Part shown: one piece after another, positions 1 to 62,372 of the stretch
Position numbering within the stretch: the first letter of the stretch is position 1
How the letters are laid out: every line of letters begins with the position of its first letter
DNA from: an uncultured Candidatus Saccharibacteria bacterium
Lineage (GTDB): Bacteria; Patescibacteriota; Doudnabacteria; UBA920
Direction of reading: 5' to 3'
DNA length: 62,372 bases
Assembly (NCBI GenBank): GCA_964484145.1
Contig: CAZAED010000001.1
Span: forward strand, 20,790 to 83,161
The notes under the pieces: model-generated
Database searches by the model: none
What the model saw: the letters and a program-made list of their open reading frames with translations, nothing else
What the model was told of the DNA's origin: nothing
Program-made: the position numbers and the translations under genes

Positions 1-60
1 TAAACCTATATTTACTCCTCGGCTCGCTAGTTAATAAATTAACAGCTCGCTCTACGACGT

Positions 61-106
61 AAATAAAAATAAAAGGGCAGGGCGCGTTTTTTTCCGCGCC
101 CTGCCC
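61..106 (-). terminator. Rho-independent terminator after the 121..765 gene
   Basis: 12-bp stem gggcagggcgcg (75-86) / cgcgccctgccc (95-106). On the minus strand it is followed by a T-rich tract (61-74). Confidence 0.7.
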
Positions 107-120
107 ACTTCGCCCTTCGA

Positions 121-765
121 CTAGACCTTCCAATTTTGCCACTCAGGAAATAACTCAAAATTGTATTCCAAGACGCGTGTGCAAAGTTCGCGGAAAGAAA
201 TATCTTGAGCGTTCGGGCAGAACATGCAGCGACCCGCAAAACCCACGTATACCAGACCATCGCCGCCGACAGGGCTTACAATGATCTCTCCACCGTCCGC
301 GGCAACCTGGGCAAGTGAATGCATCTGTACCTTACGATACATTTGCTGGCTATCGCCGCGACACATTTCACCAAATTCCTTGATAACCGCGAAGCCTTCG
401 TTTTCCTCCGGGCCGCCTTCCGGGCATTCGCCCCCGCCGAACCTAAGGTTGTAACGGAAAGACCCGGGAAAAACATCGGTCACGTTGTCTCTCGCGCCAC
501 CGAACCGACCACTGGTTGTGCGGAACCAGTATTGGTGGAATAGGCCTCCAATACCCATTCCCAATTCTTTCCACGCACGGGGTGCATGACTTGCGTCCTT
601 ACTACGTCCCCATGGAAACGGGTAGCCAAGATTGGCAATCATAAACTCTTCGGGTGTTGCAATGCGCCAGCCAGGCTTCAATTCCGCCACGGGGTGGCGA
701 AATATGGCCTTGTTCCCGGGTGGAAGCAAAATCCAATTTACTGGGTCAGCGTAGTCGAAAAACAT
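121..765 (-). CDS. Hypothetical protein with C-terminal NifU/Nfu-like domain (GC-rich gene)
   Basis: The C-terminus ADGGEIIVSPVGGDGLVYVGFAGRCMFCPNAQ matches the Nfu CxxC scaffold pattern; the N-terminal ~140 aa are unrecognised. I moved the start to the ATG at 765, which is preceded by ggagga plus 3 nt; the track's start at 804 is TTG. GC and codon usage differ from neighbours. Confidence 0.6.
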   Translation of the reverse strand: MFFDYADPVNWILLPPGNKAIFRHPVAELKPGWRIATPEEFMIANLGYPFPWGRSKDASHAPRAWKELGMGIGGLFHQYWFRTTSGRFGGARDNVTDVFPGSFRYNLRFGGGECPEGGPEENEGFAVIKEFGEMCRGDSQQMYRKVQMHSLAQVAADGGEIIVSPVGGDGLVYVGFAGRCMFCPNAQDISFRELCTRVLEYNFELFPEWQNWKV

Positions 766-868
766 AAATCCTCCAAACGTTGTATTACTCCGACATATTG
801 TCAAAGCAATTGATTATAAGTCTATTTCTGTTTATAATATAGACTGTCGTATAATACCGACAACACTT

Positions 869-1687
869 ATGTTAGAAAATACGCTTAAATCCCTTAATTT
901 TGACGAAGATGACATAAAAACCTATCTCTTACTTTTAGAGACAGGGGCTATTACAGCCGGGCTTTTGGCTAAAAAAATTGGGGCTCCCAGGGCAAGTGTT
1001 TACGGCTATTTTGAACGTTTAAAAAAACGTGGGCTTGTAAACGAATCTTTAAAATTTAAAACCAAACTGTTTGTAGCCGAAGCGCCGGAAAAAATAAATT
1101 TGCTATTTAACCAACAAAAAGAGCTTTTAGAAAAAAGCCAAAAAGAATTTACCGCCATACTGCCGACCCTAAAAACCGCGGGTGAAAAATTTTTAAGCCC
1201 CAAATTTCAAATCTTTGAAAACGCCGAAGGGCTTAAGCAGGCGTTAAAAGATATGCTGCTCTACTACAATTTAGAAACTTACGCTTTTTGGCCGCAAAGA
1301 AAGATGGTGGAAGTTTTGTCCGGCGACTTTTTTAGGTACCACAACAAGGAACGGATTAAAAATAACCTGTCAGTAAAAGCCATTTGGCCGGAAAACCAAA
1401 CCGTGGAAATAAAAAATCACCCATACTTTGGCAGCGGCAAGGAATTTAAAAGAGAAATCCGTATTGCACCCAAAGAAACAGACTTTACTATGGGCTATTG
1501 GATATACGGCAATAAAACCGTATTTATTTCCTCACAAAAAGAAAGCTTTGGCTTTATTTTAGAAAGCGCGGAATTCGCGCAAATGCTAAAAGCCCAGTTT
1601 AATGTTATGTGGCAAATTTCCAAAACCTTAATAATCAATCCGGCCGATGTAAAAGACTTTGTAAACGAATTAGCAAAAGCGGGGTAA
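869..1687 (+). CDS. TrmB-family HTH transcriptional regulator (paralogue 1 of 3)
   Basis: N-terminal winged-helix pattern L..LNF.EDDIKTYLLLLETG.ITAGLLAKKIG.PRASVYGYFERLKKRGLV. Similar length and architecture to 10209..10952 and 45684..46454. Confidence 0.8.
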   Translation: MLENTLKSLNFDEDDIKTYLLLLETGAITAGLLAKKIGAPRASVYGYFERLKKRGLVNESLKFKTKLFVAEAPEKINLLFNQQKELLEKSQKEFTAILPTLKTAGEKFLSPKFQIFENAEGLKQALKDMLLYYNLETYAFWPQRKMVEVLSGDFFRYHNKERIKNNLSVKAIWPENQTVEIKNHPYFGSGKEFKREIRIAPKETDFTMGYWIYGNKTVFISSQKESFGFILESAEFAQMLKAQFNVMWQISKTLIINPADVKDFVNELAKAG

Positions 1688-1729
1688 ATATCGTATAATA
1701 AAAACAAGAAAAAATCTGTTGAAACAAAA

Positions 1730-2065
1730 ATGAACTCTTTCCCTTTAAATATTCTCACCTTTCCTATTTGGTGGTATAGTGTGGGGTTAAAAATTGCCTT
1801 AACCAACGCCCGCCAAAATTTTGGCTATGGCATAAAAAAAACCGGCATTGTTTTATTTGCCCGCCATTTAGGCGAACCACTTTATGGCGACTACACACGC
1901 GCTGGAAGAATAATTAGTTTTTTTCTGCGTGTGTTGTTAATTATTTTTAAAGCATTAATGATTTGCTTAAGAGCGTTAATAATTCTGGTTGCCCTAATTA
2001 TATATTTACTAATTCTCCCCGCTCTAATAATTCTACTTATTTGGCAATTCCTCCCAACCAAGTAA
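1730..2065 (+). CDS. Small hydrophobic membrane protein, unknown function
   Basis: ATG start; the C-terminal half is a long hydrophobic stretch (LLIIFKALMICLRALIILVALIIYLLILPALIILLIW). Confidence 0.5.
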   Translation: MNSFPLNILTFPIWWYSVGLKIALTNARQNFGYGIKKTGIVLFARHLGEPLYGDYTRAGRIISFFLRVLLIIFKALMICLRALIILVALIIYLLILPALIILLIWQFLPTK

Positions 2066-2108
2066 TCTTGTCAATCTTTTAATTCTTTTAAATCTTGTCA
2101 TTCCTACC
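2064..2108 (+). repeat. Leader element of the 'cttgtcat / ttaaatctt' family, abutting the ATG at 2109
   Basis: aatcttgtcaatcttttaattcttttaaatcttgtcattcctacc. The same words recur at 5758-5838, 43795-43840 and 52707-52808. Confidence 0.8.
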
Positions 2109-4721
2109 ATGCCTCTATCTTTCTCAAAATCTACTTCCCCCTGGGGACTTTCCGCCGCCACCGAAGGCCTGTCTTTAATTTTCTCCGGAGAATATAGCTT
2201 AAGTAGTGTAAAAGAATTTGAACAAGATTTTCGCATAAAAAAATACTGGAAAATTGGTTCCTGGCTTTTAATATCTATAGGTATTTTGTGTTTAGTTTTT
2301 CAAATTTGGCTAAGCTACACATCTCAAAATTGGCTCTTTCTATTTAAACACGAAATACTCAATGTACCAATAATATTAAGCCTTTTAACCGGACTCTACT
2401 TATGGGCCCAAAACAAAGAACAAGAAATAGCACAGGCGGCTTTAAATATTTTTTTCTTAAATCAAGATTGGCACGGAAATATAAACAAAAGCCCAAATGA
2501 GGCCGATGTTTTTAAACTACTAAGCCCCTTTGCAAAGGTGGCTTGGCAAGCTGCTGTAAAAACCAGTTTAGAAAAAAACTTTAAAAATCTTTCACTAAAT
2601 GAACTTTTAATTTCTCTTCTTGAAACTTCGGACGTTTCGGAAGCCTGCTTCCGTTTAGGCATAAACTCTGCGGATTTAAAAAAGTTTCTTGTAAACAACC
2701 CCGCGGAACTACCCCCTAATGACGAAATTTTAAAACTTCCCTTCCTAGCTTTCGAAGCCGCTCAATCTCTACATAACAAAAGTGTAGACCCTCTTATGCT
2801 TTTTTGCGCAGCGGTTAAAATGGTCGGAGAAAATTCTTCTTTAGGAAAATTAATGGTAAAACTAGACATTTCGCAAGAAAAACTAGAGACCGTTGCAGCT
2901 TGGATTTTTAATATAAAAATTTTAAGAGATGACCTAAGGCTCTTTAAAAAACTTTCAAGCCTAAAACCTTTAGGCAATATGAACATTGGCCTAACGGCAG
3001 TCCCCACTCCCCACTTAGACCGCTTTACTACAGACCTAAGTCTTAATGCCCGCTTTGGAAGGCTCCCCTTAGCGTTAGGAAGGCATGAAGATTTTGAAGA
3101 AATTTTCCAATTATTTTCTGAAAATAGCCGCCAAATTTTAGTTAAAGGTGAAGTGGGCACCGGCCGCAGCACTCTAATAAACGAGCTAGCTTTTAAAATG
3201 GCAACCGAACAAGTGCCAAAAACCCTGCAAGACAAAAGGCTTCTAAAACTAGAAATTTCCGGCATTTTGGGCGCGCAAGGTAAAAGCGAAAATTCTTTAG
3301 AAAGCGCGCTAAACGAAGCAGCCAATTCTGGCAACATAGTTTTAGTAATAGAAGACATAGAACAGCTGGCAAAAGCCCGCTCTGCTTCCGGACTTAACCT
3401 GTTAGAAATTTTAGTTAATTTTTTACAAAACACTTCCTTGCAGGTTATTGCCACCTGCGACCTTAATGCTTACGTTGATTTTCTCCAAAAAACCCCGAAC
3501 TTTACTCAAGTCTTTGCGGAATACGAACTAAAACAACTTTCTTCCCAACAAATTACGCTAGCGACTTGCATTAAAGCTAGCCTACTTGAACATAAACATA
3601 ATTGCCTATTTTTATTCCAAAGCATAGAACGTAGTATAGAACTTACCAACGAACTAGTTTTTGGCCTAGGTCAGCCGCAAAAAGCTATACAACTTTTAAG
3701 CGAAACCGCGGCAAAAATAAAATCCACATCAAATGAACCCAGAATTATAGACCAAAGCGATATTGAAAATAGCATTAGCCAAAAAACCCACATCCCAGAA
3801 GGCGCGGTTACCGGCAAAGAAGCGGACAAACTCCTAAACTTAGAAAAGGTTTTATCGGAAAGTATAGTCGGCCAAAAACCTGCAATAAAGGCTGTATGTG
3901 AAGCTTTGCGGCGTACCCGCTCGGGACTTACGTCGGGCACTCGCCCACTTGCCTCGTTTTTGTTTTTAGGCCCCACCGGCGTGGGTAAAACAGAAATTGC
4001 TAAAACTTTGGCCAAAGAGTACTTCGGGAAAGAAGAATTCCTCTTACGTTTAGATATGTCGGAATTCTCAGGCTTTGATGGAATGATAAAGCTCCTTGGC
4101 CAAAAAGGAGACCTAGCAGACCCTCCGCTTATTAAACATTTAAAAAATTACCCTTACTGTCTTTTACTGTTAGATGAATTTGAAAAAGCCGCGCCGCAAA
4201 TTCATAATTTGTTTTTGCAAGTCTTAGACGACGGAAGGCTTACTACTTCAAGGGGCGAACTACTAGACATGAGCCATGCCTTAATTATTGCCACCTCAAA
4301 TGCCGGCACCAAAGACATACAGGAAGGCATAAAAGCCGGCGAAACTTTAGACAAAATTAAATCTAGGTTGTTTGAATCTGTTTTACTTAAAATTTTTCCG
4401 CCTGAACTTTTAAACCGATTTGATTCTGCTATTGTTTTTAGCCCGCTCACACCTTCAGACGTTGCTCAAATTGTAGGCCTGCAGCTTAAAATTTTGCAAA
4501 AAAAATTAACCGGCAAAGGCATTACCCTGGCTTTCTCAAATAATGTTGTAGAGCATATTGCCAAAAACGCTTTTGACCCAAGCATGGGCGGCCGCCCGGT
4601 AAGGCGCTATATTCAAGACCATATAGAAAGCTTTATTGCTGAACTTTTGCTTTCAAAAAAAATCGGCCGCGGCTTTAAAGGCCTGGTCGATATAAAAAAT
4701 AACGAGCTGATTATTTCTTAA
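2109..4721 (+). CDS. Clp/Hsp100-family AAA+ ATPase: N-terminal TM helices, Clp_N-like repeats, degenerate NBD1, intact NBD2
   Basis: NBD2 has GPTGVGKTEIAKTLA, LLLLDEFEKA, ATSNAG and GGRPVRRYI. NBD1 P-loop is GEVGTGRST (Lys replaced by Arg, 3147-3173). Hydrophobic helices WLLISIGILCLVFQIWL and VPIILSLLTGLYLWA precede the Clp_N-like repeats. Confidence 0.8.
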   Translation: MPLSFSKSTSPWGLSAATEGLSLIFSGEYSLSSVKEFEQDFRIKKYWKIGSWLLISIGILCLVFQIWLSYTSQNWLFLFKHEILNVPIILSLLTGLYLWAQNKEQEIAQAALNIFFLNQDWHGNINKSPNEADVFKLLSPFAKVAWQAAVKTSLEKNFKNLSLNELLISLLETSDVSEACFRLGINSADLKKFLVNNPAELPPNDEILKLPFLAFEAAQSLHNKSVDPLMLFCAAVKMVGENSSLGKLMVKLDISQEKLETVAAWIFNIKILRDDLRLFKKLSSLKPLGNMNIGLTAVPTPHLDRFTTDLSLNARFGRLPLALGRHEDFEEIFQLFSENSRQILVKGEVGTGRSTLINELAFKMATEQVPKTLQDKRLLKLEISGILGAQGKSENSLESALNEAANSGNIVLVIEDIEQLAKARSASGLNLLEILVNFLQNTSLQVIATCDLNAYVDFLQKTPNFTQVFAEYELKQLSSQQITLATCIKASLLEHKHNCLFLFQSIERSIELTNELVFGLGQPQKAIQLLSETAAKIKSTSNEPRIIDQSDIENSISQKTHIPEGAVTGKEADKLLNLEKVLSESIVGQKPAIKAVCEALRRTRSGLTSGTRPLASFLFLGPTGVGKTEIAKTLAKEYFGKEEFLLRLDMSEFSGFDGMIKLLGQKGDLADPPLIKHLKNYPYCLLLLDEFEKAAPQIHNLFLQVLDDGRLTTSRGELLDMSHALIIATSNAGTKDIQEGIKAGETLDKIKSRLFESVLLKIFPPELLNRFDSAIVFSPLTPSDVAQIVGLQLKILQKKLTGKGITLAFSNNVVEHIAKNAFDPSMGGRPVRRYIQDHIESFIAELLLSKKIGRGFKGLVDIKNNELIIS

Positions 4722-5748
4722 GCCTATTTAACCACCGTAAAAATTTATAAACCTTATACCACGCCGGACGTATTATTACATCATACGCTCCGGCGTATTG
4801 TTTTATAGAGCTTTCCACTGTTGTAAAACCAAGTTTAAAACGCACAAACCCCGGCGTGTCCCCGCTTGATGTTTCTATGCCCCAAAAATCATAGTTACTT
4901 AATCCCAAATTCTTGGCATCTAACATGGCGCGGTAATGCAAAAGGTACGGTGCCATAATATTTTTATGTTCATCCGAAGAACCGCCAAATAAGTAGGTGC
5001 GAGTTTTTCCGTAGTCTATTATTATTGCACTGGCTAGAAGTTGTTTGTTGTAAAGCGCCTTGTATACATGCAGTTTTAAATCGCCCTGCGGATTTTGAAT
5101 TGCAAAGTAACTAATTAATTTTTCAAAATAGTCCGGGTTTTGCGCTTTAAAGCCCTGCCTCTGGGAAGTTTTCGCAATTAATTCTACCGCCTCTTTAGCC
5201 AAAAGCCCTTTGCCGTTTACTAAATGAAATTCGTCTTTAATTTCTACGCCATGCTTTTGTGCTAAGCGAATATTGTAACGCGTTTTATGATGCATCTCGG
5301 TCAAAAGATCTTCTTCACTTTTCGCCAAATCTATAATTAGAGTCCTGCCTGGTTGTATGTTCTTGGTTTTAGTAAGTAGTTGGTAGTTAGTAGTTGGTAG
5401 CAAGAAAGAATTTTTCGGTTCAATACGTATAAAAACCGCCTCTCCGAATTTCCTTTCCAACTCTTGCGTTAACAATCTTAAATCTTCAATCTTAAATCTT
5501 ACATCTATTACTGGTCCATACGGACAATATAAATAATACTTCCCCATAGGCAAACTCGTCTTAATAAGATGTAAGGATCCTATGCGCTGCCCCCCAATAT
5601 CCAATATCCAATATCGTAATATCTTTCTCCCAAGAGTCTCCTGCCAACTTCCCCAGTCATAACCTTGCAAAAAAGAACCCGTCTCATTTTCAATAACGAA
5701 ACGGTTATAAATATCTTTTTCTGATTGTTTTACTTCTACTAATTGCAT
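4711..5748 (-). CDS. FemAB/FemX-family peptidoglycan aminoacyltransferase
   Basis: SFLQGYDWGSWQ near the N-terminus and YLLHYRAMLDAKNLGLSNYDFWGI near the C-terminus are typical FemAB patterns. Convergent 11-nt overlap with the Clp-like gene. Confidence 0.8.
   Translation of the reverse strand: MQLVEVKQSEKDIYNRFVIENETGSFLQGYDWGSWQETLGRKILRYWILDIGGQRIGSLHLIKTSLPMGKYYLYCPYGPVIDVRFKIEDLRLLTQELERKFGEAVFIRIEPKNSFLLPTTNYQLLTKTKNIQPGRTLIIDLAKSEEDLLTEMHHKTRYNIRLAQKHGVEIKDEFHLVNGKGLLAKEAVELIAKTSQRQGFKAQNPDYFEKLISYFAIQNPQGDLKLHVYKALYNKQLLASAIIIDYGKTRTYLFGGSSDEHKNIMAPYLLHYRAMLDAKNLGLSNYDFWGIETSSGDTPGFVRFKLGFTTVESSIKQYAGAYDVIIRPAWYKVYKFLRWLNRLKK
5371..5404. repeat. Degenerate heptamer array (agtagtt/ggtagtt) inside the FemX-like CDS
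   Basis: agtaagtagttggtagttagtagttggtagcaag. It is the reverse complement of the ctaccaa array at 53570-53604 and is translated as LLPTTNYQLLTKTK. Confidence 0.85.
5474..5508. repeat. Degenerate heptamer array (aatctta x5) inside the FemX-like CDS
   Basis: aatctta aatcttc aatctta aatctta catctat. Same family as 14834-14861, 17501-17535 and 37975-38002. Confidence 0.9.
5594..5622. repeat. Heptamer array (ccaatat x3 plus cgtaatat) inside the FemX-like CDS
   Basis: ccaatatccaatatccaatatcgtaatat. Same family as 19027-19054 and 39655-39689. Confidence 0.9.
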
Positions 5749-5757
5749 AAATATAAA

Positions 5758-5838
5758 ATTGACAAGATTGACACCATTTAAAAGATTTCTATAACCCCAA
5801 TCTTGTCATTCTTGCTCATTCATTTAAATCTTGTCAAT
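5758..5838. repeat. Inverted-repeat element of the 'cttgtcat' family between ruvA and the FemX-like start
   Basis: attgacaagatt (5758-5769) is the exact reverse complement of aatcttgtcaat (5827-5838). The interior holds cttgtcattcttgctcattcatttaaatctt. Confidence 0.85.
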
Positions 5839-5842
5839 CGAT

Positions 5843-6397
5843 TTATTTTCCCAATAATTTTAACGCTTGTTTTATTTGCTCCCCTGTCTTTTGTGATGAA
5901 TCTAATTTGTTAATAATGCTTCTAACCTCATTTTGTTTATAACCTAAAGCAATAAGCGCATCGAATACCTCCGAGCCTCCCCCTGTTACTCGTAACCCAT
6001 CACCCGTCACTTTTCCTTTCAGTTCAACTATTATTTTCTCCGCGGTTTTTGTTCCAACGCCAGAAATGCGCGTAAAAATCCCTGCATCTTGGTTTGCAAT
6101 TGCGCTCTTTACCGCATCTACTCTTGCTGATGATAGTATAGCTAAAGCCACTTTCGGTCCTACCCCAGAAACTGTAATAAGCATTTCAAAAAACTGCAAA
6201 GTGTTAAAGTCAGGAAGTCCAAACAAACTTTGTCCGTCTTCGGATACTTTGTGATATATGTATAATTTTATTTCATCACCAACTCTATTTTCCAAAACTT
6301 CCGGCGTTACAAAAACCTTATATCCCACACCTTGATTTTCGAGGATTATAAAATTAGTTGCCTTCTCTAAAATTTTTCCTTGTAAATACGCAATCAT
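5843..6397 (-). CDS. ruvA: Holliday junction branch migration complex subunit RuvA
   Basis: MIAYLQGKI...GVGYKVFV N-terminus, HhH region (ISGVGPKVALAILS, ISGVGTKTAEKII) and a C-terminal domain III-like tail. Confidence 0.9.
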   Translation of the reverse strand: MIAYLQGKILEKATNFIILENQGVGYKVFVTPEVLENRVGDEIKLYIYHKVSEDGQSLFGLPDFNTLQFFEMLITVSGVGPKVALAILSSARVDAVKSAIANQDAGIFTRISGVGTKTAEKIIVELKGKVTGDGLRVTGGGSEVFDALIALGYKQNEVRSIINKLDSSQKTGEQIKQALKLLGK

Positions 6398-6526
6398 AAG
6401 TACGGAATTTTAATTAATACACTACATATGCCTACAAAAATTCTGTAGTTTTTTATTATGGATTTTTATTCTTAATTCATAATTCTTACCTCTTCACTTA
6501 TTTCATTCTACCACCTCCCAAAGCCA

Positions 6527-6555
6527 TTGACAAAAAGCATAAAAAAGTGTAGATT
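6527..6555 (+). promoter_or_regulatory. Sigma70-type promoter for the GC-rich non-coding region
   Basis: TTGACA (6527-6532), exact 17-nt spacer, TAGATT (6550-6555). Confidence 0.5.
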
Positions 6556-6561
6556 TTCACT

Positions 6562-7200
6562 ATCCTCCGAGAGCGGGCAGTCGGGAGAATAAACCCGTAA
6601 AGGTCATGCCAAAAGACCCTGCCCGTTATATAAGGTAATCAATCGGCGAGGATCGTTCCCCTCTAGGGGATAAGATCGCCCTAAAAGGCTGTAGAGCGAA
6701 AGCTCGCCTCGCCACATAGTCTTCTCCCGCCCCGCAGCATACGGCTCACATCAAAGCCTCGTCGTTTAAAGCCGAAAAGATGGTCGGGAAGTACCCGCCG
6801 CGGCTAAAAGTTATGCCGGAGTAAACGTCCTCAGGGAGAGAGGCGTTGCAGGGGTTTGGCAGACCCCGCTCTGGCTACCAGTTTCAGGCAACGGCTTTCC
6901 TCACGGAAAGCTCTCCTCGCAAGGTCGTTGCCTGAATAAGGCAGATGGGTTGGTTCGTGACCGCTTACTACGCATTTCACGTACGTTGCGGCCAACCCGT
7001 CTGTCCAAATTAAGGAGGAAAAAATTTTTTGCCGCTATGCGGCCATACAAGTGCTGCCATTTGGCAGTTAAACGGTTGAGCTTTTGCTCCCGGCTTGTAA
7101 ACAATATTTCCCTGTCGCTACCACCAAGCGACCAGGAGGGGCTCGGTGACCACCAAAGCCCCTCCTGCCTCCTCTTTTCCCACTTTATGTGGCTTTTTTT
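6562..7200 (+). ncRNA. Candidate large structured ncRNA (~640 nt), class not recognised
   Basis: GC-rich block in an AT-rich spacer with no ORF over 89 aa. Many long perfect helices: 6574-6580/6619-6625, 6645-6651/6707-6713, gagc-GAAA-gctc 6694-6705, 6885-6893/6926-6934, 6894-6900/6905-6911, 6942-6953/6992-7003. It ends with terminal hairpin 7133-7167 plus a T-run at about 7190-7200. Confidence 0.55.
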
Positions 7201-7245
7201 TATGGTGAAAAAATGTTAAAATAAAAATTGACGTTAAAAGGCAAA

Positions 7246-7290
7246 TATAAGTCGTATAAGACTTATAAGGCCTATCCGTCCTATTTGTCT
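7246..7290 (+). repeat. Degenerate 9-mer array (tataagtcg x5)
   Basis: tataagtcg tataagact tataaggcc tatccgtcc tatttgtct. It ends 11 nt before the pseudo-start at 7302. Confidence 0.85.
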
Positions 7291-7301
7291 AATTTTTCTT
7301 T

Positions 7302-7427
7302 ATGCAATTTAAACTTAAATCTAAATTCCAATCCGCCGTCGCTAAAGCTATGGCGGACCTAGTGCCATTACAAAATTACATAGCCATCGATCTGTATTTA
7401 TATGATAAAATTTGTATTAAAATCTAA
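7302..7427 (+). pseudogene. Decayed duplicate of the uvrB 5' end (short out-of-frame ORF)
   Basis: MQFKLKSKFQSA... (7302-) compared with the real N-terminus MIKFVLKSKFRPA (7402-). About 20 of 30 nt are identical over the aligned codons. The ORF runs into uvrB in another frame. Confidence 0.35.
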
Positions 7428-9474
7428 GTTCCGGCCTGCTGGCGACCAACCCAAAGCAATTGAGGGTCTTTTAAAGTCGCTTAAAGCCAAAAACCGCTTT
7501 CAAACTCTACTCGGAGTTACTGGCAGCGGCAAGACTTTTACTATGGCCAATGTTATAGAGCGTATACAAAAACCGACATTAATCATCAGCCACAACAAAA
7601 CTTTAGCTGCCCAGCTTGCCGCAGAATTTCAAGAATTTTTTCCGGACAACGCGGTTCACTACTTTGTAAGTTACTACGACTACTACCAACCGGAAGCCTA
7701 CATCCCCCGCTCTGACACTTATATTGAGAAGGATACTCAAATAAATGAAGAGATCGATCGTTTAAGAAACGCTGCCACCCAAAGCCTGCTTTCGCGCAAA
7801 GATGTCCTAATTGTGGCGTCTGTTTCCTGTATTTACGGCCTTGGTGACCCGGCTAATTATTTAGACTTGGCAATGGACTTTAAAAAAGGAGGGAATTATA
7901 AACGGGATAAGCTACTTAGAAGACTAACAGATTTACAATACCACCGAAACGACACAGAACTAGTACGCGGCACTTACAGAGTGCAGGGCGACGTTGTAGA
8001 AATTATACTTTCTTCTGAAGACACTATTATTCGAATGGATTTTTTTGGGGACACATTAGAAAAAATAGAAAGGCTGGACGCGATTTCAGGCCACAAAATT
8101 GAGCAGATGGATGAATTCACAATTTTTCCAGCCAAACATTTTGTTACGCCCGAAGAAAAATTAAAAGACGCAACAGAAAACATTCGTAAAGAAATGTTAG
8201 ACCGAGTTAAATTTTTTAAGTCCCAAAACAAACTTATAGAAGCTCAAAGAATAGAACAACGTACCAACTTTGACCTAGAAATGTTAAGCAACACAGGCTT
8301 TGTTAGCGGTATTGAAAACTACTCCAGGCAAATAGAAGGCAGAGAACCAGGTTCTGCGCCGTCTACTTTAATTGATTACTTCCCTGACGACTTTTTGTTA
8401 TTCGTTGATGAATCCCACCAAACTATACCCCAAATTGGCGCTATGTACGAAGGAGACAAGTCTAGAAAAACTAACTTGGTTGACTACGGCTTTAGGCTTC
8501 CTTCTGCCTTAGATAACCGCCCACTTAAATTTGATGAGTTCGAAAAGAAAATAAACCAAGCTGTGTTTGTCTCCGCAACACCGGCGCCTTTTGAAATACT
8601 AGCCAGTCTTAATCAGGCAGTTCCAAAAAAATCAGAGGTCTTTGAAAGTAAGAATTCGGATCATTCGGATACATTCGTAAGTTCGGATCGGAACACTATT
8701 GTTGAACAACTTATTCGCCCAACAGGCCTACTCGACCCTACCATAGAAATAAAGCCCATAAAAAACCAGGTTGATGATTTAATAGAGCGCATACATGAAC
8801 GTATAAAAAAACATCAACGCGTACTGGTTGCCACGCTAACTAAGCGTATGGCCGAGGAGCTAACCGAGTACTTAAAAGAAGACGGGGTAAAAGTACAGTA
8901 TTTGCACAGCGATGTAGATACATTTGAACGACTTGAAATACTGCGCGACCTTAGACTTGGCGTTTTTGACGTCTTAGTTGGCATTAACTTACTTAGAGAA
9001 GGCCTAGACTTACCGGAAGTTTCTTTAGTTGCAATACTTGATGCGGACAAAGAAGGCTTTTTGCGTTCTGAAACTTTCTTTATGCAAATGATGGGCCGTG
9101 CTGCCAGACACTTAGAAGGCCACGTGGTTATGTATGCCGACAGAATAACAGGTAGTATGCAAAGAGGCATAGACGAAACAACTCGCAGAAGAAAAATCCA
9201 GGAAGCTTACAACAAAAAACATGGCATAACTCCCAAAGGCATACAAAAAGCCATAGCCGACTCGCGTATGGCCGGCAGTAAGGTAGATATTTTTGACGAA
9301 GCTAACGAAAAGCGCGACCCAAGCCGTATGGACAAAGACGAACTAAAATTCTACCTCCACGAACTAGAAGAACAAATGGACTTTGCCGCAAAGAATTTGG
9401 AGTTCGAGGTCGCCGCCAAACTTAGAGACCGCATTGAAGAAATTAAAACTTTGAAAAAATTAAACAAGAAGTAA
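7402..9474 (+). CDS. uvrB: Excinuclease ABC subunit B
   Basis: GDQPKAI, GVTGSGKTFTMA, VSYYDYYQPEAY, RPTGLLDP, helicase motifs and a C-terminal UVR domain (EFEVAAKLRDRIEEIK). Confidence 0.95.
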   Translation: MIKFVLKSKFRPAGDQPKAIEGLLKSLKAKNRFQTLLGVTGSGKTFTMANVIERIQKPTLIISHNKTLAAQLAAEFQEFFPDNAVHYFVSYYDYYQPEAYIPRSDTYIEKDTQINEEIDRLRNAATQSLLSRKDVLIVASVSCIYGLGDPANYLDLAMDFKKGGNYKRDKLLRRLTDLQYHRNDTELVRGTYRVQGDVVEIILSSEDTIIRMDFFGDTLEKIERLDAISGHKIEQMDEFTIFPAKHFVTPEEKLKDATENIRKEMLDRVKFFKSQNKLIEAQRIEQRTNFDLEMLSNTGFVSGIENYSRQIEGREPGSAPSTLIDYFPDDFLLFVDESHQTIPQIGAMYEGDKSRKTNLVDYGFRLPSALDNRPLKFDEFEKKINQAVFVSATPAPFEILASLNQAVPKKSEVFESKNSDHSDTFVSSDRNTIVEQLIRPTGLLDPTIEIKPIKNQVDDLIERIHERIKKHQRVLVATLTKRMAEELTEYLKEDGVKVQYLHSDVDTFERLEILRDLRLGVFDVLVGINLLREGLDLPEVSLVAILDADKEGFLRSETFFMQMMGRAARHLEGHVVMYADRITGSMQRGIDETTRRRKIQEAYNKKHGITPKGIQKAIADSRMAGSKVDIFDEANEKRDPSRMDKDELKFYLHELEEQMDFAAKNLEFEVAAKLRDRIEEIKTLKKLNKK
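8654..8692. repeat. Word array (ttcgga/ttcgta) inside a lineage-specific uvrB insertion
   Basis: attcgga tcattcgga tacattcgta agttcgga tcgga, translated as NSDHSDTFVSSDR. Confidence 0.85.
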
Positions 9475-9481
9475 TCTGGCA

Positions 9482-10203
9482 GATGACGGTCATTCTCCCT
9501 CAAGGAGAATGACCGTCATCCTCCTTATCAATCAGCAAATGCTCTAAGTCCTTTCTTTCACGAATTTTGATATAACTTTCTTCCACAAAACGTTCATACT
9601 CCTGAGCGTTTTTAAATTGACCCAAAATATTCTCTTTGCTGCATAAGGTTCCCGCTCTCTTACCAATAAAATCTAAATAACTGCTATATGGCCATCCGTT
9701 CAAGCCTATTACTAAACCAGCCACTTTCGGATTTTGGTGAATGTAAGCTGAGAGCCATAACAAATAAGAATCTGAATCTACTTTAACCGCACGAAATTTA
9801 TGTTCAAACAAAGCACCCACCCTATCATGCGTCTTATTAAAATATTTTGAATATCCGACACAAACTTTTTTTAATAATTCTGTTAGCGGTAGCTGGCTAT
9901 TTTGCTTTATTAGCAAATGAAAATGATTAGGCATTAAGCAATAACAAATCATACTAAAAGCACCGTCCGGCAACGCTTGCCTGCGGAAACGTGCAGGCTT
10001 ACTTTGATTATACCGCCTAATTAATTCAGGAAATAAATTTTCCCTTAAACGAAATAAAAAAACCTTATAATCTTCCTCATCTAAAAAAATGTCTTGCTTG
10101 CCATTACCCCGGTTATAAATATGATAATAACCGTCCTGTCCAAATTGTTTATAATCACGATTATTCATAAAACCCCCATTAGGGAGAATGACGGTCATTC
10201 TCC
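9482..10203 (-). mobile_element. REPtron-like unit: Y1 (RayT/IS200-like) transposase bracketed by matching palindromes
   Basis: Perfect 17-bp-stem hairpin at 9482-9520 and a 10-bp-arm palindrome at 10183-10203. The 16-mer atgacggtcattctcc occurs at both ends in direct orientation (9484-9498, 10188-10203). Confidence 0.65.
9500..10198 (-). CDS. REP-associated tyrosine transposase (RayT) / IS200-like Y1 transposase
   Basis: YHIYNRGN, the HUH motif in LMPNHFHLLIK, and the catalytic-Tyr region LSAYIHQNP. An alternative ATG at 10168 (MNNRDYKQ) lies just past the hairpin. Confidence 0.8.
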   Translation of the reverse strand: MTVILPNGGFMNNRDYKQFGQDGYYHIYNRGNGKQDIFLDEEDYKVFLFRLRENLFPELIRRYNQSKPARFRRQALPDGAFSMICYCLMPNHFHLLIKQNSQLPLTELLKKVCVGYSKYFNKTHDRVGALFEHKFRAVKVDSDSYLLWLSAYIHQNPKVAGLVIGLNGWPYSSYLDFIGKRAGTLCSKENILGQFKNAQEYERFVEESYIKIRERKDLEHLLIDKEDDGHSP

Positions 10204-10208
10204 TGTTT

Positions 10209-10952
10209 CTAAATTACTTTTTCATAACTCTCTGCCGCCTGCCAAGCAAACTCATATAAAGTTTTCATAGACTGGTATATAGCCTGGCTAGTAATTTGTA
10301 CAGCCGAAACTTGGGGCTGGAAATAAAAAAATACCAGCTTGCCGTCGTATAAACAATTGTCTGTTAAAAAACCCTCGCTTCCCGAAACAAACCTTTGCTG
10401 AAAATTTTCTCCGTGCTTCATAGTTTTTACATATTCAAAATCTGCCGGGCTCCTAGTTAAGAGCTCCCTAACTTGAACAGAGCCTGTCATTGCCTGTTCA
10501 TTTAGTTTTTTTGGAAAATCGGGATAAATGGACAGCACGTCTTTTATGGTTGAAAACCACGAAACATTTTTTGCCTTTAAAATTTTTTCATATGTTTCTC
10601 TAACCGCATCTTTTCCTTCAAACAGTAAAACCTGGGGTTTGTCTATTTTTGCATTATAAAGTGCGAGTAAATTAGGCATAAACCTTTTTACCATTTCCTG
10701 TTTTTTATGTAAGTCCCCCACTATTTTTTCTGGGCTCTCTGCCGTGTAGAGAGCTTTTTTTGCGCGCGGGATAATGCTTACCATTCCTTTTGCTTGCAAG
10801 CTGTCGAGTATTAAATACGTTGTAGGTCTCTTAAGACCTGCCTTACTAGCAATTAACTGCACACTAGCAGTCCCCAACTCCAAAAGCCCCAAGTAAACCT
10901 GGGCTTCCTTTTCATCTAGACCAGCTGTTTTTAATACATCTAAAATTTCCAT
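10209..10952 (-). CDS. TrmB-family HTH transcriptional regulator (paralogue 2 of 3)
   Basis: MEILDVLKTAGLDEKEAQVYLGLLELGTASVQLIASKAGLKRPTTYLILDSLQAKGMV. Confidence 0.8.
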   Translation of the reverse strand: MEILDVLKTAGLDEKEAQVYLGLLELGTASVQLIASKAGLKRPTTYLILDSLQAKGMVSIIPRAKKALYTAESPEKIVGDLHKKQEMVKRFMPNLLALYNAKIDKPQVLLFEGKDAVRETYEKILKAKNVSWFSTIKDVLSIYPDFPKKLNEQAMTGSVQVRELLTRSPADFEYVKTMKHGENFQQRFVSGSEGFLTDNCLYDGKLVFFYFQPQVSAVQITSQAIYQSMKTLYEFAWQAAESYEKVI

Positions 10953-11017
10953 AAGTAGATATTCATTATCTCTCTCTCCAATTCTTGGAGAGAGACTAAG
11001 AGAGTGGTTAAGTCTTT

Positions 11018-11047
11018 GTCATCCCGGCCTTTAGAGCCGGGATCCAG
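11018..11047 (+). repeat. REP-like GC hairpin with gggatccag tail (copy 1)
   Basis: gtcatCCCGGCctttagaGCCGGGatccag. A related copy lies at 58126-58173. Confidence 0.7.
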
Positions 11048-11171
11048 TTTTATTAGTTATTTACATTATACTCCCTTTTCTTATTTTTGTCAATTTTTCT
11101 GACAAATAATTAATATCTAACAATTAAGGCTATAAATAGGGCTTTTTAAAATATTTAATTAGTCATTATTA

Positions 11172-11200
11172 TTGACTATATGTTAAATTTATGACATAAT
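11172..11200 (+). promoter_or_regulatory. Sigma70-type promoter of the ABC importer operon
   Basis: TTGACT (11172-11177), 17-nt spacer, CATAAT (11195-11200). Implies a leader of about 137 nt. Confidence 0.5.
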
Positions 11201-11343
11201 TACAGGTTAAAACAACAACTCCTTTGAATCTTTAAGGGAAGCGCGATGCATAACGCTTCCCCCTAAGAATCGAATAATCAAACCCTGTATTGTAGCGTGC
11301 CGATTTATCGGCGTGACTTACGAACTTGGTTACAAGGAGTTTT

Positions 11344-12363
11344 ATGAACAAGAAAATTTTAAGCCTAATAGTAATTATTGCGGCTGTCGCTGCAACTTTT
11401 GCTTGGTCTAAACAAATTCACAAAAGTAACCCTCAAGTTTTAGGTATTCAAAAAACCCAAAGTAAATTACGTTTAGGCGTAAACACCTGGGTAGGCTATG
11501 GACCATTTTGGCTAGCCCAAGACAAAGGCTTTTTTAAGGACGAAGGCATGGAGGCAGAAATTTCAGTTATTGAAGACAGCGCGCAAAGAAAAGCTGCTGT
11601 TTTAAATAAAAATATAGACGCGCTTGGCGACACTGTTGACCTGCTTGTTTTAGCGCGTGACCAAAAAATTCCTTCCGTAGCTGTTATGCAAATAGACATA
11701 AGTAATGGCGCAGACGGAATTTTAGCCGGCCCTGGAATTAATACCATAGAAGACTTAAAAGGAAAAAAAATCGCAGTTCAAAAAAACTTTGTCAGCGAAT
11801 CTATGCTCTACTATTTATTGAAAGAACATGGAATGTCTCCGAAAGACGTACAAGTTATAGACACCGAAGCGGGAGCTGCTGGCGCAGCATTCGTAGCCGG
11901 ACAAGTAGATGTAGCTGTTACTTTCGAACCTTGGATGAGCAAAGCCAAAGAAAGAAGCGGGGGCAAACTATTAGCTTCCAGTAAAGACGCAAATAGCGCC
12001 ATTGCAGATATTTTAACTGTCCACGAAGACTACTTAAAAGATGACCCAGATGCAGTTAAAAAATTTATGCGTGCTTGGTTTAAGGCGTTAGACTATTACA
12101 AACAAAACCCAAAAGAAGCAAGTGAGCTTATGGGCAAACACTACAATGTATCGGGCCCAGAATTTTCAGAATTGTTAAATGGTGTTGTTTGGAATGATTA
12201 TAAAGAAAATGCCGCATATTTTGGCAACGAAAAAAGTCCCGGAAAAATATTTAATATTAGCCAAACTTTTGGTCAAATATTTTTAGAGACCGGGCAAATA
12301 AAGTCCATACCCAATATGAACGGCGCAATTGACGGCAAATTAATTAATTCATTATATGAATAA
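11344..12363 (+). CDS. ABC transporter substrate-binding protein, NMT1/THI5-like (NitT/TauT family)
   Basis: Signal/anchor MNKKILSLIVIIAAVAATFAWS. LRLGVNTWVGYGPFWLA and VAVTFEPW are typical of the SsuA/TauA/ThiY fold. aaggag lies 5 nt before the ATG at 11344. Confidence 0.8.
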   Translation: MNKKILSLIVIIAAVAATFAWSKQIHKSNPQVLGIQKTQSKLRLGVNTWVGYGPFWLAQDKGFFKDEGMEAEISVIEDSAQRKAAVLNKNIDALGDTVDLLVLARDQKIPSVAVMQIDISNGADGILAGPGINTIEDLKGKKIAVQKNFVSESMLYYLLKEHGMSPKDVQVIDTEAGAAGAAFVAGQVDVAVTFEPWMSKAKERSGGKLLASSKDANSAIADILTVHEDYLKDDPDAVKKFMRAWFKALDYYKQNPKEASELMGKHYNVSGPEFSELLNGVVWNDYKENAAYFGNEKSPGKIFNISQTFGQIFLETGQIKSIPNMNGAIDGKLINSLYE

Positions 12364-13123
12364 AAAATATATTTTTTTTATTCTTTCGCTCGCATTGCCC
12401 TTACTTGTATGGCACATTGCAGCAAGTAGGCTACTCCAAAGCTACTTTTTGCCAAAACCCCTTGAGGTGGCAAAAGCATTATACATACTATTTAAGGACT
12501 TTAATTTCTTAGGCGACATTAAAGTTAGCTTAATCCGCATAATAGTGGGCTTTGCAGCAGCAAGTTTTCTTGCCATACCCGTAGGAATAGCAATGGGTAT
12601 AAATAAAAGCCTGGAAAACTTATTCGAACCGTTCATAGACTTTATTCGCTACACCCCCATACCGGCCTTTATACCTTTATTTATTTTATGGTTTGGGATT
12701 GGAGAAACCGAAAAATTTGTGGTAATTTTTGCAGGTGTCTTTTTCCAGCTTTCTTTAATGGTAATGAACTCTATTTCAAGAATACCAAAAGAATTACTGG
12801 ATGCAGGCCAGACACTGGGGGCAAACAAATTGCAAATTATCTGGCGTGTAATTATACCTTGGACTAAACCACTAATACTAGACGACCTAAGAATTAATTT
12901 AGGGTGGGCTTGGTCTAGCTTAATGCTCGCAGAAGTAGTTGGTTCTACTGCTGGCATTGGTTATGTAATTATTCAGTCACAAAGGCTACTTAAGACCCCG
13001 GAAGTAATGGCAGCTATTGTAACCGTTGGAATTTTTGGCTTAGTCAGTGACCTTATTTTTAAACAGCTCTATAAATACTATTTTCCATGGGCAAATAAAT
13101 TAGACTCTTATGCTAAAACTTAA
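12356..13123 (+). CDS. ABC transporter permease (NitT/TauT family)
   Basis: Multi-TM protein with an EAA-like loop (LLDAGQTLGANKLQIIWRVIIP). 8-nt overlap with the binding-protein gene. Confidence 0.85.
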   Translation: MNKKYIFFILSLALPLLVWHIAASRLLQSYFLPKPLEVAKALYILFKDFNFLGDIKVSLIRIIVGFAAASFLAIPVGIAMGINKSLENLFEPFIDFIRYTPIPAFIPLFILWFGIGETEKFVVIFAGVFFQLSLMVMNSISRIPKELLDAGQTLGANKLQIIWRVIIPWTKPLILDDLRINLGWAWSSLMLAEVVGSTAGIGYVIIQSQRLLKTPEVMAAIVTVGIFGLVSDLIFKQLYKYYFPWANKLDSYAKT

Positions 13124-13856
13124 TAAACTTTCAAAAAAATATTTTGTGCAGCCAAACCCGATTACGGTGTTTGAGGGTTTAAATATGAGCATAAAGCCCG
13201 GAGAGTTCGTAGCGCTAGTTGGCCCAAGCGGTTGCGGTAAATCCACCTTGCTTAAAATAATTAGCGGGCTTAGCCAGCAAACCAGCGGCATTATTTTAAC
13301 TAACGGACATTCTATAGAAGGCACTCATAAAAGCCGTGGTATGGTATTTCAAAATGGCGCGCTTTTTCCCTGGCTCAAAGTCAAAGACAACATTGCCTTT
13401 GGTTTAAATCTTAGCCAAACAACTAAAGTTGAAAAAACTAAAGTCATAGACCATTATTTAAACATTACTGGCCTTAAAGATTTTGCAAATTACTACCCCA
13501 AGAATCTTTCCGGCGGTATGCAGCAGCGCGTAGCTATAGCCAGGACGCTCGCGAACAATCCGGAAATACTTCTTATGGACGAACCTTTTGGCGCCTTAGA
13601 CAACCAAACCAGAGGCAAGATGCAAGAATTTTTAACTGAACTTTGGGAAAAAGAAAACAAAACTATTTTATTTGTTACGCACGATGTAGCCGAAGCGGTA
13701 TTTTTAGCCGACACTGTTTATGCACTTAGTCCAAGACCAATGAAAGTTAAAAAAGTATTTAAAATTCCCTTCCCCCGCCCCCGCAGACACGAACTAAAAA
13801 AATCTCAGGAATTTTTTAAATTTAAACTTGATGTTGAAAAAGAACTGGAAAACTAA
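13110..13856 (+). CDS. ABC transporter ATP-binding protein
   Basis: Walker A GPSGCGKST, signature LSGGMQQRVAIA, Walker B LLMDEPFGALD. Confidence 0.9.
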   Translation: MLKLNKLSKKYFVQPNPITVFEGLNMSIKPGEFVALVGPSGCGKSTLLKIISGLSQQTSGIILTNGHSIEGTHKSRGMVFQNGALFPWLKVKDNIAFGLNLSQTTKVEKTKVIDHYLNITGLKDFANYYPKNLSGGMQQRVAIARTLANNPEILLMDEPFGALDNQTRGKMQEFLTELWEKENKTILFVTHDVAEAVFLADTVYALSPRPMKVKKVFKIPFPRPRRHELKKSQEFFKFKLDVEKELEN

Positions 13857-13883
13857 AAAACTTGCTTGCACCACATTTAACTA

Positions 13884-13925
13884 CAAAGGTGACCGTTGTG
13901 CCGCACAATGATCACCTTTGTTTTA
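13884..13925 (+). terminator. Terminator of the ABC operon
   Basis: caaaggtga (13884-13892) / tcacctttg (13912-13920), followed by tttt. Confidence 0.6.
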
Positions 13926-13951
13926 CTATATCCATGTCAACCCCTATAGCC

Positions 13952-13980
13952 TTGACAAAAAGGAAAAAAATAAATAAAAT
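13952..13980 (+). promoter_or_regulatory. Consensus promoter of the GC-rich gene at 14053
   Basis: TTGACA (13952-13957), 17-nt spacer, TAAAAT (13975-13980). Confidence 0.6.
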
Positions 13981-13993
13981 TCTGAGGAATGAT

Positions 13994-14016
13994 AACCGCC
14001 CACAAGGCGGTTTTTC
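13994..14016 (+). terminator. Promoter-proximal intrinsic-terminator-like hairpin in the leader
   Basis: accgcc-cacaa-ggcggt followed by ttttt. It lies about 10-30 nt after the predicted TSS and before the RBS. Confidence 0.45.
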
Positions 14017-14052
14017 ATTACAAGTTCAAATTCCATTACTAAGGAGAGGGAA

Positions 14053-14691
14053 ATGAAAGCGATTGCAATTATCGCCATGATGATAGGTGTACTTGGCGCC
14101 CAAGATTCACCAGAAGCCGAAGGACTTTTGGAAGCCACGGCTTCCAAGGATTTCAATTACGGCTTAGTATTTGTACCGGTCAAATCGGGTTTCGCATTCG
14201 ATACCCAGTTTTACTGGACACCTAATGCGGGATCTCAAGTTTTACTGGGCGGCGCCTACGTATGGAAACCCAAAAAACTGGGCGGCCTTAAACTAATACC
14301 GGGAATCTATTACGTAACTGAAGGATGCGAGCATGAAGCTCGCCCAGCCGGCTGTCATGACGTAGCTCTTGGACTCGGCTGGGAATGGCGCAACGTGCGT
14401 TGGGGTAGCCGCGGTTTTGTGGCTCAAACCCTCCGTAAAACCGAACGCCGCTTCGGTTTCGCCGATCCAGTTCAGGCTTACCGCCGCCTCTTTGACGGCA
14501 AAGTGGAGTTCGGTTTCGCCTACACAGGCGAATCTGCCGAGCATCATCTTTTCGGTAAAGGCGGCCTTTCTGTCAGGCGTTACTTCGGTCAGGAAAAAGA
14601 AGAAGGGATTGGACGCAACTATGTTGAGTTCACATTCCTAACGGGCCACAAAGGTCCGTCATACCGCACAACGCTAGGCCGAAGCTTTTGA
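14053..14691 (+). CDS. GC-rich secreted protein, possibly beta-barrel/OMP-like (C-terminal Phe)
   Basis: RBS aaggagaggg plus ATG. Signal peptide MKAIAIIAMMIGVLGAQD. Alternating-hydrophobic segments; the protein ends ...TTLGRSF. Codon usage (ggc, gcc, cgc, ttc) differs from neighbours. Confidence 0.6.
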   Translation: MKAIAIIAMMIGVLGAQDSPEAEGLLEATASKDFNYGLVFVPVKSGFAFDTQFYWTPNAGSQVLLGGAYVWKPKKLGGLKLIPGIYYVTEGCEHEARPAGCHDVALGLGWEWRNVRWGSRGFVAQTLRKTERRFGFADPVQAYRRLFDGKVEFGFAYTGESAEHHLFGKGGLSVRRYFGQEKEEGIGRNYVEFTFLTGHKGPSYRTTLGRSF

Positions 14692-14833
14692 CAGCGTCAT
14701 CATATCAACACGGTGGCGAGCCGGATTACACCCCGCGCTCGCCTACCACACTTGTTTTTTTTATATAAATCTGGTAAAATCACTTTACCTTTAAGTCAAT
14801 CAGGTGTCGCTGGTTGATGCGGGGACAATTTTA

Positions 14834-14861
14834 AATCTTAAATCATATATCTTAAATTTTT
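14834..14861 (+). repeat. Heptamer array (aatctta family) abutting the rpsT start
   Basis: aatctta aatcata tatctta aattttt, then ct plus the ATG at 14864. Confidence 0.85.
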
Positions 14862-14863
14862 CT

Positions 14864-15127
14864 ATGCCCAATACTAAATCTGCAATTAAAGCTGCGCGCC
14901 AAACTATACGAAGGCACGCAAGGAACGTAATTAAAAAAGACGCTTTTAAAAGCGCTGTAAAAGAAGTTAGAAAACTCATAACTGCCGGCAAAAAGAGCGA
15001 CGCCATGACCGCCATGGTCAAAGCTATGAAAGCTTTAGACAAAGCCGCAAAGACTAACGTAATTAACAAAAACAAATCTTCCAGACTAAAGTCCAGACTT
15101 GCAAAAGCAATTGGAAAAGTAAAGTAA
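14864..15127 (+). CDS. rpsT: 30S ribosomal protein S20
   Basis: MPNTKSAIKAARQTIRRHARN...; basic, about 87 aa. The start is the internal ATG of track ORF 14804..15127. Confidence 0.9.
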   Translation: MPNTKSAIKAARQTIRRHARNVIKKDAFKSAVKEVRKLITAGKKSDAMTAMVKAMKALDKAAKTNVINKNKSSRLKSRLAKAIGKVK

Positions 15128-15132
15128 ACTAA

Positions 15133-15157
15133 AATCCCGCGTTATGCGGGATTTTTT
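15133..15157 (+). terminator. rpsT terminator
   Basis: atcccgc-gttat-gcgggat followed by ttttt. Confidence 0.8.
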
Positions 15158-15180
15158 GTAGTTACCAGTTACCCGTCACT

Positions 15181-16179
15181 TTATTTTATAAGATTCACCA
15201 CCAGCCTCACCATTACATCTTTATCTTTCGGATCACTCTCAGCAATTAAAAGTGCCAACGCCGTTAAAGTATTGTCGTTAATTTTTCGCTCCCCTTTCTT
15301 GTCGTACAAAAAATTGTTCTCAACTAAATAGAGCAAAAAAGTTAAGGAACCAATACGTTTGTTACCGTCGGCAAACGGGTGGTCTTTAATTAAAAAGTAC
15401 AAAAGATGCGCGGCTTTTTCTTCTAAGCTGGCGTATAATTCTTTTCCGCCAAAAGTTTGGTTTATGTTTCCTAAGACAGCTTTAAACTTACTTCCAACTT
15501 CCTCTCCAAACAAACTCCCCGCTTCTTTCTTAGCAGCAAGGCGTTCTTTAAACTTTGTAATAGAAGTTTTTAAACTTTCGTAATTTAAAGCAGGTCCGGC
15601 TTTTCTACTTACGCCTTCCAAAGAAAGTTCACCCTTGTCGTAGGCATTTAAAACAAACCAAGTGTCTGCGTAGTCAGTAATTATTCTAAGCAACTCTTTT
15701 TCATACCCCTCAAGCCTCTTACTCGCCACCGCGCTTTGAATTAGCTTATGAGCACTCTCCAGTTCTTTTAACTTTACCTGTAAATTCTCAAAGTCTTTAA
15801 GCCTCTTTTCGTTTATAGCAAAGCCTTTAAGCAAATAGTCCTTTAGTCTCTGCGTCGCCCAAATACGGAAGTCTGTGGCTCTTTTAGAATTAACTCTATA
15901 GCCTATAGAAATTATCATGTCTAAATTGTAATATTGAACCTGATATACCTTCCCGTCAGGGGCAGTATGTGCAAAAATTGCACATACTGAATTTTCTCTT
16001 AATTCTAAGGAATTTAGTATGTTTTTAATATGTTTACCTATAACAGTACGATCAGCCTGAAACAGACCTGCTATTTGCGCCTGCGTCATCCAAATACTTT
16101 CTGACTGTATTTTTATTTGTAATTCAGGACCTTTTTGGGCTTTATATATAACAATTTCACCTTTTTTTATTTCTTCCAT
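15181..16179 (-). CDS. RhuM-like N-terminal domain fused to a Fic/Doc domain
   Basis: N-terminus: IWMTQAQIAGLF...NLDMIISIGYRVNSKRATDFRIWATQ (RhuM family pattern). C-terminus: Fic/Doc motif HPFADGNKRIG. Confidence 0.75.
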   Translation of the reverse strand: MEEIKKGEIVIYKAQKGPELQIKIQSESIWMTQAQIAGLFQADRTVIGKHIKNILNSLELRENSVCAIFAHTAPDGKVYQVQYYNLDMIISIGYRVNSKRATDFRIWATQRLKDYLLKGFAINEKRLKDFENLQVKLKELESAHKLIQSAVASKRLEGYEKELLRIITDYADTWFVLNAYDKGELSLEGVSRKAGPALNYESLKTSITKFKERLAAKKEAGSLFGEEVGSKFKAVLGNINQTFGGKELYASLEEKAAHLLYFLIKDHPFADGNKRIGSLTFLLYLVENNFLYDKKGERKINDNTLTALALLIAESDPKDKDVMVRLVVNLIK

Positions 16180-16407
16180 AAATTTCCTTTACTTAAGCCA
16201 ATTCCGGTATTACTGGAATTGGCTTACTTATAAGTATTTTAAGTACGTTCCAAAATAGAACGAACTACCCGGAATTTCCGGATAGTTGAACTATTAAGCA
16301 ATTTATTAATAGTTCAATAATTTAAAAATGCACATTTTCCTTGTGCATTTATAGTATACAATCGTTTACCTAGTGTCAATTCAATTTATCCACAACTGCG
16401 CAAAATT

Positions 16408-16743
16408 TTAAATTTGGGCAAGGTGAGCCAACAATTTTTGCCTAAGTTCGTCTAAGGTCGAAATATGATTAAGCTCGCTTGCGTCCATAAGTCTTTGAAG
16501 GCCGTGCTTGTGTTTCAAAAATACCGCGGGCAATTGCGTGTGAGCTGTTTCAGGAAACTTAAGCAAAAACTCGTCCCTATGAAAAAAGTCTATTTGGTAT
16601 GGCAAGGCCTCTACTAACATTTTATGTTGTTCGTCTAAGTCCCCCACGCTCGGGTGTTCAACATAATGGTGGAGTGCCTTGGCAGCTAAGTCAAAAGCCG
16701 TTGCTGTACCGTTATAAACAAAAACTAAAATAGGATTTTCCAT
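16408..16743 (-). CDS. Hypothetical protein
   Basis: I start the ORF at the ATG at 16743 (MENPILVFVYNG...). The upstream 17 codons of the track ORF are an 11-mer word array. Confidence 0.45.
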   Translation of the reverse strand: MENPILVFVYNGTATAFDLAAKALHHYVEHPSVGDLDEQHKMLVEALPYQIDFFHRDEFLLKFPETAHTQLPAVFLKHKHGLQRLMDASELNHISTLDELRQKLLAHLAQI

Positions 16744-16747
16744 AAAA

Positions 16748-16792
16748 ACGCTGATTGGTCGCTGATAGGTACGCTGATAAATCGCTGACAGC
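16748..16792. repeat. Degenerate ~11-mer array (cgctgat x4) 4 nt upstream of the ATG at 16743
   Basis: acgctgattgg tcgctgatagg tacgctgataaa tcgctgacagc. Confidence 0.8.
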
Positions 16793-16808
16793 ATTCTATA
16801 AACGACTG

Positions 16809-17486
16809 TTAAATTTCAAAGTTCTTTAATTCTAGCATAACTGACTGGACTGTTTCCTCTGTAATATCCCCAGGAGTAATTTTACATTTTTTAAAAATTT
16901 GTTTTTCTATTTCCCTTAAACTTCTTTCAAAAGTATACCGCTTATCAGGCCCGCCCCATTCATTATTACGATGAGCATAACGCACTCGTAAATCTGCAAA
17001 CCGTTCTTCCATGCTTCTAACCCCCTTTGGCATAACCCGCATATCCGCATACGCGCAAATTTGTTTTCCCAAATCACCGGACTTTAAATTCCCCTCTGCT
17101 TGTTCAAACCCAACGCAGTCAACTAACTCAAGCACTCTATTACTAACTCCTAACTCTTTTGCAATAGCAACAGAAGCTACATGCTCGTCTTCTCCATACT
17201 TTTCTACAAACTCGTCCTTCACCTTTTGCCAATAATCTAAATCTAAATCTACATTTCCGGCAAAGCCGGATCCCGCTCCGCGGGACAATAAATTTTTACT
17301 CTTACTCAAATCAAACTTTATAATATTTCCAATATCATGCAATAAACACGCAGCAACAACTTCTTCTTTATCAGTAATCGGTAATAAATTATCAATTATA
17401 ACACTCGCCACCCCCGCCACCCTAAACTGATGCTCCCGAAGCTGTGGCATTACTTTATATTTTTCATAAACTTCTAAAATTGTCAT
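16809..17486 (-). CDS. HD-domain phosphohydrolase
   Basis: H...HD signature (REHQFRVAGV...ACLLHDIGN). Confidence 0.7.
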   Translation of the reverse strand: MTILEVYEKYKVMPQLREHQFRVAGVASVIIDNLLPITDKEEVVAACLLHDIGNIIKFDLSKSKNLLSRGAGSGFAGNVDLDLDYWQKVKDEFVEKYGEDEHVASVAIAKELGVSNRVLELVDCVGFEQAEGNLKSGDLGKQICAYADMRVMPKGVRSMEERFADLRVRYAHRNNEWGGPDKRYTFERSLREIEKQIFKKCKITPGDITEETVQSVMLELKNFEI

Positions 17487-17500
17487 TTGGTATTTTACTA

Positions 17501-17535
17501 AATCTTACATCTTATATCCTAAATCTTAAATTCCC
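17501..17535. repeat. Heptamer array (aatctta family) spanning the polA stop and the HD-gene leader
   Basis: aatctta catctta tatccta aatctta aattccc. It supplies the last polA codons (EFKI-stop). Confidence 0.85.
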
Positions 17536-20299
17536 CCATCTCTCCCCAATTATCCCCCACCTTACCCTCAACTTTAATTGGCACACTAAGAGAAATAGCC
17601 TGTTCCATAAGAGGAATTAACTTCTTTGCCCACTCCTCCACCTTGTCCTCCCTAACCTCAAAAACCAATTCGTCGTGCACCTGAAGAAGCATACGAATTT
17701 CAGGGTTCTCTCTTTCTCTAATTCTCTCTTTCTCTAATTCTCTATTTATATTAATCATCGCCACCTTAATTACATCCGCGGCAAGCGACTGAATAGGAAA
17801 ATTCACAGCCGCGCGTTCCGCCGCAGCTCGAATAAAAAACTGCCCTGACTTTATTTCCGGAAACTTTCGCATTCGGCCAAGCTCGTTACGCACAAACCCT
17901 TCCTGATTTACCTGTAACTTTACCTGCTCAATATACTGCTCAACCTGCGGGTAAGCCTCAAAATATTTTCTTATATATTGTTTGGCATCGCCCATTGTCA
18001 TCTCACCTACGCGGGAAGATAGTCCGAACGAAGATACTCCATACAAAATTCCAAAGTTAATGGTCTTAGCATCCCTGCGCATATCTTTTGTAAGAGCTTC
18101 CTGACTAACGCCAAAAATTTCCATAGCGGTTTTGCTGTGAATGTCTTCACCATTTTTAAATACTTCCATCATTTTTTTGTCCTGCGCCAAATGCGCCACA
18201 ATACGAAGTTCTATTTGAGAATAGTCGAGCGACAAAAGCTTATAGCCTTTTTCCGCCACAAAGGCTTTACGTACCTGACTACCAAGGCCTTCTCCACGCA
18301 CGGGTATGTTTTGTAAGTTTGGGTCTATACTAGAAAGCCTACCCGTAGCCGCAATGGTTTGGCTATAACTAGTATGCAGTCTGCCAGTTTTTTTATTTAC
18401 CATTTCTGGTAAGGTTGTTAGGTAAGTGCTATAAAGTTTTGTAACTTCCCTATACTCTAAAATTTTGGGAATTATATCGTGCTGACCTAACATTTTTTCT
18501 AAATTATCGGCCGATGTAGACACGCCTGTTTTAGTGCGCTTGTTGTTAGTAGCTTCCAATTTAAGTTCGTCAAACAAAACTTCTTTCAGCTGCTTAGGTG
18601 AAGCTATATTAAATTCCCTGCCAGCTAATTTGTGAATTTTCTTTTCTAAATCTTTTATGTCTATTTCCGCCTCCCCGGCAAGACGGTTTAAAAGCCTAAC
18701 GTCTAACTTAATGCCGTTTAATTCCACATCTGCCAAAACTTCTACTAAGGGCATTTCTATTTCTTCAAAAACTTTTACTAGTCCGTTCTTTTTAAGTTCA
18801 GGCTCATAAAGTTCTTTAAGCCTTAGCGTCATATCTACATCTTCGCAGCAATACCAAGAAACTTTTTCCGGCGCTACCTTGTCCATGTTAATTTGCTCTT
18901 TGCCTTTGCCTATTAAGTCTGTAATAGGCTGCATTTGGTAGCCAAGTTCGTTAAAAGCAAGCGCGTCTAGTCCATGTTGGCGAGTGCCGGCGTTTAGTAG
19001 GTACGATGCGATCATGGTGTCAAAATTGATACTAGATATTGGATATTGGATATTATGCAAAACCTGAGCGTCGTACTTTATGTTGTGGCCTATTAACTTA
19101 ACTTTACCCGATGTAAGCAGAGTTTTTAGTTCAGACGATGATGTAAAAAGCTTTGTGGGAATATAAAAAGCCTTACCTAGTTTAGCACATAGCCCCACCC
19201 CCACTAATTCCGCGGTAATTGGGTCAAGACCCGTAGTCTCTGTGTCTACGCTTATTTCTGAAGCAGATGATAATTCTTTAATTGCCTCTTCTAATTTCTT
19301 TTCGTCATCGACAAATATATACTCTTGCTTCCCAATAGATTTTATTTCTTGATTCTGATCTGTAATGTCCCCACTTGTCACTTGCAACTTGTCACTTGTA
19401 ACTCCTTTTGGCAATTTTGCCAAAAGGTTCCTAAACTCCAAACTCTGAAACAACTTCACAGTTTGCGACAAGTGTTCTTGGTCTAATTCATACGCTTTAA
19501 TTTCCGGGTCTATGCCTGGGACATTGCAAACTATAGTAGAAAGTTCATACGACATCCGAGCTTCTTTTTCTTGTTCTTTTAAAAGTTCCAAAATACGCGG
19601 ACGAATTTTGGTTCCGGTTTTTCCTGCGTCAATTGCTTTATAAAGTTCATCGAGCGATTTAAAATCTTTTATAAGTTCACTTGCGGTTTTCTCCCCTATA
19701 CCTTTTACGCCCGGAATGTTGTCAGAAGGGTCACCCCTAAGTGCTTTATAGTCCACCATTTGGTCAGGATTTAGTCCAAACCTAGCTCTTACCGCTTTAC
19801 TGTCGTAAATGACCGTGTCTGCCAGTCCTTTGCGCGGAGTGTAAATTTTTACTTTGCCGTTTACTAGCTGCAGGGTGTCCATATCTCCGGTTAAAATAAA
19901 TATCTCAGAATTCTCGTGGCTTTTTTCATGAAAATGTTTAGACAAAGTGCCTAAAACGTCGTCCGCCTCATAGCCTTCCTTTTCGTAAATTGGCACGTTC
20001 ATTGCGCGAAGTACATTTTTAATAACCGGTATTTGGTCGTACAAAGCTTGGTCAGCCTTAACCCTTGTGCCTTTGTACTCTTTATACATATTGTGCCTAA
20101 AAGTCGGCCCGGCTAAGTCAAAAGTCGCAGCTATGTGCGTAGCCTTAATTTCCTTCATAGCCTTTAAAAATATAGTTAAAAACCCAAAAACCGCACCCGT
20201 AGGCCTGCCGTCTTTGGTAGTTAAAGTAGGCAAAGCGTGATAAGCCCTATGTACCAAAGCATTGCCGTCTATAAGTAAATATTTTTCTTTGTTAATCAT
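17519..20299 (-). CDS. polA: DNA polymerase I
   Basis: 5'-nuclease LLIDGNALVHRAYHA, 3'-5' exo region (VDTETTGL) and polymerase motifs DYSQIELR, RRDAKTINFGILYG, QVHDELVFE. The start is the ATG at 20299. Confidence 0.95.
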   Translation of the reverse strand: MINKEKYLLIDGNALVHRAYHALPTLTTKDGRPTGAVFGFLTIFLKAMKEIKATHIAATFDLAGPTFRHNMYKEYKGTRVKADQALYDQIPVIKNVLRAMNVPIYEKEGYEADDVLGTLSKHFHEKSHENSEIFILTGDMDTLQLVNGKVKIYTPRKGLADTVIYDSKAVRARFGLNPDQMVDYKALRGDPSDNIPGVKGIGEKTASELIKDFKSLDELYKAIDAGKTGTKIRPRILELLKEQEKEARMSYELSTIVCNVPGIDPEIKAYELDQEHLSQTVKLFQSLEFRNLLAKLPKGVTSDKLQVTSGDITDQNQEIKSIGKQEYIFVDDEKKLEEAIKELSSASEISVDTETTGLDPITAELVGVGLCAKLGKAFYIPTKLFTSSSELKTLLTSGKVKLIGHNIKYDAQVLHNIQYPISSINFDTMIASYLLNAGTRQHGLDALAFNELGYQMQPITDLIGKGKEQINMDKVAPEKVSWYCCEDVDMTLRLKELYEPELKKNGLVKVFEEIEMPLVEVLADVELNGIKLDVRLLNRLAGEAEIDIKDLEKKIHKLAGREFNIASPKQLKEVLFDELKLEATNNKRTKTGVSTSADNLEKMLGQHDIIPKILEYREVTKLYSTYLTTLPEMVNKKTGRLHTSYSQTIAATGRLSSIDPNLQNIPVRGEGLGSQVRKAFVAEKGYKLLSLDYSQIELRIVAHLAQDKKMMEVFKNGEDIHSKTAMEIFGVSQEALTKDMRRDAKTINFGILYGVSSFGLSSRVGEMTMGDAKQYIRKYFEAYPQVEQYIEQVKLQVNQEGFVRNELGRMRKFPEIKSGQFFIRAAAERAAVNFPIQSLAADVIKVAMININRELEKERIRERENPEIRMLLQVHDELVFEVREDKVEEWAKKLIPLMEQAISLSVPIKVEGKVGDNWGEMGEFKI
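17706..17753. repeat. 16-nt tandem repeat x3 inside polA
   Basis: ttctctctttctctaa x2, then ttctctatttatatta. The 48 nt are in frame and encode INRELEKERIRERE just before motif C. Confidence 0.9.
19027..19054. repeat. Heptamer array (ggatatt; reverse complement of ccaatat) inside polA
   Basis: tgatact agatatt ggatatt ggatatt, translated as HNIQYPISS. Confidence 0.9.
19372..19406. repeat. Heptamer array (cacttgt x5) inside polA
   Basis: cacttgt cacttgc aacttgt cacttgt aactcct, translated as GVTSDKLQVTSG in the inter-domain linker. Confidence 0.9.
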
Positions 20300-20305
20300 G
20301 ATGGC

Positions 20306-20334
20306 ATTATACAATGTTCGGTATTTGGTGTCAT
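20306..20334 (-). promoter_or_regulatory. polA promoter placed for a leaderless mRNA
   Basis: Minus strand: ATGACA (20329-20334), 17-nt spacer, TATAAT (20306-20311), then 6 nt and the ATG at 20299. Confidence 0.55.
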
Positions 20335-20354
20335 TATGCAGCCACCCAACAAAC

Positions 20355-20386
20355 AAAAAACAGCCCCATAATGAGGCTGTTTTTTG
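20355..20386 (-). terminator. Terminator after the giant surface-protein gene
   Basis: cagcc (20361-20365) / ggctg (20375-20379), flanked by A-runs and T-runs. Confidence 0.6.
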
Positions 20387-20398
20387 TTATTAATTTAA

Positions 20399-23300
20399 TT
20401 AATACCCTATAGCCGAGTAAATTCTTTCAACCAATAAATTAAATTGACTTTCGGTTAAATTATCATCCGGACAAAAATCCCTGGTACCATCAGTGTTTAT
20501 TCGGCAACCTATGGTAACTTCCCTTTGATAAAAATACTGCGTCTGCGCGAATGCTGGGTTTGTAGAAGGCACATCTCTAAATGCCTGCTGGGTAGGAATA
20601 CCGGTTAGGTCAACTCTGTTACCTAAAGCTCTGGACAAAAATAGCATTGCTTGCCAGCGCTTTACCGGTTCAGTTGGGCAGTAATTTCTTATACCGCTAG
20701 CGGCATCATAATAACAACCGTTAGTTATCCCGCGACTATAAATTTGTTCAATAAAGCTGTAATATTGATTACTTTGCGATACATCGTTAAAAGAAGGACT
20801 CAATCCAATGGATACATTTAGGGGAAACTTTTCCACGAGCTTCTTTGCCATTACATCTCGTGTAATTACCGGGTCAGGACAACTAGTTACGTTAGCGGTA
20901 ATTTGAGAAATTATATCGTTGTAGCAAGAAAGTTTAGTTGGCACTATACCTACCTGAGGCAATGCAATTTCCGCGCTATTTGCAACTACCACATTTGCAA
21001 AATTTAAACCCCAGGAATTAAAAATAGCTAAATCTGGGAAACCATACCTTCCATTTTGCCCAACCAAATAAACAGTGCTATTAATATTTACCAACTGACC
21101 AACTCTTGGGTAAACTGCCACAGGAGTTGGGGTGGGCGTTACTGTAGGAATAGGGGTAGGGGTAGGGGTAGGATTTAAGCCCACATAATAAGAACCAATT
21201 GAATTTAGCGAGCTACAACTGTTATCTGCTGCTTGGTTATTGGTCATTTTGCAGGACACGTTGTAATATCCGGTTTGCAAAGGGGCAATACAGTTAAACA
21301 AAGCCGAAGTTCCGCTCCATCCACCCCAACTGCAATTAGTCGCGCCATTGCCATCTAACGTAATATAGCCGCTAACTATGCCATAATCGCATCTAGCAGT
21401 AAAGTTTTGACCGGGAGTTAATGAAGAAATTTTAGATGCCCCTGAATAAATACCGCTATTTGCAGTATTAAAACTTCTTTGAACACAAGCTAATGTAGTA
21501 GGGGTTGGAGTAGGAACAATAGTGACTGTAGGAACAGGAGTTGGAGTTGGAATGATTGTGGGAACGGGTGTAGGCGTAGGAGTTAACACTGCCGGATTAA
21601 CTGTTAAATAAATATTTTTTGTTGCAATACTTCCGCTTGCATCTGTTACTTTTATTGTCCAAGAATAAGAACCTAAATAGCTACTAGTAACTGTTGTTCC
21701 AGATTGTGTGTTAAAGCTTATTGAGCTGCTATAAATTGGCCCCAAATTACCATTTAACCCTAAAATACAACAAGCGGATGGGTAAGTTGTTGAAACTAAT
21801 TGCCACGTATAAGGAGCAACACCTCCGCTTAACTGAATAACAGAGGAATAACTTTGTCCAGCAATCGCGTTTGGTAAAGTGCTGGTAACTATAGATAAAG
21901 CTTGCGCAGAAGGGCTTGGGGTTGGCGTAATGGTTGGTGCGGGGACAACATCACAACTGGTAACTCCAGAAGCAATTTGAGCCGACACGCTGCTAAAACA
22001 TGGTAATTTGACTGGCACAATACCAATTTCAGGCAAAGCTATCTCTGCACTATTAGCGCTTAAAATATTTGCAAAATTAAAATTCCAAGAATAAAAAGTG
22101 GCCGTGTTCGAAAAACCGTATAAACCATTTTGAGCAACTAAATACACAGTTCCGTACCTACTCACTAATTGGCCAACACGCGGGGAGACAGACACTTGCT
22201 CTTCAACATTTAAATTTCCCAGTGAATTTGAGATGTTGCAACTATTATCCGAAGCAGGGTTGTTATTCATGCGACAGGCCATAGAAAGTTGAAGGCCGTT
22301 GCTCGGAGTTGTGCATTTAAAAACCGCAGATAAATTATCCCAACCAACATAAACACAGGAGCTAGCCGTACCTCCCTCCAGTGTAATATGAGAAGAAATA
22401 GTGCCATAATTGCATTTTACAAAATACTGCTGATTTGGCTGAATGGATGATAGCTTAGTTCCTCCTACAACAGATGAATAATATCCACTGGCGCTTTGGT
22501 TAAAAGTCCGATTAACACAAGCTAACGGCAAATTAATATAAGGCGTTGGAGTTGGTAAAACTGTTTGAACAAAGCCCGGAACCAGTATTGAACTTACTGC
22601 CGTAGCCGACTTTCTTAAAGTTGTACCGTCATTTTTATGTATACCTAAGCCGTACTGATCTAAACATTCAGAATTGTCAGGCAAAGATTTCCATTGCCAC
22701 AAATTAAACCCAAGGCCATTTGATATTGCGGCATTAACTAATGCCTTAACATTTTGCGCCTGGATATCTTCGCTATAAGGAACGCAAAAGCCAGCTCCCA
22801 TTTCGCCTATTATTAAAGGTGTGTATGGGTACAAGACCTTAAACCGACTGGCCTTTAATTTAACCTCTTCGACAATTTGCGTGTCGGTTTTGCCGGTTAG
22901 ACCATAAGCAACCATGCTCATAAAATCATACGGATTGGGGTTTGAAAGCGGAGACTGACCACCACTATAATTTTCATTAATCAAAGCATAATCATGGTAA
23001 CCAATTCTAAACTTTGAACGTAAGGCTGGAGGGACTCTAAGTGGCCAACTTCCCAATCGGCTTTGAAAGGCCGAAAGAAGACCGGGGCGCAACTCAGGCT
23101 TGTAAGGATCTCCCAAACAAGAGCCTTCTGATCCTTCGGTAAAAACGACAATATAAACATTATTTGAATAATTTTGTATTCGTGACAAAAACTCTTTTGA
23201 ATAATCTTCAAAAGCTTTATACATGGTTTCGTCCAGCATCCAGCGGCAAGCGTCTATGCCTTCAGGGCTCCAACCTTGTCCCAAATAATTTAAGCCAATA

Positions 23301-25669
23301 ACGGCTTCCATATTATTGGTTTTCAACAATTCCAAAATTTTTATTAAGCCGGAAAAAGCCTGCTCATTATAGGTGGCAGTTGGTAGCGCTTTTGGACTAT
23401 AGTCGGCCCAAGCATTTCCTCCTAGCCAAACAGTGTTATATCCTTCAGCTTTTATTTGTGGCAAAACTTTCGCTAAATTCTCATAAGAATCAGGTATGCT
23501 TTTAGGGAAGTCATACCAAGTAACACTTTTAATATCTTTATACGCTCTCAAATTAGTTGGGCCATAAACCACCGTTGAATTATTATTTATTGTCGAAAAA
23601 GTGGTTGGCACTGGAGTTGGTGTTGGTTGGGCCAATATAGCTGGGGCTAATTTAAAACTTTTTGGATTGCCAAGCAAAATTGCGTTATAAGCGTTGTCAG
23701 ACAAATCTATTGCCCAAGCCCAAACCTGGTGGTACTGGCCATCCTTAAGCTGATTTGGAATTTGAAAATTAAACGCGTGAGTGCCTACGTCGCCTCTGTA
23801 GTCCCCTGCAGTCGCTTCCACGGGAGAAGCTCCTGCCGTACCTGCGTTCTTGTCAAAATACAAATGCACCTTTACGGCTTGGGAATTGTTGTCGTTGTCT
23901 ATGGCCCAACCAAAAATTTTACCGTCGCTACTTATACCGTCTAAATAACCAATCGGCCTACGGTTAGAAATATTCGTAACAGGAGCCGAAGTAAAGCTTA
24001 AATTAAATTTAATATCACGACCGGTTTCTTCGCTAAAACCACTTCCTCCGTTACTGCTCTTAAGTAAACGACCCTGGCTGTAAATGTTGTTTTCGTTATA
24101 AGCATAACCATAACAACCTGCGGTTATAATATTTGATTTAAGCAGCAACCCATATTCCTGCCCTGCCTCAACCGCTACATTAAGCGGCAGTGAAATTTTG
24201 TTTGGCGCAAAATCAATTTTGCCGGGCGGGGTTAAATAACCGTCAGTTGTTTTGCGGGACGAAACACTAAAGCTAGCTAAAGCCGGCAACGCGGGCTGGT
24301 TGCCGTTTAATTTTACAACCTGAACACTTAAATCAGCATTCGGCAATACGCTGCCGTCTAAACTACCGTCTTTGCTGTCTGGCCTACTTTGAGGACCGCT
24401 TTGAAAAGTTACAAAATCAACAGCAGCTAATTGCCCTGAATTTGCTGGCTTAAAAGTTTGCATTAACTCCTTGCCGCCAATATCACAAGCGCTTACAAAA
24501 CTATCCGTGCTTGGAACTGACTGGCAGCTTAAAACCGGTTTGTTACTTGAGTCAAAAGTCAAAGGTCCCCAGTAGTAATTACCTAGTCCTTGATTAGCAA
24601 AAATTGTACCGGGTGGCGTAGAACTATGCCACAAATCACTCATATACAAATACTCGCCATTAAGCGTTGCCACATAAGTCGGCTGCCCGCCGCAAGAGTT
24701 AGGGTTAATAATCCCGCCATCTTGCCAAGGTCCATTAATAGAAGAAGAAAATAAATACCGAGTCGGCGTACCCGAACAATAAGGACAGTTGTGACTATAA
24801 ATTAAAAAGTAAGTGCCGTTTCTTTTTATTAAAGTCGGCGCTTCACCTTCAAAGCCGGTATTAATCATTTCACCTACCGAGTCGGTAAAACTAGCATTTA
24901 GTTTTTCAATTACCAAATCTCCGACTTCAGGAATTCCGGTATTATAGTTAGTATGGATTAAATAGGCGGCACCATTATCATCCAAAAACAAAGCTTCGTC
25001 CCCGTTCCAAGTATAGTGAACATTCTGGGCAAGCTTTGGGTTTGTAAAAGGTCCGGCTGGCGAGGAGCTTTCCATTACCCAATAACTCATTTCAGCTGCA
25101 ATGTTAAACCATAATACATAACCGCCACCCGCTGTTGCTGGTCTGGCTAATATATGCGGCCTAAAACAACCAATATTTGGACAATTCTTATTTGAATCTT
25201 GTCCTTGCCATGTACTTGGATCAAATAACAATCGCTCAAATTTCCAATTACGCAAATCTGTGGAAGAATAAACTTTAAACCCGCAAAACGGTGTCTGATT
25301 ATAATTTAAACTTAAATATTTAAAACCGCAGGTGTAAGATGTGCCATATAAGTAGTAAGTTCCGTTAAAATATTGAATTTCACCGTCGTGCGCGTCTATG
25401 GCATTGCCATCTGTATCAAACCTGGTTACTTGCTGACCCTGGCTAGTAAAATTAGTCTGCGCGCTGTTAAATGCACCTAAAACCTTGCCCTTACTTAATT
25501 CTGCGCTATCAGTTTTTGCCATAGAGAGGCTTATATCGTTGATTTCCGCGCTTGCCAACCAAACTGCGGAAGCCGAAGAAGCAGCAAAAAACAGGACTAT
25601 AGCCAAGCCAATAGCCGGAGCAACTTGAGCGCGCATAATGCTGCGCGACCATTCAAAAAAAGTTTTCAT
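20399..25669 (-). CDS. Giant secreted multidomain glycoside-hydrolase-like surface protein with SLH-like C-terminal repeats
   Basis: Signal/anchor. GH43-like propeller signatures (DAHDGEIQYFNGTYYLYGT, EGEAPTLIKRNGTYFLIYS). TIM-barrel GH5-like region (YNTVWLGGNAW, IGEMGAGF). PT linkers, one He_PIG-like Ig domain, two duplicated Cys-rich modules and two F.DV...G(I/V)T.GC...(F/Y)CP SLH-like repeats. The start is the ATG at 25669. Confidence 0.75.
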   Translation of the reverse strand: MKTFFEWSRSIMRAQVAPAIGLAIVLFFAASSASAVWLASAEINDISLSMAKTDSAELSKGKVLGAFNSAQTNFTSQGQQVTRFDTDGNAIDAHDGEIQYFNGTYYLYGTSYTCGFKYLSLNYNQTPFCGFKVYSSTDLRNWKFERLLFDPSTWQGQDSNKNCPNIGCFRPHILARPATAGGGYVLWFNIAAEMSYWVMESSSPAGPFTNPKLAQNVHYTWNGDEALFLDDNGAAYLIHTNYNTGIPEVGDLVIEKLNASFTDSVGEMINTGFEGEAPTLIKRNGTYFLIYSHNCPYCSGTPTRYLFSSSINGPWQDGGIINPNSCGGQPTYVATLNGEYLYMSDLWHSSTPPGTIFANQGLGNYYWGPLTFDSSNKPVLSCQSVPSTDSFVSACDIGGKELMQTFKPANSGQLAAVDFVTFQSGPQSRPDSKDGSLDGSVLPNADLSVQVVKLNGNQPALPALASFSVSSRKTTDGYLTPPGKIDFAPNKISLPLNVAVEAGQEYGLLLKSNIITAGCYGYAYNENNIYSQGRLLKSSNGGSGFSEETGRDIKFNLSFTSAPVTNISNRRPIGYLDGISSDGKIFGWAIDNDNNSQAVKVHLYFDKNAGTAGASPVEATAGDYRGDVGTHAFNFQIPNQLKDGQYHQVWAWAIDLSDNAYNAILLGNPKSFKLAPAILAQPTPTPVPTTFSTINNNSTVVYGPTNLRAYKDIKSVTWYDFPKSIPDSYENLAKVLPQIKAEGYNTVWLGGNAWADYSPKALPTATYNEQAFSGLIKILELLKTNNMEAVIGLNYLGQGWSPEGIDACRWMLDETMYKAFEDYSKEFLSRIQNYSNNVYIVVFTEGSEGSCLGDPYKPELRPGLLSAFQSRLGSWPLRVPPALRSKFRIGYHDYALINENYSGGQSPLSNPNPYDFMSMVAYGLTGKTDTQIVEEVKLKASRFKVLYPYTPLIIGEMGAGFCVPYSEDIQAQNVKALVNAAISNGLGFNLWQWKSLPDNSECLDQYGLGIHKNDGTTLRKSATAVSSILVPGFVQTVLPTPTPYINLPLACVNRTFNQSASGYYSSVVGGTKLSSIQPNQQYFVKCNYGTISSHITLEGGTASSCVYVGWDNLSAVFKCTTPSNGLQLSMACRMNNNPASDNSCNISNSLGNLNVEEQVSVSPRVGQLVSRYGTVYLVAQNGLYGFSNTATFYSWNFNFANILSANSAEIALPEIGIVPVKLPCFSSVSAQIASGVTSCDVVPAPTITPTPSPSAQALSIVTSTLPNAIAGQSYSSVIQLSGGVAPYTWQLVSTTYPSACCILGLNGNLGPIYSSSISFNTQSGTTVTSSYLGSYSWTIKVTDASGSIATKNIYLTVNPAVLTPTPTPVPTIIPTPTPVPTVTIVPTPTPTTLACVQRSFNTANSGIYSGASKISSLTPGQNFTARCDYGIVSGYITLDGNGATNCSWGGWSGTSALFNCIAPLQTGYYNVSCKMTNNQAADNSCSSLNSIGSYYVGLNPTPTPTPIPTVTPTPTPVAVYPRVGQLVNINSTVYLVGQNGRYGFPDLAIFNSWGLNFANVVVANSAEIALPQVGIVPTKLSCYNDIISQITANVTSCPDPVITRDVMAKKLVEKFPLNVSIGLSPSFNDVSQSNQYYSFIEQIYSRGITNGCYYDAASGIRNYCPTEPVKRWQAMLFLSRALGNRVDLTGIPTQQAFRDVPSTNPAFAQTQYFYQREVTIGCRINTDGTRDFCPDDNLTESQFNLLVERIYSAIGY

Positions 25670-25878
25670 TTTATTTTTGCCTGCCCCGTAGTAAACGCCA
25701 CAGATTGTGAGATTATACGAGCGCAAGATTGTTAATTTTTGTTTCTAGCCGGTAGTTACGCAAATTTTAGCGTTTTACTACACGGGGTTTCTATTTTGAT
25801 TAAACTGATTTTGGTTTAACCAAATATTTTGGCTATCTCTTGCCTAATTTTGGGCAGAAAGATAACTTAATTTCTTTA

Positions 25879-25907
25879 ATTATAGCACAAACAAATATTT
25901 TTGGCAA
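25879..25907 (-). promoter_or_regulatory. Consensus promoter of the giant gene
   Basis: Minus strand: TTGCCA (25902-25907), 17-nt spacer, TATAAT (25879-25884). Leader of about 200 nt. Confidence 0.55.
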
Positions 25908-25923
25908 ATTTTTTCTTTGCCAA

Positions 25924-25976
25924 TAAAAAAGCGCAGGGTGATGTCTGATCGGTAGATCGAGACAAAGCACCCTGCG
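25924..25976 (-). terminator. Terminator after the GC-rich gene 26029..26904
   Basis: cgcagggtg / caccctgcg stem (25932-25940, 25968-25976), with a T-run on the minus strand (25924-25930). Confidence 0.6.
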
Positions 25977-26028
25977 GCCTAACTGCTGTTAGCGGACGGA
26001 CACGTGTCCGCCGCCAAAAGAGAGATAG

Positions 26029-26904
26029 TTAGCGAGGAGGTGAGATGATCGGCACGGCCACTGCATTACTGTTGCGGGGCAGTGCCGGCTGCTCGAACAT
26101 TACAGTGCTGGTGTACGGATCGCCCAGCACCGTCAGCGTTATATAGGCGCGCGCCCTCCTCTCGTGGAAATTGGAAGGCACTCGAACAACATTGCCCGTG
26201 GGCGTCAACTCCATAGGCGATATCTGAGCAACAGTTCCGCCGTTGACGACTTCCTGACGCACCAGCGCAGTCCCGCTTGGGAACATCCCTCGAATCTCGA
26301 GAGTGTCCCCCACAAGCCTAACTTCCCGGATGCTACCGTCCCACCTGTCTTCGGATCCGTCCGAGTTGAGTTTCAGTGAAATGAAGTTTTGCTGGATTAT
26401 GTTGTGTATGCCACTCGGCGTTACAGACCAAACAATCACCTCGACGAAATACACCCCGTCGGGATCTGCGTTGGAAAACTCCCGCGAAAACACATTGAGT
26501 TTGTCGTTCCGTCCAAAACCACGATAGAAATATCCGAACATGGCGCCCTCTGCGTCGAAGTACTCAATTCGCGACCCATCTGGGTAACGATTCGCGCTTG
26601 GCAGCATAACACGAGCCGAGATGTGATAAGTTCCTTCGAGCAAATCAGAAGGAAGAAGCACCAAATTGAGACGGTCTTTGTTGCTGAAATACTGCCCGTT
26701 GGTTCGAACGAAGAACAAAGGCCATCTCTGGGACTGTTGGACGGATGCGGCACGTTGCTCGCTTTTCTGCAGCTGCAACAGCGGGGACACTCCGCCGAAT
26801 TGATTAAAAGCCTGCTCGGCAGTGATGCGAGGCATTTCCTGAGCGAAAGCGATGCTAGTCGCGGTGAACGCGAGCGATAAAACCAAGTTGATCAAATGGG
26901 ACAT
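26029..26904 (-). CDS. GC-rich secreted hypothetical protein
   Basis: RBS aggagaggg plus ATG. Signal peptide MSHLINLVLSLAFTATSIAFAQE. GC visibly near 55-60%, with shadow ORFs in all frames. Confidence 0.6.
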   Translation of the reverse strand: MSHLINLVLSLAFTATSIAFAQEMPRITAEQAFNQFGGVSPLLQLQKSEQRAASVQQSQRWPLFFVRTNGQYFSNKDRLNLVLLPSDLLEGTYHISARVMLPSANRYPDGSRIEYFDAEGAMFGYFYRGFGRNDKLNVFSREFSNADPDGVYFVEVIVWSVTPSGIHNIIQQNFISLKLNSDGSEDRWDGSIREVRLVGDTLEIRGMFPSGTALVRQEVVNGGTVAQISPMELTPTGNVVRVPSNFHERRARAYITLTVLGDPYTSTVMFEQPALPRNSNAVAVPIISPPR

Positions 26905-26950
26905 TTCCCTCTCCTACATTGAATTCCCAGCTAAAAACTCTGGGGGAAAC

Positions 26951-26992
26951 TAGACAAAATTAGTAACTAGTTACTCATTACTAATAACTAAT
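26951..26992. repeat. Heptamer array TAnTTAC x6 in the leader of the GC-rich gene
   Basis: tagtaac tagttac tcattac taataac taattac tatttca, flanked by imperfect inverted repeats ctgggggaa / ttccccag. Confidence 0.9.
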
Positions 26993-27097
26993 TACTATTT
27001 CATCCAAATTCCCCAGAATTTTACTAATAACTCTCTCTATAATCCTCCTAAGGATATTTATAAAAGAACATCTGGGCACAGTTGGCACAGACATATA

Positions 27098-27126
27098 ATT
27101 ATACACCTTTTTGACCATTTTGTCAA
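27098..27126 (-). promoter_or_regulatory. Consensus promoter of the GC-rich gene at 26904
   Basis: Minus strand: TTGACA (27121-27126), 17-nt spacer, TATAAT (27098-27103). Confidence 0.6.
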
Positions 27127-27202
27127 GATTTTAATATAAATTACCCTTATTTAAGCAATAAAAAACCACCCCCTCTTAATGGGAGTGGCTTTTACCAATG
27201 GT

Positions 27203-28996
27203 TTAACGAATTGAGCTACCGCTTCTATAAGCGTAAAATTCTGTAGCATTTACTTCCACTACACTATTTGGGTCTATATTTAACCTAGAAGCGGCAGAGG
27301 GATAAATGTATCTTTTAACCGTATCTTCTATTTTATATACTCTGGCATTGCCTTTTAGTTTTATATAGTCAACCGAGTCGTAACTGTCTAAATCTTCCTG
27401 GCTAATGGTTTGTATATTTTCCCAGCGGTTGCCGTAAGACAAAAATACACGGGCGGACAGTATAGGCATTTTTAGACAGCTGGCGGTTACAAAATATATA
27501 GTTGGGTCGTCGTCCACTTTTGCCGTCTTTGGTCCGCAGCCGGCTGTTGGAGGCGTAGGAGTATAAGTGGGCGTGGGAGTAGGATAAGCGGAAGGAATAC
27601 CAGTTCCCACAGTAAACATACTGCCTGAGTTGCCCGTGTAATTAAAACTGTATCCGTTATAAGTAGCCTTAACTATTTTATATACTCCCGGAGTAGTAAT
27701 AACTGAATTAGGCGGAGCGTTAAAGCCTAACGGAACCGTTATTCCCCCAATATGAAATTTGTTGGACAAATAACTCCCAACATCTGCCCTGTAAACCATT
27801 GTACTAGTGTTAAGTACATAATATTTAGAGGGGTCATTTACATTTTGAAAAGATATAGCTACGCTAACTGGCTTGTCGTTGTCATATGCCCAGCCAGAAA
27901 CTAAATCGGCTGAAACCGAATCAAGCCAACCTTCGTTGTAATTAGCATAGGGAGTTGGCAAAGGCGCTGGAGTAGGAGTGGGGGTGTAAGTGGAAGCAGG
28001 ATTTACAGTTAAAATATACGAGTAACTTAAGTTGGCAGAATATTGGTCGGTTAAATTTAACGTGACTGTATAAACACCTGCTGTTGTAGGAGTGCCTAAA
28101 ATATTTACCGAGGCTTTTCCCGGAGAACCTTCAATACCAGGCAAAATTCCGTATGTAGTATTAGGCCCAGAGGCACTGCCTGTGGTTATACCCGGAGGAA
28201 GTCCGGTAAAAGTCGCGTTACTGGCGTAAGGAGTACCTGTGGTAATATATTGCAAATTTATTTTGGCGCTATAATATGTACCAACTGTAGCCGCAGGCAA
28301 TTGCGTGGTGTTAATTTGAAAATAAGCGTAAGAATTTACATTAGCCGGTTTAATAGTTAAGTAAACTGTCTTAGTAGTTGTATTGCCAACAGAGTCTGTA
28401 ACTTTAAGTTTCCAATAATAGCTACCCGGATGATTCTCAACTGTGCTGGCAGTTTGCGTGTTAAAAGTCGGACCGTCGCCGGAAATTCCCAAAACGCAAC
28501 AACCGGAAGGGTAGTTGGTATCTATTGGGGTCCATTTGTAAGGCGCAACGCCTCCGCTTGCCGCAAGTTGTGTTGTATAAGCTTGTCCTACTGTGGCATC
28601 TGGCAAACTCGTTGTGGTAATTTGCAAATCAGAAGTTACTGTCCAGTTTAAAACCTTAATAGCAGTAGCTCCAAGGGCGTCCGTTACTTGAAAAGTCCAA
28701 ATATAGGCTCCTGCCGGACTAACTATAGTAGCAGATGTTTGGGTATTAAAAACACCGTTATTATTTACCCCCAAAACACAACAATTAGTACCTTGCACGC
28801 CGGAAGGGGTAATAATCGACGGAGCCGACCAAGTATAAGGAGCCACACCCCCTGTAGCTTGAAGTTGATACGAGTAAGGCTGGCCGACCGTAGCACTAGG
28901 AAGACTGGTAGTGGTTATTTGCAATGCCTCAGCCCTGGCTACTTGAACCGGGAGCAGCAAACTTGCAAAAACTATACTAAACAAAATTCTTTTCAT
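27203..28996 (-). CDS. Secreted surface protein with He_PIG-type Ig repeats
   Basis: Signal peptide MKRILFSIVFASLLLPVQVARA. Two repeats LQITTTSLP.ATVGQ.Y..QL.A.GGVAPY.W, PT linkers and a C-terminal module related to those in the giant protein. Confidence 0.75.
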   Translation of the reverse strand: MKRILFSIVFASLLLPVQVARAEALQITTTSLPSATVGQPYSYQLQATGGVAPYTWSAPSIITPSGVQGTNCCVLGVNNNGVFNTQTSATIVSPAGAYIWTFQVTDALGATAIKVLNWTVTSDLQITTTSLPDATVGQAYTTQLAASGGVAPYKWTPIDTNYPSGCCVLGISGDGPTFNTQTASTVENHPGSYYWKLKVTDSVGNTTTKTVYLTIKPANVNSYAYFQINTTQLPAATVGTYYSAKINLQYITTGTPYASNATFTGLPPGITTGSASGPNTTYGILPGIEGSPGKASVNILGTPTTAGVYTVTLNLTDQYSANLSYSYILTVNPASTYTPTPTPAPLPTPYANYNEGWLDSVSADLVSGWAYDNDKPVSVAISFQNVNDPSKYYVLNTSTMVYRADVGSYLSNKFHIGGITVPLGFNAPPNSVITTPGVYKIVKATYNGYSFNYTGNSGSMFTVGTGIPSAYPTPTPTYTPTPPTAGCGPKTAKVDDDPTIYFVTASCLKMPILSARVFLSYGNRWENIQTISQEDLDSYDSVDYIKLKGNARVYKIEDTVKRYIYPSAASRLNIDPNSVVEVNATEFYAYRSGSSIR

Positions 28997-29079
28997 ATAT
29001 TTTATTTAATTGTTTATATTTTCATCTTAAGTATAGCAGTTTTTAAAAAATTGAGATAAAAAGTACTGTCTGCTATGCT

Positions 29080-31221
29080 ATGTGGGCTATGGACAAATGG
29101 CTTAGTAAAATTAAAAACCTTAAAAAACCCTGGAAAATTGCCGGGGTGGTTTTGGTGGTGTTAATTATTTTTTGGCAAATTGTTTCCAAAGTTTTGGTTA
29201 ATAGGTTAATAACTACTTACCAAAACCAAGAGTCGCAAATTTTGTACGACAGGAATGGAAAATTAATTAGCATAAAACCAAACCCAAAAGGTTACTACAA
29301 CCAGTTCTTAACCCTTCCCCCAAAAGAAGCGGAGAATATTTTACTAAAAAAAGAAGACAAATATTTTTATTGGCACTTTGGTATAAACCCTTTTAGCATA
29401 ATGCGCGACTTATGGGCAAAGTTAATAACAGGAAAAAGAAGCGGCTCCAGCACTCTTTCGCAGCAACTGGTAAAAACACTGCTCGGCAATGAACAAGACC
29501 GAGGGGCGAGAAATAAGTTTAAAGAAATGTTCTATACGCTGGCTTTAGAATGGCATAGGCCAAAAAAAGAAATTTTAACCATGTACTTTAACAGCGTGTA
29601 CTTTGGCGGACTGGCCCAAGGCTACAAAGAAGCTTCTTTTCACTACTTTAACAAACCGCCGGAAAATTTAAGCAGCACGCAAATCCTTTCCCTGCTTTCA
29701 ACTTTAAACAACCCTTCCCAAAGTCAGGCCGGTACAGCGCAAAACTTAAAACGCGCAAAAAATTTAGCTAAAGAGTTTAAATTAAATGTTAGCAATGACG
29801 AATGGAACAGTCTTGGCTTAGTTAAAGCCGACGAACATAGAAATTCCGAAGTCACTTTTGAGCTAGCTAGCCTTAATTTAAATTGTCCGAAAGTTTGCAA
29901 TCTTACTATAGACTCGGAGCTTACAAAAAACTTACGCGGTATTTTAAAAAGAAATTTAGAAAGACCGGACCTAGACACGGCCTCCACCGGCGCGGTAGTG
30001 GTAATTAAAATGCCGGAAAACGAAGTTGTGGCCATAGTTGGCTCACCGGATACAAGCTCCAGCAGTTTTGGGCACCAAGTAAATATGGCTGTGCGGCCAA
30101 GAGCCGTGGGCTCTACAGCCAAGCCGTTTATATATTTAAAAGCTTTTGAAAAAGGCGCTAGACCCTATACTTTAGTTTCAGATCAGGAACTTAAATACCA
30201 AATTGGCACAGGTTTTGACTTCTTCCCCAAAAACTTTGACGGCCAGTATAGAGGCCAAGTTACTTTAGAAGAAGCTTTAAGCAACAGTCTTAACGTGCCC
30301 ACAGTACAAGTACTAGACTTTGCGGGCCTACAAAATTTTTACAAATTTTTGGGCAGCACTATGGGGTTTAAACCACAGCAGCCGCTGGAAAATTATGAAC
30401 TGGGCATTGCGTTAGGAGGACTTGAATCAGACCTTTTAACCTGGTCAAACTATTTTACAATTTTTGGACAAGGTGGCTACCTAAAACCTTTAACCATTTT
30501 TAAAAGCGGGTTTACAGACTCGCCATATTTAAAAACGCCAATGGCAAACCTAAGCAGCTCCCCTGTTTTAGCCGGCGAAAAACAATATGTGGAATTGGTA
30601 AATAAAATACTTTCTAACCGCGATGCAGGCGTGGCCCAGTTTGGCATAAAAAGCAATTTAAATTTACCCTACCAAAATTACGCGCTTAAAACCGGCACCT
30701 CGCGCGACTACCACGACAGCTGGACTCTGGGTTACAGCCCGGACTTTTTAGTCGGGGTCTGGGTAGGTAACAGTAGCGACAAACCTATGCGCGAAGTTAC
30801 CGGCCTTTCCGGAGCAGCCAAAATTTGGCGGGAAACCATGCTCTATATGTACAACTCCCCTTACAACAAAAGCACACAATTTAACTTTAGTGACATAAAG
30901 GAATTTAACCAAACAGGCTCTATAGAGTACGGACTTGTTGGCGACAACTACAAGCACCAAAAAAACTTAATTCTTAATCCCAGCTTAATATTAACTCCCC
31001 ACCAAGGCGACAAATATCTTTTACAAAAAAATACTACTATACCCCTAACTGCAAGCAAAGAAGTAGATTGGTATGTAGACAATAAATTAATAAGTCACTC
31101 AACAACAACTAACTGGCAACCTAAAGAAGCAGGAAAGTACAAAATAACAGCAGCTTCCAACGAAGGAAAAAAAGAAGAAATAAGCATTGAAATAAATTTG
31201 GAAGACAAAAAAATACCTTAG
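29080..31221 (+). CDS. pbpC: Penicillin-binding protein 1C-like (transglycosylase/transpeptidase)
   Basis: GT51 motifs EDKYFYWHFGINP and GSSTLSQQLVK. Transpeptidase motifs STAKP, SNS and KTGTS. C-terminal beta-rich extension; adjacent to the A2M gene. Confidence 0.8.
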   Translation: MWAMDKWLSKIKNLKKPWKIAGVVLVVLIIFWQIVSKVLVNRLITTYQNQESQILYDRNGKLISIKPNPKGYYNQFLTLPPKEAENILLKKEDKYFYWHFGINPFSIMRDLWAKLITGKRSGSSTLSQQLVKTLLGNEQDRGARNKFKEMFYTLALEWHRPKKEILTMYFNSVYFGGLAQGYKEASFHYFNKPPENLSSTQILSLLSTLNNPSQSQAGTAQNLKRAKNLAKEFKLNVSNDEWNSLGLVKADEHRNSEVTFELASLNLNCPKVCNLTIDSELTKNLRGILKRNLERPDLDTASTGAVVVIKMPENEVVAIVGSPDTSSSSFGHQVNMAVRPRAVGSTAKPFIYLKAFEKGARPYTLVSDQELKYQIGTGFDFFPKNFDGQYRGQVTLEEALSNSLNVPTVQVLDFAGLQNFYKFLGSTMGFKPQQPLENYELGIALGGLESDLLTWSNYFTIFGQGGYLKPLTIFKSGFTDSPYLKTPMANLSSSPVLAGEKQYVELVNKILSNRDAGVAQFGIKSNLNLPYQNYALKTGTSRDYHDSWTLGYSPDFLVGVWVGNSSDKPMREVTGLSGAAKIWRETMLYMYNSPYNKSTQFNFSDIKEFNQTGSIEYGLVGDNYKHQKNLILNPSLILTPHQGDKYLLQKNTTIPLTASKEVDWYVDNKLISHSTTTNWQPKEAGKYKITAASNEGKKEEISIEINLEDKKIP

Positions 31222-31262
31222 CCAGTTAGCTAAGGTATTTTTATTTAGCGATGTTTTACCGC

Positions 31263-34200
31263 TTACTGCTTTACTTCAAAGTACCCGCCGCTGGTGCGGC
31301 CAAAATTTTCCGGAGTATAAAGCTCATAAGCTGTGGCTGGCAGGTATTGGAATTTGCCGGGTATTAAAGCTCTGACAAAATAGTCATATTCATAAACTCC
31401 GGGCCGCAAATTTTGCGTAAAGAGCATAAGGCGGTCGTCGTGATATTCAGTGGCGTCTGCGTAGAAACTATTAGGCACGCGGGCAGATTGCGAATACAGC
31501 ATATCGGGCAAATCACCCTCGGGGTTTGGCACAGAGGTTTTAGATTTGCCTCTAAAAGGACTTACTAGAGCTAGCCAAACTCTTTTCCAAAACCCTGGCT
31601 TTTCTACTAACACAGGCTTTTGATTTTCAACCACGATAACCTCTCCTTGCACGTAAGGGTTGGGGCTTGGGGTTGTAGTTTGACTGGTTAAAGTTTGGTC
31701 TTCCGTGGCTAAGTTAAAGTTGACTAATTCCGTTCCAGCCGGAATAAAACTTTCTACTGCTACCAAATTTCTTTGCTTACTAACTGTAATTTTTAAATGT
31801 CCTCTTAAGACATCCCCTACCTTAGCGTCTGTAACCGGATTTTTATTTTCCTTGTCATCAAGCTTATACAACTGTCTTTCTATGTTAAACCCTTCGTCCC
31901 TGGGCGCAATTTGGTCTATAGGCAAATAGTATTTTAAGGACGCGTCGTAGTAAAAGCCATTAGGCAAATTATTTAAGTTTTCCTTACTAAACTTAAGCTC
32001 GCTTAATTTTTCCGAAGTAAAACTTGATGCGGGAATAAAAGCAGACAGGTCATTTAAAATAGTTTTTCCGCCAAATTCCATTTGGGTATTTTCTTTACCG
32101 TCTAGACTTAAAGCTAATTTAAAGTGTGAGTTGGTTTCCTGTTTCCAATTTATGTAGGAAACCATAGCGTCTAAGGTAGCAAAAGTGTTGTTGGTTGTAG
32201 CCCAAGAACCGTCTTTTGCTTTTGTTCCCAGTAAATAGCGAATAAGTTTTTCAGTAAATACATAATCGCGCTTACCTTTACTAATGGCCTTTAAGAATAG
32301 CGCCGTGTCAGTACCCGCGCTTTCATAAAAATACCAAAGACTCTGGTCTTCTGCCGGAGTAATGTAAGCGCCACGAGCGTCAGTAAATACCCGGTTTTCC
32401 AAAATCTTAAAGATTTGCTCCTGATACTTAGCCGGGAATTTAGTTATTGCCACGGTCAGCAACTTAAGTAAAGAAATATTGGAAATATTTTCGTTAACAT
32501 ACTGAGCATTGTCTAACAAGGCAGTCACTCTGCTGCGCAAAATTTCAAATTGACTCGAGGCAGCCGGCGAAGCGGCTAAAGCCGCGGCTAACATTACTGT
32601 GGTATTTTTGTCTTGATAGTAAACCGTATTGTTATTAAATTCGTTTAAAGCATAAGTGGCAGCCCGGCCTTCTGCCGCCTGGTCTATTTTATAACCAGCC
32701 TCCCTAAGTGCAGAAAGGTTAACTAAAACATTAAGGGTTAAGTAAAAGTCAGGCTTCATTTTCGGGTAGTACGCAAAGCCGCCTTCGGGAGTTTGATTAG
32801 ACATTATGCGCGCCAGGCCAATTTTAACCACGTCGTCTGCCGAGTACTTTTGCCCTTCAAATTCCACGTCTTTTAGTTTAAAATCTTCGCCCAGATTAGG
32901 AATTTTTTGTAAGCGTTTTAATAAAGCTACAGTGCTAATTTTACTAAGCATTTGTTCAGTGCAGCCGTAAGGATACTGGACTAAATAATTTAGCGCATCC
33001 GGCAAACTTCCCATTAAAGTAGCTGAGGCTTTTATACTTACCCCGCCGCGGTCTTTGAGCACATTATTTGGCAGCCAAACAAATTCCGAAGCTTGTTTAT
33101 CAGTTGTGTAATTGGACATTGCCACAGTTTCGTACATTTCGTTGCGCATAATAGGGAAAGACTGTTCTACTGTGTCCTCAACATTATTATTTTTAGCAGA
33201 AATAGTAAATTTATGTTCGCCATTAGTTATTCCGACCGGCGCTTTAACTTTAAAATACACGTTACCACTTTTACTTGAGTCAATTTTTACAGAAGTTTTT
33301 TTGGCGCTTAATACTTCTAAAGACCCGCTCTCAAAGTTTATGTCTAATTTTTGACTAGCCGAAGTTTGGTTAAACACCTGGGCTCCCACAACAAATTCGT
33401 CCCCGGGTAAAATAAAGCGAGGTTTAAGTGGCACTACCATTAACTGTTTCTTGCTTAAAAATTCCGCATAGCCCACGCCCAATTTTGTATCCTGAGTAAG
33501 TCCCAAGCTTTCAATTTGCCAGGTGGTTAAATTATCAGGCAAAGTAAACTTTACTTGCGCGCGGCCGTCAGCGCCGGTTTTTACATTGGCCTGCCAATAG
33601 GCAGTATCCTTAAACACTCCGCGTTTTTTCTTTGCTAAATCTGAAGGCTCTCCCCCGCCGCCGCCTTTAGTACCGGTCGGGATTTCTGCTTCGGTTAAAA
33701 TATTTTTAATGTTTGATGACGTAGTAACTGCCAATGGCATACCGCTATAAAAGAAAGTTACCGGATCTTTTTTTGGATTTCCTACTAAAGCCAAAACACT
33801 TAAATCCGCTACTGCAACCGAAACTTCCGCGGGCACACCTTTGCCGCTAGAGTCTTTAGTGGTTACGTCCAAAGTAACTTCTTCCCCAGGCAAATAATTA
33901 TTTTTATTTGGCTTAGCTTCCACAGACAAAGTTTTTTCTTTTGTATTTACGAAAAACTGGCTTTGTCCAAATTTTACCTGTGGGTCGGGGGAAAGCAGTA
34001 AAACTGTAACATAAAAATTCGGAATATATTCCTCTTTTACACTAAAAGTGTAATTGTAAAAATTTTGGTCTATATCTACAATTTTATATTCCAAAATCCT
34101 GCCGCGTTCAATTGCAATTAAGGCTTTACTTTTTGCATAAGGAGATTTTATAAGTACATTAGCGGTTTGACCAACCTCTACTTTTTGGTTTTCCACCGCT

Positions 34201-37200
34201 AAATCTAAAGACTCATTATTAAGCGGTCTAACATCAACCGTGCCCGAGCCGTAAACATAAATGCTCTGGCTGGAAGAAAGTTCGTTGCCGCGACTGTCTT
34301 TGGCTAACAAATTTATTTCGTACTCCCCTTCTTTGTCCAATTTAAAATCTTTAGAGTAATTTCCGTCTCCATTGGTACCGGCATTAAATTTTTCTACTTC
34401 GGTCAATTTCTTTTCGGAATGATAATAGTAGTTACCGTCAACTTCCTGTCTTTTAAAGTAATTCCACTCAACGCGGTTAACCTTAACTATTATGTCATTT
34501 ACAGCTTTTGCTTTACCATTTATGTCTACAGATTTAATAAGCAATTTATTTTGCTCATTTTTAGCCAAATAATTTTTTTCCGTATTCACTCCCAAATAAA
34601 ACTCGCCTCTATGAACTATAAAAGACTTTTCAGAAGACACAGACTGACCCATGCTATTTTTTACTGTCGCTCTTAAAACCAAAACTTTACTTTGCTTCCT
34701 AGAGTCTTCTTTAAAAAACTTATTAAAATCTAAAGCCAAAGACACCTCGGCTTTACCTTGGCTACTAAGCGTAGTTTTGTCTCTTAGTATATAGTTGTCG
34801 CCATAATATGGGTAAGGGTTGTAGTACCAACCGGAGCCAAAATTAAAATATTGGTCAGTATAACGGTCAAAATAATAGTCCTGGGAAACAAGCGCGTACT
34901 CTACATTACCGCCTTCAACCGGCACACCAAAATAATAATTAGCGTCAATATTTAACTTGGCAGTTTCACCAGCAATATATTCTTCTTTGTCCGAAGAGGC
35001 TTCAACCTTAAAAGCCGAAGGCGCATAGTCTTCCACCTCAAAAGAATAATAACCCTCTAAACTCTCCACCCTATAACTGCCCAAAGGAGCCTCTTTCGGC
35101 AAAACCAATTTGGTATTAAAGGTGCCGGCGTCGCTTAAGGGCACATCTTCGCTTAAAATAGATTCATTCTTACTATTATAAACTTCAATATGAGCCGGAT
35201 TGTCTTTAAATATTTCGTAGTTAGCGTCGTAGCCAATTCTATAAAGTCCTTTAATACTTACTTCCTGACCCGGCCTATAAATTGGGCGGTCGCTGTAAAT
35301 ATAAGTTTTGTTTCCGCCTCTTAAAGAATACGCCCATTGAAATCTATCTTGCTCAGAAAATACTAATGTTTGGTCATTTAAATAAGTTACCACAGCCGCA
35401 CCTTCGCCAGAATAAGCCTTGGTTCTAGCTATACCGTCACTACCGGTAACAGAAGACCCTACACTTACAAACTTTTTGTCGTCCCGCTCATAAACTTTTA
35501 CGTCCGCCCCAGGCAAAGGCTTTAAACTTCCAATTTCACTTACCCAATAGAGGTTGCCTTGGGCTTTGGAAATAACACTTCTTTCTACAGAGCGTTCCGC
35601 TTCCGCACCTTCCTGCACTTCTACCTTTTTTTCCTGCGCTGCTAGCTTAGTAATATTAAGCAAACTTCGAACATATGTTTGCTTGCCCGGTTCGTACTGG
35701 TTTGTTTGGTTATTATAAATTTGCTCGCGTAAATTCGGATGCGAAAGACTTAAAATATAAAAACCCATATTGCCGCTACCGACAACGTCTTTTAAATTAA
35801 CTTGAAAATAATTTAAGTCCCAATATTTGTCCGGTAAATCAATTCTTTGCTGCCAGGTTTGTACGCAGTTTAAACTTTGGCCCGGGGTTTGCGCCGAAGG
35901 TTTGGTGCTGTAGTTTAAATAGCCTAATAATGTTTCAGGAGCAATTTTACAAACATGCGCGTCTACATACTCTAAATTTTCCGCAGCAAAAGTTAACTTG
36001 GTGTGGTCAGGTGAGGCTACGTTGTAGCCTTTTTGCATAGCGGTTAAATTACGGTTTATGTTAGCAATTTTTCCGCTGCGGAAACTTAGGTTATAGGAAA
36101 TATTTTGTCCGAAATGGTCGATTAAATTTAGTTCGACTTTATAATTACTTTCCGGCCTAAGACCATATTGAATTCTGCTGTCAAACTGTCCGGCCGAGCA
36201 TTTACTGCCTAAGTCTAAAGGCTGTACTTTGTATGCTTCTTGCCAATTCCATTTGCCAACACTAAGATTTGACTTAAACATTTTTGAAAAGCTATCTGCT
36301 TGAGCATCAACTAACGGCGAGTTGCTGCAAATTTCCATAAATGTTAAGCCTGCCACCTGCTCTTGGTCTTTCGGATAGCTGCTAAATATTTTTAAAGTAG
36401 GATAGACTGTAAAATCTCTTTTTACACTCTCAGAGTTTATTTGAAGGCCTTTTAAATTTACAACTTTTTCAAAACTAATAGGCACATTCTGCCCCGGCTT
36501 TAAGTCGTTTTCGTTGAAAGTTATAAACAGTTGTTTTTTGTTAGGCTCTTTCTCGCAGGAGTCAGTTAAATATACCTGGTTGCCGTTTTCGTCTAATTTA
36601 CAAATCTCGCCATACTCAATATTTTTTATACTCGCGCCTTTAGTATTTATTTTGCTTGCGTCTTTGTCTATTTCTTCATAAAATTCCGCGACTAATTTAC
36701 CCTTAGGGTCAAATAACTGAGGTTCGACTAAATTAGAGCGGTCAGATTTGGCTGTAAGGTTGGCCAAAACTTCCGGCACCTGAATTTGTAGTGACCGGGT
36801 TTCACCTAAACTTATATCACCCTCAAGCGGCTGGGCACCTTTTATTGTAAGGTTGTAATTTTTATTATTGTCCCAAAATTTTTCCCGTCCATTTTTGTCT
36901 TTGGTTTGAAAGACATTTAAAATTGTTTTGTCCAAATAGTCAGAAGACTTGCCGTCTTTGCCCAAAATTACCGCACGAGTCCCGTACTCTACTACCACAT
37001 TAATTTTTTTATCACCCTCTTTTACCTCTATTTGTTTTTTGGTTTTTTCCAAATCTACCGGCTGATTAAAACGTAAAACAATTGGCTGATGATACAAAAC
37101 CATGCCTGTGCTAAGGCCGTTTTCCATATAACGTAACGGATGAGTTATAAACTCAGACTTCTCTGGGGCCACATTAAGTCCGTCCATAGAAACAAAACCT

Positions 37201-37895
37201 TTTTCTACTTCCACTTTATAGTGACTTGAGCGCACCAGGTGAGTTTTAGGAATAAATTTTAAAGTTCGAGTCCCGGCCCATTTAAATATACCGTCTGTTG
37301 TTGGTGTAATTTTTACCGGCACTTTTGCTTTTTCTATTTCACTTAAGGTGGAAAGCGCTACCATGGGACGGTTAAAACTAATTACTATTTCCGAAAGCTC
37401 ATCTGCCTCACTGCCATGCCCAGGAAAAATTGCCAAAACTTTTGGGTCTTCGTCAGCGGTAAAATCTTTTTGCACTTTGCCGGTCTGGCCGACAAATGTT
37501 ATGCGGTAAGACTTACCTAAACCAAGCTCCACTTTTGGTTTAAATAAAAGCAGTTTTTTACTTTCGTCTGTTTGCCACTCTCCTTCTATAGCAGGCTCAA
37601 AAACCACCTGGTTTTTTATTTTAACAATATCGGTAGTTTCTCCTGGCGGCAAATTTACAACAATACCCGCGCTTTTTGACACTTTGTCTGAAACCAAACC
37701 TTTTGGCACTTCTGTCCATTTTGGGTGAGTGGATTTGTTTACCAAATAATTTTCATACAACCAAAGTCCGCCTAGCACAACTAAAATTACTACTAACAAC
37801 ATTCCCCAAAATTTGGGTTTTTTATAAATTTGTATTTTTGTTGTTTCTGCCCCGACGGCGCTTGGCGCTTCTTGAAAGCTCTCTTGATTGTCCAT
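31263..37895 (-). CDS. Bacterial alpha-2-macroglobulin family protein (2210 aa), TM-anchored, thioester-containing
   Basis: N-terminal TM helix FWGMLLVVILVVLGGLWLY. Long array of MG-like beta domains. Thioester motif GCTEQ (CTEQ at 32953-32964) within YPYGCTEQMLSK. Confidence 0.85.
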   Translation of the reverse strand: MDNQESFQEAPSAVGAETTKIQIYKKPKFWGMLLVVILVVLGGLWLYENYLVNKSTHPKWTEVPKGLVSDKVSKSAGIVVNLPPGETTDIVKIKNQVVFEPAIEGEWQTDESKKLLLFKPKVELGLGKSYRITFVGQTGKVQKDFTADEDPKVLAIFPGHGSEADELSEIVISFNRPMVALSTLSEIEKAKVPVKITPTTDGIFKWAGTRTLKFIPKTHLVRSSHYKVEVEKGFVSMDGLNVAPEKSEFITHPLRYMENGLSTGMVLYHQPIVLRFNQPVDLEKTKKQIEVKEGDKKINVVVEYGTRAVILGKDGKSSDYLDKTILNVFQTKDKNGREKFWDNNKNYNLTIKGAQPLEGDISLGETRSLQIQVPEVLANLTAKSDRSNLVEPQLFDPKGKLVAEFYEEIDKDASKINTKGASIKNIEYGEICKLDENGNQVYLTDSCEKEPNKKQLFITFNENDLKPGQNVPISFEKVVNLKGLQINSESVKRDFTVYPTLKIFSSYPKDQEQVAGLTFMEICSNSPLVDAQADSFSKMFKSNLSVGKWNWQEAYKVQPLDLGSKCSAGQFDSRIQYGLRPESNYKVELNLIDHFGQNISYNLSFRSGKIANINRNLTAMQKGYNVASPDHTKLTFAAENLEYVDAHVCKIAPETLLGYLNYSTKPSAQTPGQSLNCVQTWQQRIDLPDKYWDLNYFQVNLKDVVGSGNMGFYILSLSHPNLREQIYNNQTNQYEPGKQTYVRSLLNITKLAAQEKKVEVQEGAEAERSVERSVISKAQGNLYWVSEIGSLKPLPGADVKVYERDDKKFVSVGSSVTGSDGIARTKAYSGEGAAVVTYLNDQTLVFSEQDRFQWAYSLRGGNKTYIYSDRPIYRPGQEVSIKGLYRIGYDANYEIFKDNPAHIEVYNSKNESILSEDVPLSDAGTFNTKLVLPKEAPLGSYRVESLEGYYSFEVEDYAPSAFKVEASSDKEEYIAGETAKLNIDANYYFGVPVEGGNVEYALVSQDYYFDRYTDQYFNFGSGWYYNPYPYYGDNYILRDKTTLSSQGKAEVSLALDFNKFFKEDSRKQSKVLVLRATVKNSMGQSVSSEKSFIVHRGEFYLGVNTEKNYLAKNEQNKLLIKSVDINGKAKAVNDIIVKVNRVEWNYFKRQEVDGNYYYHSEKKLTEVEKFNAGTNGDGNYSKDFKLDKEGEYEINLLAKDSRGNELSSSQSIYVYGSGTVDVRPLNNESLDLAVENQKVEVGQTANVLIKSPYAKSKALIAIERGRILEYKIVDIDQNFYNYTFSVKEEYIPNFYVTVLLLSPDPQVKFGQSQFFVNTKEKTLSVEAKPNKNNYLPGEEVTLDVTTKDSSGKGVPAEVSVAVADLSVLALVGNPKKDPVTFFYSGMPLAVTTSSNIKNILTEAEIPTGTKGGGGGEPSDLAKKKRGVFKDTAYWQANVKTGADGRAQVKFTLPDNLTTWQIESLGLTQDTKLGVGYAEFLSKKQLMVVPLKPRFILPGDEFVVGAQVFNQTSASQKLDINFESGSLEVLSAKKTSVKIDSSKSGNVYFKVKAPVGITNGEHKFTISAKNNNVEDTVEQSFPIMRNEMYETVAMSNYTTDKQASEFVWLPNNVLKDRGGVSIKASATLMGSLPDALNYLVQYPYGCTEQMLSKISTVALLKRLQKIPNLGEDFKLKDVEFEGQKYSADDVVKIGLARIMSNQTPEGGFAYYPKMKPDFYLTLNVLVNLSALREAGYKIDQAAEGRAATYALNEFNNNTVYYQDKNTTVMLAAALAASPAASSQFEILRSRVTALLDNAQYVNENISNISLLKLLTVAITKFPAKYQEQIFKILENRVFTDARGAYITPAEDQSLWYFYESAGTDTALFLKAISKGKRDYVFTEKLIRYLLGTKAKDGSWATTNNTFATLDAMVSYINWKQETNSHFKLALSLDGKENTQMEFGGKTILNDLSAFIPASSFTSEKLSELKFSKENLNNLPNGFYYDASLKYYLPIDQIAPRDEGFNIERQLYKLDDKENKNPVTDAKVGDVLRGHLKITVSKQRNLVAVESFIPAGTELVNFNLATEDQTLTSQTTTPSPNPYVQGEVIVVENQKPVLVEKPGFWKRVWLALVSPFRGKSKTSVPNPEGDLPDMLYSQSARVPNSFYADATEYHDDRLMLFTQNLRPGVYEYDYFVRALIPGKFQYLPATAYELYTPENFGRTSGGYFEVKQ

Positions 37896-37941
37896 AAAAA
37901 TATTTTAAATTGTTTCTTTAAACCAATTTTAACACAAAAAT

Positions 37942-37966
37942 AAAAACCGCGCTTTGCGTGGTTTTT
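37942..37966 (-). terminator. pilB terminator (bidirectional shape)
   Basis: aaaaaccgcg-cttt-gcgtggttttt. Confidence 0.7.
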
Positions 37967-37974
37967 ATATATTA

Positions 37975-38002
37975 CATCCTAAATCTTATATCTTATATTC
38001 TT
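37975..38002. repeat. Heptamer array (aatctta family) between the pilB stop and its terminator
   Basis: catccta aatctta tatctta tattctt. Confidence 0.85.
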
Positions 38003-39646
38003 TTATTCCCCTGCAACTCGAAACACTTCCTCTACATCTGTAATCCCCTCAAGCGCTTTAAGCAGTCCGTCTTGCGCCATGGTTAACATGCCTTGCTCTA
38101 CTGCTGTTTTTTTAAATTCAGACATTGCCGCTTCTTTTGAAATTAAAGCCTGTACAGCCTCGGTTACTTCTAATACTTCATAAATACCTATACGGCCTTT
38201 GTAACCTAAGTTGTTGCATTTGTCGCAACCCGGGGAATGGTAGAATTGTAAACTTTCGGGCTGCTTATAACCTTTCGGCATTTGGCTAAAAATTAATTTA
38301 ATTCTTTCCATTAACTGCGGACTTAGCGCGGCCTTAGTTTTGCAATTCTGGCAAATTCTGCGCACCAAGCGCTGAGCCATTGCGCAAGAAAGCGCAGGTG
38401 CTATTATAAACGGTTTAACACCCATATTTATTAAACGCGGAATTGCGCCGGCCGCGTCATTGGTATGTAAGGTAGACAATACCAAGTGCCCGGTTAGCGC
38501 CGCTTGCATAGCCACTTCGGCGGTTTCTTGGTCGCGTATTTCTCCTACCATAACAATGTCTGGGTCTTGCCTAAGTATTGCCCTAAGCCCTTTGGCAAAA
38601 CTAAAATCTACACTATGGTCTATAGGAGTTTGTACTATCCCCTCTAATTTATATTCCACCGGGTCTTCAAGAGTAATAATTTTTACGCCCGGTTCATTAA
38701 GTTCGTTTATAAACGCGTAAAGGCTTGTGGTCTTACCGCTGCCGGTAGGTCCTGTGGTAATTATCATACCATTTGGCCTTTGTAATATTTTCTCAACAAT
38801 ATCGCGCTGTTCTTTTCTAAAACCTAGGCTATCTAATTTAAGCTCGGAATCGTTATTACCGAGTAGTCTCATAACAATTTCTTCGCCATAAGCCGAAGGG
38901 AGAATGGAAACACGCACGTCTATGGGCTTACCTAAGTAAGTAAAAGTTATGCGCCCGTCTTGAGCTTGGCTCTCCACATTTAATTTTAACTTTGCCAATA
39001 TTTTAATTCGAGTTATAACCTGTTTTTGTAAATTTTTATTTACATGCAGCATGTCTTGCAAAACCCCGTCTATGCGGAAGCGTAGTTTAACAAAATGCTC
39101 TTCCGGTTCAAGGTGAATATCCGAAGCTCTAAGCGAAACCGCGCCGCCAAAAAATATTTCCAAAAATTGACTGGCTGTGGTTTGGCTTTGTAAATTTTCG
39201 TCAGCCAGAGTTTTTAATTTTGCCGCAAAGTCTAGTTCTTCTTTTACGTTTACAGCTTCTTCGTGAGCCGGCTTTGGCCTTAAAACCTTGCTATAAAACC
39301 GCAAAGTTTTTTCCAGGCTTCTTTTTGAAATAACATACAAACTTACTTTACTAGTTTGCGACAGCTCTCGAATTTTTTCTAAGAGTAATGGGTGTTTTGG
39401 GTTTGTGGCGCCAATTCTTAAATCTTTTAACTCTTTATAAAACGGCACCGCTCCCATTTCTTTTGCCTCTTCTTCCAAAAAAATCCCCAAAACATTTAAG
39501 TCTACCGGGAATTGATGTAAGTCTATATAAGGCAAGCCAAAAGCCGCAGCCTGCGCTTGAGACTGCTGCTCTTCCATTCTTCTATTAACGTCGTCCATGC
39601 TGCGGACTAAGTCTGCTGGTGTTTGTGCTAAAAAGTTTTTACTCAT
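38003..39646 (-). CDS. pilB: Type IV pilus assembly ATPase PilB / GspE family
   Basis: GspII_E N-domain, Walker A GPTGSGKTT, Asp box, Walker B IVMVGEIRD, His box LSTLHTND, and the Cys cluster CQNC...CDKC. The start is the ATG at 39646. Confidence 0.9.
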   Translation of the reverse strand: MSKNFLAQTPADLVRSMDDVNRRMEEQQSQAQAAAFGLPYIDLHQFPVDLNVLGIFLEEEAKEMGAVPFYKELKDLRIGATNPKHPLLLEKIRELSQTSKVSLYVISKRSLEKTLRFYSKVLRPKPAHEEAVNVKEELDFAAKLKTLADENLQSQTTASQFLEIFFGGAVSLRASDIHLEPEEHFVKLRFRIDGVLQDMLHVNKNLQKQVITRIKILAKLKLNVESQAQDGRITFTYLGKPIDVRVSILPSAYGEEIVMRLLGNNDSELKLDSLGFRKEQRDIVEKILQRPNGMIITTGPTGSGKTTSLYAFINELNEPGVKIITLEDPVEYKLEGIVQTPIDHSVDFSFAKGLRAILRQDPDIVMVGEIRDQETAEVAMQAALTGHLVLSTLHTNDAAGAIPRLINMGVKPFIIAPALSCAMAQRLVRRICQNCKTKAALSPQLMERIKLIFSQMPKGYKQPESLQFYHSPGCDKCNNLGYKGRIGIYEVLEVTEAVQALISKEAAMSEFKKTAVEQGMLTMAQDGLLKALEGITDVEEVFRVAGE

Positions 39647-39654
39647 TTTTGTTT

Positions 39655-39689
39655 GAGATATTGGGATATGAGATATTATTGATATTGGG
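39655..39689. repeat. Word array (gatatt/ccaatat family) 8 nt upstream of the pilB ATG
   Basis: gagatattgggatatgagatattattgatattggg. Confidence 0.85.
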
Positions 39690-39818
39690 AAAACCGCCAA
39701 GCAATATCTATAATATCATTCTTAACCTGCAAAAATTTTTGTTTCTTATTCGTCACTAGTTACCCATAACCCGTTACTCATTTAGTATAACATTACTGCT
39801 TAACAAAAAAAAGAGCTT

Positions 39819-40970
39819 TTAAAGCTCTTTTATAACTTCTAAAAATTTTGTTTCTGCTTCAGCCAAAGTAATTTGCGGCAAATTAAAAACCAGCAACGTG
39901 TAACTATGCGGACTTAAAGCAACTGTTTTTACCGGCTGCCCAAACTGGGCAATAATTTTTTCTGTATTTAGACTCACATGAAAAGCTGCGAAAACTTCTA
40001 CTGCCTGGTTTTTATTCTGTGATATTACCGCAACAACTCGCTTACCTGAAATATTAGAAAGTAAATCTAAAATTGCTTGGGGGATAAAAGAGCTGTCCGA
40101 CCCTGCCTTTTCAAAATCCTGCTCATTTAATACCGAGTATATAGCACCAAACGCTTCTTCGGTTTTAAGCTTAGCTAAAATTCTACCCCATAGCCTTAAA
40201 AGGCTAAGAGGCTTAGTTTTGTAAAGCGCCTGAACAATTTCTTGCTGCCTACCGCCGGCTTCTATTAATTGCGAAGCAGTTAAAAAACTTTTTGGCGTAG
40301 TTTTTATATGCTGGAATGAATCGGTTTTAGAAATTATGCCTGTTAACAAACATGTAGCTATATCTTCATCTATTAAATGCTCTTCAAATTTTTCAAAAAG
40401 GGAGCAAAGTATTTCCCCAGTGGAAGTCGCGACTAAGTCAACTAAGTTTATTGCGCCAAAAAATTCATTGTCTGCTTTGTGGTCTATATTAACTTTAGGC
40501 GTTTCATAAAATACGTCCGCATTCTGCTCAAACAGCTTGCCCAAATGCCCAAGCGAAGGCGAATCTAAGACAAAAATTAAATCGTAGGGCGCTTTTTCTT
40601 TTGCAAAGCTTACGTCTTCAGCTGTAAAAACCTGGCCTTCCTTAGCCTTTAAAAAAATACTGGCTTTGGTTTCCGTAGTTTCGTAAGACAATTCTTCTAA
40701 GTGCTTTACAGAGGTGTCTACAACCACCACCAAGCTTTTACCCGAAGGCAAGGAATTAACTAACAAGCCTGCACCGGGTAAGAATTTTAGTTGTTCGGGC
40801 AAGCTGCCGGAACTTGCAAGGCTTACGTCTTTTTTTTGTTTTTCCAAAAATAACTTTAAAGCAAGCCCCGAAGAAAGAGCGTCAGCGTTTAAATTCTGCG
40901 GCAAAGCAATAAGCAAGCGGTTTGCCTTTTTTATCTGCTCAAAAATTTGATTATTTATGTCTAATTCCAT
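39819..40970 (-). CDS. DHH-family phosphoesterase-like protein (NrnA-like) with degenerate motifs
   Basis: The architecture and the VNIDHKADN segment resemble DHH/DHHA1 proteins. However, DHH reads DHK, and I see no GGGH motif. Confidence 0.6.
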   Translation of the reverse strand: MELDINNQIFEQIKKANRLLIALPQNLNADALSSGLALKLFLEKQKKDVSLASSGSLPEQLKFLPGAGLLVNSLPSGKSLVVVVDTSVKHLEELSYETTETKASIFLKAKEGQVFTAEDVSFAKEKAPYDLIFVLDSPSLGHLGKLFEQNADVFYETPKVNIDHKADNEFFGAINLVDLVATSTGEILCSLFEKFEEHLIDEDIATCLLTGIISKTDSFQHIKTTPKSFLTASQLIEAGGRQQEIVQALYKTKPLSLLRLWGRILAKLKTEEAFGAIYSVLNEQDFEKAGSDSSFIPQAILDLLSNISGKRVVAVISQNKNQAVEVFAAFHVSLNTEKIIAQFGQPVKTVALSPHSYTLLVFNLPQITLAEAETKFLEVIKEL

Positions 40971-41122
40971 ATGACTTTTAATTTGGATGATTTACAAGTA
41001 TATAACATTTTACTAAACCGGTCAATATAAGGTAAAATAAGGTTAATCGATACATAGAATATTCTCTTAAATCATACAGTGATACATTGGCGTTATAGTC
41101 AGCAACAGCTCAGCGGCCTCAT

Positions 41123-41503
41123 ATGAATACAACCCTAAACCAAATTCCCACTTTAGCAAAAAAAATCGCTACTAATATTAAAGGCGGAGAAATATTTGCG
41201 CTTGTTGGCACTTTAGGTAGCGGCAAAACCACCTTTACCAAAGCTTTAGGCAAAGCGCTTAAAATTAAACACCATATTACCAGCCCAACTTTTGTCTTAA
41301 TGAACCGCTACGCCTTTAAAAAGGCGGAAAAAAAACTACATTTATACCATTTGGATATTTACCGTTTAAAAAACTTTAAAGATGTAACAGCTTTAGGCAT
41401 TAAAGAAATATGGGGACAAAAAGATGCTGTTACAATAATAGAATGGGCGGATAAAATTAAAAAGCACTTGCCTAAAAAAACTAAATTTATTTTCTTTCAA
41501 TAA
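41123..41503 (+). CDS. tsaE: tRNA t6A37 biosynthesis ATPase TsaE
   Basis: About 126 aa with P-loop GTLGSGKTTFTKAL, SPTF and YHLDIYRL. Confidence 0.85.
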   Translation: MNTTLNQIPTLAKKIATNIKGGEIFALVGTLGSGKTTFTKALGKALKIKHHITSPTFVLMNRYAFKKAEKKLHLYHLDIYRLKNFKDVTALGIKEIWGQKDAVTIIEWADKIKKHLPKKTKFIFFQ

Positions 41504-42748
41504 ATGAAGAAAAATAGTATTAAAATTTTAATCGCGCTTTTGCTTTTAACTTTAGCGCCAAAAGCCTATGCCGCTGACCAACAAGCCAGAGGCTTTTTAA
41601 GCACCCAAGATTTTGTTGTAAACTTTCAAGATCAAACCTTTAAACTACCCAAAGACGAATTAAATAAAATGAGTGGTATGTACCTAGTGCCGGTAAGTAG
41701 TAATATAATTTACCACGAACAAACAAAAGAGGAGTTAAAGGCGGGTTTCCTGAGTGGAAAAATCCAAAACCCCAAAATTAACAGCACCGTCTTTCATTTT
41801 GATCCTGAGGCAATTTATAAATTTGTTTCCCAAACAACTAACGCGGTGGCCAAAACTCCTGTTGAGCCTAAACTTAATATAAAAAATAATTTTGCTACGG
41901 AATTCTCGCCTCCTTCAGATGGAATTTTTGTAGACCCTTCAGAAAATACACTAAAACTTTTAAATAGCCTGGAAGCAAGGCAGGCTTCTATGGAACTGGT
42001 CTATTCTTCTTCCAGCCCAAAAAGCCTACTTTCGGACACTAACTCTTTAGGCATAAACGAATTAATTGCCACGGGTGTTTCGAATTTTAAAGGCAGCCCT
42101 AACAACCGCCGCCACAACATAAAAATTGGCGTAGAAAAGTTTAAAGGCTTAATAATTCAAAAAGGCGAAGAATTTAGTTTTAACAAATACTTAGGACCTG
42201 TAGAAGCAGAACAAGGTTTTTTACCGGAACTAGTTATAAAAAAAAGCGGCACCGTGCCGGAACTAGGCGGCGGCCTTTGCCAAGTTTCTTCCACTACTTT
42301 TAGAGCTGCTATGGAAGCCGGACTACCTATAACACAGCGAAGAAACCACGCCTATGCCGTACAATACTATTCCCCCCAAGGCACAGACGCGACCATTTAC
42401 CCCGGAATAATAGATTTAAAATTTAAAAACGATACTCCAGGAGCAATATTAGTCTGGCCTCATTTTGAAGCGGGTGATACTTTAATTTTTGACTTCTACG
42501 GCACCAAAGACAGCCGTTTGGTAACTTTGGAAAAACCAAGAACTTACGACAGAAAGCCAGATGGTAGTATGAAGTCAGAATGGACTAGAATTGTGGAAAA
42601 AGACGGCGTGACCTCTTCCTCTACTTTTAAATCTATTTACCAGTCCCCGGCACTGTTCCATAAAGAAGAAGCATTCGTTACCGCTCCCCAGGCCGGCACG
42701 CCCACACCAACCCCTACTCCAGGAATAATCATTCCAAAAACAAATTAG
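41504..42748 (+). CDS. VanW-family protein
   Basis: Signal peptide. Core GGGLCQVSSTTFRAAMEAGLPITQRRNHAYAVQYY...GTDATI. PT-rich tail. Confidence 0.8.
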   Translation: MKKNSIKILIALLLLTLAPKAYAADQQARGFLSTQDFVVNFQDQTFKLPKDELNKMSGMYLVPVSSNIIYHEQTKEELKAGFLSGKIQNPKINSTVFHFDPEAIYKFVSQTTNAVAKTPVEPKLNIKNNFATEFSPPSDGIFVDPSENTLKLLNSLEARQASMELVYSSSSPKSLLSDTNSLGINELIATGVSNFKGSPNNRRHNIKIGVEKFKGLIIQKGEEFSFNKYLGPVEAEQGFLPELVIKKSGTVPELGGGLCQVSSTTFRAAMEAGLPITQRRNHAYAVQYYSPQGTDATIYPGIIDLKFKNDTPGAILVWPHFEAGDTLIFDFYGTKDSRLVTLEKPRTYDRKPDGSMKSEWTRIVEKDGVTSSSTFKSIYQSPALFHKEEAFVTAPQAGTPTPTPTPGIIIPKTN

Positions 42749-42751
42749 ATT

Positions 42752-43792
42752 ATGATTACATCTTCCAATGAACAAATAGAAATAAGCGATATTCCGGAAA
42801 TTTCTCAGCCGGAAGATGTTGTTATTGACATTAATTTACGCCCGCAAAGTTTTGACGAATATATTGGCCAGCAGGAAGTTAAAGACAATTTGGGAATTTT
42901 ACTTACCGCTGCCAAGCAACGCGGAGAAAAAGTTGAGCATTTACTTTTTTACGGGCCCCCGGGTTTAGGCAAAACTACACTTGCCAACATTGTGGCTAAA
43001 GAAATGGGCAGCAATATTAAAACCACATCCGGCCCGGCCATAGAACGCGCCGGGGACTTGGCTTCTATTTTAACCAACCTTTCCGAAGGCGATGTTTTAT
43101 TTATAGACGAAATTCACAGGCTCAACAAAGTTGTGGAAGAAGTTTTGTATCCTGCTATGGAAGACTACGTCTTAGATATTGTTTTAGGTAAAGGTCCGGG
43201 CGCGCGCAGCATACGAATGGACTTACCCAAATTTACTTTAATTGGCGCCACAACCAGAATTGGCCTGCTCTCCAGTCCGCTTCGTGACCGCTTTGGCGCA
43301 ATTTTCCGTTTAGAATATTATTCAGAAGAAGATTTAATAAAAATAATTGGCAGAAGCGCTAAAATTTTAAACTCGGAACTAGAAGCAGAAGCCTTAGCTG
43401 AGCTGGCAAAGCGCTGCCGCTTTACTCCCCGTATTGCCAACCGTCTCTTAAAACGGGTAAGAGATTTTGCCCAAGTAAACGGTCATGTTAAAATAAGCAA
43501 AGCAGTTGCCATGCAGGCATTAGAGCTTTTAAGGGTAGATGCTTTAGGTTTAGACAAAAACGATATACGAATATTAGAAGCGCTAATAACTAAATTTAAA
43601 GGCCAGCCCGTAGGGCTTTCTACCCTTTCCGCTTCAACCGGCGAAGAAGAAGATACTGTTACTGACTTACACGAACCGTTCTTATTAAGACTTGGGCTTA
43701 TAACCAAAACCCCGCGCGGCCGAATGGCAACAGAAGCCGCCTATAAACATTTGGGGATAGACCTTCCGCCCGGCCAGCAAAAGATTCTCTAA
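42752..43792 (+). CDS. ruvB: Holliday junction DNA helicase RuvB
   Basis: [48 protein letters not shown]. Confidence 0.95.
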
Positions 43793-43794
43793 AT

Positions 43795-43840
43795 ATTCTT
43801 GTCATTCATTTAAATCTTTTAATTTTTGTCATTTCCCCCA
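43795..43840 (+). repeat. Leader element of the 'cttgtcat / ttaaatctt' family abutting the ATG at 43841
   Basis: attcttgtcattcatttaaatcttttaatttttgtcatttccccca. Confidence 0.8.
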
Positions 43841-44053
43841 ATGGACTTTACCACCGTCTCTAACCTAATAATTCAAGCCTTCTACTATATACTAGTAGCC
43901 TTGGTTTTATTTTGCAGTATTTTTGGAGTTTACGCGCTTGTTCGCTATGGCCGCTCCAGAACTTTCGCGTTAGTTCTAAGCCTGTCTTATATTTTCTTTT
44001 TCCTAACTGCCCTGTCTCAGTCCTACTCCGCTTTGCAATCCTTACTGTCCTAA
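43841..44053 (+). CDS. Small two-TM membrane protein
   Basis: MDFTTVSNLIIQAFYYILVALVLFCSIFGVYALV... The track ORF begins at an upstream TTG inside the repeat; I use the first ATG. Confidence 0.5.
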   Translation: MDFTTVSNLIIQAFYYILVALVLFCSIFGVYALVRYGRSRTFALVLSLSYIFFFLTALSQSYSALQSLLS

Positions 44054-44085
44054 CTGATAACTAACAACTATCAACTGATAACTTT
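44051..44085 (+). repeat. Heptamer array (taactga x5) ending 3 nt before the ATG at 44089
   Basis: taactga taactaa caactat caactga taacttt. Confidence 0.9.
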
Positions 44086-44088
44086 CCT

Positions 44089-44640
44089 ATGCCAAAACTC
44101 TTCCCCTCACAACTTGATACTGAAAAAATTTATTTAGTTATACGCGAACACTGGTTTCGCCTGCTCCTAAAACTTATTGTGTGGGCATTTTTAGCCGCAG
44201 CTCTAGCCGCTTTCCAATACTTTGGTCCGCAAATCATACCCGGGCTCTTTGAAGGCCGCGCAGGCGCGATTACCCACCTGTTTGAACAAGTTTATTTCTT
44301 AATTATTTTACTGGGACTGTTTTTAATATTAGTTTTTTATTATTTAAACACCCACATAATAACCAACATTCGGGTTGTAGACATAGACCAAATTGGCCTG
44401 TTCTCCCATGTTGTTTCCGAGCTGCATATAGACAAAATAGAAGACGTAACTTCCGAAACCGAAGGAATTTTTGGCACTATTTTTAACTACGGCCAAGTAT
44501 TTGTTCAAACCGCCGCAACTGTTGAACGTTTTGAATTCGACAACGTGCCAAATCCAGCTGGCATAGAAAAACTAATTCTAGATTTATACGAACAAAATTC
44601 TAACTTTGCCAAAGAGGTTAAAGAGGGAGACCACAATTAA
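44089..44640 (+). CDS. Membrane protein with bacterial PH (YdbS/YdbT-like) domain
   Basis: Two TM helices followed by a domain with a pattern like RVVDIDQ.GLFSHVVSELHIDKIEDV...VFVQTA. Confidence 0.55.
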   Translation: MPKLFPSQLDTEKIYLVIREHWFRLLLKLIVWAFLAAALAAFQYFGPQIIPGLFEGRAGAITHLFEQVYFLIILLGLFLILVFYYLNTHIITNIRVVDIDQIGLFSHVVSELHIDKIEDVTSETEGIFGTIFNYGQVFVQTAATVERFEFDNVPNPAGIEKLILDLYEQNSNFAKEVKEGDHN

Positions 44641-44674
44641 CGACTAGCGATTAACAATTGACTCCAAAAAAGTT

Positions 44675-44709
44675 GTTAATCGTTAATTGTTAATAGTTTA
44701 TAGTTTATG
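44675..44709 (+). repeat. Heptamer array (gttaatn x5) running into the ATG at 44707
   Basis: gttaatc gttaatt gttaata gtttata gtttATG. An upstream inverted copy cgattaacaa (44648-44657) pairs with 44673-44682. Confidence 0.9.
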
Positions 44710-45147
44710 CCCAAAATCGTTGTTGTATCTGGGGGCTTTGACCCCATTCATATTGGCCACATAGAAATGATGCACGAAGCCAAGGCGCTTGGCGACAGGC
44801 TTATTGTTTTAGTTAACAATGACAACTGGCTAATCGCAAAAAAAGGTTTTGCTTTTATGCCGGAAGCGGAGCGGTTGGCAATAGTAAAAGCTATTAAGCA
44901 CGTAGATGACGCAGTATTAACTAGCCACCCCAAAAACCCAACCGACATGTCGGTTTGTAAAGAACTTGAAGCATTAAAGCCCGACATATTCGCCAACGGC
45001 GGTGACCGAAAACCCGACGGCGACCCGGTACCTGAGGTTGAATTATGTAACCGCCTGGGAATAAAACTTGTCTACAACATTGGCAAAAGCGGAAAAATTC
45101 AAAGCTCAAGCGACCTAGTAAAAAAAGCAACTCAAAACAAGGCCTAA
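44707..45147 (+). CDS. Cytidylyl/adenylyltransferase-family protein (HIGH nucleotidyltransferase)
   Basis: VVSGGFDPIHIGHIEMM with a (T/H)xGH signature; about 146 aa. Confidence 0.7.
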   Translation: MPKIVVVSGGFDPIHIGHIEMMHEAKALGDRLIVLVNNDNWLIAKKGFAFMPEAERLAIVKAIKHVDDAVLTSHPKNPTDMSVCKELEALKPDIFANGGDRKPDGDPVPEVELCNRLGIKLVYNIGKSGKIQSSSDLVKKATQNKA

Positions 45148-45253
45148 CTGGCCTTGTTTTAAAATTTATCTAAATAAATTTGTAAAACTTTGCTTAGAAA
45201 AATTCCCGAGTAGTGACAGAGCCACTTTATAGCCTCTCGGGATAGGCCTATAG

Positions 45254-45457
45254 TCATTTGATGGCATAAAACACCATCGTCGCGATCGCGCAGCCAATAA
45301 CGACGGCTGCATAGACCCCCACAAAGGTGACCATGGCTAAAAGCCACTTCAACCAACCCCACCAGGTTGAGCACTGCAGCAAAACTTTTTCTGCTGCATT
45401 TATTCCGACCTTAGAGCCAACAATAATGGCTCCTAAAAATATGAGTAAAAGCATCAT
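45254..45457 (-). CDS. Small (67 aa) two-TM hydrophobic protein
   Basis: ggagg lies 4 nt before the ATG-ATG pair. It is followed by hairpin cccgag...ctcggg plus a T-run. Confidence 0.5.
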   Translation of the reverse strand: MMLLLIFLGAIIVGSKVGINAAEKVLLQCSTWWGWLKWLLAMVTFVGVYAAVVIGCAIATMVFYAIK

Positions 45458-45570
45458 AAGTCCTCCGTCAAAAATCTCTATTCCAAAAAATTATGGAAAG
45501 GCTACCGTTGTATTTGACCATCACGATAACAAAGTATATTATCAAACTTTTAACATATTGTCAATGTTAA

Positions 45571-45677
45571 ATCAACAAATTTGTATTATTTATCATAAAT
45601 AAAAGAAAAAATTCTGTTGGTTTTATTTCAACAATTTAATATTTGTTGTTGACATTCAATCAACAAATTGATATTGT
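45571..45677 (+). promoter_or_regulatory. Promoter plus repeated operator-like motif upstream of TrmB paralogue 3
   Basis: (A/T)TCAACAA(A)TT at 45571, 45627 and 45659, with an inverted copy at 45641-45652. TTGACA (45649-45654), 17-nt spacer, TATTGT (45672-45677), then 6 nt and the ATG. Confidence 0.5.
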
Positions 45678-45683
45678 TCTTTT

Positions 45684-46454
45684 ATGCTAGAAAGTAACTT
45701 AAAAAACCTAGGACTTACGGACAAAGAAAGCGCTGTATATTTGGAGGTTCTTAAACGTGGGCGAGTTTCGCCTACAGAGATTGCGCAAACGTCCAAAATT
45801 AACCGAACCACGGTTTACAGCGTGGCTAAGGAATTAATAAAAAAAGGTTTTTTATTGGAAGATTTGGCAGGAGCAGCAAGTTCTTTGGTTGCGGTACCGC
45901 CACAGGAATTAAAATTTTTGGTTCAAAAGGAAGAGCAGATTTTGGAAAATAAAAAAAAGCTCATAAGCCAAATGGTTAAAGAGCTGGAAAATTTTACCAA
46001 GGACTCCAAATACGCCATTCCTAAAATAACATTTATACAGGAACAAGACTTAATGGATTATTTATACAAAAGAAGCGACGAATGGCATAAAAGCATAATG
46101 TCGCACGACGGCATACTTTGGGGATTTCAAGACCACACTTTTGCCGAACACTATGAAAAATGGATAGAGTGGGAGTGGAAAATTGGGGGACCAAAAAATT
46201 TAAGACTTAGACTTTTTTCCAACGAGTCCGAAATCGAAGAAAAAAATAAAGGCAAAGGCAAAGACTTTGAACGGCGCGTAATAAAATACTGGAAAAAGCC
46301 AAATAAATTTACTGCTTCTATTTGGGTGCATGGTGACTACTTAGTATTTGTGCAAACTCAGGAGAGGCCCCACTATCTGGTAGAAATTTACGATGTGCTT
46401 TTGGCAGAAAATATGCGGCAATTCTTTACTGGCGTGTGGGATGAAATAAAATAA
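45684..46454 (+). CDS. TrmB-family HTH transcriptional regulator (paralogue 3 of 3)
   Basis: MLESNLKNLGLTDKESAVYLEVLKRGRVSPTEIAQTSKINRTTVYSVAKELIKKGFL. Confidence 0.8.
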   Translation: MLESNLKNLGLTDKESAVYLEVLKRGRVSPTEIAQTSKINRTTVYSVAKELIKKGFLLEDLAGAASSLVAVPPQELKFLVQKEEQILENKKKLISQMVKELENFTKDSKYAIPKITFIQEQDLMDYLYKRSDEWHKSIMSHDGILWGFQDHTFAEHYEKWIEWEWKIGGPKNLRLRLFSNESEIEEKNKGKGKDFERRVIKYWKKPNKFTASIWVHGDYLVFVQTQERPHYLVEIYDVLLAENMRQFFTGVWDEIK

Positions 46455-46518
46455 CCTTTCAATCACAACCAAAGAGAAGTCTTAAAGTCATTTGGAAGAC
46501 TCAAATAGAAAAAACACC

Positions 46519-47238
46519 TTAGGGCAAGGTGTTTTTTATTATTGCTAACGAGGCAAGGGCGGCAGTTTCGGCCCGCAGAAGAATGGGACCTAAAGTTATT
46601 GGCACGCAGTTTGGGAGGGATTTAAATTTTTCAATTTCTTGTGGCGTTAAACCGCCTTCCGGGCCAATTACTAATGCAACAGATTTTAGGTTTTGGGTGT
46701 TAAATTTTAGTTTTTCCCCATCTATATCGCAAAGAAATAATTGACCGTATTCTTTTGAAGATTTTATTACATCATCGACGCTCCTTAAATACTCCAATCC
46801 TGGTGGATGAATACGGTCGCTTTGTTTTGCCGCTTCCCAAAGTATTTTATTCCAGCGCTCATATTTCTTTTTAAAAATTTCTTCGGTTAATTTTGTGGCG
46901 GTATTCTGGGAATTAAACAAAACTATTTTGTGCGCACCAAGCTCAGTAGATTTTTGAAAAATAAAGTCTAAAGCTTTTTCATTAACATAACTTTGAAACA
47001 AAGTAATTTTTACTTTTGGCTCCGGCGGTGTTTCTATTTCGTTAATAACTTTTAATTTTAAAGAATATCTATCAATATCTACAATATCCACCAAATATCT
47101 TTTCTCATCCTTCCCCTGCAAATTAAACCTCTCCCCTTTTTTCATTCTGCGAGCAAGTAAAATATGCCTAGCCTCTTCGCCTGCTAATTCTATTACGCTG
47201 CCTTGCTTTAATGTTTGGTTTGTAAGAAAATATGACAT
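46519..47238 (-). CDS. rsmE: 16S rRNA (uracil1498-N3)-methyltransferase RsmE
   Basis: N-terminal PUA-like region (EEARHILLARRMKKGERF) and C-terminal SPOUT knot (ALVIGPEGGLTPQEIE). Confidence 0.85.
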   Translation of the reverse strand: MSYFLTNQTLKQGSVIELAGEEARHILLARRMKKGERFNLQGKDEKRYLVDIVDIDRYSLKLKVINEIETPPEPKVKITLFQSYVNEKALDFIFQKSTELGAHKIVLFNSQNTATKLTEEIFKKKYERWNKILWEAAKQSDRIHPPGLEYLRSVDDVIKSSKEYGQLFLCDIDGEKLKFNTQNLKSVALVIGPEGGLTPQEIEKFKSLPNCVPITLGPILLRAETAALASLAIIKNTLP

Positions 47239-47261
47239 TGAAATAATAGCGGGAGCCTTCT

Positions 47262-47338
47262 ACTAAATACTAAAATTTGTGAAAGTACTAAAGCGCCACT
47301 ACATCAACGGGCAATATTAAACAGATTTAGTATTTAGT
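47262..47338. repeat. Inverted word repeat (actaaatactaaa / tttagtatttagt)
   Basis: 47262-47274 is the exact reverse complement of 47326-47338. An extra tactaaa word lies in between. Confidence 0.8.
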
Positions 47339-47362
47339 TCCTTTCGTATTTCGTAGAGACTT

Positions 47363-47668
47363 TTAATATTCTACGGAAATTGCAAACACCGCGGTCGCGC
47401 CCAAGAATTGGTTTAAAGCGTAAATTATGCGTCCTGACAAGACTTTTATTTGGTAAGCGACCTCTTTGCTTAAGCACGCCACAAGTAGCACGCCCTTCTG
47501 AAAATCCATAGCCCGGCTTTCTTGCGCCGCCTCGCTAACAAAAGCTTTTGCAATTTCTTGCCAAGCCTTAATTAACTTATGTTTTTGTACCGCGGCTTCA
47601 AGTTTGTAGTTTTTTGTTGTTTTTTTTAATACACGATCAATTTTAGTGAACTTATGGTAAGAGGGCAT
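47363..47668 (-). CDS. DUF721 / DciA-like protein
   Basis: About 100 aa, located next to recF. Pattern ...KAWQEIAKAFVSEAAQESRAMDFQKGVLLVACLSKEVAYQI. Confidence 0.7.
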   Translation of the reverse strand: MPSYHKFTKIDRVLKKTTKNYKLEAAVQKHKLIKAWQEIAKAFVSEAAQESRAMDFQKGVLLVACLSKEVAYQIKVLSGRIIYALNQFLGATAVFAISVEY

Positions 47669-47791
47669 GTTTTTATTTTTTTACCACCTAAACTTTGCCT
47701 TTGTTACTTAGCAAAATAGTTTTCTTGATTAGAGTAATTCGTTAAATCAAGACTAATTGAATACCGCAAAGTTTGGCGGGTGAATTATTTT

Positions 47792-48883
47792 TTACTGAGC
47801 TTCCTCGGTCTCCACCGCCGGACTTAGCGTAACATGCTGGGCCGGCATTTCAAGCGGGTGGGTAGTAGTTATAAAAGTTTGAAATTTATTTTGCAAAAAT
47901 TTTAGCAAAAATGTTCGGCGGGTGTCATCTAATTCTGAAAGCACATCGTCTAAAAGTAAAATTGGTTTTTCTTCGCCCTGGCTTAAATACTCAAGCTCTA
48001 AAACTTTCATGGCCAGAACCTGGCTTCTAAGCTCGCCCCTAGAAGAGAATGGCGACAAATAAAGCCCTTCACTTTGCAAATAAAAATCGTCCCTATGCGG
48101 TCCTACCAAACACGTGGCTGCCAAACGCTCTTTTGGCAAAACCTTTTCCAGTTTTAATTTAAAAGCAGCGGAAATTTCTTCTAAAGTCTCGCCTAGCAAA
48201 GATTGGTACACAACTTCAACCGGCCTATGAAACCCGGAAATTGCCGAATAGACTTCTGCTATCCTGTTGTTTAAATAATCACAAAAAGTTTTTCTTTCCA
48301 TTATTATTCTGCTTCCCAAAACTACCATCTGTTCGTTCCAGGACAAAAGCTCCTGTTCGCTACCACCCACACCTGAGCGTAAATTCTGCAGAATTTTATT
48401 TTTATAGAACATGGCTTTTTTGTACTCCCCTAAGTCTTCCAAATACTGCGGGTTCTTTTGAGACAAAACCATATTTAAATATTTCCTTCTCCCTTCCGGC
48501 TGCTTGGTAAACATATCAACATCTGTTGGTTCAAAAATAACCACCCTTACAAAACCTTGGGCCTCTACTTTTCTTTTCTTAACACCATCCACCAAAAAAT
48601 TCGCGTAAATTTTGTCCCGCTTCTCTAAAAAAACTTTTATAGTGTGGCTCTCTCCACCCTTTTCCACCCCAAACTCTACTTCCGCGGCCTGGGTTTCTTT
48701 TAAAAAAATAAATTCGTTATCGTCCCTAAAAGACTTAAACAAAGAAGCAAAGTAAACAGACTCAAGCAAGTTAGTTTTCCCAACTGCGTTTGGCCCAGAC
48801 AAAACCACAGTGCTACTGTTTATTTCTAAATCCAAATCCGGATAGTTTCGAAAGTTTTTTAGTTTTATGCGTGTTATTTTCAT
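47792..48883 (-). CDS. recF: DNA replication/repair protein RecF
   Basis: MKITRIKLKNFRNY, Walker A GPNAVGKTNLLES, and signature/Walker B LLLDDVLSELD. Confidence 0.95.
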   Translation of the reverse strand: MKITRIKLKNFRNYPDLDLEINSSTVVLSGPNAVGKTNLLESVYFASLFKSFRDDNEFIFLKETQAAEVEFGVEKGGESHTIKVFLEKRDKIYANFLVDGVKKRKVEAQGFVRVVIFEPTDVDMFTKQPEGRRKYLNMVLSQKNPQYLEDLGEYKKAMFYKNKILQNLRSGVGGSEQELLSWNEQMVVLGSRIIMERKTFCDYLNNRIAEVYSAISGFHRPVEVVYQSLLGETLEEISAAFKLKLEKVLPKERLAATCLVGPHRDDFYLQSEGLYLSPFSSRGELRSQVLAMKVLELEYLSQGEEKPILLLDDVLSELDDTRRTFLLKFLQNKFQTFITTTHPLEMPAQHVTLSPAVETEEAQ

Positions 48884-48890
48884 ATATAGG

Positions 48891-48994
48891 TACTGAATTA
48901 CAGATTAATAATATTACAGACCAGCCCCGACGTAAAAAGTGCCGGGCTCCGATTATTGCGTCGGGTAAAATCTGCATTATTTGTAATTCCGTAC
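48891..48994 (-). repeat. Leader/MITE-like element upstream of recF (copy 1)
   Basis: Both termini match 51875-51937 in inverted orientation (19/19 and about 24/26 nt). The centre carries an extra GC hairpin cccgacg...cgtcggg. Confidence 0.85.
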
Positions 48995-48995
48995 A

Positions 48996-50087
48996 TTAAT
49001 TTTTAATAGGCATTACCAAATAAACATAAGTCCCGTCCCCTTCCGGCAAAATAAGCGCTGGGGAGTTGTCGTCAATAATTTTCATATTTATCTTCTCTGA
49101 ATCTATTACATTTAAACAGTCCAAAATATAATGAAAGTTAAGCAGCAATTGCCCGGCGTCTCCTTGTATTTCCGCCGGCACCTCCACCTGACTCTTACCC
49201 AGGTCAGCTGATTCCGACGAAAGCTGTATTTTGCCATCCTTGTAACCAAAAACCACACTACTACCCGCCTGACTAAAAATTCCACCGGCTTTTAAGGCAC
49301 TTACCAAAAGTTTTTTCTCTGTTTGTAAATTTACCTTAAATTCTGTTGGGATAATTTGCTGATAATCAGGATACTGCCCGTCTACCAAGCGACTTATTAC
49401 CTGCGCTTGCCCCACCGAGAAATATATTTGGTTTTGGTTAATTACTATTTCCACACCTTCTTGTTGATTACCTATTATCCTAGAAATTTCTGAAGCGGTT
49501 TTTTGTGGCAAAATAACATTATTCTCGTTTTCTACCGGCTTCTCTAAAACAATTTTCTTTTCGGCAAGCCTATACCTGTCCGTTGCCACAATTTTTAGCT
49601 CTTTTCCCACCGAAAGCATAATACCGGCAATCTCAGGTTGCGTTTGGTTTGTTGAGGCTGCAAAAATCACTTGGTCTAATGCTTTTTTTAAAACCTGCCC
49701 GGGCACTAAAACACTGTTATTTTTTTCTATTTGGGGTATGAGAGGAAAATCATCTGCTGGGAGAGTTTTTACAGAAGTATGGTAACTTTCAGTCTCCACC
49801 AACATTTCTCCTTGTTTTGTTTCCAAACTAAGATTTGTGTTGGGCAAGTTATTAATCAGCTCGTTAAAAGTTTTCGCATACACAGTAACTTCACCATCTT
49901 CTTCTACTTTGCATCTAATTTGGGTTGTTATTGCTATTTCTAAATTGGTGGAAGAAATTTTAAGTAAACCGTTTTCTGTTTTAAGCAAAAAATTATTTAG
50001 TATGGGTAAGGTATTGTTTGGAGAGATTATTCTTCCTACTGTTAGGAGTCCGTTTTTCAAATTTTCTTGTGTGCAGATTATCTTCAT
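48996..50087 (-). CDS. dnaN: DNA polymerase III beta sliding clamp
   Basis: MKIICTQENLKNGL..., three-domain length of 363 aa, positioned between dnaA and recF. Confidence 0.95.
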   Translation of the reverse strand: MKIICTQENLKNGLLTVGRIISPNNTLPILNNFLLKTENGLLKISSTNLEIAITTQIRCKVEEDGEVTVYAKTFNELINNLPNTNLSLETKQGEMLVETESYHTSVKTLPADDFPLIPQIEKNNSVLVPGQVLKKALDQVIFAASTNQTQPEIAGIMLSVGKELKIVATDRYRLAEKKIVLEKPVENENNVILPQKTASEISRIIGNQQEGVEIVINQNQIYFSVGQAQVISRLVDGQYPDYQQIIPTEFKVNLQTEKKLLVSALKAGGIFSQAGSSVVFGYKDGKIQLSSESADLGKSQVEVPAEIQGDAGQLLLNFHYILDCLNVIDSEKINMKIIDDNSPALILPEGDGTYVYLVMPIKN

Positions 50088-50300
50088 ATATTTATATATA
50101 AATTATAAACAAATAATATTAGTAATAAAGGCTGTGGTTAAGGGGATAAGTTAAATTCTCTAATAACGACGGCCACAAAATAGAAAGTGAGACAAATAAA
50201 ACTGTGGAAAAATTTTGGGAGTGGTATGGATAACTGTTATTTTTTTATTTATTTTTTTGTTTTGTGTTAAAGAAGTAAAAATTGTCCCCACTTTTTCCTT
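50088..50300. other. Candidate oriC segment (dnaA-dnaN spacer): DnaA-box-like 9-mers plus an AT-rich tract
   Basis: TGTGGtTAA 50133-50141, TGTGGAaAA 50203-50211 and TaTGGATAA 50225-50233 each have one mismatch to TGTGGATAA. AT-rich tract at 50088-50130. Confidence 0.5.
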
Positions 50301-51656
50301 TTACATAAACACCTTATCCATAACTAAATTTATTTCCTGTTTAAAATTCTCCTTTTCTTTTACTAGTTCAGAAATCTTTTCCACAGCGTGCATAACTGTT
50401 GTGTGGTCACGGCCCCCAAAAAAATCACCAATAGAGGGAAAAGAATTATCTAACTCTTTTCGTATTAAATACATGGCAATTTGCCTAGGTTTAACAAATT
50501 CCTTTTTTCTTGACTGCTTTATAAGGTCGTCCATGCTAATATTGTAAAATTCCGCAACGGCCTCAGCAATTTTTCTAGCGGAGGTAACTCGCTTTTTGCT
50601 GCCAATAATGCTGCCTAAAATGTTTTTTGCCTGGTCAAGTACCAACCCCCGGTTTTGCATTTGTTGATAAACCGCAAGTTTGTTTAGCGCTCCTTCCAAT
50701 TCTCTTACGTTGCTCTGAATGTTTTCCGCAATGTAAAAAAGTATGGGCTCTTCTAAGCTTGTGCCTCGCTTTTCCATTTTTGTTCTCAGTATTGCCATGC
50801 GGGTTTCTAAATCTGGAACCGAAATGTCGGCAAGCATCCCCCATTCAAAACGGCTAACCAAACGTTGTTCAATAGAAGGTATGTCTTTAGGCGCCCGGTC
50901 TGAGGTAATAATAATTTGCTTGCCCTTGTCCCTCAGTTCGTTAAAAGTATGGAAAAATTCTTCCTGGGTTTGTTCTTTCCCGGCTATAAATTGAATATCG
51001 TCTATTAAAAGCGCGTCGAGATTGCGGTAAAATTTTTTAAATTCTTCAATTCTTTTTTCTTTTAATGCGTCTATGTAATCGTTAGTAAATTTTTCGCTGG
51101 AGGCGTAAAAAATTTTTGCTTTTGGGTTTTCTTTTAAAAGTTCGTGCCCCACGCCGTGCATTAAATGGGTTTTGCCCAAACCCACCCCACCATATATAAA
51201 CAGTGGGTTGTACTGTCCACCAGGGCTTTTTGCGACCGCATGGCTTGCAGCGTGAGCAAGCTCGCTATTTTTTCCCACAACAAAAGTTTCAAACGTATAT
51301 TTGGGGTTGAGCCCGTTTGAACTTTGGTTTTGTTCTGTATGGGTTTGTTGGTAGTTTTCTTGGGGTTTGTTGGTAGTTTTAGGGGTGTTGGTTGTGTTTT
51401 GGGTTTGGCCGGCCTGGCCAACCTGGTAGCGAATTTCTTTAATTTCTGGCGCTAAGGATTTAAGCGCTTTTAGCATTTCTTGGTGATATTTGTTGTGAAT
51501 CCAGTTTTTGTGAAATAGGTCCGGCACATTCACAATAATATGCGAATCTCCTTTTTCTATAATGCTTGTATTTTTAAACCAGGTATTAAAATTGGCTTTA
51601 CTAAGCGAAATTTCTAAATGTCCTAAAATTGCTTGCCAAAGTTGTTGATTTGTCAT
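50301..51656 (-). CDS. dnaA: Chromosomal replication initiator DnaA
   Basis: NPLFIYGGVGLGKTHL, LLIDDIQF, the sensor/box VII region, and C-terminal DNA-binding GGRDHTTVMHA. Confidence 0.97.
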   Translation of the reverse strand: MTNQQLWQAILGHLEISLSKANFNTWFKNTSIIEKGDSHIIVNVPDLFHKNWIHNKYHQEMLKALKSLAPEIKEIRYQVGQAGQTQNTTNTPKTTNKPQENYQQTHTEQNQSSNGLNPKYTFETFVVGKNSELAHAASHAVAKSPGGQYNPLFIYGGVGLGKTHLMHGVGHELLKENPKAKIFYASSEKFTNDYIDALKEKRIEEFKKFYRNLDALLIDDIQFIAGKEQTQEEFFHTFNELRDKGKQIIITSDRAPKDIPSIEQRLVSRFEWGMLADISVPDLETRMAILRTKMEKRGTSLEEPILFYIAENIQSNVRELEGALNKLAVYQQMQNRGLVLDQAKNILGSIIGSKKRVTSARKIAEAVAEFYNISMDDLIKQSRKKEFVKPRQIAMYLIRKELDNSFPSIGDFFGGRDHTTVMHAVEKISELVKEKENFKQEINLVMDKVFM

Positions 51657-51824
51657 ATTTATTTTAAATATAGAAACTGCTTCAAGTTGAAGTTTAGCAG
51701 TGAGTTATCAACATGTAAAATTGTCATTTTTGCTCATATATAAGGCAATAAAGAATTTATCTGTTAACAAGGTGTGGAAAAGATGTGTTTTGTTTAATTG
51801 GCTCTCCAATAAATCAGGCAAAGG
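51657..51824. other. Second candidate DnaA-box region upstream of dnaA
   Basis: TTATCaACA at 51705-51713 and TGTGGAaAA at 51773-51781. Confidence 0.4.
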
Positions 51825-51853
51825 TTGACTAAAATGCCATTTTTCTGTAAAAT
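51825..51853 (+). promoter_or_regulatory. rpmH operon promoter
   Basis: TTGACT (51825-51830), 17-nt spacer, TAAAAT (51848-51853). Confidence 0.55.
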
Positions 51854-51874
51854 TAGGAAAGTAAAAATTAAAAT

Positions 51875-51937
51875 ATACGGAATTACAAATAATACAGATT
51901 TAACAGATCCGTAATATCATTAATCTGTAATTCAGTA
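51875..51937 (+). repeat. Leader/MITE-like element upstream of rpmH (copy 2)
   Basis: atacggaattacaaataatacagatt...attaatctgtaattcagta. Internal terminal inverted repeat gaattaca..cagatt / aatctgtaattc. Confidence 0.85.
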
Positions 51938-51944
51938 ACTTTAT

Positions 51945-52079
51945 ATGAAAAGAACCTATCAACCAAAAAAACTCAAACGCCTTAAAAGACATGGGTTTCG
52001 AGCAAAAATGAAAACCAATGCCGGCCGAAATGTAATAAAAAGCCGCCGAGGCAAGGGCCGCAAAAAATTAGCTTTGTAA
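51945..52079 (+). CDS. rpmH: 50S ribosomal protein L34
   Basis: [44 protein letters not shown] (44 aa). It falls below the ORF-track length cutoff and was read directly from the sequence. Confidence 0.95.
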
Positions 52080-52094
52080 CAACTTTGTAAAAAT

Positions 52095-52442
52095 ATGTTA
52101 AAAAAAACTAACCGCCTAGCAAAAACATCCGCAGTTGTAGCGGCGTTAAAAGCAGGGCGGGGTTTTTTTTACCCTGAATTCAATTTGCGATTTTTGCCCA
52201 AAAGTAGCGGAGAAGTAAAGGTAACGGTTGTGGTTTCAACAAAGGTGGACAAAAGGGCGGTAAAACGTAATCGCTTAAAAAGAATTATTCGTGAATTTAT
52301 TCGTACTAATTTAGTCTTCCTTGCTTTAGGAGATTATGTAATAATGCTTAAGCCCGTAGCTGCAAAAACCAATGAAGCAAAATTACTCACAAGCCTTAAG
52401 TTAGGCTTGGTAAAATGGAAGCTATTAAAGCAACATGAATAA
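52095..52442 (+). CDS. rnpA: Ribonuclease P protein component
   Basis: Basic 115-aa protein with KRAVKRNRLKRIIRE, located directly after rpmH. Confidence 0.9.
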   Translation: MLKKTNRLAKTSAVVAALKAGRGFFYPEFNLRFLPKSSGEVKVTVVVSTKVDKRAVKRNRLKRIIREFIRTNLVFLALGDYVIMLKPVAAKTNEAKLLTSLKLGLVKWKLLKQHE

Positions 52443-52707
52443 AATTATAAAAATTATTTTAAATATCCCAGCCTTTGTGGCTGTTGGTATAATTAGTCTA
52501 TACCAAAAAACGTTGTCGCCCGACCATGGTTTGCTTAAAGCTCGCTTCCCGTATGGTTATTGCCGTCACTACCCTTCCTGTAGCGAGTACAGTAAGCAAG
52601 CTATTACTAAATATGGGTTAATAAAGGGTGGGTGGATGGGAATTAATAGGGTTGTGCGATGTAATCCATTTAGCAAACCAAGCGTTGATACAATTAATAA
52701 TAATTAA
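52435..52707 (+). CDS. yidD: Membrane protein insertion efficiency factor YidD
   Basis: ISLYQKTLSP...CRHYPSCSEYSKQAI.KYG..KG......R..RCNPF. Confidence 0.9.
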   Translation: MNKIIKIILNIPAFVAVGIISLYQKTLSPDHGLLKARFPYGYCRHYPSCSEYSKQAITKYGLIKGGWMGINRVVRCNPFSKPSVDTINNN

Positions 52708-52808
52708 TGACAAAAATTAAAAAAATGAACAAAAATGACAAAAATATAGCTGCGCCCGGATCTTAAATTTTTGTCATTTGCGTCGTTTTTGTCACTTTTG
52801 TCATTTCC
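52707..52808. repeat. ~100-nt imperfect palindrome built from ATGACAAAA / TTTTGTCAT words
   Basis: The left arm atgacaaaaatt...aaatgacaaaaat (52707-52745) is an inverted version of the right arm atttttgtcattt...ttttgtcatttcc (52766-52808). The element abuts the yidC ATG. Confidence 0.85.
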
Positions 52809-52812
52809 TCCT

Positions 52813-53535
52813 ATGTTTTCAACTATTTACAATACAATAATCTATCATCCACTTTTAAACTTGTTAGTGTTTTTTTATAATATTATTCCCGGCCACGACA
52901 TGGGCGTGGTTATAATTGTGGTTACAATTTTTATTAGACTTTTGCTCGCACCTTCTTTTCATAAGTCGCTTAAGAGCCAAAAGGCTATGAATGATTTACA
53001 GCCTAAGCTTTCCGCGCTTAAGCAGCAGCATAAAGGCAACAAAGAAGCAGAGGCTAAAGCCATGATGGAGCTTTATAAAGAGCATAAAATTAATCCGTTT
53101 TCTTCTTGCTTGCCATTGCTGTTACAGCTTCCAATTTTAATTGGCCTTTATCAGGTTTTTAATACAGCTTTGGGGCATAAGGAAATTACCGGTTTGTATA
53201 GCTTTGTCCACATACCGCAAAATATTAGCCCTTACTTTTTACACTGGGTAGACTTGTCTAAGCCCTCATGGATTTTTGGCGTTATTGCTGGCGCGGCGCA
53301 ATTTTGGCAGTCAAAAATGATGCTAGCAAAGTCTCAGCCGTCCGATGATCCAACCGCGAAAATGATGCAAATGCAAACTACTTACATTTTGCCGCTTGTG
53401 AGTGTATTTATTGCCCTAAAACTACCGGCCGGCTTACCCCTTTACTGGATAGTTACTACCCTCTTTGCAATTGGGCAGCAATACTATATAATCCGTAAAC
53501 AGAATACAGAAGTAATAGTAGTAGGTAGTAAGTAG
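52813..53535 (+). CDS. yidC: Membrane protein insertase YidC (short Oxa1-type)
   Basis: Multi-TM protein with PLLLQLPILIGLYQ and LPAGLPLYWIVTTLF. The start is the ATG at 52813. Confidence 0.9.
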   Translation: MFSTIYNTIIYHPLLNLLVFFYNIIPGHDMGVVIIVVTIFIRLLLAPSFHKSLKSQKAMNDLQPKLSALKQQHKGNKEAEAKAMMELYKEHKINPFSSCLPLLLQLPILIGLYQVFNTALGHKEITGLYSFVHIPQNISPYFLHWVDLSKPSWIFGVIAGAAQFWQSKMMLAKSQPSDDPTAKMMQMQTTYILPLVSVFIALKLPAGLPLYWIVTTLFAIGQQYYIIRKQNTEVIVVGSK

Positions 53536-53569
53536 TATTTAGCCAAACAAACTGAGCAATTCCTGCTGG

Positions 53570-53604
53570 CTACCAACTACCAACTACCAACTACCAACTA
53601 CAAA
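53570..53604 (+). repeat. Near-perfect heptamer array ctaccaa x4 plus ctacaaa, abutting the jag ATG
   Basis: ctaccaactaccaactaccaactaccaactacaaa followed by ATG. A related tagtann array lies at 53511-53541 across the yidC stop. Confidence 0.95.
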
Positions 53605-54078
53605 ATGACCGATTACAACCACATAGAGCAAATAAAGGAAATGATTGAAGGCTTTTTAAAAGCTGCTGGTTTTGAGAGCGGGGTTTCTTACGAAGAAAGC
53701 GTGACCAAAGGCCTGGTTTTTAACATTGCAGCTTCGCGCGATTCTTATTTGTTAATTGGCCGGCAAGGCGCAGCTTTGCATTCTATGCAAACACTGCTTC
53801 AGGCTATGGCGTCTAAAAAATTTGCAGGCTCTAACCCTATATATTTTGCGCTCGATGTAGACGACTATAAAATGAAACGCGAATGGTTCTTAAAAGAAAC
53901 CGCCAGAGCCGCAGTTGAACAACTTAAAAAAACTGGCCGAGCTCAAGGCCTTGAGCCCATGCCAAACTACGAACGTAGAATTGTTCACGCGTACCTACAA
54001 GAACATGCCCCGGAAGTATTTACCGAAAGCGTAGACGAAGAACCATATAGAAGAATAATTATTAGGCAAAAAAAATAA
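53605..54078 (+). CDS. jag: Jag/KhpB-like KH-R3H RNA-binding protein
   Basis: R3H motif region YERRIVHAYLQEH, located after yidC. Confidence 0.85.
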   Translation: MTDYNHIEQIKEMIEGFLKAAGFESGVSYEESVTKGLVFNIAASRDSYLLIGRQGAALHSMQTLLQAMASKKFAGSNPIYFALDVDDYKMKREWFLKETARAAVEQLKKTGRAQGLEPMPNYERRIVHAYLQEHAPEVFTESVDEEPYRRIIIRQKK

Positions 54079-54101
54079 ACCCCTCTGGCTAGAGGGGTTT
54101 T
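54078..54101. terminator. Bidirectional terminator between jag and the O-antigen-ligase-like gene
   Basis: cccctct-ggct-agagggg followed by tttt. Confidence 0.7.
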
Positions 54102-55299
54102 AAATTAAAGCCAAAATTATCCCAAACACAACCGCGAGGTCATTTTTAAAGTAAGGGTTGTCTATTTGGCCTTGGGCTAGGAAAGCAATTAAAAATAAGG
54201 CTACTGATAATTTAAATAAATCTTTTTTCTTAAAAAAACCGCGATATATTAACAGACCTATTAGTCCTATAAGACCTATTAGTCCTATTACTCCCGTTTC
54301 AACCCAAAGGTTTAAAAATATATTATGCGGGAAGTTGTGGTCGGGCAGAGTTTGGTCGGTTATTAAGTTTCGATATTCCAACGAATAACCGCCTAAGCCA
54401 AGGCCAAACACGGGCGACTGTTTTATGGCAGCAACTCCGCTTTGCCACAAAGTAATTCTAGAGGAAGCCGACTTTTCGCCTTTAAAAGGCGAGGTGAGGC
54501 GATGGCGAGTGCTGGGAATAAACAGGACAATAATGGCGAATATTATGCCGGCGTAAAAAAATGTTTGCTTTGTTTTTTTATCTGAGGCAATAAAAATATA
54601 AACTAAGGCAGCTAAGGCTAAGCCTAACCACCCTGCTCGAGAAAGCGATAGTATAAGTCCAACTACTCCCAAAAACCAAGCAACCGCTTTTAAATAATTA
54701 ACAATTACTAATTGACCATTTAAACGTGCGGTTTTTAGCGAGGATAATAAATCCGGAATTAAAAAAGCTAGTAAAGGGGTTGCCCACAGGGCATAAAAAT
54801 TTGAATGCACAAAAAAACTCACGGCGCGGCGGGGTTCAAAATCGTTTCCTTGGAACAAAAGCGGCAGACCAAGGCCGGAAAAATACTGTACTATAGCGTA
54901 GAGGCCGGCAAAACCTAGTAACATGTAACATGTAGCATGTAACATGTAACGAGATTTTGGAAATTGTTCGAATAAATATCGGCCAATAAAATAAAGACTT
55001 ATTGGTTGTATAAAAAGTACTAAAAATTCTCCCAAGGTTTTTTGGTTTACTCCCCCTACAAACAGGCTTATGGTGCCTCCTAAGAAAAATAGTCCAATTA
55101 GGTAAAGAACCTTTTGATCAATTTTTTTTATAAACGAGACAAAATTTGCCAGCTTGTTATTTGCGAATATATAAACGGCAAAAATTACCCAAACCAAAAA
55201 TACCCACAACATTAAAATATTTGAGGGTAAGCCAAAAATATTTATTTTTATTGCGTAGGCGGGGGCAATTAAAAGTGTAAGAGGAATTAAGTATTCCAT
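54100..55299 (-). CDS. O-antigen ligase / Wzy_C-family membrane protein
   Basis: More than 10 TM helices; the loop SLSRAGWLGLALAALVY is typical of Wzy_C. The start is the ATG at 55299, directly after the PBP stop. Confidence 0.75.
   Translation of the reverse strand: MEYLIPLTLLIAPAYAIKINIFGLPSNILMLWVFLVWVIFAVYIFANNKLANFVSFIKKIDQKVLYLIGLFFLGGTISLFVGGVNQKTLGEFLVLFIQPISLYFIGRYLFEQFPKSRYMLHATCYMLLGFAGLYAIVQYFSGLGLPLLFQGNDFEPRRAVSFFVHSNFYALWATPLLAFLIPDLLSSLKTARLNGQLVIVNYLKAVAWFLGVVGLILSLSRAGWLGLALAALVYIFIASDKKTKQTFFYAGIIFAIIVLFIPSTRHRLTSPFKGEKSASSRITLWQSGVAAIKQSPVFGLGLGGYSLEYRNLITDQTLPDHNFPHNIFLNLWVETGVIGLIGLIGLIGLLIYRGFFKKKDLFKLSVALFLIAFLAQGQIDNPYFKNDLAVVFGIILALI
54254..54298. repeat. 9-mer array (agacctatt/agtcctatt) inside the O-antigen-ligase-like CDS
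   Basis: agacctatt agtcctata agacctatt agtcctatt actcccgtt, translated as GVIGLIGLIGLIGLL. Confidence 0.9.
54916..54950. repeat. Heptamer array (atgtaac x5) inside the O-antigen-ligase-like CDS
   Basis: tagtaac atgtaac atgtagc atgtaac atgtaac, translated as YMLHATCYMLLG. Confidence 0.9.
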
Positions 55300-55300
55300 A

Positions 55301-57901
55301 TTAAGGCGTAGGAGTAGCGGTAGGAACTTGCAGGCCTCCATTAATATCAAAATTAACTTGTACGCTGGTATCAGCAGTCTTTCCAGTTACATCTACAGCT
55401 TTTACAGCAATGGTGTGGGGACCTTTTCCGTAGTCTTTGTTAATATCCAAACTATATGGTGAAGTAGTTAGACTTTGCAAAAAAACACCGTCAACTGAAA
55501 CGTCTACTCTGGCAATAGGGTTTGGACCAGTTGCCGCTGCTTCAATGTGTAGTGGTAAACTCAGAGCTGTAAAGCCATCGTCCGGCTGGTTAATGCTAAT
55601 TGCAGGCGGGTCACCGCTGGTTATGGGAGTTGAACTGGAGCTTAGTCCTGAGGGGTAGCCGTAACCATTTTTTATGGCCCAATTCACCACAGGGTCTTCC
55701 CAGTTGGAATTTTGTGGCCTTTCGCTATGAAGTACAACATAAGTTCGATATGAAATTTGATTTGGCGGAGTGAGCGGTGTGGCCGGGAGTCCGGTTAGGG
55801 TGTCTATTGAAACAGCTTGGTGTACATTATCGTACTCGGTCGGAACGGAATAGTCGGCAAAAACTTCTTTTTTTGTTGTTGGTGTTAGTTGAGTAGGTAG
55901 CTTGCCTGAAATAGTATCTACATCTACTTCTCTTATTCCATTTGGCCTTGTAAATTCTTCTGCTGGAGTACCTTTAAGTGCGTTTAGCATAAATTCATGC
56001 CAAATTGGCGCCGCTACAATAACGCCGTCCGCATTCTTTTTTAAATAATCGCCGTTATTATTTCCGACCCATACGCCGGCAGCTAACGAAGGTGTAAAAC
56101 CCAAAGTCCAGCCATCGTGCCATTTGTTTGTCGTACCTGTTTTAGCCGCTACTTTGCGGTCGGGCAAAATAAGCGGCGAGTTTGGTCCAAATACAAAGGC
56201 GCGTGCATTGTTGTCTGTCATTATGCTAATAAGTTCGTAAACTGCCTGAGGGTCTAAAATTTCCTGGGGATGCGTTTGAAATTCTTCTTCTGTCTGGCCG
56301 GTTTTGTCAACAATTTTTAAAATAAAAGTTTGTTCATTTTTTACTCCCCCGTTGGCTAGGGCTGAGTAAGCGGCAACATGGTCAACTAATTTAACTTCAC
56401 ATCCGCCCAAAACTAAAGACAGCCCGCAGTTATTAAGAGGCGAGGTAATACCTAATTTATGAGCGGTTTCAGTGGCTTTTTCTACGCCAACTAAAGCTAA
56501 GGTTTTTACGGCCGGAATATTTAAAGAACCTGCTAGACCCTGCCGAATGGAAACCGGACCGTGCTCTGAGCCGTCGTAGTTAGTTGGTATGTAATCTTTA
56601 TTGTTAAATTTTCCAAAGTTAGTTACCACGTCCATTAACATGGTGGAAGGAGAATATTTATTCTCTTTGCTAAAGGCAGTTACGTAAACATAAGGCTTAA
56701 AGCTACTTCCGGGCTGCCGCGGAGAAATAGCTACATTTACTTGGGGGTCAAAAGTACATTTACTGCCCACGCAGCCTTCCGGTTCACTTTTTCCAAAATA
56801 GTTTTTACTTCCAACCATAGCTAAAATTTGTCCTGTTTTTGGGTCTATGGCAACTAAGGCTTCGTTGTTGCCGTTATATTTTTTTGCGTTTACATCGGCA
56901 TATTTATTTACAGCGTCTTCTGCGATTTTTTGTAATTTTGGGTCAAGTGTGGTGTAAACTTTAAGTCCGCCTTCCTGTAGCGTTTTTTCGCCAAATTTTT
57001 GAGCTAAATAATCTTCTACCATAAACACAAAATGTGGAGCTGTGAGTCCGGTATTTATTTGGCTAAAGGCGACTTTTTCCGCCTTGGCCTGTTTTTCCTG
57101 TTCTTCGTTTATGTATCCTTGCTCTTTCATTTGGCTAAGCACGTAGTCTTTACGGCCATCGAGCAGCGCGCGGTTTGGTCCAAAGGGGTTGTAGCGGCTA
57201 GGAGCTTGAGGTAGTGAGGCAAGGTAAGCGCTTTCGGCAAGGCTTAAATCTTTTGCGTGTTTGCCAAAATAACTTTGGCTCGCGGCTTCTGCGCCGTAAG
57301 TATTTTTTCCGTAAGGGATTTCGTTAAGGTACATTTGCAGAATTTCTTCTTTTTTGAATTTTGTTTCAAGTTCTATGCTTAAAATTGCCTCCGGAACTTT
57401 GCGGCCAAAAATGGATTTTTTATTATTTAGTATTGCGTTTTTTACCAGCTGTTGGGTAATGGTACTGCCTCCCCCGCCTGTGGTGTCTAGTCTAACTGCC
57501 GCTCTAAACACGGACCTGGCAATCCCACTAAAAGAAATTCCATGGTGTTTGTAAAAGTCTTTGTCTTCTATTGCCACCGTAGCATTTTTTAAATAGTCGG
57601 AAATGTCTTCGTATTTAACCAAAGTTCTTTTTACTTCACCGTGAATCTCGTAAAGTAAAGAATTGTCGCGCGCGTAAATTTTTGTACTCTCTGCTACTTG
57701 CCTGGTAACTAGTTTACCCGGGTCTGGTAAATACTTGCTGTAATATAAAAACAAAACCGCAATTAAAAAAACACCTATTGCGGCTAAGCGAAAAGCCCAC
57801 AGGCCAATTCGGCGCATATCCCATTTGCCGATTCTGCCTTTGGACTTTTTAATCTTAATTTTTTTGTCCTTATTCCTACTCTCAAAACTATAAATTCGCA
57901 T
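55301..57901 (-). CDS. Class A penicillin-binding protein (PBP1A-type) with C-terminal Ig-like extension
   Basis: EDKDFYKHHGIS, GGSTITQQLVKN, SSFKP, SLN, KTGTT. The C-terminus has VDVSVDGVFLQ...HTIAVKAVDVTG. Confidence 0.9.
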   Translation of the reverse strand: MRIYSFESRNKDKKIKIKKSKGRIGKWDMRRIGLWAFRLAAIGVFLIAVLFLYYSKYLPDPGKLVTRQVAESTKIYARDNSLLYEIHGEVKRTLVKYEDISDYLKNATVAIEDKDFYKHHGISFSGIARSVFRAAVRLDTTGGGGSTITQQLVKNAILNNKKSIFGRKVPEAILSIELETKFKKEEILQMYLNEIPYGKNTYGAEAASQSYFGKHAKDLSLAESAYLASLPQAPSRYNPFGPNRALLDGRKDYVLSQMKEQGYINEEQEKQAKAEKVAFSQINTGLTAPHFVFMVEDYLAQKFGEKTLQEGGLKVYTTLDPKLQKIAEDAVNKYADVNAKKYNGNNEALVAIDPKTGQILAMVGSKNYFGKSEPEGCVGSKCTFDPQVNVAISPRQPGSSFKPYVYVTAFSKENKYSPSTMLMDVVTNFGKFNNKDYIPTNYDGSEHGPVSIRQGLAGSLNIPAVKTLALVGVEKATETAHKLGITSPLNNCGLSLVLGGCEVKLVDHVAAYSALANGGVKNEQTFILKIVDKTGQTEEEFQTHPQEILDPQAVYELISIMTDNNARAFVFGPNSPLILPDRKVAAKTGTTNKWHDGWTLGFTPSLAAGVWVGNNNGDYLKKNADGVIVAAPIWHEFMLNALKGTPAEEFTRPNGIREVDVDTISGKLPTQLTPTTKKEVFADYSVPTEYDNVHQAVSIDTLTGLPATPLTPPNQISYRTYVVLHSERPQNSNWEDPVVNWAIKNGYGYPSGLSSSSTPITSGDPPAISINQPDDGFTALSLPLHIEAAATGPNPIARVDVSVDGVFLQSLTTSPYSLDINKDYGKGPHTIAVKAVDVTGKTADTSVQVNFDINGGLQVPTATPTP

Positions 57902-58073
57902 GTGTATAGTATACCTTTTTTGTCTTTATATTGACAATACTCTTAAGTTAATGTACAGTACGCTTAATTCATAATTTATGAACAAATTTTTTTTACAATC
58001 TGTTGGTTACTATTACGTAAACTCTTTGCAGAGTTTGCGGTAATTTGGATTGTAAATTTATTTAATCCTTTTC

Positions 58074-58110
58074 CCCGCTCTCTGTAAAAGAGAGCGGGGA
58101 TTTTGTTTTA
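58074..58110 (+). terminator. Strong intrinsic-terminator-shaped hairpin
   Basis: ccccgctctct-gtaaa-agagagcgggg followed by attttgtttt. Confidence 0.6.
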
Positions 58111-58125
58111 GTAAATATTTATTTC

Positions 58126-58173
58126 ATTATACCGGCTTGCCCGCCTAAAGCTTCGGCGAAGGCGGGGATCCAG
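58126..58173 (+). repeat. REP-like GC hairpin with ggggatccag tail (copy 2)
   Basis: ccggcttgCCCGCCtaaagcttcggcgaaGGCGGGgatccag. Compare with 11018-11047. Confidence 0.65.
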
Positions 58174-58316
58174 AATTATATGTCATTTCAAATTTTATTT
58201 TCCAACTATTACGCCTATGTACTACTTCTTCCCAAGAGGCTGGTTTTAGGCGCGTGATGTAAAATCATTGTTCCCCTTAACCCGGTCTGTTGGCCGGTAA
58301 TTTAAAGGAGAGAAAA

Positions 58317-58538
58317 ATGGAAGATCTCGCGATTGTGATAATTGGCGACGAATGGGCGTACGGGCCTTTTTCTTCAGAAGACACTGATTCTGAGGAAGGG
58401 TCGGAGCTCGGACAGTTTTTGTTTGACTACGAAGCAAGTTTTGAATTTTTTCCAAAACCGGCCCCAAAGGTCTATAAGCTAACAAAAATGTCAGGCGGTG
58501 ACGCGGCATTAATTCATGTGCCGCCACTAAACAAATAG
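58317..58538 (+). CDS. Small acidic hypothetical protein (73 aa)
   Basis: aaggagag lies 4 nt before the ATG at 58317. Sequence MEDLAIVIIGDEWAYGPFSSEDTDSEEGSE... It is followed by hairpin ggggag...ctcccc. Confidence 0.5.
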   Translation: MEDLAIVIIGDEWAYGPFSSEDTDSEEGSELGQFLFDYEASFEFFPKPAPKVYKLTKMSGGDAALIHVPPLNK

Positions 58539-58633
58539 TTATGGGGAGGACCGCCAACTCCCCTAAATATTTTAAAAATGTTATTATACTATTAACTAAC
58601 CCGAGTCCCTTTTTGTTGGGATGAAAAAATATT

Positions 58634-59797
58634 ATGAATCAAATAGAAGAAATTTTAAGCAGAGGCGTTGAGGAAGTTATAGACAAGGCGCATTTAGAAA
58701 GCCTGTTAAAAGGTAAAAAGAAATTGCGGATTAAGCTTGGTATAGACCCAACCTCCCCTAATATTCATATTGGCCGTGCTGTGGTTTTGTGGAAGCTCCG
58801 CGCTTTTCAGGAGCTGGGGCATAAAGTAGTTTTTATAGTAGGCGATTTTACCGGGCTTATTGGCGATACTTCGGACAAAGAGTCAGAAAGGCCAATGTTA
58901 GATGAAAAAATTATTAAAGCAAACCTTAAAAGTTATTTTGCCCAGGCGGCTAAAATTATAGACCCGAAAAAAGCGGAAATGCATTATAACTCTAAGTGGC
59001 TTAAGAAATTAGGCGCGCTTGAGATTGGCAAGCTGTCAGATCTGTTTGGAATGCACGAGATGTCTGTTCGGGAAAATATTGCCTTAAGGCTTAAGGCTGG
59101 TAAAAGAGTATCGGTGCGTGAATTATTGTACCCAATCTTTCAAGGTTATGACAGCGTGGCAGTAAAAGCCGATGTAGAACTTGGGGGCACAGATCAGCGG
59201 TTCAATTTGTTGGCCGGACGTACTATACAAAAAGCTTACGGGCAAGAGCCGCAGGATATTTTAACTACGCAAATTATGGAGGGTACAGACGGAAGGAAAA
59301 TGTCTTCTTCCTGGGGCAATACTGTAAACATTACTGAAGAGCCAAATAATATGTTTGGTAAAATAATGTCTATCCCAGACAGCTTAATAAAAAAATATTT
59401 TGTTTTGGCCACAAGGGTGGAAATTAGGGAAATAGATGAAATTTTAAAACTTCCAAATCCACGCGATCAAAAACTAAAACTTGCAGAGGAAATAACCAAG
59501 CTTTACCACGGCGACAAAAAAGCTTTGGTTGCTAAAGAAGCCTTTATTAGTCAATTCAGTAAAGGTGAGTTGCCGGAGGAAATAGAAACAAAAAGTTTAA
59601 AATCTGGCAGTTATAAGCTATCAGAATTAATGGTTTTAACAGGACAGGTTTCTAGTAAGTCGGAAGCGCGCAGATTAATAGAGCAAAAGGGTGTAAAGGT
59701 TAATCAGCAAACCAGTGGTGATATTGAGCTTGTGCTAGACGGGCAAAAAGAATATTTGCTGCAAGTAGGAAAAAGAAAATTTGTAAAAATAATATAA
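58634..59797 (+). CDS. tyrS: Tyrosine--tRNA ligase
   Basis: HIGH-type motif PNIHIGRAV, KMSKS-type motif KMSSS, and a C-terminal S4-like domain (SKSEARRLIEQKGVKVN). Confidence 0.85.
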   Translation: MNQIEEILSRGVEEVIDKAHLESLLKGKKKLRIKLGIDPTSPNIHIGRAVVLWKLRAFQELGHKVVFIVGDFTGLIGDTSDKESERPMLDEKIIKANLKSYFAQAAKIIDPKKAEMHYNSKWLKKLGALEIGKLSDLFGMHEMSVRENIALRLKAGKRVSVRELLYPIFQGYDSVAVKADVELGGTDQRFNLLAGRTIQKAYGQEPQDILTTQIMEGTDGRKMSSSWGNTVNITEEPNNMFGKIMSIPDSLIKKYFVLATRVEIREIDEILKLPNPRDQKLKLAEEITKLYHGDKKALVAKEAFISQFSKGELPEEIETKSLKSGSYKLSELMVLTGQVSSKSEARRLIEQKGVKVNQQTSGDIELVLDGQKEYLLQVGKRKFVKII

Positions 59798-59802
59798 ATT
59801 TA

Positions 59803-59828
59803 AAACCCCCTCAAAGCGAGGGGGTTTT
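59803..59828. terminator. Bidirectional terminator after tyrS
   Basis: aaaaccccctc-aaagc-gagggggtttt. Confidence 0.8.
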
Positions 59829-59831
59829 AGT

Positions 59832-59866
59832 ATCTGTGTAATCTGCAGTTATCTGCGCATCTGTGG
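59832..59866. repeat. Word array (atctg x4, period 8-10)
   Basis: tatctgtg taatctgcag ttatctgcg catctgtgg. Confidence 0.75.
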
Positions 59867-59868
59867 TC

Positions 59869-59991
59869 TTACATAGCAGCAGTTTCGCCACCTTCTTCTT
59901 TTTCTTCGGTGTCAGTGGCGGTGTCGTCGGCTGGCATAGCTGTGCCACCGTCGGTTGGAGCTCCAATAGGAGGTTCGTCGTCAAAAAACAT
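59869..59991 (-). CDS. Candidate 40-aa highly acidic peptide
   Basis: MFFDDEPPIGAPTDGGTAMPADDTATDTEEKEEGGETAAM. It is preceded on its own strand by a long polypurine tract ggaggggaggaggaaggaaaggaaag. Confidence 0.4.
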   Translation of the reverse strand: MFFDDEPPIGAPTDGGTAMPADDTATDTEEKEEGGETAAM

Positions 59992-60102
59992 TTTACTTTC
60001 CTTTCCTTCCTCCTCCCCTCCAAATTTTAGGAGAATAGGGGAAGTTATTTTTTTACTTAAACAACTCTTTAAAAAAGAATTGTACAAAAAGTATACCAGC
60101 GC

Positions 60103-60591
60103 CTATTTAATATGTCTAGTCTTAGAGTGGAAAAAACCCGCGCACATGGCAACTGCTAGGGCGTCTGCCGCATCGTCGGGCTTTGGGACTTTTTTTAAAT
60201 TAAAAGTTTTTTGCACCATATACTGCACCTGTTTTTTTTCTGCCTTGCCGTAACCGCAAATAAAGTTTTTTACTTGAAGTGGTGTGTATTCATAAATAGG
60301 GATTTTATGTTTTTCACAAATGTATAACGCAACGCCCCTAGCCTGTGTGACGGTAATAATAGTTTTTTGGTTGGTGGTAAAAAATATTTTTTCAATCCCC
60401 ACTGCTTCGGGTTTAAACTTTGCTATTATGTCCGAAATATCGTCCGCCAAAATTTTTAAACGCTCGGCATCGGTAAGTTTTTTGTCCGTAGCAATTACCC
60501 CAAAATCAACCAACTCCGGTTGGTTTTTATTTTGCTTTATTATTCCATAACCGGTCGTGGCTGTGCCGGGGTCAATACCCAAGATAATCAT
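60103..60591 (-). CDS. ruvC: Crossover junction endodeoxyribonuclease RuvC
   Basis: MIILGIDPGTATTGYGII plus the downstream catalytic acidic residues; 162 aa. Confidence 0.9.
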   Translation of the reverse strand: MIILGIDPGTATTGYGIIKQNKNQPELVDFGVIATDKKLTDAERLKILADDISDIIAKFKPEAVGIEKIFFTTNQKTIITVTQARGVALYICEKHKIPIYEYTPLQVKNFICGYGKAEKKQVQYMVQKTFNLKKVPKPDDAADALAVAMCAGFFHSKTRHIK

Positions 60592-60594
60592 AAA

Positions 60595-60984
60595 CTATGT
60601 AAGCTCTTGTTGAATTTTTATAATTTCTAAAACCGTTATCCTTCCATTATAATTAGGGTATACATCTTTCATTTTAGCTTCGGCATCTTGTTTGCTTGTG
60701 CCCGGCAATGCTTTATGTAACTGCCCTTTTTTATCTAGTTCGTCTAACGCTTCTTGTTTATTTTTATATGATATTTTTGCAGTAACTCTTACTTCTATGT
60801 TTCTATTATCGCCCCTAGCAAAAACAATATTTTGGCCGGGATTGATATTGGCGACCTCATCTTCCTTTCGAATTTCCAAAGTTTTTGTACCATTTTCAAT
60901 CATTTCGAAATATTCTTTCAAAATTCTAAAAAAAGGTTTGCCCCGAGCGAACTCTGGTGAGCGATGGTCACGATTATATCTCAT
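60595..60984 (-). CDS. ASCH (PUA-like) domain protein
   Basis: YFEMIENGTKTLEIRKEDE pattern; about 129 aa. Confidence 0.55.
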   Translation of the reverse strand: MRYNRDHRSPEFARGKPFFRILKEYFEMIENGTKTLEIRKEDEVANINPGQNIVFARGDNRNIEVRVTAKISYKNKQEALDELDKKGQLHKALPGTSKQDAEAKMKDVYPNYNGRITVLEIIKIQQELT

Positions 60985-60986
60985 AT

Positions 60987-61706
60987 TTATAAATTAGCCG
61001 ATGTATGAACGGCGATAACGTCTTCGTCGTTCTCTAATGCGGCAAATAAATTATCAACTTTTGGTTTTTGGTCTTCAGTTAAGTCTACGCCTTGGGAAGA
61101 TTCTTTAATAATATCGGCGCGGGCGATTTTTGCTCCGACTAATGTTATTGCTTCTTTAATTTTGCTCAACTCTAGGGGCGTAGTGTATATTTCAAGTCCC
61201 TCGGATGATTCTCGTACGTCATCTGCTCCCGCATCTATAGCCGCCAATTCTATTTCGGATAGGTTGTCAGAACGCTCAACCAGAATCTGCCCTTTGGTAC
61301 TAAATTGCCAGGCAACAGAATTTTGCGCTCCTATGCTGCCGCCGTGTTCGGTAAATATGTGACGAATATTTTGAAATGTTCTGTTGGTGTTGTCTGTGGC
61401 ACACTCAACTAAAAACGCTGTGCCAAAGGAGCCGTAGCCTTCGTATACAACCTCGGTTATGCTGCCTGCTCCCCCGCCGGTTGCAGCTTTTATAGCACGT
61501 TCAATATTGTCATTCGGCATGCCTTGGTCTTTGGCATAGTCTATGGCGCTTTTTAATTTAAAATTTACGCTAGGGTCTCCGCTTCCGCCACCCTCTTTAA
61601 CCGCGATTGATATTTTCTTTCCGAGCTTGGAATATAAAAGCCCGCGCTTTTGATCAAGCACGCCTTTGGTACGTTTTATTTGTGACCATTTACTGTGTCC
61701 GGACAT
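60987..61706 (-). CDS. YebC/PmpR-family transcriptional regulator
   Basis: MSGHSKWSQIKRTKG..DQKRG....KL.K.I..AVKEGG. Confidence 0.9.
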   Translation of the reverse strand: MSGHSKWSQIKRTKGVLDQKRGLLYSKLGKKISIAVKEGGGSGDPSVNFKLKSAIDYAKDQGMPNDNIERAIKAATGGGAGSITEVVYEGYGSFGTAFLVECATDNTNRTFQNIRHIFTEHGGSIGAQNSVAWQFSTKGQILVERSDNLSEIELAAIDAGADDVRESSEGLEIYTTPLELSKIKEAITLVGAKIARADIIKESSQGVDLTEDQKPKVDNLFAALENDEDVIAVHTSANL

Positions 61707-61707
61707 A

Positions 61708-62274
61708 CTAGTCTGCCTTTTTTATAATAATTTCCCTTACAACAATTGACGGAATCTCACCTTTTTTTTCTTCATAATAAGCTGTATGGCCTTCCTTGTT
61801 TAATTTACTGTTAATTCTGTTGAGTATTAGAGAATTCAATTTATCTAGCAGGCTTACAAATTTTCCGTTCTTTTTTAAAACTCGAATAACTTCCGGTACC
61901 CACTGGTTTATTTCTGAAGGTTTGCTAGCATGAACTCCTGGTCCGCCAACATCAAGGATGTAGTCAAAAGTTTCGTCAGCAAAAGGTAGATTTTGAGCAA
62001 TAGCAGCAACGGAGCTTTCTTTTTTTTCTGCGATGGGTTGGTGTTTTGGGTCAGTAAAGTCGGGGCTTAAGGATATTACTTTGCACTCAATATTATTTTT
62101 TTTAAGTTCTGTTGCAAAAAGTAATTTGGTGTTAGAGCCAAGATCGAGCACGGTTTTTCCTCTTAGGTCTTCTCGATTTACTCCAGTTAATTTTTCATAA
62201 AAAACTAGGCCTCTGGGTGGGGCACTTTCTATTGTATCCCTTTTCCATGAGTTGTTTGGGGGTAACTCCGGCAT
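61708..62274 (-). CDS. Class I SAM-dependent methyltransferase-like protein
   Basis: Motif I-like VLDLGSNT and a later D.ILDVGGP. Confidence 0.5.
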   Translation of the reverse strand: MPELPPNNSWKRDTIESAPPRGLVFYEKLTGVNREDLRGKTVLDLGSNTKLLFATELKKNNIECKVISLSPDFTDPKHQPIAEKKESSVAAIAQNLPFADETFDYILDVGGPGVHASKPSEINQWVPEVIRVLKKNGKFVSLLDKLNSLILNRINSKLNKEGHTAYYEEKKGEIPSIVVREIIIKKAD

Positions 62275-62277
62275 AAT

Positions 62278-62372
62278 TTATTTAAAAGAAATTAAAACAG
62301 TTAGCTCTCCCTTTATTGCGGCTCTGTCTTTTAGTTGGTGTATTACATCGTCTGGAGTGCCGCGAATAAATT
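62278..62372 (-). CDS. 3' end of an upstream gene (partial, runs off the window)
   Basis: The open frame ...FIRGTPDDVIHQLKDRAAIKGELTVLISFK ends at a stop 3 nt before the next gene's start. Function not recognised. Confidence 0.4.
   Translation of the reverse strand, partial: FIRGTPDDVIHQLKDRAAIKGELTVLISFK

Follow-up and report, generated by a model that had tools for sequence, protein, structure and literature searches.

Tandem heptanucleotide arrays at fixed sites in a Doudnabacteria femX gene, probably made and remade at the DNA level

The three heptanucleotide arrays within a femX gene of Candidatus Doudnabacteria are best explained as local members of a lineage-specific class of tandem ‘word arrays’, which are made and remade at the DNA level. 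The array positions are fixed across a large Doudnabacteria clade and the word at each position is swapped wholesale, the replacement leaving length unchanged and outpacing point substitution by far. Selection is only a filter, i.e. on the open frame, on loop length and through single-base patches of stop codons. Since the position is fixed and the word is exchanged as a whole, a DNA-level process makes the arrays and the protein merely tolerates them; the array, and not the peptide, is the primary entity.

On sequence grounds, the host gene, which lies in the window (i.e. the whole stretch of 62,372 nucleotides analysed), belongs to the FemAB/FemX family. Its product scores 129.8 bits against Pfam PF02388 (E 1.5e-37, cut-off 24) and aligns end to end with the solved FemX structures 1ne9/3gkr (E 4e-13, residues 13-331), and its AlphaFold2 model has a pLDDT of 91.8. 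With three arrays in 1038 nt (2.9 per kb), femX has the highest heptamer-array density among the genes of its genome, in which six genes carry at least three arrays where 1.6 are expected under random placement.

A sequence-only reading of the window had noted three short-period arrays lying in frame in the FemX-like gene, and all of them were recovered with Tandem Repeats Finder (TRF; Table 1) in the PF02388 reading frame, translated as first given (RYWILDIGG, DVRFKIEDLRLL and LLPTTNYQLLTKTK). They are heptanucleotide simple-sequence repeats, i.e. head-to-tail copies above compositional expectation, and, because the unit is 7 nt long, each copy of an array is read in a different frame. All are direct repeats; an inverted partner within femX was sought and none was found. 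They sit in the N-terminal subdomain, in two surface loops that tolerate indels and in one beta-hairpin. Array 1 (CDS nt 134-155, followed by a degenerate fourth unit at 5616-5622) encodes RYWILDIGG, forming strand E42-49 and a turn in a block with a pLDDT of about 97 in the AlphaFold2 model. Array 2 (CDS nt 243-275) encodes DVRFKIEDLRLL, i.e. a surface coil and the first turn of helix H90-100 (pLDDT 71 for residues 81-90), and array 3 (CDS nt 349-379) encodes LLPTTNYQLLTK, a coil running into strand E125-128 (pLDDT 72-79). The sites of arrays 2 and 3 are low-confidence surface loops of the model and flank a conserved core segment of the FemX fold. The third unit of array 2 reads AGATTGA, where a perfect AGATTTA would create an in-frame TAA; in homologues the residue at the would-be stop is E in 20, Q in 3 and K in 2 (GAA, CAA and AAA, respectively).

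Table 1. Arrays, host gene and related features of the window
Feature	Position	Strand	Evidence or context
Array 1, sense word GATATTG, 3.1 copies and degenerate flanking units	5594..5622	minus	TRF 5594-5615, CCAATAT x3.1, 100% matches
Array 2, sense word AGATTTA, 4.7 copies	5474..5508	minus	TRF 5474-5506, AATCTTA x4.7, 88% matches
Array 3, sense word CTACCAA alternating with CTACTAA, 4.4 copies	5370..5404	minus	TRF, period 14, 2.5 copies at 5370-5404; period 7 at 5376-5400
FemX/FemAB-family aminoacyl-tRNA-dependent peptidoglycan transferase gene (femX), 345 aa	4711..5748	minus	ORF, Pfam, PDB alignment, AlphaFold2
ruvA-femX spacer, 9-nt TTGACAAGA-type words, inverted orientation	5749..5842	minus	TRF 5801-5836; inverted repeats I1, I4, I6
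CTACCAA x4.6	53570-53601		3 nt before an ATG
AATCTTA x4.4	14827-14857		6 nt before rpsT ATG
Degenerate GATATTG-type array	39655-39689		about 8 nt upstream of minus-strand ATG

The turnover of words was followed in 120 FemX homologues, the closest FemX in the database being 69-70 % identical; nearer genomic relatives (L073/L075) were found via neighbouring genes only. Runs of residue identity at lag 7 numbered 82, compared with 1-28 at each other lag tried, and 73 of them sit in two hot spots, i.e. the loop sites of arrays 2 and 3. A heptamer translation fits (>=8/10) in 61/120 and 63/120 homologues at the two sites, and in 0 of 240 control windows. At least 29 and at least 41 distinct words, respectively, occupy these sites, and in pairs of homologues with 85-92 % identity beyond the hot spots the words are unrelated but equally long. 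On a masked tree, the word classes require as many changes as shuffled labels and 11 of 11 control columns show signal, in a test that is blurred by the mosaicism of femX; the identity profile along the gene marks it as a recombination mosaic relative to close relatives. Pooled synonymous-codon identity, at 0.463 and 0.464 for the hot spots and the rest of the gene, is uninformative.

Loops that carry arrays and loops that do not are about equally long (median residues 28 vs 28 and 17 vs 17), and net insertion is therefore rejected; array-less orthologues shorter by 3-8 residues are few (L013, L019 and L024). The aligned sequences thus indicate that arrays overwrite the loop and do not add to it. 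From the occurrence of the same words in coding and leader positions, the sequence-only reading had argued for a generating or inserting process rather than selection on the protein. Its observation holds, as the three leaders of Table 1 carry the words of the femX arrays; the leader at 53569-53601 even shares with array 3 both the word and the preceding G. The proposed DNA-level origin stands for arrays 2 and 3, on the evidence of unrelated words, missing phylogenetic signal, block replacement, stop patches and genome-wide richness, and hypervariability of the words is indeed seen at both loop sites, but the equal loop lengths contradict insertion. Array 1 calls for a correction: it forms an ordered strand, and its RYWILD residues recur in 25/119 homologues. 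Because that reading had itself named the same residues in orthologues lacking the nucleotide repeats as the mark of protein selection, array 1 must be considered to be under strong protein constraint. This strand is nevertheless spelled in the words of the lineage, i.e. RYWILD from GATATTG and RFKILD from AGATTTA.

Replacement in blocks is directly seen between close relatives. In the close relative of the window, the flanks of which are 77-90 % identical, 6 of 13 arrays have given way in place to repeats of other words or to a hairpin, at similar length and in coding and non-coding arrays alike; in addition, the register is shifted in one 9-mer array, and one heptamer array differs by a unit. 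Here, array 2 is exchanged for GGTGACG-type units and array 3 for TCACTCG x3.7. Likewise, L071 and L072, with flanks 88-100 % identical, differ by a 48-nt block exchanged for an unrelated 48 nt. Exact donors were searched for and not found, neither for the replaced blocks nor for the arrays of the window, for which there are word-level matches and one near-copy only, i.e. 28 nt resembling array 1 on contig C4 of the same genome (27536-27563), with the same irregular first unit and unrelated flanks. Array 1 is the same in the close relative L073 except for a 21-nt GC-rich in-frame insert between units. Such GC-rich palindromic mini-elements, 21-41 nt long and genuinely inserted in frame within the arrays of relatives, were seen in array 1 of L073, in array 2 of L072 and in a Mur ligase gene.

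The two loop arrays are related to each other in a part of the orthologues. In five of them (L002, L003, L006, L009 and L010) arrays 2 and 3 are reverse complements (-23 to -40 kcal/mol), and cognate pairs exceed non-cognate pairs in a permutation test (p = 0.0006, controls flat); the words inferred for 35 homologues agree with this (0 of 20,000 permutations). Genomes with such complementary arms include G005, G017 and G008, where a 28-bp interrupted stem may form. Similarity in direct orientation was not found between the two arrays (p = 0.73). In the window itself arrays 2 and 3 lack complementarity (-7.5 kcal/mol, rank 18 of 24), and an inverted-templating step is therefore not visible in its femX. 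RNA folding of the array region was compared with shuffles and no excess structure was found (z = +0.59).

The process that makes arrays is genome-wide. In the 1.16 Mb genome of the window (G000), 296 period-7 and 300 period-9 arrays were observed, compared with 34 and 47, respectively, in a third-order Markov copy. The lengths of the period-7 arrays peak at 30-34 nt (about 31), in coding and intergenic DNA alike, and the same peak is found in G005 and G017. Units are 7-9 nt long, and the copy number is about 4.4 irrespective of period (7, 8 or 9), with a sharp upper limit at about 4.4-4.9. In the 155 strong period-7 arrays there are 53 distinct words, among which the three words of femX rank first, third and fifth; 131 of the 155 have words with G or C, never both, compared with 38 % of random 7-mers, so that self-pairing of a single strand is excluded. 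Half of the arrays are intragenic and translated, many housekeeping genes being among their hosts, and identical words are found in leaders and in genes. Many intergenic arrays terminate 1-10 nt upstream of start codons, and for 38 % of the intergenic arrays a complementary partner lies no more than 200 nt away (0.3 % of controls). Strong period-7 arrays number 13.4 per 100 kb in G000, 7.0 in G005, 5.5 in G017 and 20.8 in G019, and 0, 0 and 0.7 in the array-poor genomes G012, G023 and G035, which are exactly those with an array-less femX. A dictionary of words common to all array-rich genomes was rejected, as AAGATTT alone fits and the others are genome-specific: the words in a femX recur elsewhere in its own genome and not in other genomes, e.g. 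CCCACTA in G005 and G000 only, and AATTTCC in G021 and G000 only.

None of the repair and recombination genes tested tracks array richness among 41 genomes. A search for a reverse transcriptase (PF00078) gave no match in the 99.6 % complete G000, and a diversity-generating retroelement or another writer based on reverse transcription was rejected on this ground. G000 has three Y1_Tnp-type genes, one of them in the window at about 9731-9982. Y1_Tnp is absent from the array-rich G017 and from G021, which has an array-bearing femX, and present in the array-poor G012 and G035; since it does not track the arrays, a REP/REPIN system with RAYT was rejected as well. The PolA 5' nuclease is present in 41/41 genomes, DprA and RecO are found nearly everywhere among the genomes examined, and Ku is lacking throughout the family. 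No RNase HII occurs in G000, G002, G004, G013, G014 and G017, but the array-rich G001, G003, G005, G019 and G021 have it.

We consider it somewhat more probable than an even chance (about 0.55) that the arrays arise by template switching linked to replication and by ectopic copying of short patches, with selection for an open frame as the filter, a mechanism whose steps we infer. Strand misalignment and template switching during replication would create and homogenise the arrays. Direct-repeat slippage would operate within a single array, inverted-repeat (quasi-palindrome) switching would turn the two loop arrays of some orthologues into each other's reverse complements, and short ectopic patches from other arrays would overwrite arrays, as in SPDIR (short-patch double illegitimate recombination). 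The array-bearing modules of femX would be shuffled further when diverged alleles undergo ordinary homologous recombination. Simple slippage predicts copy-number variants and long-tailed lengths, but a sharp ceiling and block replacement are seen. Template switching does not explain the words with either G or C but not both or the constant copy number, which could be a sign of function.

Such a function would follow if the arrays were nucleic-acid elements under selection, their position in femX being conserved since the element matters; hairpin arms in mRNA or single-stranded DNA, unstructured spacers and periodic sites for an abundant single-strand-binding protein are the candidates. We regard this as unlikely, although the conservation of positions over 120 homologues despite word turnover points to it, as do the narrow size distribution, shared by coding and intergenic DNA as well as by other genera, the strands unable to self-pair, the covarying complementarity of arrays 2 and 3 across orthologues and the many intergenic arrays that stop shortly before start codons. 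However, the array region of the window folds no better than its shuffles and its arrays are not complementary, the irregular units are not mirrored unit for unit where arms are complementary, and no sequence-specific reader fits at least 53 words per genome. Moreover, array-poor relatives retain the same loops without arrays, and half of the arrays are replaced in the close relative, some by non-array sequence. It is tempting to speculate, and we do so only tentatively, that a cassette system is actively maintained, in which slots in genes and leaders are overwritten time and again with a 7-9-nt word in about four copies, through some activity or by selection for a sequence-independent periodic property; the femX slots would then flank the conserved core, often form intragenic hairpin arms and mark junctions of module exchange. 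An origin in, or identity with, mobile elements of the MITE, REP/REPIN or Rickettsia palindromic element type, possibly mobilised by a RAYT-like Y1 protein, appears improbable. The dispersed word families, the irregular 28-nt strings common to unrelated flanks, the three Y1_Tnp-type genes of G000 and the true palindromic inserts of 21-41 nt in the arrays of relatives fit such an origin, but loops gain no length, terminal inverted repeats and target duplications are missing from the arrays, and the distribution of Y1_Tnp does not follow them. Also, arrays 2 and 3 flank the conserved core and so cannot jointly be one inserted hairpin.

It is very doubtful that the periodicity is secondary to protein-level selection or chance, with codon choice yielding the 7-nt period. 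Array 1, as a well-ordered beta-strand with recurrent residues, would agree with this, and so would recurrent peptides such as DLRFKIEDLRFL, which have a hydrophobic pattern in common between word families. For the two loop arrays, however, protein selection is already contradicted: the same loop is filled by unrelated peptides, no control window reaches 8/10 for a heptamer translation, the same words stand in non-coding leaders, femX arrays are absent exactly in array-poor genomes, a 7-residue peptide repeat makes no more than 1.5 turns under a 7-nt period, and the stop-adjacent codon usage is senseless under peptide selection. As little credit can be given to contingency (phase-variation) switches, in which the gain or loss of one 7-nt unit would toggle the femX frame. 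The unit length is not divisible by three, and heptanucleotide repeats act in this way in some pathogens, e.g. in the HMW promoters of H. influenzae (PMC8262952), yet 40/40 genomic matches and all retrieved loci have intact frames without internal stops, the copy number is low (about 4) with its ceiling near 4.4, the same arrays lie in many housekeeping genes, and relatives differ mostly by block replacement rather than by unit steps. A contingency locus was therefore rejected.

Several known systems resemble the arrays in part. Rickettsia palindromic elements are palindromic net insertions of 100-150 nt, in frame in genes, and share with the femX arrays that non-coding-type repeats are translated in the surface loops of housekeeping proteins. 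The femX arrays, however, are 31-nt direct arrays without net length gain, and an in-frame palindromic insert (RPE/MITE-like) was rejected. New here are the position-locked word turnover, the arm complementarity and the mosaicism. We know of no description of position-locked word turnover for the cyanobacterial STRR (short tandemly repeated repetitive) heptamers, and the words of G000, which include AAATCTT, AACAATT and AACTACC, are not known as STRR consensus sequences. Membership was rejected, the host being Candidatus Doudnabacteria and not a heterocystous cyanobacterium. STRR are likewise dispersed heptamer families, and a title cited in PMC2858038 (Vioque 1997) gives a precedent inside the RNase P RNA gene of heterocystous cyanobacteria, with arrays set into a variable stretch of a functional gene. 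STRR belong to another phylum with other words and are described mainly as non-coding or part of an RNA helix, not as in-frame protein.

In PMC4692102, which cites Mrazek 2007, heptamer repeats are described as over-represented in prokaryotes, with slippage over the polymerase footprint as a hypothesis. The GGGAATC arrays of Xanthomonas and the GGGGA(T/C)T arrays of Nostoc (Rehm et al. 2015, PMC4692102) share the 7-nt unit and the strong, lineage-specific over-representation. Such repeats are likewise mostly intergenic, with some inverted pairs and a hypothesised origin by slippage, whereas dozens of words per genome are found here and not one G-rich consensus. The present arrays also differ in their copy-number ceiling near 4.4, with half of them in genes and translated, and in their clade-wide fixed positions in an essential enzyme, with the word swapped. 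Borg tandem repeats (Schoelmerich et al. 2023, PMC9879509) are likewise genome-specific, fast-evolving and independently arising, about half of them in ORFs, and they too lie in disordered or surface regions, flanked by partial repeats. Since all Borg repeats in ORFs are divisible by three and encode perfect amino-acid repeats under selection (PMC9879509), and the unit here is 7 nt with imperfections that are stop-codon patches, amino-acid tandem repeats of the Borg type were rejected.

SPDIR (bioRxiv 10.1101/2023.11.22.568220) likewise substitutes blocks of tens of nucleotides by ectopic sequence with sharp boundaries, and template switching extends complementarity between nearby inverted repeats. 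Both are rare laboratory mutation classes, whereas here their outcome would dominate loop evolution genome-wide, from putative donors, and the suppressors DprA and RecO are present in the Doudnabacteria lineage. The mosaic murM of Streptococcus pneumoniae (FemAB-family, PMC5487634) likewise encodes a Fem-family branching enzyme and is a patchwork of segments of discordant ancestry, in a host that takes up DNA; its junctions, however, lack tandem arrays and its mosaicism is linked to beta-lactam resistance (PMC5487634).

Essential genes as a rule keep out tandem repeats with non-triplet units, since the frame is shifted by every unit gained or lost, yet this clade of tiny genomes holds in-frame heptamer arrays at fixed positions in an essential cell-wall enzyme and other housekeeping genes, and rewrites them faster than the surrounding sequence mutates. 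This offers a natural system for template switching or short-patch ectopic copying as a source of de novo protein sequence, for how much arbitrary sequence surface loops accept, and for why bacteria favour periods of 7-9 nt, a question dating from the surveys of 2007. In practice, alignments, phylogenies and selection scans of CPR proteins will go astray at the array loops, and arrays are likely break zones of assembly and recombination in metagenome-assembled genomes.

A search of the window against Rfam matched no family. The spacer between ruvA and femX is the context of the femX arrays, i.e. the non-coding face of their word system, and its arms at 5758-5769 and 5827-5838 are 100 % complementary.

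The three arrays lie inside femX, an ORF of 345 codons whose product belongs to the FemAB-family transferases (Pfam PF02388, E 1.5e-37) and aligns over residues 13 to 331 with the solved Weissella FemX structures (E 4e-13). Tandem Repeats Finder and the ORF boundaries place all three in frame, as the sequence-only reading had proposed, and the peptides it gave for them, i.e. RYWILDIGG, DVRFKIEDLRLL and LLPTTNYQLLTKTK, are present as written in the femX translation. The non-coding cousins that it described were likewise recovered: CTACCAA x4.6 (array 3) ends 3 nt upstream of the ATG at 53605, AATCTTA x4.4 (array 2) ends 6 nt upstream of the rpsT ATG, and a degenerate GATATTG-type run (array 1) lies just upstream of a minus-strand ATG. 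The spacer between ruvA and femX is an inverted repeat of 9-nt TTGACAAGA-type words, the arms of which show 100% complementarity.

Positions of femX, its arrays and other repeat features in the window
Feature	Position	Strand	Tandem Repeats Finder	Sense-strand word (CDS nt)
femX ORF	4711..5748	-		
Array 3	5370-5404	-	period 14, 2.5 copies; period 7 at 5376-5400	CTACCAA/CTACTAA (349-379)
Array 2	5474-5506	-	AATCTTA x4.7	AGATTTA (243-275)
Array 1	5594-5615	-	CCAATAT x3.1, perfect	GATATTG (134-155)
ruvA-femX spacer	5755-5839			
Spacer arm	5758-5769			
Spacer arm	5827-5838			
Leader array	14827-14857			
In-frame CACTTGT x4.6	19372-19403			
GATATTG-type run	39655-39689			
Leader array	44051-44083			
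Leader array	44675-44705			
Leader array	52767-52806			
Leader array	53570-53601			

In the source genome (G000; 1.16 Mb, 39% GC, 57 contigs), which the source names of homologues assign to Candidatus Doudnabacteria, 296 period-7 and 300 period-9 arrays were counted, with overlapping Tandem Repeats Finder rows merged, against 34 and 47 in a third-order Markov copy. This excess is beyond chance and is not peculiar to femX; the gene has the highest heptamer-array density of all genes (2.9 per kb), and six genes carry at least three arrays where 1.6 were expected. The period-7 arrays are coding (132), intergenic (131) or straddling (33), coding DNA making up around 87% of the genome by crude ORF calls. 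Their length distribution has a sharp peak at 30-34 nt (around 4.4 copies), in coding and intergenic arrays alike, with very few exceeding 37 nt, and the median copy number is around 4 for each of periods 7, 8 and 9. The 155 strong period-7 arrays share 53 distinct words, among which those of femX rank first (AAATCTT, 19 arrays), third (AACTACC, 9) and fifth (AATATCC, 7). G-xor-C words, i.e. with G or C but not both, make up 131 of these arrays (85%) compared with 38% of random genomic 7-mers, and none of the 155 has a word lacking both bases.

We compared femX loci from 40 related genomes and 120 homologous proteins (≥49% identity). Heptamer arrays of around 31 nt occur at the CDS positions of both array 2 and array 3 (sites 2 and 3) in orthologues of about 10 genera, with different words, i.e. 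AGATTTA, AATTTCC, AATTTCA, AGTGGGC, AGTGACG and AGTAAAA at site 2, and CTACCAA, CACTACC, CACTTTC, TTTCGAA, TTACCCG, CTTACAA and ATCTTTA at site 3. A heptamer array, once translated, gives residue identity at lag 7. The 120 proteins held 82 lag-7 runs of at least three identical residues, compared with 1-28 for each other lag tried, and 73 of the 82 were concentrated at reference residues 80-89 and 110-119, two bins of 10 residues each. When three-frame translations of every possible heptamer were fitted to 10-residue windows, a fit of at least 8/10 was obtained in 61/120 proteins at site 2 and 63/120 at site 3, and in 0/240 control windows (maximum 7). At least 29 distinct words were found among the homologues at site 2 and at least 41 at site 3. 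Recurring loop peptides are single-word translations (DLRFKIEDLRFL, NFQFPISNFQ, SGQWAVGSGQ and SEKLKVESEK), and a word is occasionally seen at the other site, such as DLRFKIVDLR (P0086) and NFQFPISNFQ (P0029), both at site 3.

The femX words also recur elsewhere in their own genomes: AAGATTT is a frequent word in each of the five array-rich genomes tested. CCCACTA, the femX word of relative G005, recurs away from femX in G005 and G000 alone, and AATTTCC, that of relative G021, in G021 and G000 alone. Therefore, femX uses each genome's own word repertoire. Sampled over 60-200 kb from each of six relatives, strong period-7 arrays reached 7.0 (G005), 5.5 (G017) and 20.8 (G019) per 100 kb where femX bears arrays (G000, 13.4), and 0 (G012), 0 (G023) and 0.7 (G035) where it does not. 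G005 and G017 also showed the peak in length near 31 nt, and lengths in G019 spread wider (23 to 50 nt). Array formation is a genome-wide, lineage-specific process.

The words turn over rapidly. On a tree computed from 119 homologues after masking of all three array segments (median branch support 88), word-class changes were about as many as with shuffled labels (NFQF, 17 members and 17 changes; TTHY, 19 and 19; RFKIED, 22 and 18), while all 11 control columns required fewer changes than the lowest of 500 shuffles. Mean identity at the hot spots, i.e. sites 2 and 3, was flat (0.23-0.28) over pairs 50-80% identical elsewhere. Even among pairs 85-92% identical elsewhere, the words may differ wholly (P0046/P0071 and P0017/P0019) or at one site only (P0007/P0008 at site 3, P0037/P0099 at site 2). 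In the DNA of P0046 and P0071 (loci L071 and L072), most 30-nt windows are 88-100% identical, whereas the site-2 blocks, 48 nt in each with a further GC-rich palindromic insert of 39 nt in L072, are 7-17% identical, and at site 3 a period-8 AAATCTTT array stands opposite a period-7 ATCTTTC array.

A Logan contig carrying loci L073 and L075 is a closer relative of the window than any reference genome (uvrB, ruvA and clp-like genes at 88-90% DNA identity). Of the 13 arrays in the 16 kb aligned with it, six (the two loop arrays of femX, and those at 16748, 17499, 17706 and 19372) have given way in place to sequence of similar length, either unrelated word repeats or a hairpin. Another five (array 1, uvrB 8654, the rpsT leader, 19035 and 17234) are conserved, that at 7246 is shifted in register by one unit and that at 17030 has decayed. 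These comparisons show that the arrays occupy fixed slots and are replaced by block and without change of length. The CACTTGT array lies in gene 17519-20356, and its counterpart in the close relative is a non-array of similar length with a 9-bp inverted repeat (gcagaagag/ctcttctgc).

GC-rich palindromic elements also occur in frame in mid-array, e.g. 21 nt (cctgcctcgccggcagacggg) in array 1 of the relative (L073:3130-3160); one of around 41 nt (CCGCCTGCAnTCGCCTGAGGCTCnAGCnGATGGCGGGCAGG) is found twice in a single genome, at femX site 2 of L072 and in a Mur ligase gene (L072 ~14454-14565). P/A/G/S-rich inserts of a similar kind are present in P0016, P0034, P0067, P0074 and P0120. Separately, 4.4 kb of the window (9471-13876), including a RAYT-like Y1 transposase gene (~9731-9982), is absent from L075, which has 237 nt instead.

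The gene as a whole is also, by its patchwork of sequence identities, a recombination mosaic. While the proteins flanking femX are 96-97% identical to those of L073, DNA identity to L073 is 89-100% over CDS nt 1-270 and 47-91% (mostly 50-73%) beyond, with residues 151-345 at 66% protein identity. Compared with locus L074, RuvA is 93% identical and femX nt 496-765 are 89-98% identical, whereas identity drops to 38-62% in the first 225 nt; L073 and L074 themselves have site 2 in common (93% identical) and little else. The zones where identity breaks, one at the 5' edge of array 2 and the other just past array 3, adjoin the gene's best-conserved nucleotide stretches, coding for PYGP and NIQPG. 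Mosaicism accounts for part of the missing phylogenetic signal in the words and somewhat weakens the tree tests, but it cannot explain 48-nt replacements between flanks 88-100% identical, nor the replaced non-coding arrays.

At the protein level, a perfect AGATTTA array in frame yields TAA at every third unit. In the window, the third unit of array 2 is AGATTGA, turning the would-be TAA into GAA, and AGATTTA-type homologues have E (20), Q (3) or K (2) at this residue, all single first-base changes of TAA. In the AlphaFold2 model, which used 98 homologues (mean pLDDT 91.8), array 2 forms a coil at residues 82-89 as well as the first turn of helix 90-100 (block pLDDT 71), array 3 runs from coil into strand 125-128 (pLDDT 72-79), and array 1 forms strand 42-49 and a turn (pLDDT ~97). 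By placement and pLDDT, two arrays thus lie in loops among the least-defined parts of the model and one is a constrained strand. Array 1 versions in the homologues are strand-compatible (RYWILD 25, RFK-type 45, RF(F/W)-type 28, RLK-type 8); RYWILD is GATATTG read in frame, and RFKILD is AGATTTA, the clade's commonest word. The arrays substitute for sequence instead of adding to it, since the median PYGP-to-IEP and IEP-to-NIQP distances (28 and 17 residues) are equal whether or not the homologues have clear arrays. These data show that the array is a DNA-level entity which the protein follows, and that selection filters for the open reading frame. The proposal of a DNA-level generating or inserting process, as opposed to protein selection, is thus upheld for arrays 2 and 3 by word turnover and stop patches, but not for the protein-constrained array 1, and the equal loop lengths turn insertion into replacement.

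In several orthologues, the two loop arrays are reverse complements of each other. Among 24 orthologues, cognate site 2/site 3 pairs formed more stable RNAduplex pairings than non-cognate ones (permutation p = 0.0006), with energies of -39.9 (L006), -35.9 (L009), -27.8 (L002), -23.9 (L003) and -23.3 kcal/mol (L010), while no effect was seen between sites 1 and 3 (p = 0.35) or 1 and 2 (p = 0.70). For the inferred words of 35 proteins, mean site 2/3 complementarity was 4.43 of 7 compared with 3.82 (0/20,000 permutations reached the observed mean), with at least 6/7 complementarity in 20% versus 4%; direct similarity showed no excess (p = 0.73). In the window's own gene, arrays 2 and 3 lack such complementarity (-7.5 kcal/mol, 18th of the 24), and the array region gains nothing in folding over shuffled sequence (z = +0.59). 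Across the genome, a partner of at least 70% complementarity lies within 200 nt for 38% of strong intergenic heptamer arrays, compared with 6% of coding arrays and 0.3% of random 31-mers. Nearby arrays are occasionally reverse complements.

The most economical process would be replication misalignment and template switching together with ectopic patch overwriting. Strand misalignment and switching, associated with replication, would combine direct-repeat slippage with inverted-repeat (quasi-palindrome) switching (PMC6357072, PMC3820800), and short ectopic single-stranded patches would anneal at microhomologies and overwrite arrays in an SPDIR-like manner (bioRxiv 10.1101/2023.11.22.568220). 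Dispersed word families do exist, and a 28-nt string with an identical irregular first unit, common to array 1 and a contig C4 locus with unrelated flanks, fits ectopic copying. DprA is present in the lineage and, together with gene 38003-39700, which we take from the sequence-only reading to be pilB-like, is compatible with DNA uptake, which would provide single strands and diverged alleles.

Template switching leaves unexplained the sharp copy-number ceiling, the constancy of around 4 copies regardless of period (7-9) and the G-xor-C composition of the words. These features keep alive the explanation that the arrays are functional elements, though we consider it unlikely. Across 41 genomes, no gene tracking the arrays was found among those for reverse transcriptase, Y1 transposase, PolA 5' nuclease, RNase HII, Ku, DprA and RecO. 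A search for RNase HII (PF01351), which most relatives have, found none in G000 (99.6% complete), G002, G004, G013, G014 or G017, and the match is split by an insert in G008 and G011.

Among known systems, we class the femX arrays with heptanucleotide SSR/STRR-like arrays. That heptanucleotide repeats are over-represented in prokaryotes has been known since 2007 and is still poorly studied (PMC4692102), and cyanobacterial STRR heptamers occur even in the gene for RNase P RNA (Vioque 1997, as cited in PMC2858038). Protein repeats of Borg elements also derive from tandem repeats, but with units divisible by three only (PMC9879509), in contrast to the 7 nt of femX. For recombination in Fem-family genes, the mosaic alleles of murM offer a precedent (PMC5487634). 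No account of heptamer arrays in CPR genomes turned up in our literature search. New here are the position-locked, word-variable arrays across 120 orthologues, the stop-patch evidence in AGATTTA arrays, the correspondence of array-rich genomes with array-bearing femX, complementarity between both loop arrays, the rate of block replacement relative to close relatives and the mosaic structure of femX.

Many leader arrays, such as the five tabulated, end 1-10 nt upstream of an ATG, and the gap is pyrimidine-rich (ttcct, cctcct, ttttct), without a Shine-Dalgarno-like purine run. The period-9 arrays consist genome-wide mostly of words (AAGAATGAC, AAAAATGAC and AAGATTGAC) with a TTGAC core, which resembles a -35 box.

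Follow-up and report, generated by a model that had tools for sequence, protein, structure and literature searches.

What is encoded by the roughly 640 bases that separate ruvA from uvrB in the genome of an uncultured Candidatus Doudnabacteria bacterium? The genomes of the CPR/Patescibacteria are about 1 Mb in size and hold very little spare DNA, and to our knowledge almost nothing is known of their noncoding RNAs (ncRNAs). The spacer lies in a 62,372-nt stretch of DNA (the window), to which all positions refer. On the analysis described below, positions 6556–7201 of the plus strand probably constitute a separate gene for a structured ncRNA whose family has not been catalogued.

The first-pass annotation, made from the letters of the window, described a GC-rich block between AT-rich flanks that is poor in ORFs in spite of its GC content, and both descriptions hold. 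The GC content is 0.54–0.58 across 6600–6999 (200-nt windows) vs 0.285–0.335 upstream (6300–6599) and 0.32 downstream (7200–7399), and no frame holds an ORF longer than the one of 89 aa at 6950–7219 of the plus strand. A check for a decayed foreign gene returned no Pfam domain in any stop-to-stop frame. The plus strand folds with an MFE of -266 kcal/mol vs -211 ± 6.9 kcal/mol for dinucleotide shuffles (z = -8.0), and the corresponding value for the minus strand is z = -5.9. The promoter that the annotation placed ahead of the block was recovered by a promoter scan, and each of the helices it listed is complementary exactly as given. In the full-length fold most of these helices have pair probabilities of 0.74–1.00, but the 7-bp helix of the 5' hairpin (6574–6580/6619–6625) reaches only 0.20, and the proposed long-range pair 6582–6589/6722–6729, although complementary over 8 bp, has a mean probability of 0.12 and is without support. 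The wobble reported in the 12-bp helix as G-U on the plus strand only is indeed a single G-U, which becomes an A-C mismatch on the other strand. Both of the hairpins near the end display ACCACCAA in the loop, as was reported, but a CU-rich tail and a small hairpin intervene before the T-run that had been placed directly after them. The features of the locus are collected below.

Features of the ruvA-uvrB spacer, with positions in the window and the evidence for each
Feature	Position	Strand	Evidence
Predicted promoter, TTGACA-17-TAGATT	6527–6555	+	Promoter scan, 10/12 consensus positions
Predicted divergent ruvA promoter, TTGTCA-17-TAGAAT	6533–6505	-	-35 overlaps the -35 of the RNA promoter
5' hairpin, GCGGGCAG/CUGCCCG, with two small hairpins inside	6573–6626	+	Fold of the segment taken alone
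Four-way junction, closing helix GGCGAGG/CCUCGCC (6645–6651/6707–6713, 7 bp) and three hairpins	6645–6713	+	Pair probability 0.82–0.93
GAGC-GAAA-GCUC, third hairpin of the four-way junction	6694–6705	+	Complementarity
Most conserved stretch, CACAUCAAA, GC helix 6756–6765/6794–6803, loop GCCGAAAAGAUGGUCGGGAAGUA	6747–6811	+	blastn/nhmmer
Cloverleaf-like (tRNA-like) domain, closing helix GCCGGAGU/GCUCUGGC, two arms, single-stranded UACCA	6813–6880	+	Independent folds
Hairpin of 9 + 7 bp (6885–6893/6926–6934 enclosing 6894–6900/6905–6911)	6885–6934	+	Perfect complementarity, pair probability 0.76–0.99
12-bp helix 6942–6953/6992–7003, one G-U, 38-nt loop, then UCCA	6942–7007	+	Pair probability 1.00
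Shine-Dalgarno (SD)-like motif UUAAGGAGGAA, opening the 3' module	7010–7020	+	Recurrence among spacers
Three-way junction, closing helix ACAAG/CUUGU, hairpin 7053–7068, hairpin UUGAGC-UUUU-GCUC (7076–7089), then AAAC	7047–7098	+	Manual pair table
Hairpin GUCGCU-ACCACCA-AGCGAC	7114–7132	+	Pair probability 0.74
Terminal 11-bp hairpin with GACCACC in the loop	7133–7167	+	Loop motif kept in relatives
CU-rich tail CCUCCUCUUUUCCC, hairpin CCAC-UUUAU-GUGG (7180–7192), U8 (7194–7201); probable transcript end	7168–7201	+	Sequence

The next question is whether this structure is conserved. The flanking genes of the locus are housekeeping genes, and the gene order femAB-like gene, ruvA, spacer, uvrB is shared with relatives L001–L003 and L106–L117. 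The check for conservation proposed in the annotation revealed a syntenic counterpart with compensatory changes and the same order of modules, namely a 5' hairpin, a four-way junction, a GC helix, a cloverleaf-like domain with NCCA, an AAGGAGG-like motif, a three-way junction and a terminal hairpin with GACCACC in its loop. The stems vary between lineages with pairing maintained, and nearly all differences within close pairs (L114 vs L108; L001 vs L109) are either compensatory changes or exchanges of entire hairpins. Between L114 and L108, GAGACA/UGUCUC is changed to GAGUC/GACUC and GCUGUGC/GCACAGC to GCUGCGC/GCGCAGC. These relatives represent about five independent lineages. As MAFFT misplaced helices, the structural alignments and the pair tables were both drawn up manually, and the choice of helices may therefore be biased; covariance modelling was confined to a single small model (R1).

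At the 5' end, TTGACAAAA and the ATTCTACCA upstream vary little or not at all across L001, L002, L003, L106 and L114. Hairpins equivalent to the one that follows the promoter in the window are present in L001 (CCAGGGCAAG/CUUGCCCUGG), L003 (CCAGGGUG/CACCCUGG) and L114/L108 (CCGGGCCGAU/AUCGGCCCGG). Independent folds of the window, L001, L109, L003 and L115 give the same topology for the four-way junction, a closing helix and three hairpins, and the sequences of these hairpins are unrelated among the five.

The stretch 6747–6811 is the sole part of the RNA that was recovered by blastn or nhmmer in L001, L003, L109, L110 and L115, with an identity of 78–91%. Its GC helix, which follows CACAUCAGA, is one of the modules common to the relatives and carries a GAAA cap in L114/L108 (GCCGCGGCGG/CCGCCGCGGC). 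In the window, three G-to-U changes produce three U-C mismatches in this otherwise invariant helix, and there is no clear hairpin ahead of CACAUCAAA; the window copy looks partly degenerate. The cloverleaf-like domain that follows was found in independent folds of the window, L001, L109, L003 and L115 with a closing helix of 8–10 bp, two to three arms and an unpaired NCCA tail; the second arm in the window is GGGGU-UUGGCAG-ACCCC (5 bp, 7-nt loop). The closing helix covaries (GCCGGAG/CUCUGGC, GCCGAAGAG/CUCUUCGGC, GCCGGAG/CUCCGGC), and the closure of the NCCA stem is local and does not involve the 5' and 3' termini of the RNA. The domain of the window is not recognized by the tRNA models of Rfam or ARAGORN. 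Beyond it, approximately 120 nt containing the hairpins of 6885–7003 form an alignment gap against the core-sharing type-A relatives L001 and L003, in which they have no counterpart.

The 3' module appears to be more widely kept. Its opening motif, U(U/A)AA(A/G)GAGG(A/G)A, is found in 19 ruvA-uvrB spacers among those examined, with CCA a few bases upstream in 11 of the 19. In the window an A6U6 palindrome and a small hairpin (7031–7043) come after the motif, and no start codon or peptide following it is consistent among the relatives. Pairing of the motif with CU-rich tracts further downstream or with the tail of the terminator is often drawn by RNAfold, and was rejected because in most sequences the longest complementary run does not exceed that of shuffles. 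In the closing helix of the three-way junction, all five pairs are altered on both sides with no mismatches (n = 8 sequences, in a manual register). In its second hairpin, stem positions 1–4 are nearly constant and position 5 is changed on both sides; additionally, the G-U at the base of the UGAG...CUCG hairpin, present in seven of the eight sequences, corresponds to an A-C mismatch on the other strand. The R1 model, trained without the window, matches exactly 7047–7104 on the plus strand, a weak match of 14.6 bits with E = 1.2 over 0.94 Mb, or approximately 0.003 by our own linear scaling to the 1-kb spacer.

Hairpin 7114–7132 is without a clear counterpart, as the relatives show a different hairpin there with the loop UUCAUUUCCCUAC. 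The GACCACC loop of the terminal hairpin is kept in the window, L001, L003, L114/L107/L108 and L116/L117 on stems that are wholly different and all fully paired. A kissing interaction of the core loop GAUGGUC with this GACCA loop was considered and rejected, as the same loop is accompanied by GAUGGCC in L001 and the core loop is missing altogether from L114. In the tail, ACCAC(A/U)UUAUGUGGCUUUUUUU is also conserved in L002 and L106. Canonical terminators made up of a perfect stem and U8 are present on the same strand in L001, L003, L114 and L002; a simple terminator scan called none in this region of the window. Taken on sequence, the locus thus has what is expected of a stand-alone, intrinsically terminated ncRNA gene: a predicted promoter and terminator, no ORF and compensatory structure. 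The earlier description of a single large ncRNA class does not apply uniformly over the 640 nt, since the RNA is a composite of a variable 5' domain, the cloverleaf-like NCCA domain and the 3' module.

Several relatives carry tRNA genes in the same spacer. These lie directly upstream of the SD-like motif in L020, L018 and L025, follow it in L116/L117 and L023, and are downstream of the RNA in L001/L109, where a further 450 nt and the tRNA separate the RNA from uvrB. Real tRNA genes occupy the position of the 5' domain in some relatives, and L002 contains a pseudo-tRNA-Pro, the first 13 nt of which are duplicated at the 5' end of the RNA. The spacers of L008, L012 and L046 (21–138 nt) are too short for such an RNA, which is therefore either dispensable or encoded elsewhere in short-spacer Doudnabacteria.

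The most unusual trait of the locus is that the body of the RNA is unalignable between genomes with 88% identical flanking genes, with its size and module order kept. In the two closest relatives RuvA is 97% and 93% identical and the conserved flanks are 83–88% identical, yet the similarity of the ~610-nt bodies to that of the window is no greater than that of shuffled sequence. Comparison of the window with L106 gives 88% nucleotide identity for ruvA and uvrB and 83.5–85% for the flanking spacer, whereas 69.8% of the aligned columns in the body are identical vs 67.1% for shuffled sequence (lengths of 612 and 616 nt). All alleles are GC-rich, and four of them are 612–626 nt in length.

Searches for known families were negative. 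The proposed Rfam check gave no match at gathering scores anywhere in the 62-kb window (Rfam 15), and relaxing the threshold to E = 10 for the 1-kb spacer and for the spacers of the relatives brought up nothing sensible. This holds for the GOLLD, ROOL, OLE, raiA and HEARO models (gathering scores or E ≤ 10), for RNase P RNA (RF00010 and RF00011, E ≤ 10, in the spacer of the window and 14 relatives' loci), and for tmRNA, RNase P, 6S and SRP RNA in the 1 kb of the window and in the relatives even at E = 10. The core of group I/II introns (P7/P3/P8; domain V) likewise had no Rfam match; compared with intron domain V, the GAAA-capped GC helix of L114 has no bulge, and other alleles carry a 28-nt insertion instead of the tetraloop. 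ARAGORN found neither tRNA nor tmRNA in the window. No similarity to the RNA was detected in a phage collection (50,697 records) or in the PLSDB plasmids. A scan of IMG/VR for the hairpin of the three-way junction gave 47 matches, all of which were chance matches on inspection with no extension of the hairpin, and a scan for the CACATCAGAGCC core gave three; the 25 matches to the core GGNCGGGAAGTANCCGCCGCGG in a metagenome pattern scan are all in unrelated high-GC sequence. Repeats of the REP/MITE type were rejected, as no part longer than 16 nt is repeated within the 62-kb window. Nothing relevant on structured RNAs of the CPR or Doudnabacteria was found in the literature. The designation as an unrecognized ncRNA class is thus sustained by the lack of an Rfam match, the lack of a coding match and the structural counterparts in relatives. 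As far as its sequence allows a judgment, the ruvA-uvrB RNA is a genuine, unclassified and modular ncRNA gene with predicted transcription, of a family seen so far only in a clade of Candidatus Doudnabacteria and always in the divergent ruvA/uvrB spacer.

Other readings of the same observations have to be weighed. The spacer could be the scar of a former tRNA cluster, in which decayed tRNA genes and remnants of inserted elements are transcribed from the old tRNA promoter, have no function and are hypervariable for lack of constraint. Such a scar would fit the tRNA genes or pseudo-tRNAs in the same spacer of many relatives, the 13-nt duplicate of the L002 pseudo-tRNA-Pro at the RNA start, the unalignable bodies of the closest relatives, the mismatches of the window in the one invariant helix and the relatives without room for the RNA. 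However, in a genome of 40% GC, DNA free of constraint would be expected to become GC-poor and to lose its helices, whereas the alleles have remained GC-rich, four at 612–626 nt, with module order kept and differences that are compensatory. The GACCACC loop was kept while its stem was fully replaced, and the tRNA model is silent in the body of the window even at E = 10; we regard a scar as unlikely. Less likely still is a cis-acting leader, an attenuator or riboswitch-like control of read-through into uvrB, or into the tRNA in L001/L109. uvrB does have the same orientation as the RNA and is ~200 nt away, termination may be leaky because the U-run does not directly follow the last hairpin of the window, and a three-way junction beside an SD-like sequence resembles many riboswitch aptamers. 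Nevertheless, 640 nt far exceeds known leaders, the SD-like motif precedes no ORF that it could control, the relatives end in 12-bp perfect stems with U8 and show no visible antiterminator, and the body is exchanged between strains but uvrB is not. Furthermore, a TG-extended -10 (TGTTAAAAT, 7214–7222), read by eye and not called by the promoter scan, is located between the terminator and uvrB, and L001/L109 have the additional 450 nt and tRNA before uvrB.

We consider it very unlikely that the locus encodes a divergent housekeeping RNA (tmRNA, RNase P RNA or 6S RNA) that was missed by the models in a CPR lineage. Its own promoter and terminator, a high GC content in an AT-rich genome, the conserved position and the tRNA-like NCCA element are all compatible with such an RNA, but none of the tmRNA, RNase P, 6S or SRP models in Rfam matches at E = 10. 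tmRNA was suggested by GGGGGAU...AUCCCCUACCA in L002 and by the 'tmRNA' that ARAGORN calls there at -ps80; the 24-residue tag of this call (EHTKPTIGIPVPSVFIRPLRIRRA, 'tag not identified') is implausible, the pseudo-tRNA-Pro and its 5' duplicate explain the signal, and the window has no equivalent, as ARAGORN finds nothing in it at -ps80 and a tag frame with a resume codon and a hydrophobic (...AA) end is absent. A permuted tmRNA, in which the 5' domain would be the acceptor piece and the 3' module the coding piece, was rejected since the NCCA stem is local and real tRNAs can replace the NCCA domain. RNase P was suggested by GAGGAA, which superficially recalls one strand of P4 (GAGGAAAGUCC ... 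ACAGAA-CCGGCUUA); the 3' strand of P4 was not seen by eye in the window, no model matches and too little of the window sequence follows the motif. Moreover, housekeeping RNAs are not swapped wholesale between genomes with 97% identical RuvA, and should not be absent from related spacers, a point that taken alone still allows encoding elsewhere. That the locus is protein-coding, with a small protein after AAGGAGG or a frameshifted foreign gene, is the least credible explanation. The 89-aa ORF (6950–7219), a UUG, GUG or CUG 4–10 nt after the SD-like motif in the window, L001, L002, L003 and L106, the peptides LAS, SFPY and DHP in one frame common to L003 and L114, and three differences between the window and L001 in the core that are 3 nt apart and synonymous in one frame could all be taken in its favor. 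Yet the ORF after the motif is 13–16 aa in L109, L001 and the window vs at least 46 in L003, an AUG start is absent throughout, and the frame of the motif differs between the window and L003. L001 keeps GACCACC past its stop codon, conservation of the core between the window and L001 crosses a 2-nt indel and extends beyond the stop, and the peptide motifs are RNA loop motifs whose stems covary. No frame has a Pfam match, and a small ORF after the motif and a core peptide were both rejected since stop and frame are not kept among relatives.

If the locus is a separate ncRNA gene, as favored here, its modules suggest how the transcript might be used; the promoter, ends and processing of the RNA are all predictions from the letters. 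The RNA is probably processed at the tRNA-like junction. The primary transcript would be cut at the cloverleaf-like NCCA domain (6813–6880) by RNase P on the 5' side and by tRNA 3'-end processing after the CCA, and the same route would release the real tRNAs located at the equivalent position in other Doudnabacteria. The cut would free an accessory, rapidly exchanged and ornate 5' RNA and a 3' RNA of approximately 190 nt (7010–7201). The latter would be the more widely kept part, with the SD-like motif, the three-way junction and the GACCACC-loop hairpin, and speculatively it may act in trans via the single-stranded AAGGAGG and the GACCACC loop, either pairing with an RNA partner or binding a protein. 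The embedded tRNA-like NCCA domain thus offers a processing model that is directly testable.

A more tentative proposal, possible but in our estimate doubtful as a whole, is that the locus represents a new class of large ornate RNA in the CPR, in which a pool of deeply diverged alleles is exchanged by recombination between near-identical genomes under balancing or diversifying selection, with domains released by tRNA-type processing at the cloverleaf-like NCCA element. If the alleles do form such a pool, the RNA may function in self/non-self discrimination, in defence or in interaction with a host. Additionally, if the replacement of the body is an exchange of alleles, diversifying evolution would here be acting on a structured RNA and not on a protein, which is rare. 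A multi-junction RNA of 340–650 nt kept at one chromosomal site would be a further class alongside the few large bacterial RNAs without an assigned function, namely GOLLD, ROOL, OLE and raiA.

Among known systems, GOLLD and ROOL (RF01998, RF03087) are the closest in character, as the RNA described here is likewise ~600 nt, multi-junction, GC-rich, stand-alone and without an assigned function, and has few invariant nucleotides. In GOLLD the 3' half is better conserved and the 5' half is variable, as in the ruvA-uvrB RNA. The latter differs in having no similarity to either model and in occupying a single fixed position of the chromosome in a CPR lineage. It also has no phage or prophage context, which is frequent for GOLLD and ROOL, with no match in the phage and plasmid collections and nothing but chance matches among the 47 inspected from IMG/VR. 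We know of no description of body replacement between near-identical flanks for GOLLD or ROOL. Both of these RNAs are frequently adjacent to or co-transcribed with tRNA genes (PMC5737381). Similarly, tRNA genes share the ruvA-uvrB spacer in relatives and directly abut the 3' module in L020, L018, L025 and L116/L117.

The position of the cloverleaf-like element, ending in CCA within a longer ncRNA at a domain boundary, resembles that of mascRNA at the 3' end of MALAT1/MEN-beta and of RNAs matured from bacterial tRNA operons, and real tRNAs occupy the same place among the relatives. In contrast to these systems, cleavage of the ruvA-uvrB RNA is a prediction and the element is not recognized by tRNA models; the mascRNA-menRNA model gave one chance-level match on the opposite strand (14.5 bits, E = 9.5). 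The arms of the element also depart from those of a tRNA: a D-arm is absent from the window, L001 and L109, and there is neither U33 nor a T-loop consensus. tmRNA (RF00023 and permuted forms) shares a tRNA-like end with CCA, a GC-rich body of many helices, peripheral helices that evolve fast, and a promoter and terminator of its own, but the acceptor-like stem of the ruvA-uvrB RNA is local, there is neither a tag frame nor a T-loop consensus, and the RNA runs ~320 nt past the first CCA. Conserved C-rich sequences in hairpin loops are a feature of RsaE/RoxS and RNAIII-type sRNAs of Firmicutes, a comparison that serves as a lead only. The ruvA-uvrB RNA is three to five times larger than these and its window allele is without CU-rich loops; its likeness to them resides in the GACCACC of the terminal hairpin loop and in the short allele of L114, which has the CU-rich loops CUCUUCCCUC, CUUUCUCCCU and UUCAUUUCCCU.

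The 1004-nt spacer between ruvA and uvrB holds a conserved promoter-to-terminator unit whose sequence is non-coding and exceptionally structured, and the structured GC-rich block described in the first-pass annotation is confirmed as a whole. The contig is low in GC (0.40 over the window); 200-nt windows across 6600–6999 have a GC of 0.54–0.58, compared with 0.285–0.335 and 0.32 at the spacer edges, and the longest ORF in the spacer is at most 89 aa, both as that annotation had stated. The promoter that it named was recovered by the promoter scan.

Features of the ruvA–uvrB spacer and modules a–g of the RNA, in window coordinates
Feature	Position	Strand	Basis or remark
ruvA	5843–6397	minus	RuvA
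ruvA promoter TTGTCA-17-TAGAAT	within 6505–6555	minus	opposes RNA promoter face to face
RNA promoter TTGACA-17-TAGATT	6527–6555	plus	promoter scan
a: hairpin	shortly 3' of promoter		
b: four-way junction	6645–6713		
c: CACAUCAGA, then 10-bp GC helix			
d: multi-arm domain, 8–10-bp closing helix, then unpaired NCCA	6813–6880		
e: AAGGAGG-like motif			
f: three-way junction	7047–7098		
g: terminal hairpin			
uvrB	7402–9474	plus	UvrB

The plus-strand fold of the RNA (−266 kcal/mol) lies 8 standard deviations below dinucleotide shuffles, and the minus-strand fold has a z of −5.9 by the same comparison. The G-U pairs of the conserved helices are compatible with the plus strand only, in agreement with the wobble argument made earlier. 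The helices first listed are all complementary, but two have low pair probabilities in the full-length fold (6574–6580/6619–6625, 0.20; the long-range 6582–6589/6722–6729, 0.12). The two hairpins described at the 3' end both display ACCACCAA, but a CU-rich tail and another small hairpin stand between them and the U-run said to follow.

Searches for known families are consistent with the earlier claim of an unrecognised class. Rfam 15 gave no match at gathering scores over the whole window, only chance-level matches in the spacer at E up to 10, and, apart from genuine tRNAs, only chance-level matches in 22 relatives' loci. A decayed foreign gene had also been considered; none of the eight stop-to-stop translations of at least 40 aa matches Pfam at E ≤ 1. 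A protein-coding reading was rejected, as frame, stop and start are not conserved across relatives, and so was a divergent form of tmRNA or RNase P RNA, which failed feature tests. Phage and plasmid records show no similarity to the RNA region, the 62-kb window has no second copy of any part of it, and a metagenome pattern scan matched in high-GC genomes only.

The window's closest public relatives are MAGs that bear the label Candidatus Doudnabacteria; uncultured Candidatus Saccharibacteria is the deposited name of several of the nearest. GTDB genomes were scanned with UvrB as the anchor, which yielded about 53 loci with a UvrB identity of 66% or more, most of them under the labels Doudnabacteria or Patescibacteria; RuvA homologues added 12 contigs, and individual loci carry handles from L001 to L117. 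The two genes are divergent neighbours in most loci having both, with spacers of 21 to 1323 nt. The two nearest genomes by RuvA (L106, 97%; L002, 93%) have the promoter and post-terminator region in common with the window, and their RNA bodies are unalignable to it. For L106, identity is 88% in ruvA and uvrB and 83.5–85% of aligned columns in the flanking spacer, and falls to 69.8% of aligned columns in the body, where a shuffled control gives 67.1%. Body length is nonetheless 612 nt in the window, 616 in L106, 626 in L002 and 613 in L001. Sequence-level matches are limited to about 100 nt (window 6747–6844; 78–91% identity in L001, L003, L109, L110 and L115). The allele bearing this conserved core occurs in the window and in the more distant L001, L003 and L114 (RuvA 88%, 83% and 87%), and the nearer L106 and L002 lack it; consequently, allele type does not follow the flanks. 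Among close relatives, replacement occurs both at the level of single hairpins and of the whole body.

Counterparts in the relatives' spacers, found by the kind of comparison that the first-pass annotation had proposed, share the module order and carry compensatory changes. In manual structural alignments read side by side, covering only about five independent lineages, module order and helices are kept by compensatory change. The four-way junctions of the window, L001, L109, L003 and L115 each fold independently into a closing helix with three hairpins of unrelated sequence. The GC helix, which has three U-C mismatches in the window, ends in a GAAA cap in L114 and L108, both short alleles, and in the other alleles carries a conserved loop of 28 nt. 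In the three-way junction, aligned in a manual register, each of the five closing-helix pairs has changes in both strands, and no mismatch occurs in eight sequences (ACAAG/CUUGU, GCGAG/CUCGC, GGAGU/ACUCC, ACGAG/CUCGU, GUGAG/CUCAC), and the second hairpin keeps UGAG/CUCG constant with compensatory variation further in. The terminal stem is wholly different in each lineage and always fully paired, and its loop retains GACCACC in the window, L001, L003, L114/L107/L108 and L116/L117. The close pairs L114/L108, L003/L115 and L001/L109 are near-identical except for compensatory substitutions and local swaps of whole hairpins or loops. A covariance model of the three-way junction, trained on L106, L114 and L108 only, matches L001, L109 and L110 at E = 0.03–0.04, and in the window hits exactly 7047–7104 plus, the predicted place and strand, with a score that is weak alone (14.6 bits, E = 1.2, 0.94 Mb searched). 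Pairing of the SD-like motif with downstream CU-rich tracts, often drawn by RNAfold, was no better than chance. A perfect A6U6 palindrome directly 3' of that motif (7019–7030) recurs in L002 (2447–2459) despite otherwise different bodies.

The AAGGAGG-like motif was found in 19 of the spacers examined, with CCA a few bases upstream in 11. It directly follows tRNA-Gln and tRNA-Lys in L020 and other tRNAs in L018 and L025; therefore, tRNA genes there replace the 5' domain of the window's clade. It precedes a tRNA in L116/L117 and L023, and lies just 128–234 nt from the ruvA start in L013, L026, L052 and L017, where the 5' domain is short or absent. In the window's clade, the end of this domain is formed by an NCCA element that resembles a cloverleaf and that no model calls a tRNA. 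The RNA of L002 contains a pseudo-tRNA-Pro (2482–2558; ends CCA; Rfam tRNA 22.7 bits).

If the spacer were the scar of a tRNA cluster, with no function, such tRNA remnants and the variability would be accounted for; why GC content, length and module order are retained would not be, nor would the compensatory changes and the conserved loop, and this reading is considered improbable. A uvrB leader is unlikely because relatives have strong terminators, a tRNA separates the RNA from uvrB in L001 and L109, and the body is exchanged independently of uvrB. We infer from these sequences a structured RNA that is transcribed on its own. The more widely kept 3' module would be its functional core and the 5' domain an accessory, exchangeable part; tRNA-processing enzymes may cut the RNA at the NCCA element, and, more speculatively, the conserved single-stranded elements AAGGAGG and GACCACC could be the means by which it acts.

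In kind, the RNA comes closest to GOLLD and ROOL, and then to the other large ornate bacterial RNAs whose function is unknown; GOLLD and ROOL typically adjoin tRNA genes (PMC5737381). The spacer of the present family likewise has tRNA genes in relatives, but the RNA belongs to neither class and, unlike them, has no phage link and, within a CPR lineage, sits at a single, fixed place in the chromosome. Purely by analogy, its embedded tRNA-like element recalls mascRNA-type 3'-end processing.

Several further observations concern tRNAs. The entire 62-kb window has no tRNA gene, and ARAGORN, also at a lowered threshold, found neither tRNA nor tmRNA. Relatives' spacers carry tRNA-Lys (L001 2803–2878), tRNA-Gln and tRNA-Lys (L020 2637–2800) and tRNA-Ala (L025 2569–2644). 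In L002 (2050–2558), the first 13 nt of the pseudo-tRNA-Pro are duplicated at the RNA 5' end (GGGGGAUUAGCAC vs GGGGGAUGAGCAU), and a 509-nt 'tmRNA' (ARAGORN -ps80) was rejected as an artefact of this duplication with an implausible tag. More distant Doudnabacteria (L005, L007, L009, L013, L017, L026, L052) have GC-rich structured RNAs upstream of uvrB (260–335 nt, up to about 500 nt) that begin at the same UUAAAGAGGAAUU motif, end in strong terminators with loops that are often CCUCC-rich, and match no Rfam family.

The RNA and ruvA promoters share a −35 hexamer (TTGACA 6527–6532 plus, TTGTCA 6533–6528 minus), and the conserved ATTCTACCA upstream of the RNA promoter is the TG-extended −10 (TAGAAT) of ruvA. 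Between the RNA terminator and uvrB lie degenerate short repeats (TATAAG, CCTATCCGTCC, CCTATTTGTC; 7245–7290), strongly expanded in L002 (2720–2870), with a 22-nt imperfect palindrome among them (7246–7267). Further on, ATGCAATTTAAACTTAAATCTAAATTCCAATCCGCC (7302–7362) resembles a duplicate, since decayed, of the start of the uvrB coding sequence (7402–7450), based on FKLKSKFQSA vs FVLKSKFRPA. A small hairpin 3' of this likeness (CCGCC-GTCGCTAAAGCTAT-GGCGG, 7336–7359) shows a compensatory change in L003 (CCACC...GGTGG) and also occurs in L014 and L002. Immediately beyond uvrB, a 232-aa ORF (9500–10198 minus) has YHIYNRGN...NHFHLL motifs, which we take to be typical of IS200/RAYT-like Y1 transposases. 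Three more islands with a GC of 0.52–0.59 (151–750, 14151–14750, 25901–26850) all overlap long ORFs (121–804 minus, 14053–14691 plus, 26029–26904 minus) and may be foreign or unusual genes.

Follow-up and report, generated by a model that had tools for sequence, protein, structure and literature searches.

In the 62,372-nucleotide stretch of DNA analysed here (the window), which derives from a Doudnabacteria-like Patescibacteria genome, short tandem arrays of mostly 7-nt units occupy positions that are conserved across relatives, including positions within the genes for PolA, FemX and a Wzy_C/O-antigen-ligase-like protein, while the unit sequences are not conserved and there is almost no change in length. 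We consider it probable that these arrays were left by a mutational drive specific to the lineage, a templated copying bias, rather than being a new regulatory code. Three explanations had been offered when the arrays were first noticed: slippage or template switching peculiar to the lineage, translation enhancers, and periodic protein-binding sites. The first is the best supported, in that homogenization is in register and length-neutral, different units are found at the same codons, and the repeats are perfect save at would-be stops.

Abundance and distribution of period-7 arrays

Arrays were called with TRF, in place of a strict lag-7 window detector that gave 5 matches. At a score of at least 40, the window contains 12 period-7 arrays versus 0.02 expected from 100 dinucleotide shuffles, and at a score of at least 30 there are 18 versus 1.97; the excess over dinucleotide-shuffled controls that the original prediction called for is thereby confirmed, and chance or composition is ruled out as the origin of the arrays. 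Under the same shuffles of the window, period 9 is represented 5 times (0.04 expected) and period 14 three times (0.36 expected), and exact lag-7 and lag-14 runs likewise exceed the shuffles. Neighbouring periods are rarer, both in the window (12 arrays of period 7, against one each of periods 6 and 8) and among the relatives found with Jag (49, against 2 and 6, respectively). Outside the called arrays the lag-7 signal is weak (10 vs about 4). Six of the 12 strong arrays lie in the non-coding 8.8% of the sequence, a ~6-fold enrichment (binomial p = 2.6e-4). Copy number is narrowly distributed (median 4.3-4.6, maximum 6.6), its lower bound being partly set by the detection threshold. No hyper-abundant k-mer that might have seeded the arrays emerged from k-mer counts, and no known RNA families or tRNAs were found beneath them. 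Because orthologous positions carry arrays in independent NCBI, JGI, ENA and Logan assemblies, the assembly artefact that had been raised as a possibility is excluded.

The arrays are restricted to the lineage: their density is 0.19 per kb in the window, 0.26 in three relatives (L134-L136) and 0.16 in the Jag relatives, compared with 0.013 in other CPR loci and 0 in 841 kb of Bacilli. Three similarly diverged relatives (L001-L003) are without arrays at orthologous sites, so the trait is patchy. A metagenome scan with Jag returned only relatives at ≤68% identity, and no same-species contigs; closer relatives were found by a PolA protein search. An exact look-up of the DnaA protein had no match on record.

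Certain units recur in both orientations, as had been claimed: AATCTTA at 5474, 14827 and 17499 (with a related unit at 37965), CCAATAT at 5594, 19035 and 39650, and CTACCAA at 53570 and, reverse-complemented, at 5370. In the clade as a whole, 72 pairs of arrays share a unit exactly, versus about 17 expected, a count that orthologous sites and paired hairpin arms raise in part. A rival reading takes the arrays as periodic DNA sites bound by a regulator or by a nucleoid or replication protein; it would suit the inverted arrangement of many arrays (dimeric binders), the 9-nt TTGTC/GACAA family present in five or more leaders, and the conserved cores at roughly helical-turn spacing before the start codon at 16743 (four ATCAGCG cores) and in the orthologous L134 leader (GGTCAAT cores), both with a period of 11-12 rather than 7. 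We nevertheless judge this reading very unlikely: there are 47 canonical units among 85 clade arrays, dozens of them unrelated, and one and the same site has different units in genomes that are 83-91% identical; moreover, essential coding regions contain arrays, a period of 7 bp does not keep in phase with the turns of the DNA helix, and no candidate binding protein was identified.

Arrays inside genes

All of the in-CDS arrays that had been proposed fall within real genes, namely those for FemX, UvrB, PolA and the Wzy_C/O-antigen-ligase-like protein (Table 1); array-hosting genes include that for DnaA as well. What occupies a given set of codons differs between genomes. In FemX, L134 has GTCACTC where the window has CTACCAA (site 3) and GGTGACG where the window has TAAGATT (site 2), and ATATTGG is found in both. 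The codons at the array site in the PolA exonuclease domain carry AATATCC in L134, ACAACTT in L136 and AGTTATC in L135, and the linker site carries CGAACAT ×3.9 in L033. Around residue 140 of the ligase-like protein an array is present in 13 relatives, with at least nine different units and a gapless protein alignment. In the GLIGLI array of the same gene, L001 and the window differ at three positions, each of which makes the window repeat more perfect. Alignments to array-free orthologues are gapless too, which rules out the insertion of in-CDS arrays. Length is kept, and whole-codon differences occur only at the PolA polymerase-domain loop, where relatives have 7- or 8-nt arrays.

The reading frame leaves its own mark on the arrays. 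Where a perfect repeat would generate an in-frame stop, that codon contains a deviant base in seven of seven cases, the FemX arrays among them; arrays that are free of such a conflict are often 100% perfect.

Table 1. Arrays and hairpins in the window, ordered by position
Feature	Position	Strand	Basis or remark
Unpaired 9-nt array of the AATCTTGTC family, filling the 2065-2109 spacer	2064..2098	+	dG -2.9, G 7%
Three in-frame FemX arrays: CTACCAA 5370-5404, TAAGATT 5474-5506, ATATTGG 5594-5615	5370..5615	-	gene confirmed
femX-leader hairpin, inverted 9-nt arrays GACAAGATT / AATCTTGTC	5766..5839	-	fold; kept in L134
UvrB in-CDS array, period 9-10	8654		
AATCTTA-type array, rpsT 5' leader	14827..14857	+	6 nt before ATG 14864
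TAAGATT-type array filling the spacer between PolA stop and HD-gene start	17499..17531	-	12 nt before start 17486; dG -0.1
In-frame 8/16-nt array, PolA polymerase-domain loop just before QVHDE motif	17706..17747	-	gene assignment
In-frame AATATCC array, PolA 3'-5' exonuclease domain	19026..19056	-	gene and domain assignment
In-frame GTGACAA array, PolA inter-domain linker	19372..19403	-	gene and domain assignment
Long hairpin, core self-complementary AGTWACT heptamer array (26966-26997)	26927..27027	-	dG -43.6, z -5.7
TATAAGA-type array, 4 nt after pilB stop, upstream of intrinsic terminator	37965..37998	-	array confirmed
Degenerate CCAATAT(C) array, pilB leader	39650..39692	-	ends ~4 nt before ATG 39646
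Unpaired TAACTGA-type array, from stop of small ORF 43841-44053	44051..44083	+	ends 5 nt before ATG 44089; dG -2.1, G 9%
Stop-to-start hairpin, 44089 gene to 44707 gene; arms ATTAACGA.../GTTAATC heptamers	44633..44697	+	dG -23.8, z -6.25
Stop-to-start hairpin, 45602-45684 spacer	45599..45685	+	z -4.3
Stop-to-start hairpin, dnaN to next gene	48890..48994	-	z -3.3 to -4.6
yidD-yidC stop-to-start hairpin, inverted 9-nt arrays AATGACAAA / ATTTTTGTC	52706..52805	+	ends 7 nt before ATG 52813; z -4.4 to -5.4
yidC-jag hairpin 5' arm, GTAGTAG-type heptamers	53512..53545	+	overlaps yidC stop 53533-53535; RNA fold
yidC-jag hairpin 3' arm, CTACCAA ×4.6	53567..53601	+	ends 3 nt before jag ATG 53605
In-frame 9/18-nt array (GLIGLIGLIGL), Wzy_C/O-antigen-ligase-like gene	54254..54290	-	gene assignment
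In-frame GTTACAT array, Wzy_C/O-antigen-ligase-like gene, residues ~134-145	54918..54950	-	gene assignment

These coding arrays bear on the idea that the loci are contingency (phase-variation) loci, at which gain or loss of 7 nt would switch genes or tune promoter or leader spacing. Units of 7 nt would indeed shift the frame, one host gene encodes a surface-glycan (Wzy_C-like) enzyme, intergenic copy number does vary (4.4 GTTAATC units in the 44640-44707 spacer of the window, 6.6 in that of L092), and heptamer phase variation is known for the hmw promoters of H. influenzae (PMC8262952). In the coding arrays of the relatives, however, we found no alleles that differ by a whole unit: all are in frame, with ~4-5 units and no ±7-nt variants. 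The hosts also include PolA, FemX, UvrB and DnaA, and the tracts are short relative to known contingency loci; the idea is therefore a most improbable one.

Arrays and hairpins between genes

The array given as the cleanest case in the original prediction, CTACCAA directly before jag, is as described: 4.6 units at 100% identity (53570-53601), after which come CTACAAA and then the start codon of jag. It forms the 3' arm of a hairpin (dG -28.9, z -4.2; the antisense strand folded too), the architecture of which is found in 26 of 36 relatives with differing sequences; in these, the 5' arm begins at about the yidC stop codon and the 3' arm ends a median of 8.5 nt before the ATG. Mismatches in the hairpin arms recur once every 7 nt, and the start-proximal arm is G-poor (13% vs 23% G, 28 loci vs 8, p = 1.5e-4). 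In place of the CTACCAA array of the window, the L001 jag leader contains one copy of taccaacacaATG, a candidate seed.

Two of the three arrays that had been assigned to 3' regions are real, those at 37965 and 53511, but the latter pairs with the 53570 array as the opposite arm of its hairpin; the third, at 59832, is weak, consisting of ATCTG cores spaced 9-10 nt apart that TRF did not call. The inverted pairing of 53511 and 53570 into one hairpin had been overlooked at first, as had the fact that many arrays are arms of stop-to-start hairpins.

Six spacers in the window each consist of a single hairpin that begins at the stop codon of the preceding gene and reaches to within 2-18 nt of the following ATG. 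Where the spacer is short, it is instead an unstructured direct array, with dG between 0 and -2.9 and, in three of four, 5-9% G; the array at 2064..2098 has a sister of this kind at 43793-43840 (dG 0.0, G 5%). In three long intergenic regions (those of rpsT, pilB and rpmH) the array is at the ATG-proximal end, and the rpmH leader (51900-51945) has in common with the 48890..48994 hairpin the 3' arm of the latter. Adjacency to start codons, upon which the original prediction placed weight, is mainly a consequence of arrays occupying whole intercistronic spacers or 5' leaders in a genome that is compact and SD-poor. Of the start-proximal arrays proposed, those at 14864, 17486, 44089 and 44707 hold, as does that at 39646 in the degenerate form (N)AATATC; the one at 16743 is not of period 7.

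Orthologous spacers reveal how labile these elements are. The spacer at 44640-44707, in which the GTTAATC array (44675-44708) runs into the ATG, measures 66 nt in the window, is longer in L092 (AACAATT ×4 / GTTAATC ×6.6) and is only ~2 nt in L135: intergenic hairpin spacers are dispensable and can be resized. The TAACTGA array at 44051-44083 is missing in L001-L003 and L135, and the CCAATAT(C) array of the pilB leader in L134, L135 and L136. The rpsT-leader array is kept in L134 with in-register unit substitutions and is missing in L135. The PolA/HD-gene spacer of L134 contains ATGACAAAA 9-mers instead of the TAAGATT-type array. The array 3' of pilB is alike in L134 and the window apart from its fourth unit (TATAAGA vs TGTAATA, respectively), which differs at two clustered positions; the L134 version is that of the neighbouring units. 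Like the three GLIGLI differences between L001 and the window, this change has a templated look.

Intrinsic terminators, which have a G+C-rich stem and then a U tract, do not account for the hairpins: these are A/T-rich and 25-35 bp long, and what comes after them is an ATG, not a run of T. Elsewhere in the window there are canonical intrinsic terminators (e.g., 59805-59830 and about 37940-37965).

Might the arrays be functional intercistronic or leader RNA elements of a translation system that makes little use of SD sequences? This account, which would not conflict with a periodicity that arose by mutation, is somewhat unlikely in our estimation. The stop-to-start hairpins would juxtapose stop and start codons, or keep the start inaccessible pending translation of the upstream gene (coupling), and might serve as RNase III or stability sites, and the unpaired G-poor arrays may, by analogy with a proposal made for TAACTGA repeats, act as unstructured ribosome landing pads. 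An SD match is rare genome-wide (4 of 54 genes), there is precedent in PMC4679880, and the account would fit the geometry of the six hairpin spacers, the persistence of the yidC-jag hairpin despite its differing sequences, the G-poverty of the start-proximal arm, the lack of structure in the direct-array spacers and the ATG-proximal placement in the long intergenic regions. Against this, AATCTTA lies in the sense orientation upstream of rpsT and in the antisense orientation upstream of the HD gene; similar arrays within the genes for PolA, FemX and the ligase-like protein have no leader role; arrays and hairpins are missing from the orthologous leaders of close relatives; neither strand is consistently the more stable (12 sense vs 20 antisense), and, as periodic arms allow alternative registers, neither folding energies nor G·U versus A·C counts separate RNA-level from DNA-level hairpins; and G-depletion near starts is genome-wide rather than array-specific. 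The earlier suggestion of translation enhancers is weakened by the first and third of these points, though it may still hold for the unpaired G-poor arrays. The hairpin geometry in 26 of 36 relatives, together with the G-poor start-proximal arm, suggests that RNA-level selection also shapes at least the leader elements.

A proposed homogenizing process

Returning to a mutational drive as the preferred explanation, we hypothesize that short-range templated copying in replication or repair, through slipped-strand misalignment between neighbouring 7-nt units and through template switching between inverted arms, would keep adjacent units and both arms of an inverted repeat alike over tracts of ~28-35 nt (4-5 units). 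Any weakly constrained stretch would be open to this process, and selection would then act as a filter. In genes, only those arrays that are in frame, stop-free and length-preserving would survive, at linkers, loops and membrane segments; between genes, the array would fill the whole spacer, with short spacers tending to become G-poor, structure-free direct arrays, and longer ones a single hairpin of two inverted arrays that reaches from the stop codon to ~8 nt before the ATG. The periodic mismatches of the hairpin arms, one in every 7 nt, would be expected were units within an arm homogenized more quickly than the two arms are matched to each other. The analysis shows the excess, its confinement to the lineage, the conserved positions with changing units, the constant length in coding regions, the deviations that avoid stops and the geometry of the hairpins; the molecular route (misalignment or template switching), the cause of the 7-nt register and any secondary use of the hairpins are inferred.

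Slippage alone predicts ±7-nt variants, which are not seen in the coding arrays; in-register conversion must be postulated. The recurrence of units at unrelated loci and genomes is not predicted by purely local seeding. We also considered cassette replacement of arrays between genomes, a possible process but an unneeded one if concerted evolution runs at about the neutral rate. A bolder form of the proposal, which we regard as distinctly unlikely, is that the clade has a distinctive replication or repair activity, or is without a safeguard (a 3' exonuclease or flap processing), such that ~30-nt tracts are rewritten in register into 7-nt arrays, essential genes included, and that the products have been co-opted as stop-to-start hairpins and structure-free spacers that organize translation re-initiation in a nearly SD-less genome.

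Should a mutational drive be the correct explanation, the clade would constitute a natural experiment in molecular drive, in which templated homogenization overwrites the coding sequence of PolA and of cell-wall enzymes and is stopped only by the reading frame. Comparative genomics of array-rich and array-poor sisters could then test why 7-nt repeats dominate bacterial long SSRs, and which replication or repair factors set the register. The arrays give rise to lineage-specific peptide segments and spacer hairpins, by which gene-start calling, alignment-based conservation scores and searches for RNA motifs can be misled when applied to CPR genomes. As a route to translation coupling in SD-poor, operon-dense genomes, the stop-to-start hairpins are candidates.

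Comparison with known systems

The window arrays are LSSRs in that they have head-to-tail units of 5-11 nt and are longer and more common than composition predicts. In many bacteria, long SSRs belong predominantly to the heptanucleotide class, an excess for which polymerase slippage has been held responsible (Mrazek, Guo and Shah 2007, as relayed in PMC4679880 and PMC4692102); heptamers of Xanthomonas and Nostoc are described, and those of Calothrix mentioned, in PMC4692102. As far as this relayed account goes, the arrays studied here share with such long SSRs the dominance of 7-nt units, enrichment in intergenic regions, a patchy occurrence across lineages, some inverted pairs with stem-loop potential, placement in corresponding intergenic intervals of related species, where their sequence varies, and a proposed origin in polymerase slippage. 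They differ in that there is not a single G-rich family but a large number of A/T-rich units unrelated to one another, and in having uniformly short tracts (~4-5 units), numerous in-frame arrays in essential genes whose units turn over in register while length stays constant, hairpins that run systematically from stop to start codon, and a Patescibacteria host. A literature search with a CPR/Patescibacteria term found no prior description of such arrays in Patescibacteria.

The closest resemblance at start codons is to the TAACTGA repeats of MacGregor 2015 (PMC4679880). In Beggiatoaceae, Cyanobacteria and Bacteroidetes, these stop one to a few nt short of start codons that have no SD, and in marine Beggiatoaceae the one unit TAACTGA makes up 169 sets in a single genome, related heptamers being rarely repeated (PMC4679880). 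Shared features are 2-6 copies near start codons, SD sequences that are mostly missing (here throughout the genome), a predicted lack of structure (here in the direct arrays), and some cases that extend into an upstream ORF's end or lie in ORFs (PMC4679880). The window even has an array of the identical unit, in the 'forward' orientation and 5 nt before an ATG (44051-44083; PMC4679880). That is the only such site: no other exact TAACTGA leader array was found in the clade, in which we saw 1-mismatch units and one in-CDS AGTTATC array of PolA. Unlike the MacGregor repeats, no favoured unit dominates here, TAACTGA being one of dozens, orientation relative to the gene is inconsistent, and many arrays are hairpin arms rather than unstructured; neither hairpin pairing nor concerted evolution within coding sequences belongs to that description (PMC4679880). 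The original statement that no equivalent population was known is thus too strong, given that heptamer dominance, in the relayed account, and start-abutting TAACTGA arrays had already been published (PMC4679880, PMC4692102).

With cyanobacterial STRR, the arrays have in common tandem heptanucleotides, a mostly intergenic location and lineage restriction. STRR families have few fixed units, and long arrays are possible; the window units are, we presume, unlike those of STRR, and to our knowledge no in-frame STRR population in essential genes has been described. STRR are specific unit families of heterocystous cyanobacteria, whereas the host here is a Patescibacteria genome.

Hairpins between the cistrons of one operon are also a feature of intercistronic REP/BIME-type elements and coupling hairpins. 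REP families consist of many near-identical copies, whereas in the present case the sequence is particular to each locus and periodicity runs through the arms themselves. Dispersed palindromes of the REP/MITE type are ruled out, since each hairpin has its own unit, with partial sharing only (between the leaders of rpmH and 48883, and in the TTGTC family of 9-nt repeats).

According to PMC6357072, quasi-palindromes are universally made perfect by template switching, which also elongates palindromes in rad27-delta yeast (PMC5677150). Quasi-palindrome template switching (the Ripley model; Lovett laboratory, PMC6357072) is likewise templated and coding-blind, and would account for co-evolving arms and in-register substitutions. 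It is known as a mutational hotspot mechanism in laboratory reporters, not as a genome-shaping force with a 7-nt period; the patterns in the window are nonetheless consistent with template-switch products, in which units or arms are made identical by a neighbouring copy.

Period-7 arrays exceed chance expectation and are lineage-restricted

The array upstream of jag is exactly as the original prediction described it: CTACCAA is repeated 4.6 times with 100% identity, followed by CTACAAA and the jag ATG. We derived the chance expectation for such arrays from TRF calls on 100 dinucleotide-preserving shuffles of the window. At a TRF score of at least 40, there are 12 period-7 arrays where 0.02 are expected, which bears out the proposal that they are more frequent than chance allows (at a score of at least 30, 18 against 1.97). 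At the stricter score we also found five period-9 arrays (0.04 expected) and three of period 14 (0.36 expected). Non-coding DNA makes up 8.8% of the window, yet holds 6 of the 12 strong period-7 arrays (p = 2.6e-4). Tracts are uniformly short, at 4–5 units, and identical unit pairs at unrelated loci number 72 across the clade against about 17 expected from composition, a count partly inflated by orthologous sites and hairpin partners.

The density of period-7 arrays is 0.19 per kb in the window, 0.26 in three close relatives (PolA 83–91% identical), 0.16 in about 40 Jag relatives, 0.013 in 38 other CPR loci and 0 in 841 kb of Bacilli loci. At the related CPR loci L001–L003, which are of comparable divergence from the window, arrays are missing at orthologous sites; the trait is lineage-restricted and patchy. 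A dense period-7 cluster also occurs in CAZFBK010000011.1 (L010), from a remotely related CPR MAG that carries the label ‘Gammaproteobacteria’ and whose DnaA is 51% identical; more than one Patescibacteria lineage has therefore acquired or retained the trait.

The source genome of the 62-kb window is itself a member of the Patescibacteria (CPR). DnaA shares 74% identity with the protein of a ‘Saccharibacteria’-labelled MAG and 60% with those of Doudnabacteria MAGs; PolA shares 72% with PolA proteins named Doudnabacteria by NCBI. The window contains dnaA, rpmH, rnpA, yidD, yidC and jag, adjoining the GC-skew minimum. Compared with the syntenic locus in L001, the encoded proteins form a mosaic (three genes at 90–96% identity, their neighbours at 45–75%), which suggests either recent recombination or a chimeric MAG.

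Coordinates of repeats and associated elements (window positions unless a relative is named)
Feature	Position	Detail
CTACCAA array	53570–53601	before jag ATG (53605)
GTAGTAG-type array	53512–53545	
TAACTGA array	44051–44083	
ATCAGCG core array	16748–16788	four cores, 11–12-nt spacing
AGTWACT hairpin	26927–27027	predicted dG -43.6
Stop-hairpin-start junction	44640/44707	
Stop-hairpin-start junction	yidD/yidC	
Stop-hairpin-start junction	femX leader	
Stop-hairpin-start junction	dnaN/48883	
Stop-hairpin-start junction	45602/45684	
dnaA CDS repeat	51341–51394	22-nt unit x2.5
9-nt family	2064–2098, 5766–5839, 43793–43840, 52706–52805	
9-nt family, L134	11185–11206	
rpmH leader	51900–51945	shared ~40-nt block
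Leader of 48883 gene	48884–48925	shared ~40-nt block
Long non-coding stretch	6398–6949	
Long non-coding stretches	16180–16407, 25727–26028, 26905–27202, 57902–58245	fold z -6 to -9
Genes with 90–96% protein identity to L001	42752–43792, 58634–59797, 60987–61706	
Period-7 cluster, L010	4576–7562	
femX leader with insertion, L134	19301–19489	~83-nt insertion
TAAAGTG x4.9, L134	13464–13497	
CACTTTA x4.6, L134	13857–13888	

Arrays form predicted hairpins that fill stop-to-start spacers

Many of the arrays are predicted to be arms of hairpins. Together, the CTACCAA array and the GTAGTAG-type array are predicted to form a long imperfect hairpin (dG -28.9, z -4.2); the latter, previously listed as a separate 3'-region array near 53511, is in this fold the partner arm instead. 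The yidC-jag spacer of 26 of 36 relatives contains a predicted hairpin of 15 bp or more, its arms being heptamer arrays whose units differ genome by genome (ATTCATA, TGTTAAA, GTTAATC, TTACTAA and others). In these relatives, 5–6 bp helices are broken by one mismatch every 7 nt; the 5' arm begins roughly at the stop codon of yidC, and the 3' arm extends to a median of 8.5 nt before the ATG. The same layout is predicted at five more same-strand junctions of the window (z -2.8 to -6.2), and the self-complementary AGTWACT array would also fold. Short spacers (32–48 nt) are direct arrays, essentially without predicted structure, and G content is 5–9% in three of four. Adjacency to start codons is thus largely a by-product of arrays filling the whole space between stop codon (or promoter) and start. 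An entire hairpin spacer can be missing from a relative; at 44640/44707, the genes are separated by 66 nt in the window and by about 2 nt in L135 (a close relative), and the spacer is longer in L092, another related locus (GTTAATC x6.6).

The main rival explanation, and a plausible one, is a secondary RNA-level role for these leader elements: they might couple translation across the stop-to-start hairpin, or offer unstructured landing sites, an idea put forward for TAACTGA repeats (PMC4679880). Either would suit a genome with almost no Shine-Dalgarno sites (a match of at least 4 nt at -17 to -4 in only 4 of 54 window genes), and the consistent hairpin geometry across relatives, a G-poor start-proximal arm (13% vs 23%, p = 1.5e-4) and the predicted lack of structure in direct arrays all point this way. 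Leaders in the window are A/T-rich, and G content generally declines towards start codons, from 18% to 11%, the lower value being that of the final 10 nt. Against an obligatory role, the same unit can point in either direction with respect to genes, identical arrays lie within enzyme genes, leaders of close relatives lack arrays, and neither the sense nor the antisense hairpin strand is consistently more stable. Comparison of G.U with A.C in the hairpins does not separate RNA-level from DNA-level readings.

Array position is conserved while the unit changes

Alignments across relatives indicate that array position is conserved, unit sequence is not, and length is unchanged. In the Wzy_C/O-antigen-ligase-like gene, a GTTACAT array aligns gap-free to array-free orthologues; the corresponding codons hold an array in 13 relatives, built from nine or more distinct units, with a K..LL.T.Y.LL peptide motif conserved throughout. 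We compared the window with three genomes from a PolA search, L134, L136 and L135 (PolA 91%, 86% and 83% identical, respectively). At identical codons of the PolA exonuclease domain, the window and L134 have AATATCC x4, L136 has ACAACTT x3.5 and L135 AGTTATC x4. In FemX, compared between the window and L134, CTACCAA is matched by GTCACTC at site 3, and TAAGATT by GGTGACG at site 2, again at identical codons. The PolA loop before the QVHDE motif is built from a 16-nt unit in the window, an 8-nt unit in L134 and 7-nt units in L136 and L135, and differs in length by whole codons only. Array families are also swapped between genomes in the PolA/HD spacer (TAAGATT 7-mers versus ATGACAAAA 9-mers of similar length). 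Arrays of the rpsT leader and pilB 3' region persist among relatives with in-register substitutions; the pilB leader array is private to one genome.

A heptamer array in coding DNA passes through all three reading frames. In all seven coding arrays where this creates a conflict, a deviant base lies inside the would-be in-frame TAA, TAG or TGA; arrays without such conflict are often 100% perfect. Homogenisation is therefore limited by the reading frame and otherwise indifferent to what is encoded. In the GLIGLIGLI array (9/18-nt), all three window/L001 differences make the window's repeat more perfect. The idea that the arrays are phase-variation loci is unsupported: every coding array is in frame in all genomes compared.

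On balance, a mutational drive probably accounts for these facts, and does so more readily than a function tied to specific sequences would. Neighbouring units would be copied by short-range templating through transient slipped misalignment and realignment, and template switching would copy one inverted arm onto the other; such copying would affect stretches of some 30 nt, and selection would keep frame, length, and pairing or absence of structure. Each half of this scheme has a precedent in the literature. In many bacteria, long SSRs most often have heptanucleotide units, for which polymerase slippage has been invoked (Mrazek 2007, as cited in PMC4679880 and PMC4692102). Quasi-palindromes are ‘universally perfect[ed]’ by template switching (PMC6357072), which also lengthens palindromes where the processing of Okazaki fragments is defective (PMC5677150). 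DNA binding is possible for the minority of arrays whose conserved cores recur roughly every 11 nt: the ATCAGCG cores lie just before ATG 16743 (an unannotated 111-aa protein), whose L134 orthologue has GGTCAAT cores with the same 11–12 nt period, and these look like a co-evolving operator or iteron.

Other repeats and non-coding elements

The repeat in dnaA (GGGTTTGTTGGTAGTTTTAGGG) includes the reverse complement of CTACCAA and encodes residues ~87–105 of DnaA, a region presumed to be the variable domain II linker. Several leaders are made up of a 9-nt family that recurs at dispersed sites (AATCTTGTC / ATTTTTGTC, or GACAAAAAT as reverse complement), frequently closing with ATT(T)CCNCC immediately before the ATG; the rpmH and 48883 leaders have in common GTAATAT.ATTAATCTGTAATTCAGTA.CT.TATATG. 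In L134, the femX-leader hairpin is conserved except that an insertion interrupts its 3' arm; this insertion is bounded by terminal inverted repeats (CTTTCCCGCCTGCCGAAA ... TTTGGCGGGCAAG) and resembles a MITE. Also in L134, inverted TAAAGTG and CACTTTA arrays flank a 114-aa PF05635 (23S_rRNA_IVP / bAvd-like) gene that may be an array-bounded cassette; L135 has it too, and in the window no copy lies between the Fic gene and rpsT. Five long non-coding window stretches, of which the four that were folded are far more stable than shuffles, gave no Rfam, tRNA or tmRNA match and may be divergent CPR ncRNAs.

Relation to known systems

The heptamer arrays of the window belong with the bacterial heptanucleotide long SSRs. 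Literature searches that included a CPR/Patescibacteria term returned no description of such arrays in CPR genomes. A specific parallel is offered by the TAACTGA arrays that abut start codons in Beggiatoaceae, Cyanobacteria and Bacteroidetes (PMC4679880), and one window array has exactly the unit, orientation and position of that system. The arrays of this clade differ from known heptamer systems in their dozens of units, uniformly short tracts, stop-to-start hairpin architecture, and in-register, length-neutral turnover that reaches into essential genes. Heptamer SSRs and start-abutting TAACTGA arrays were known already from other phyla.
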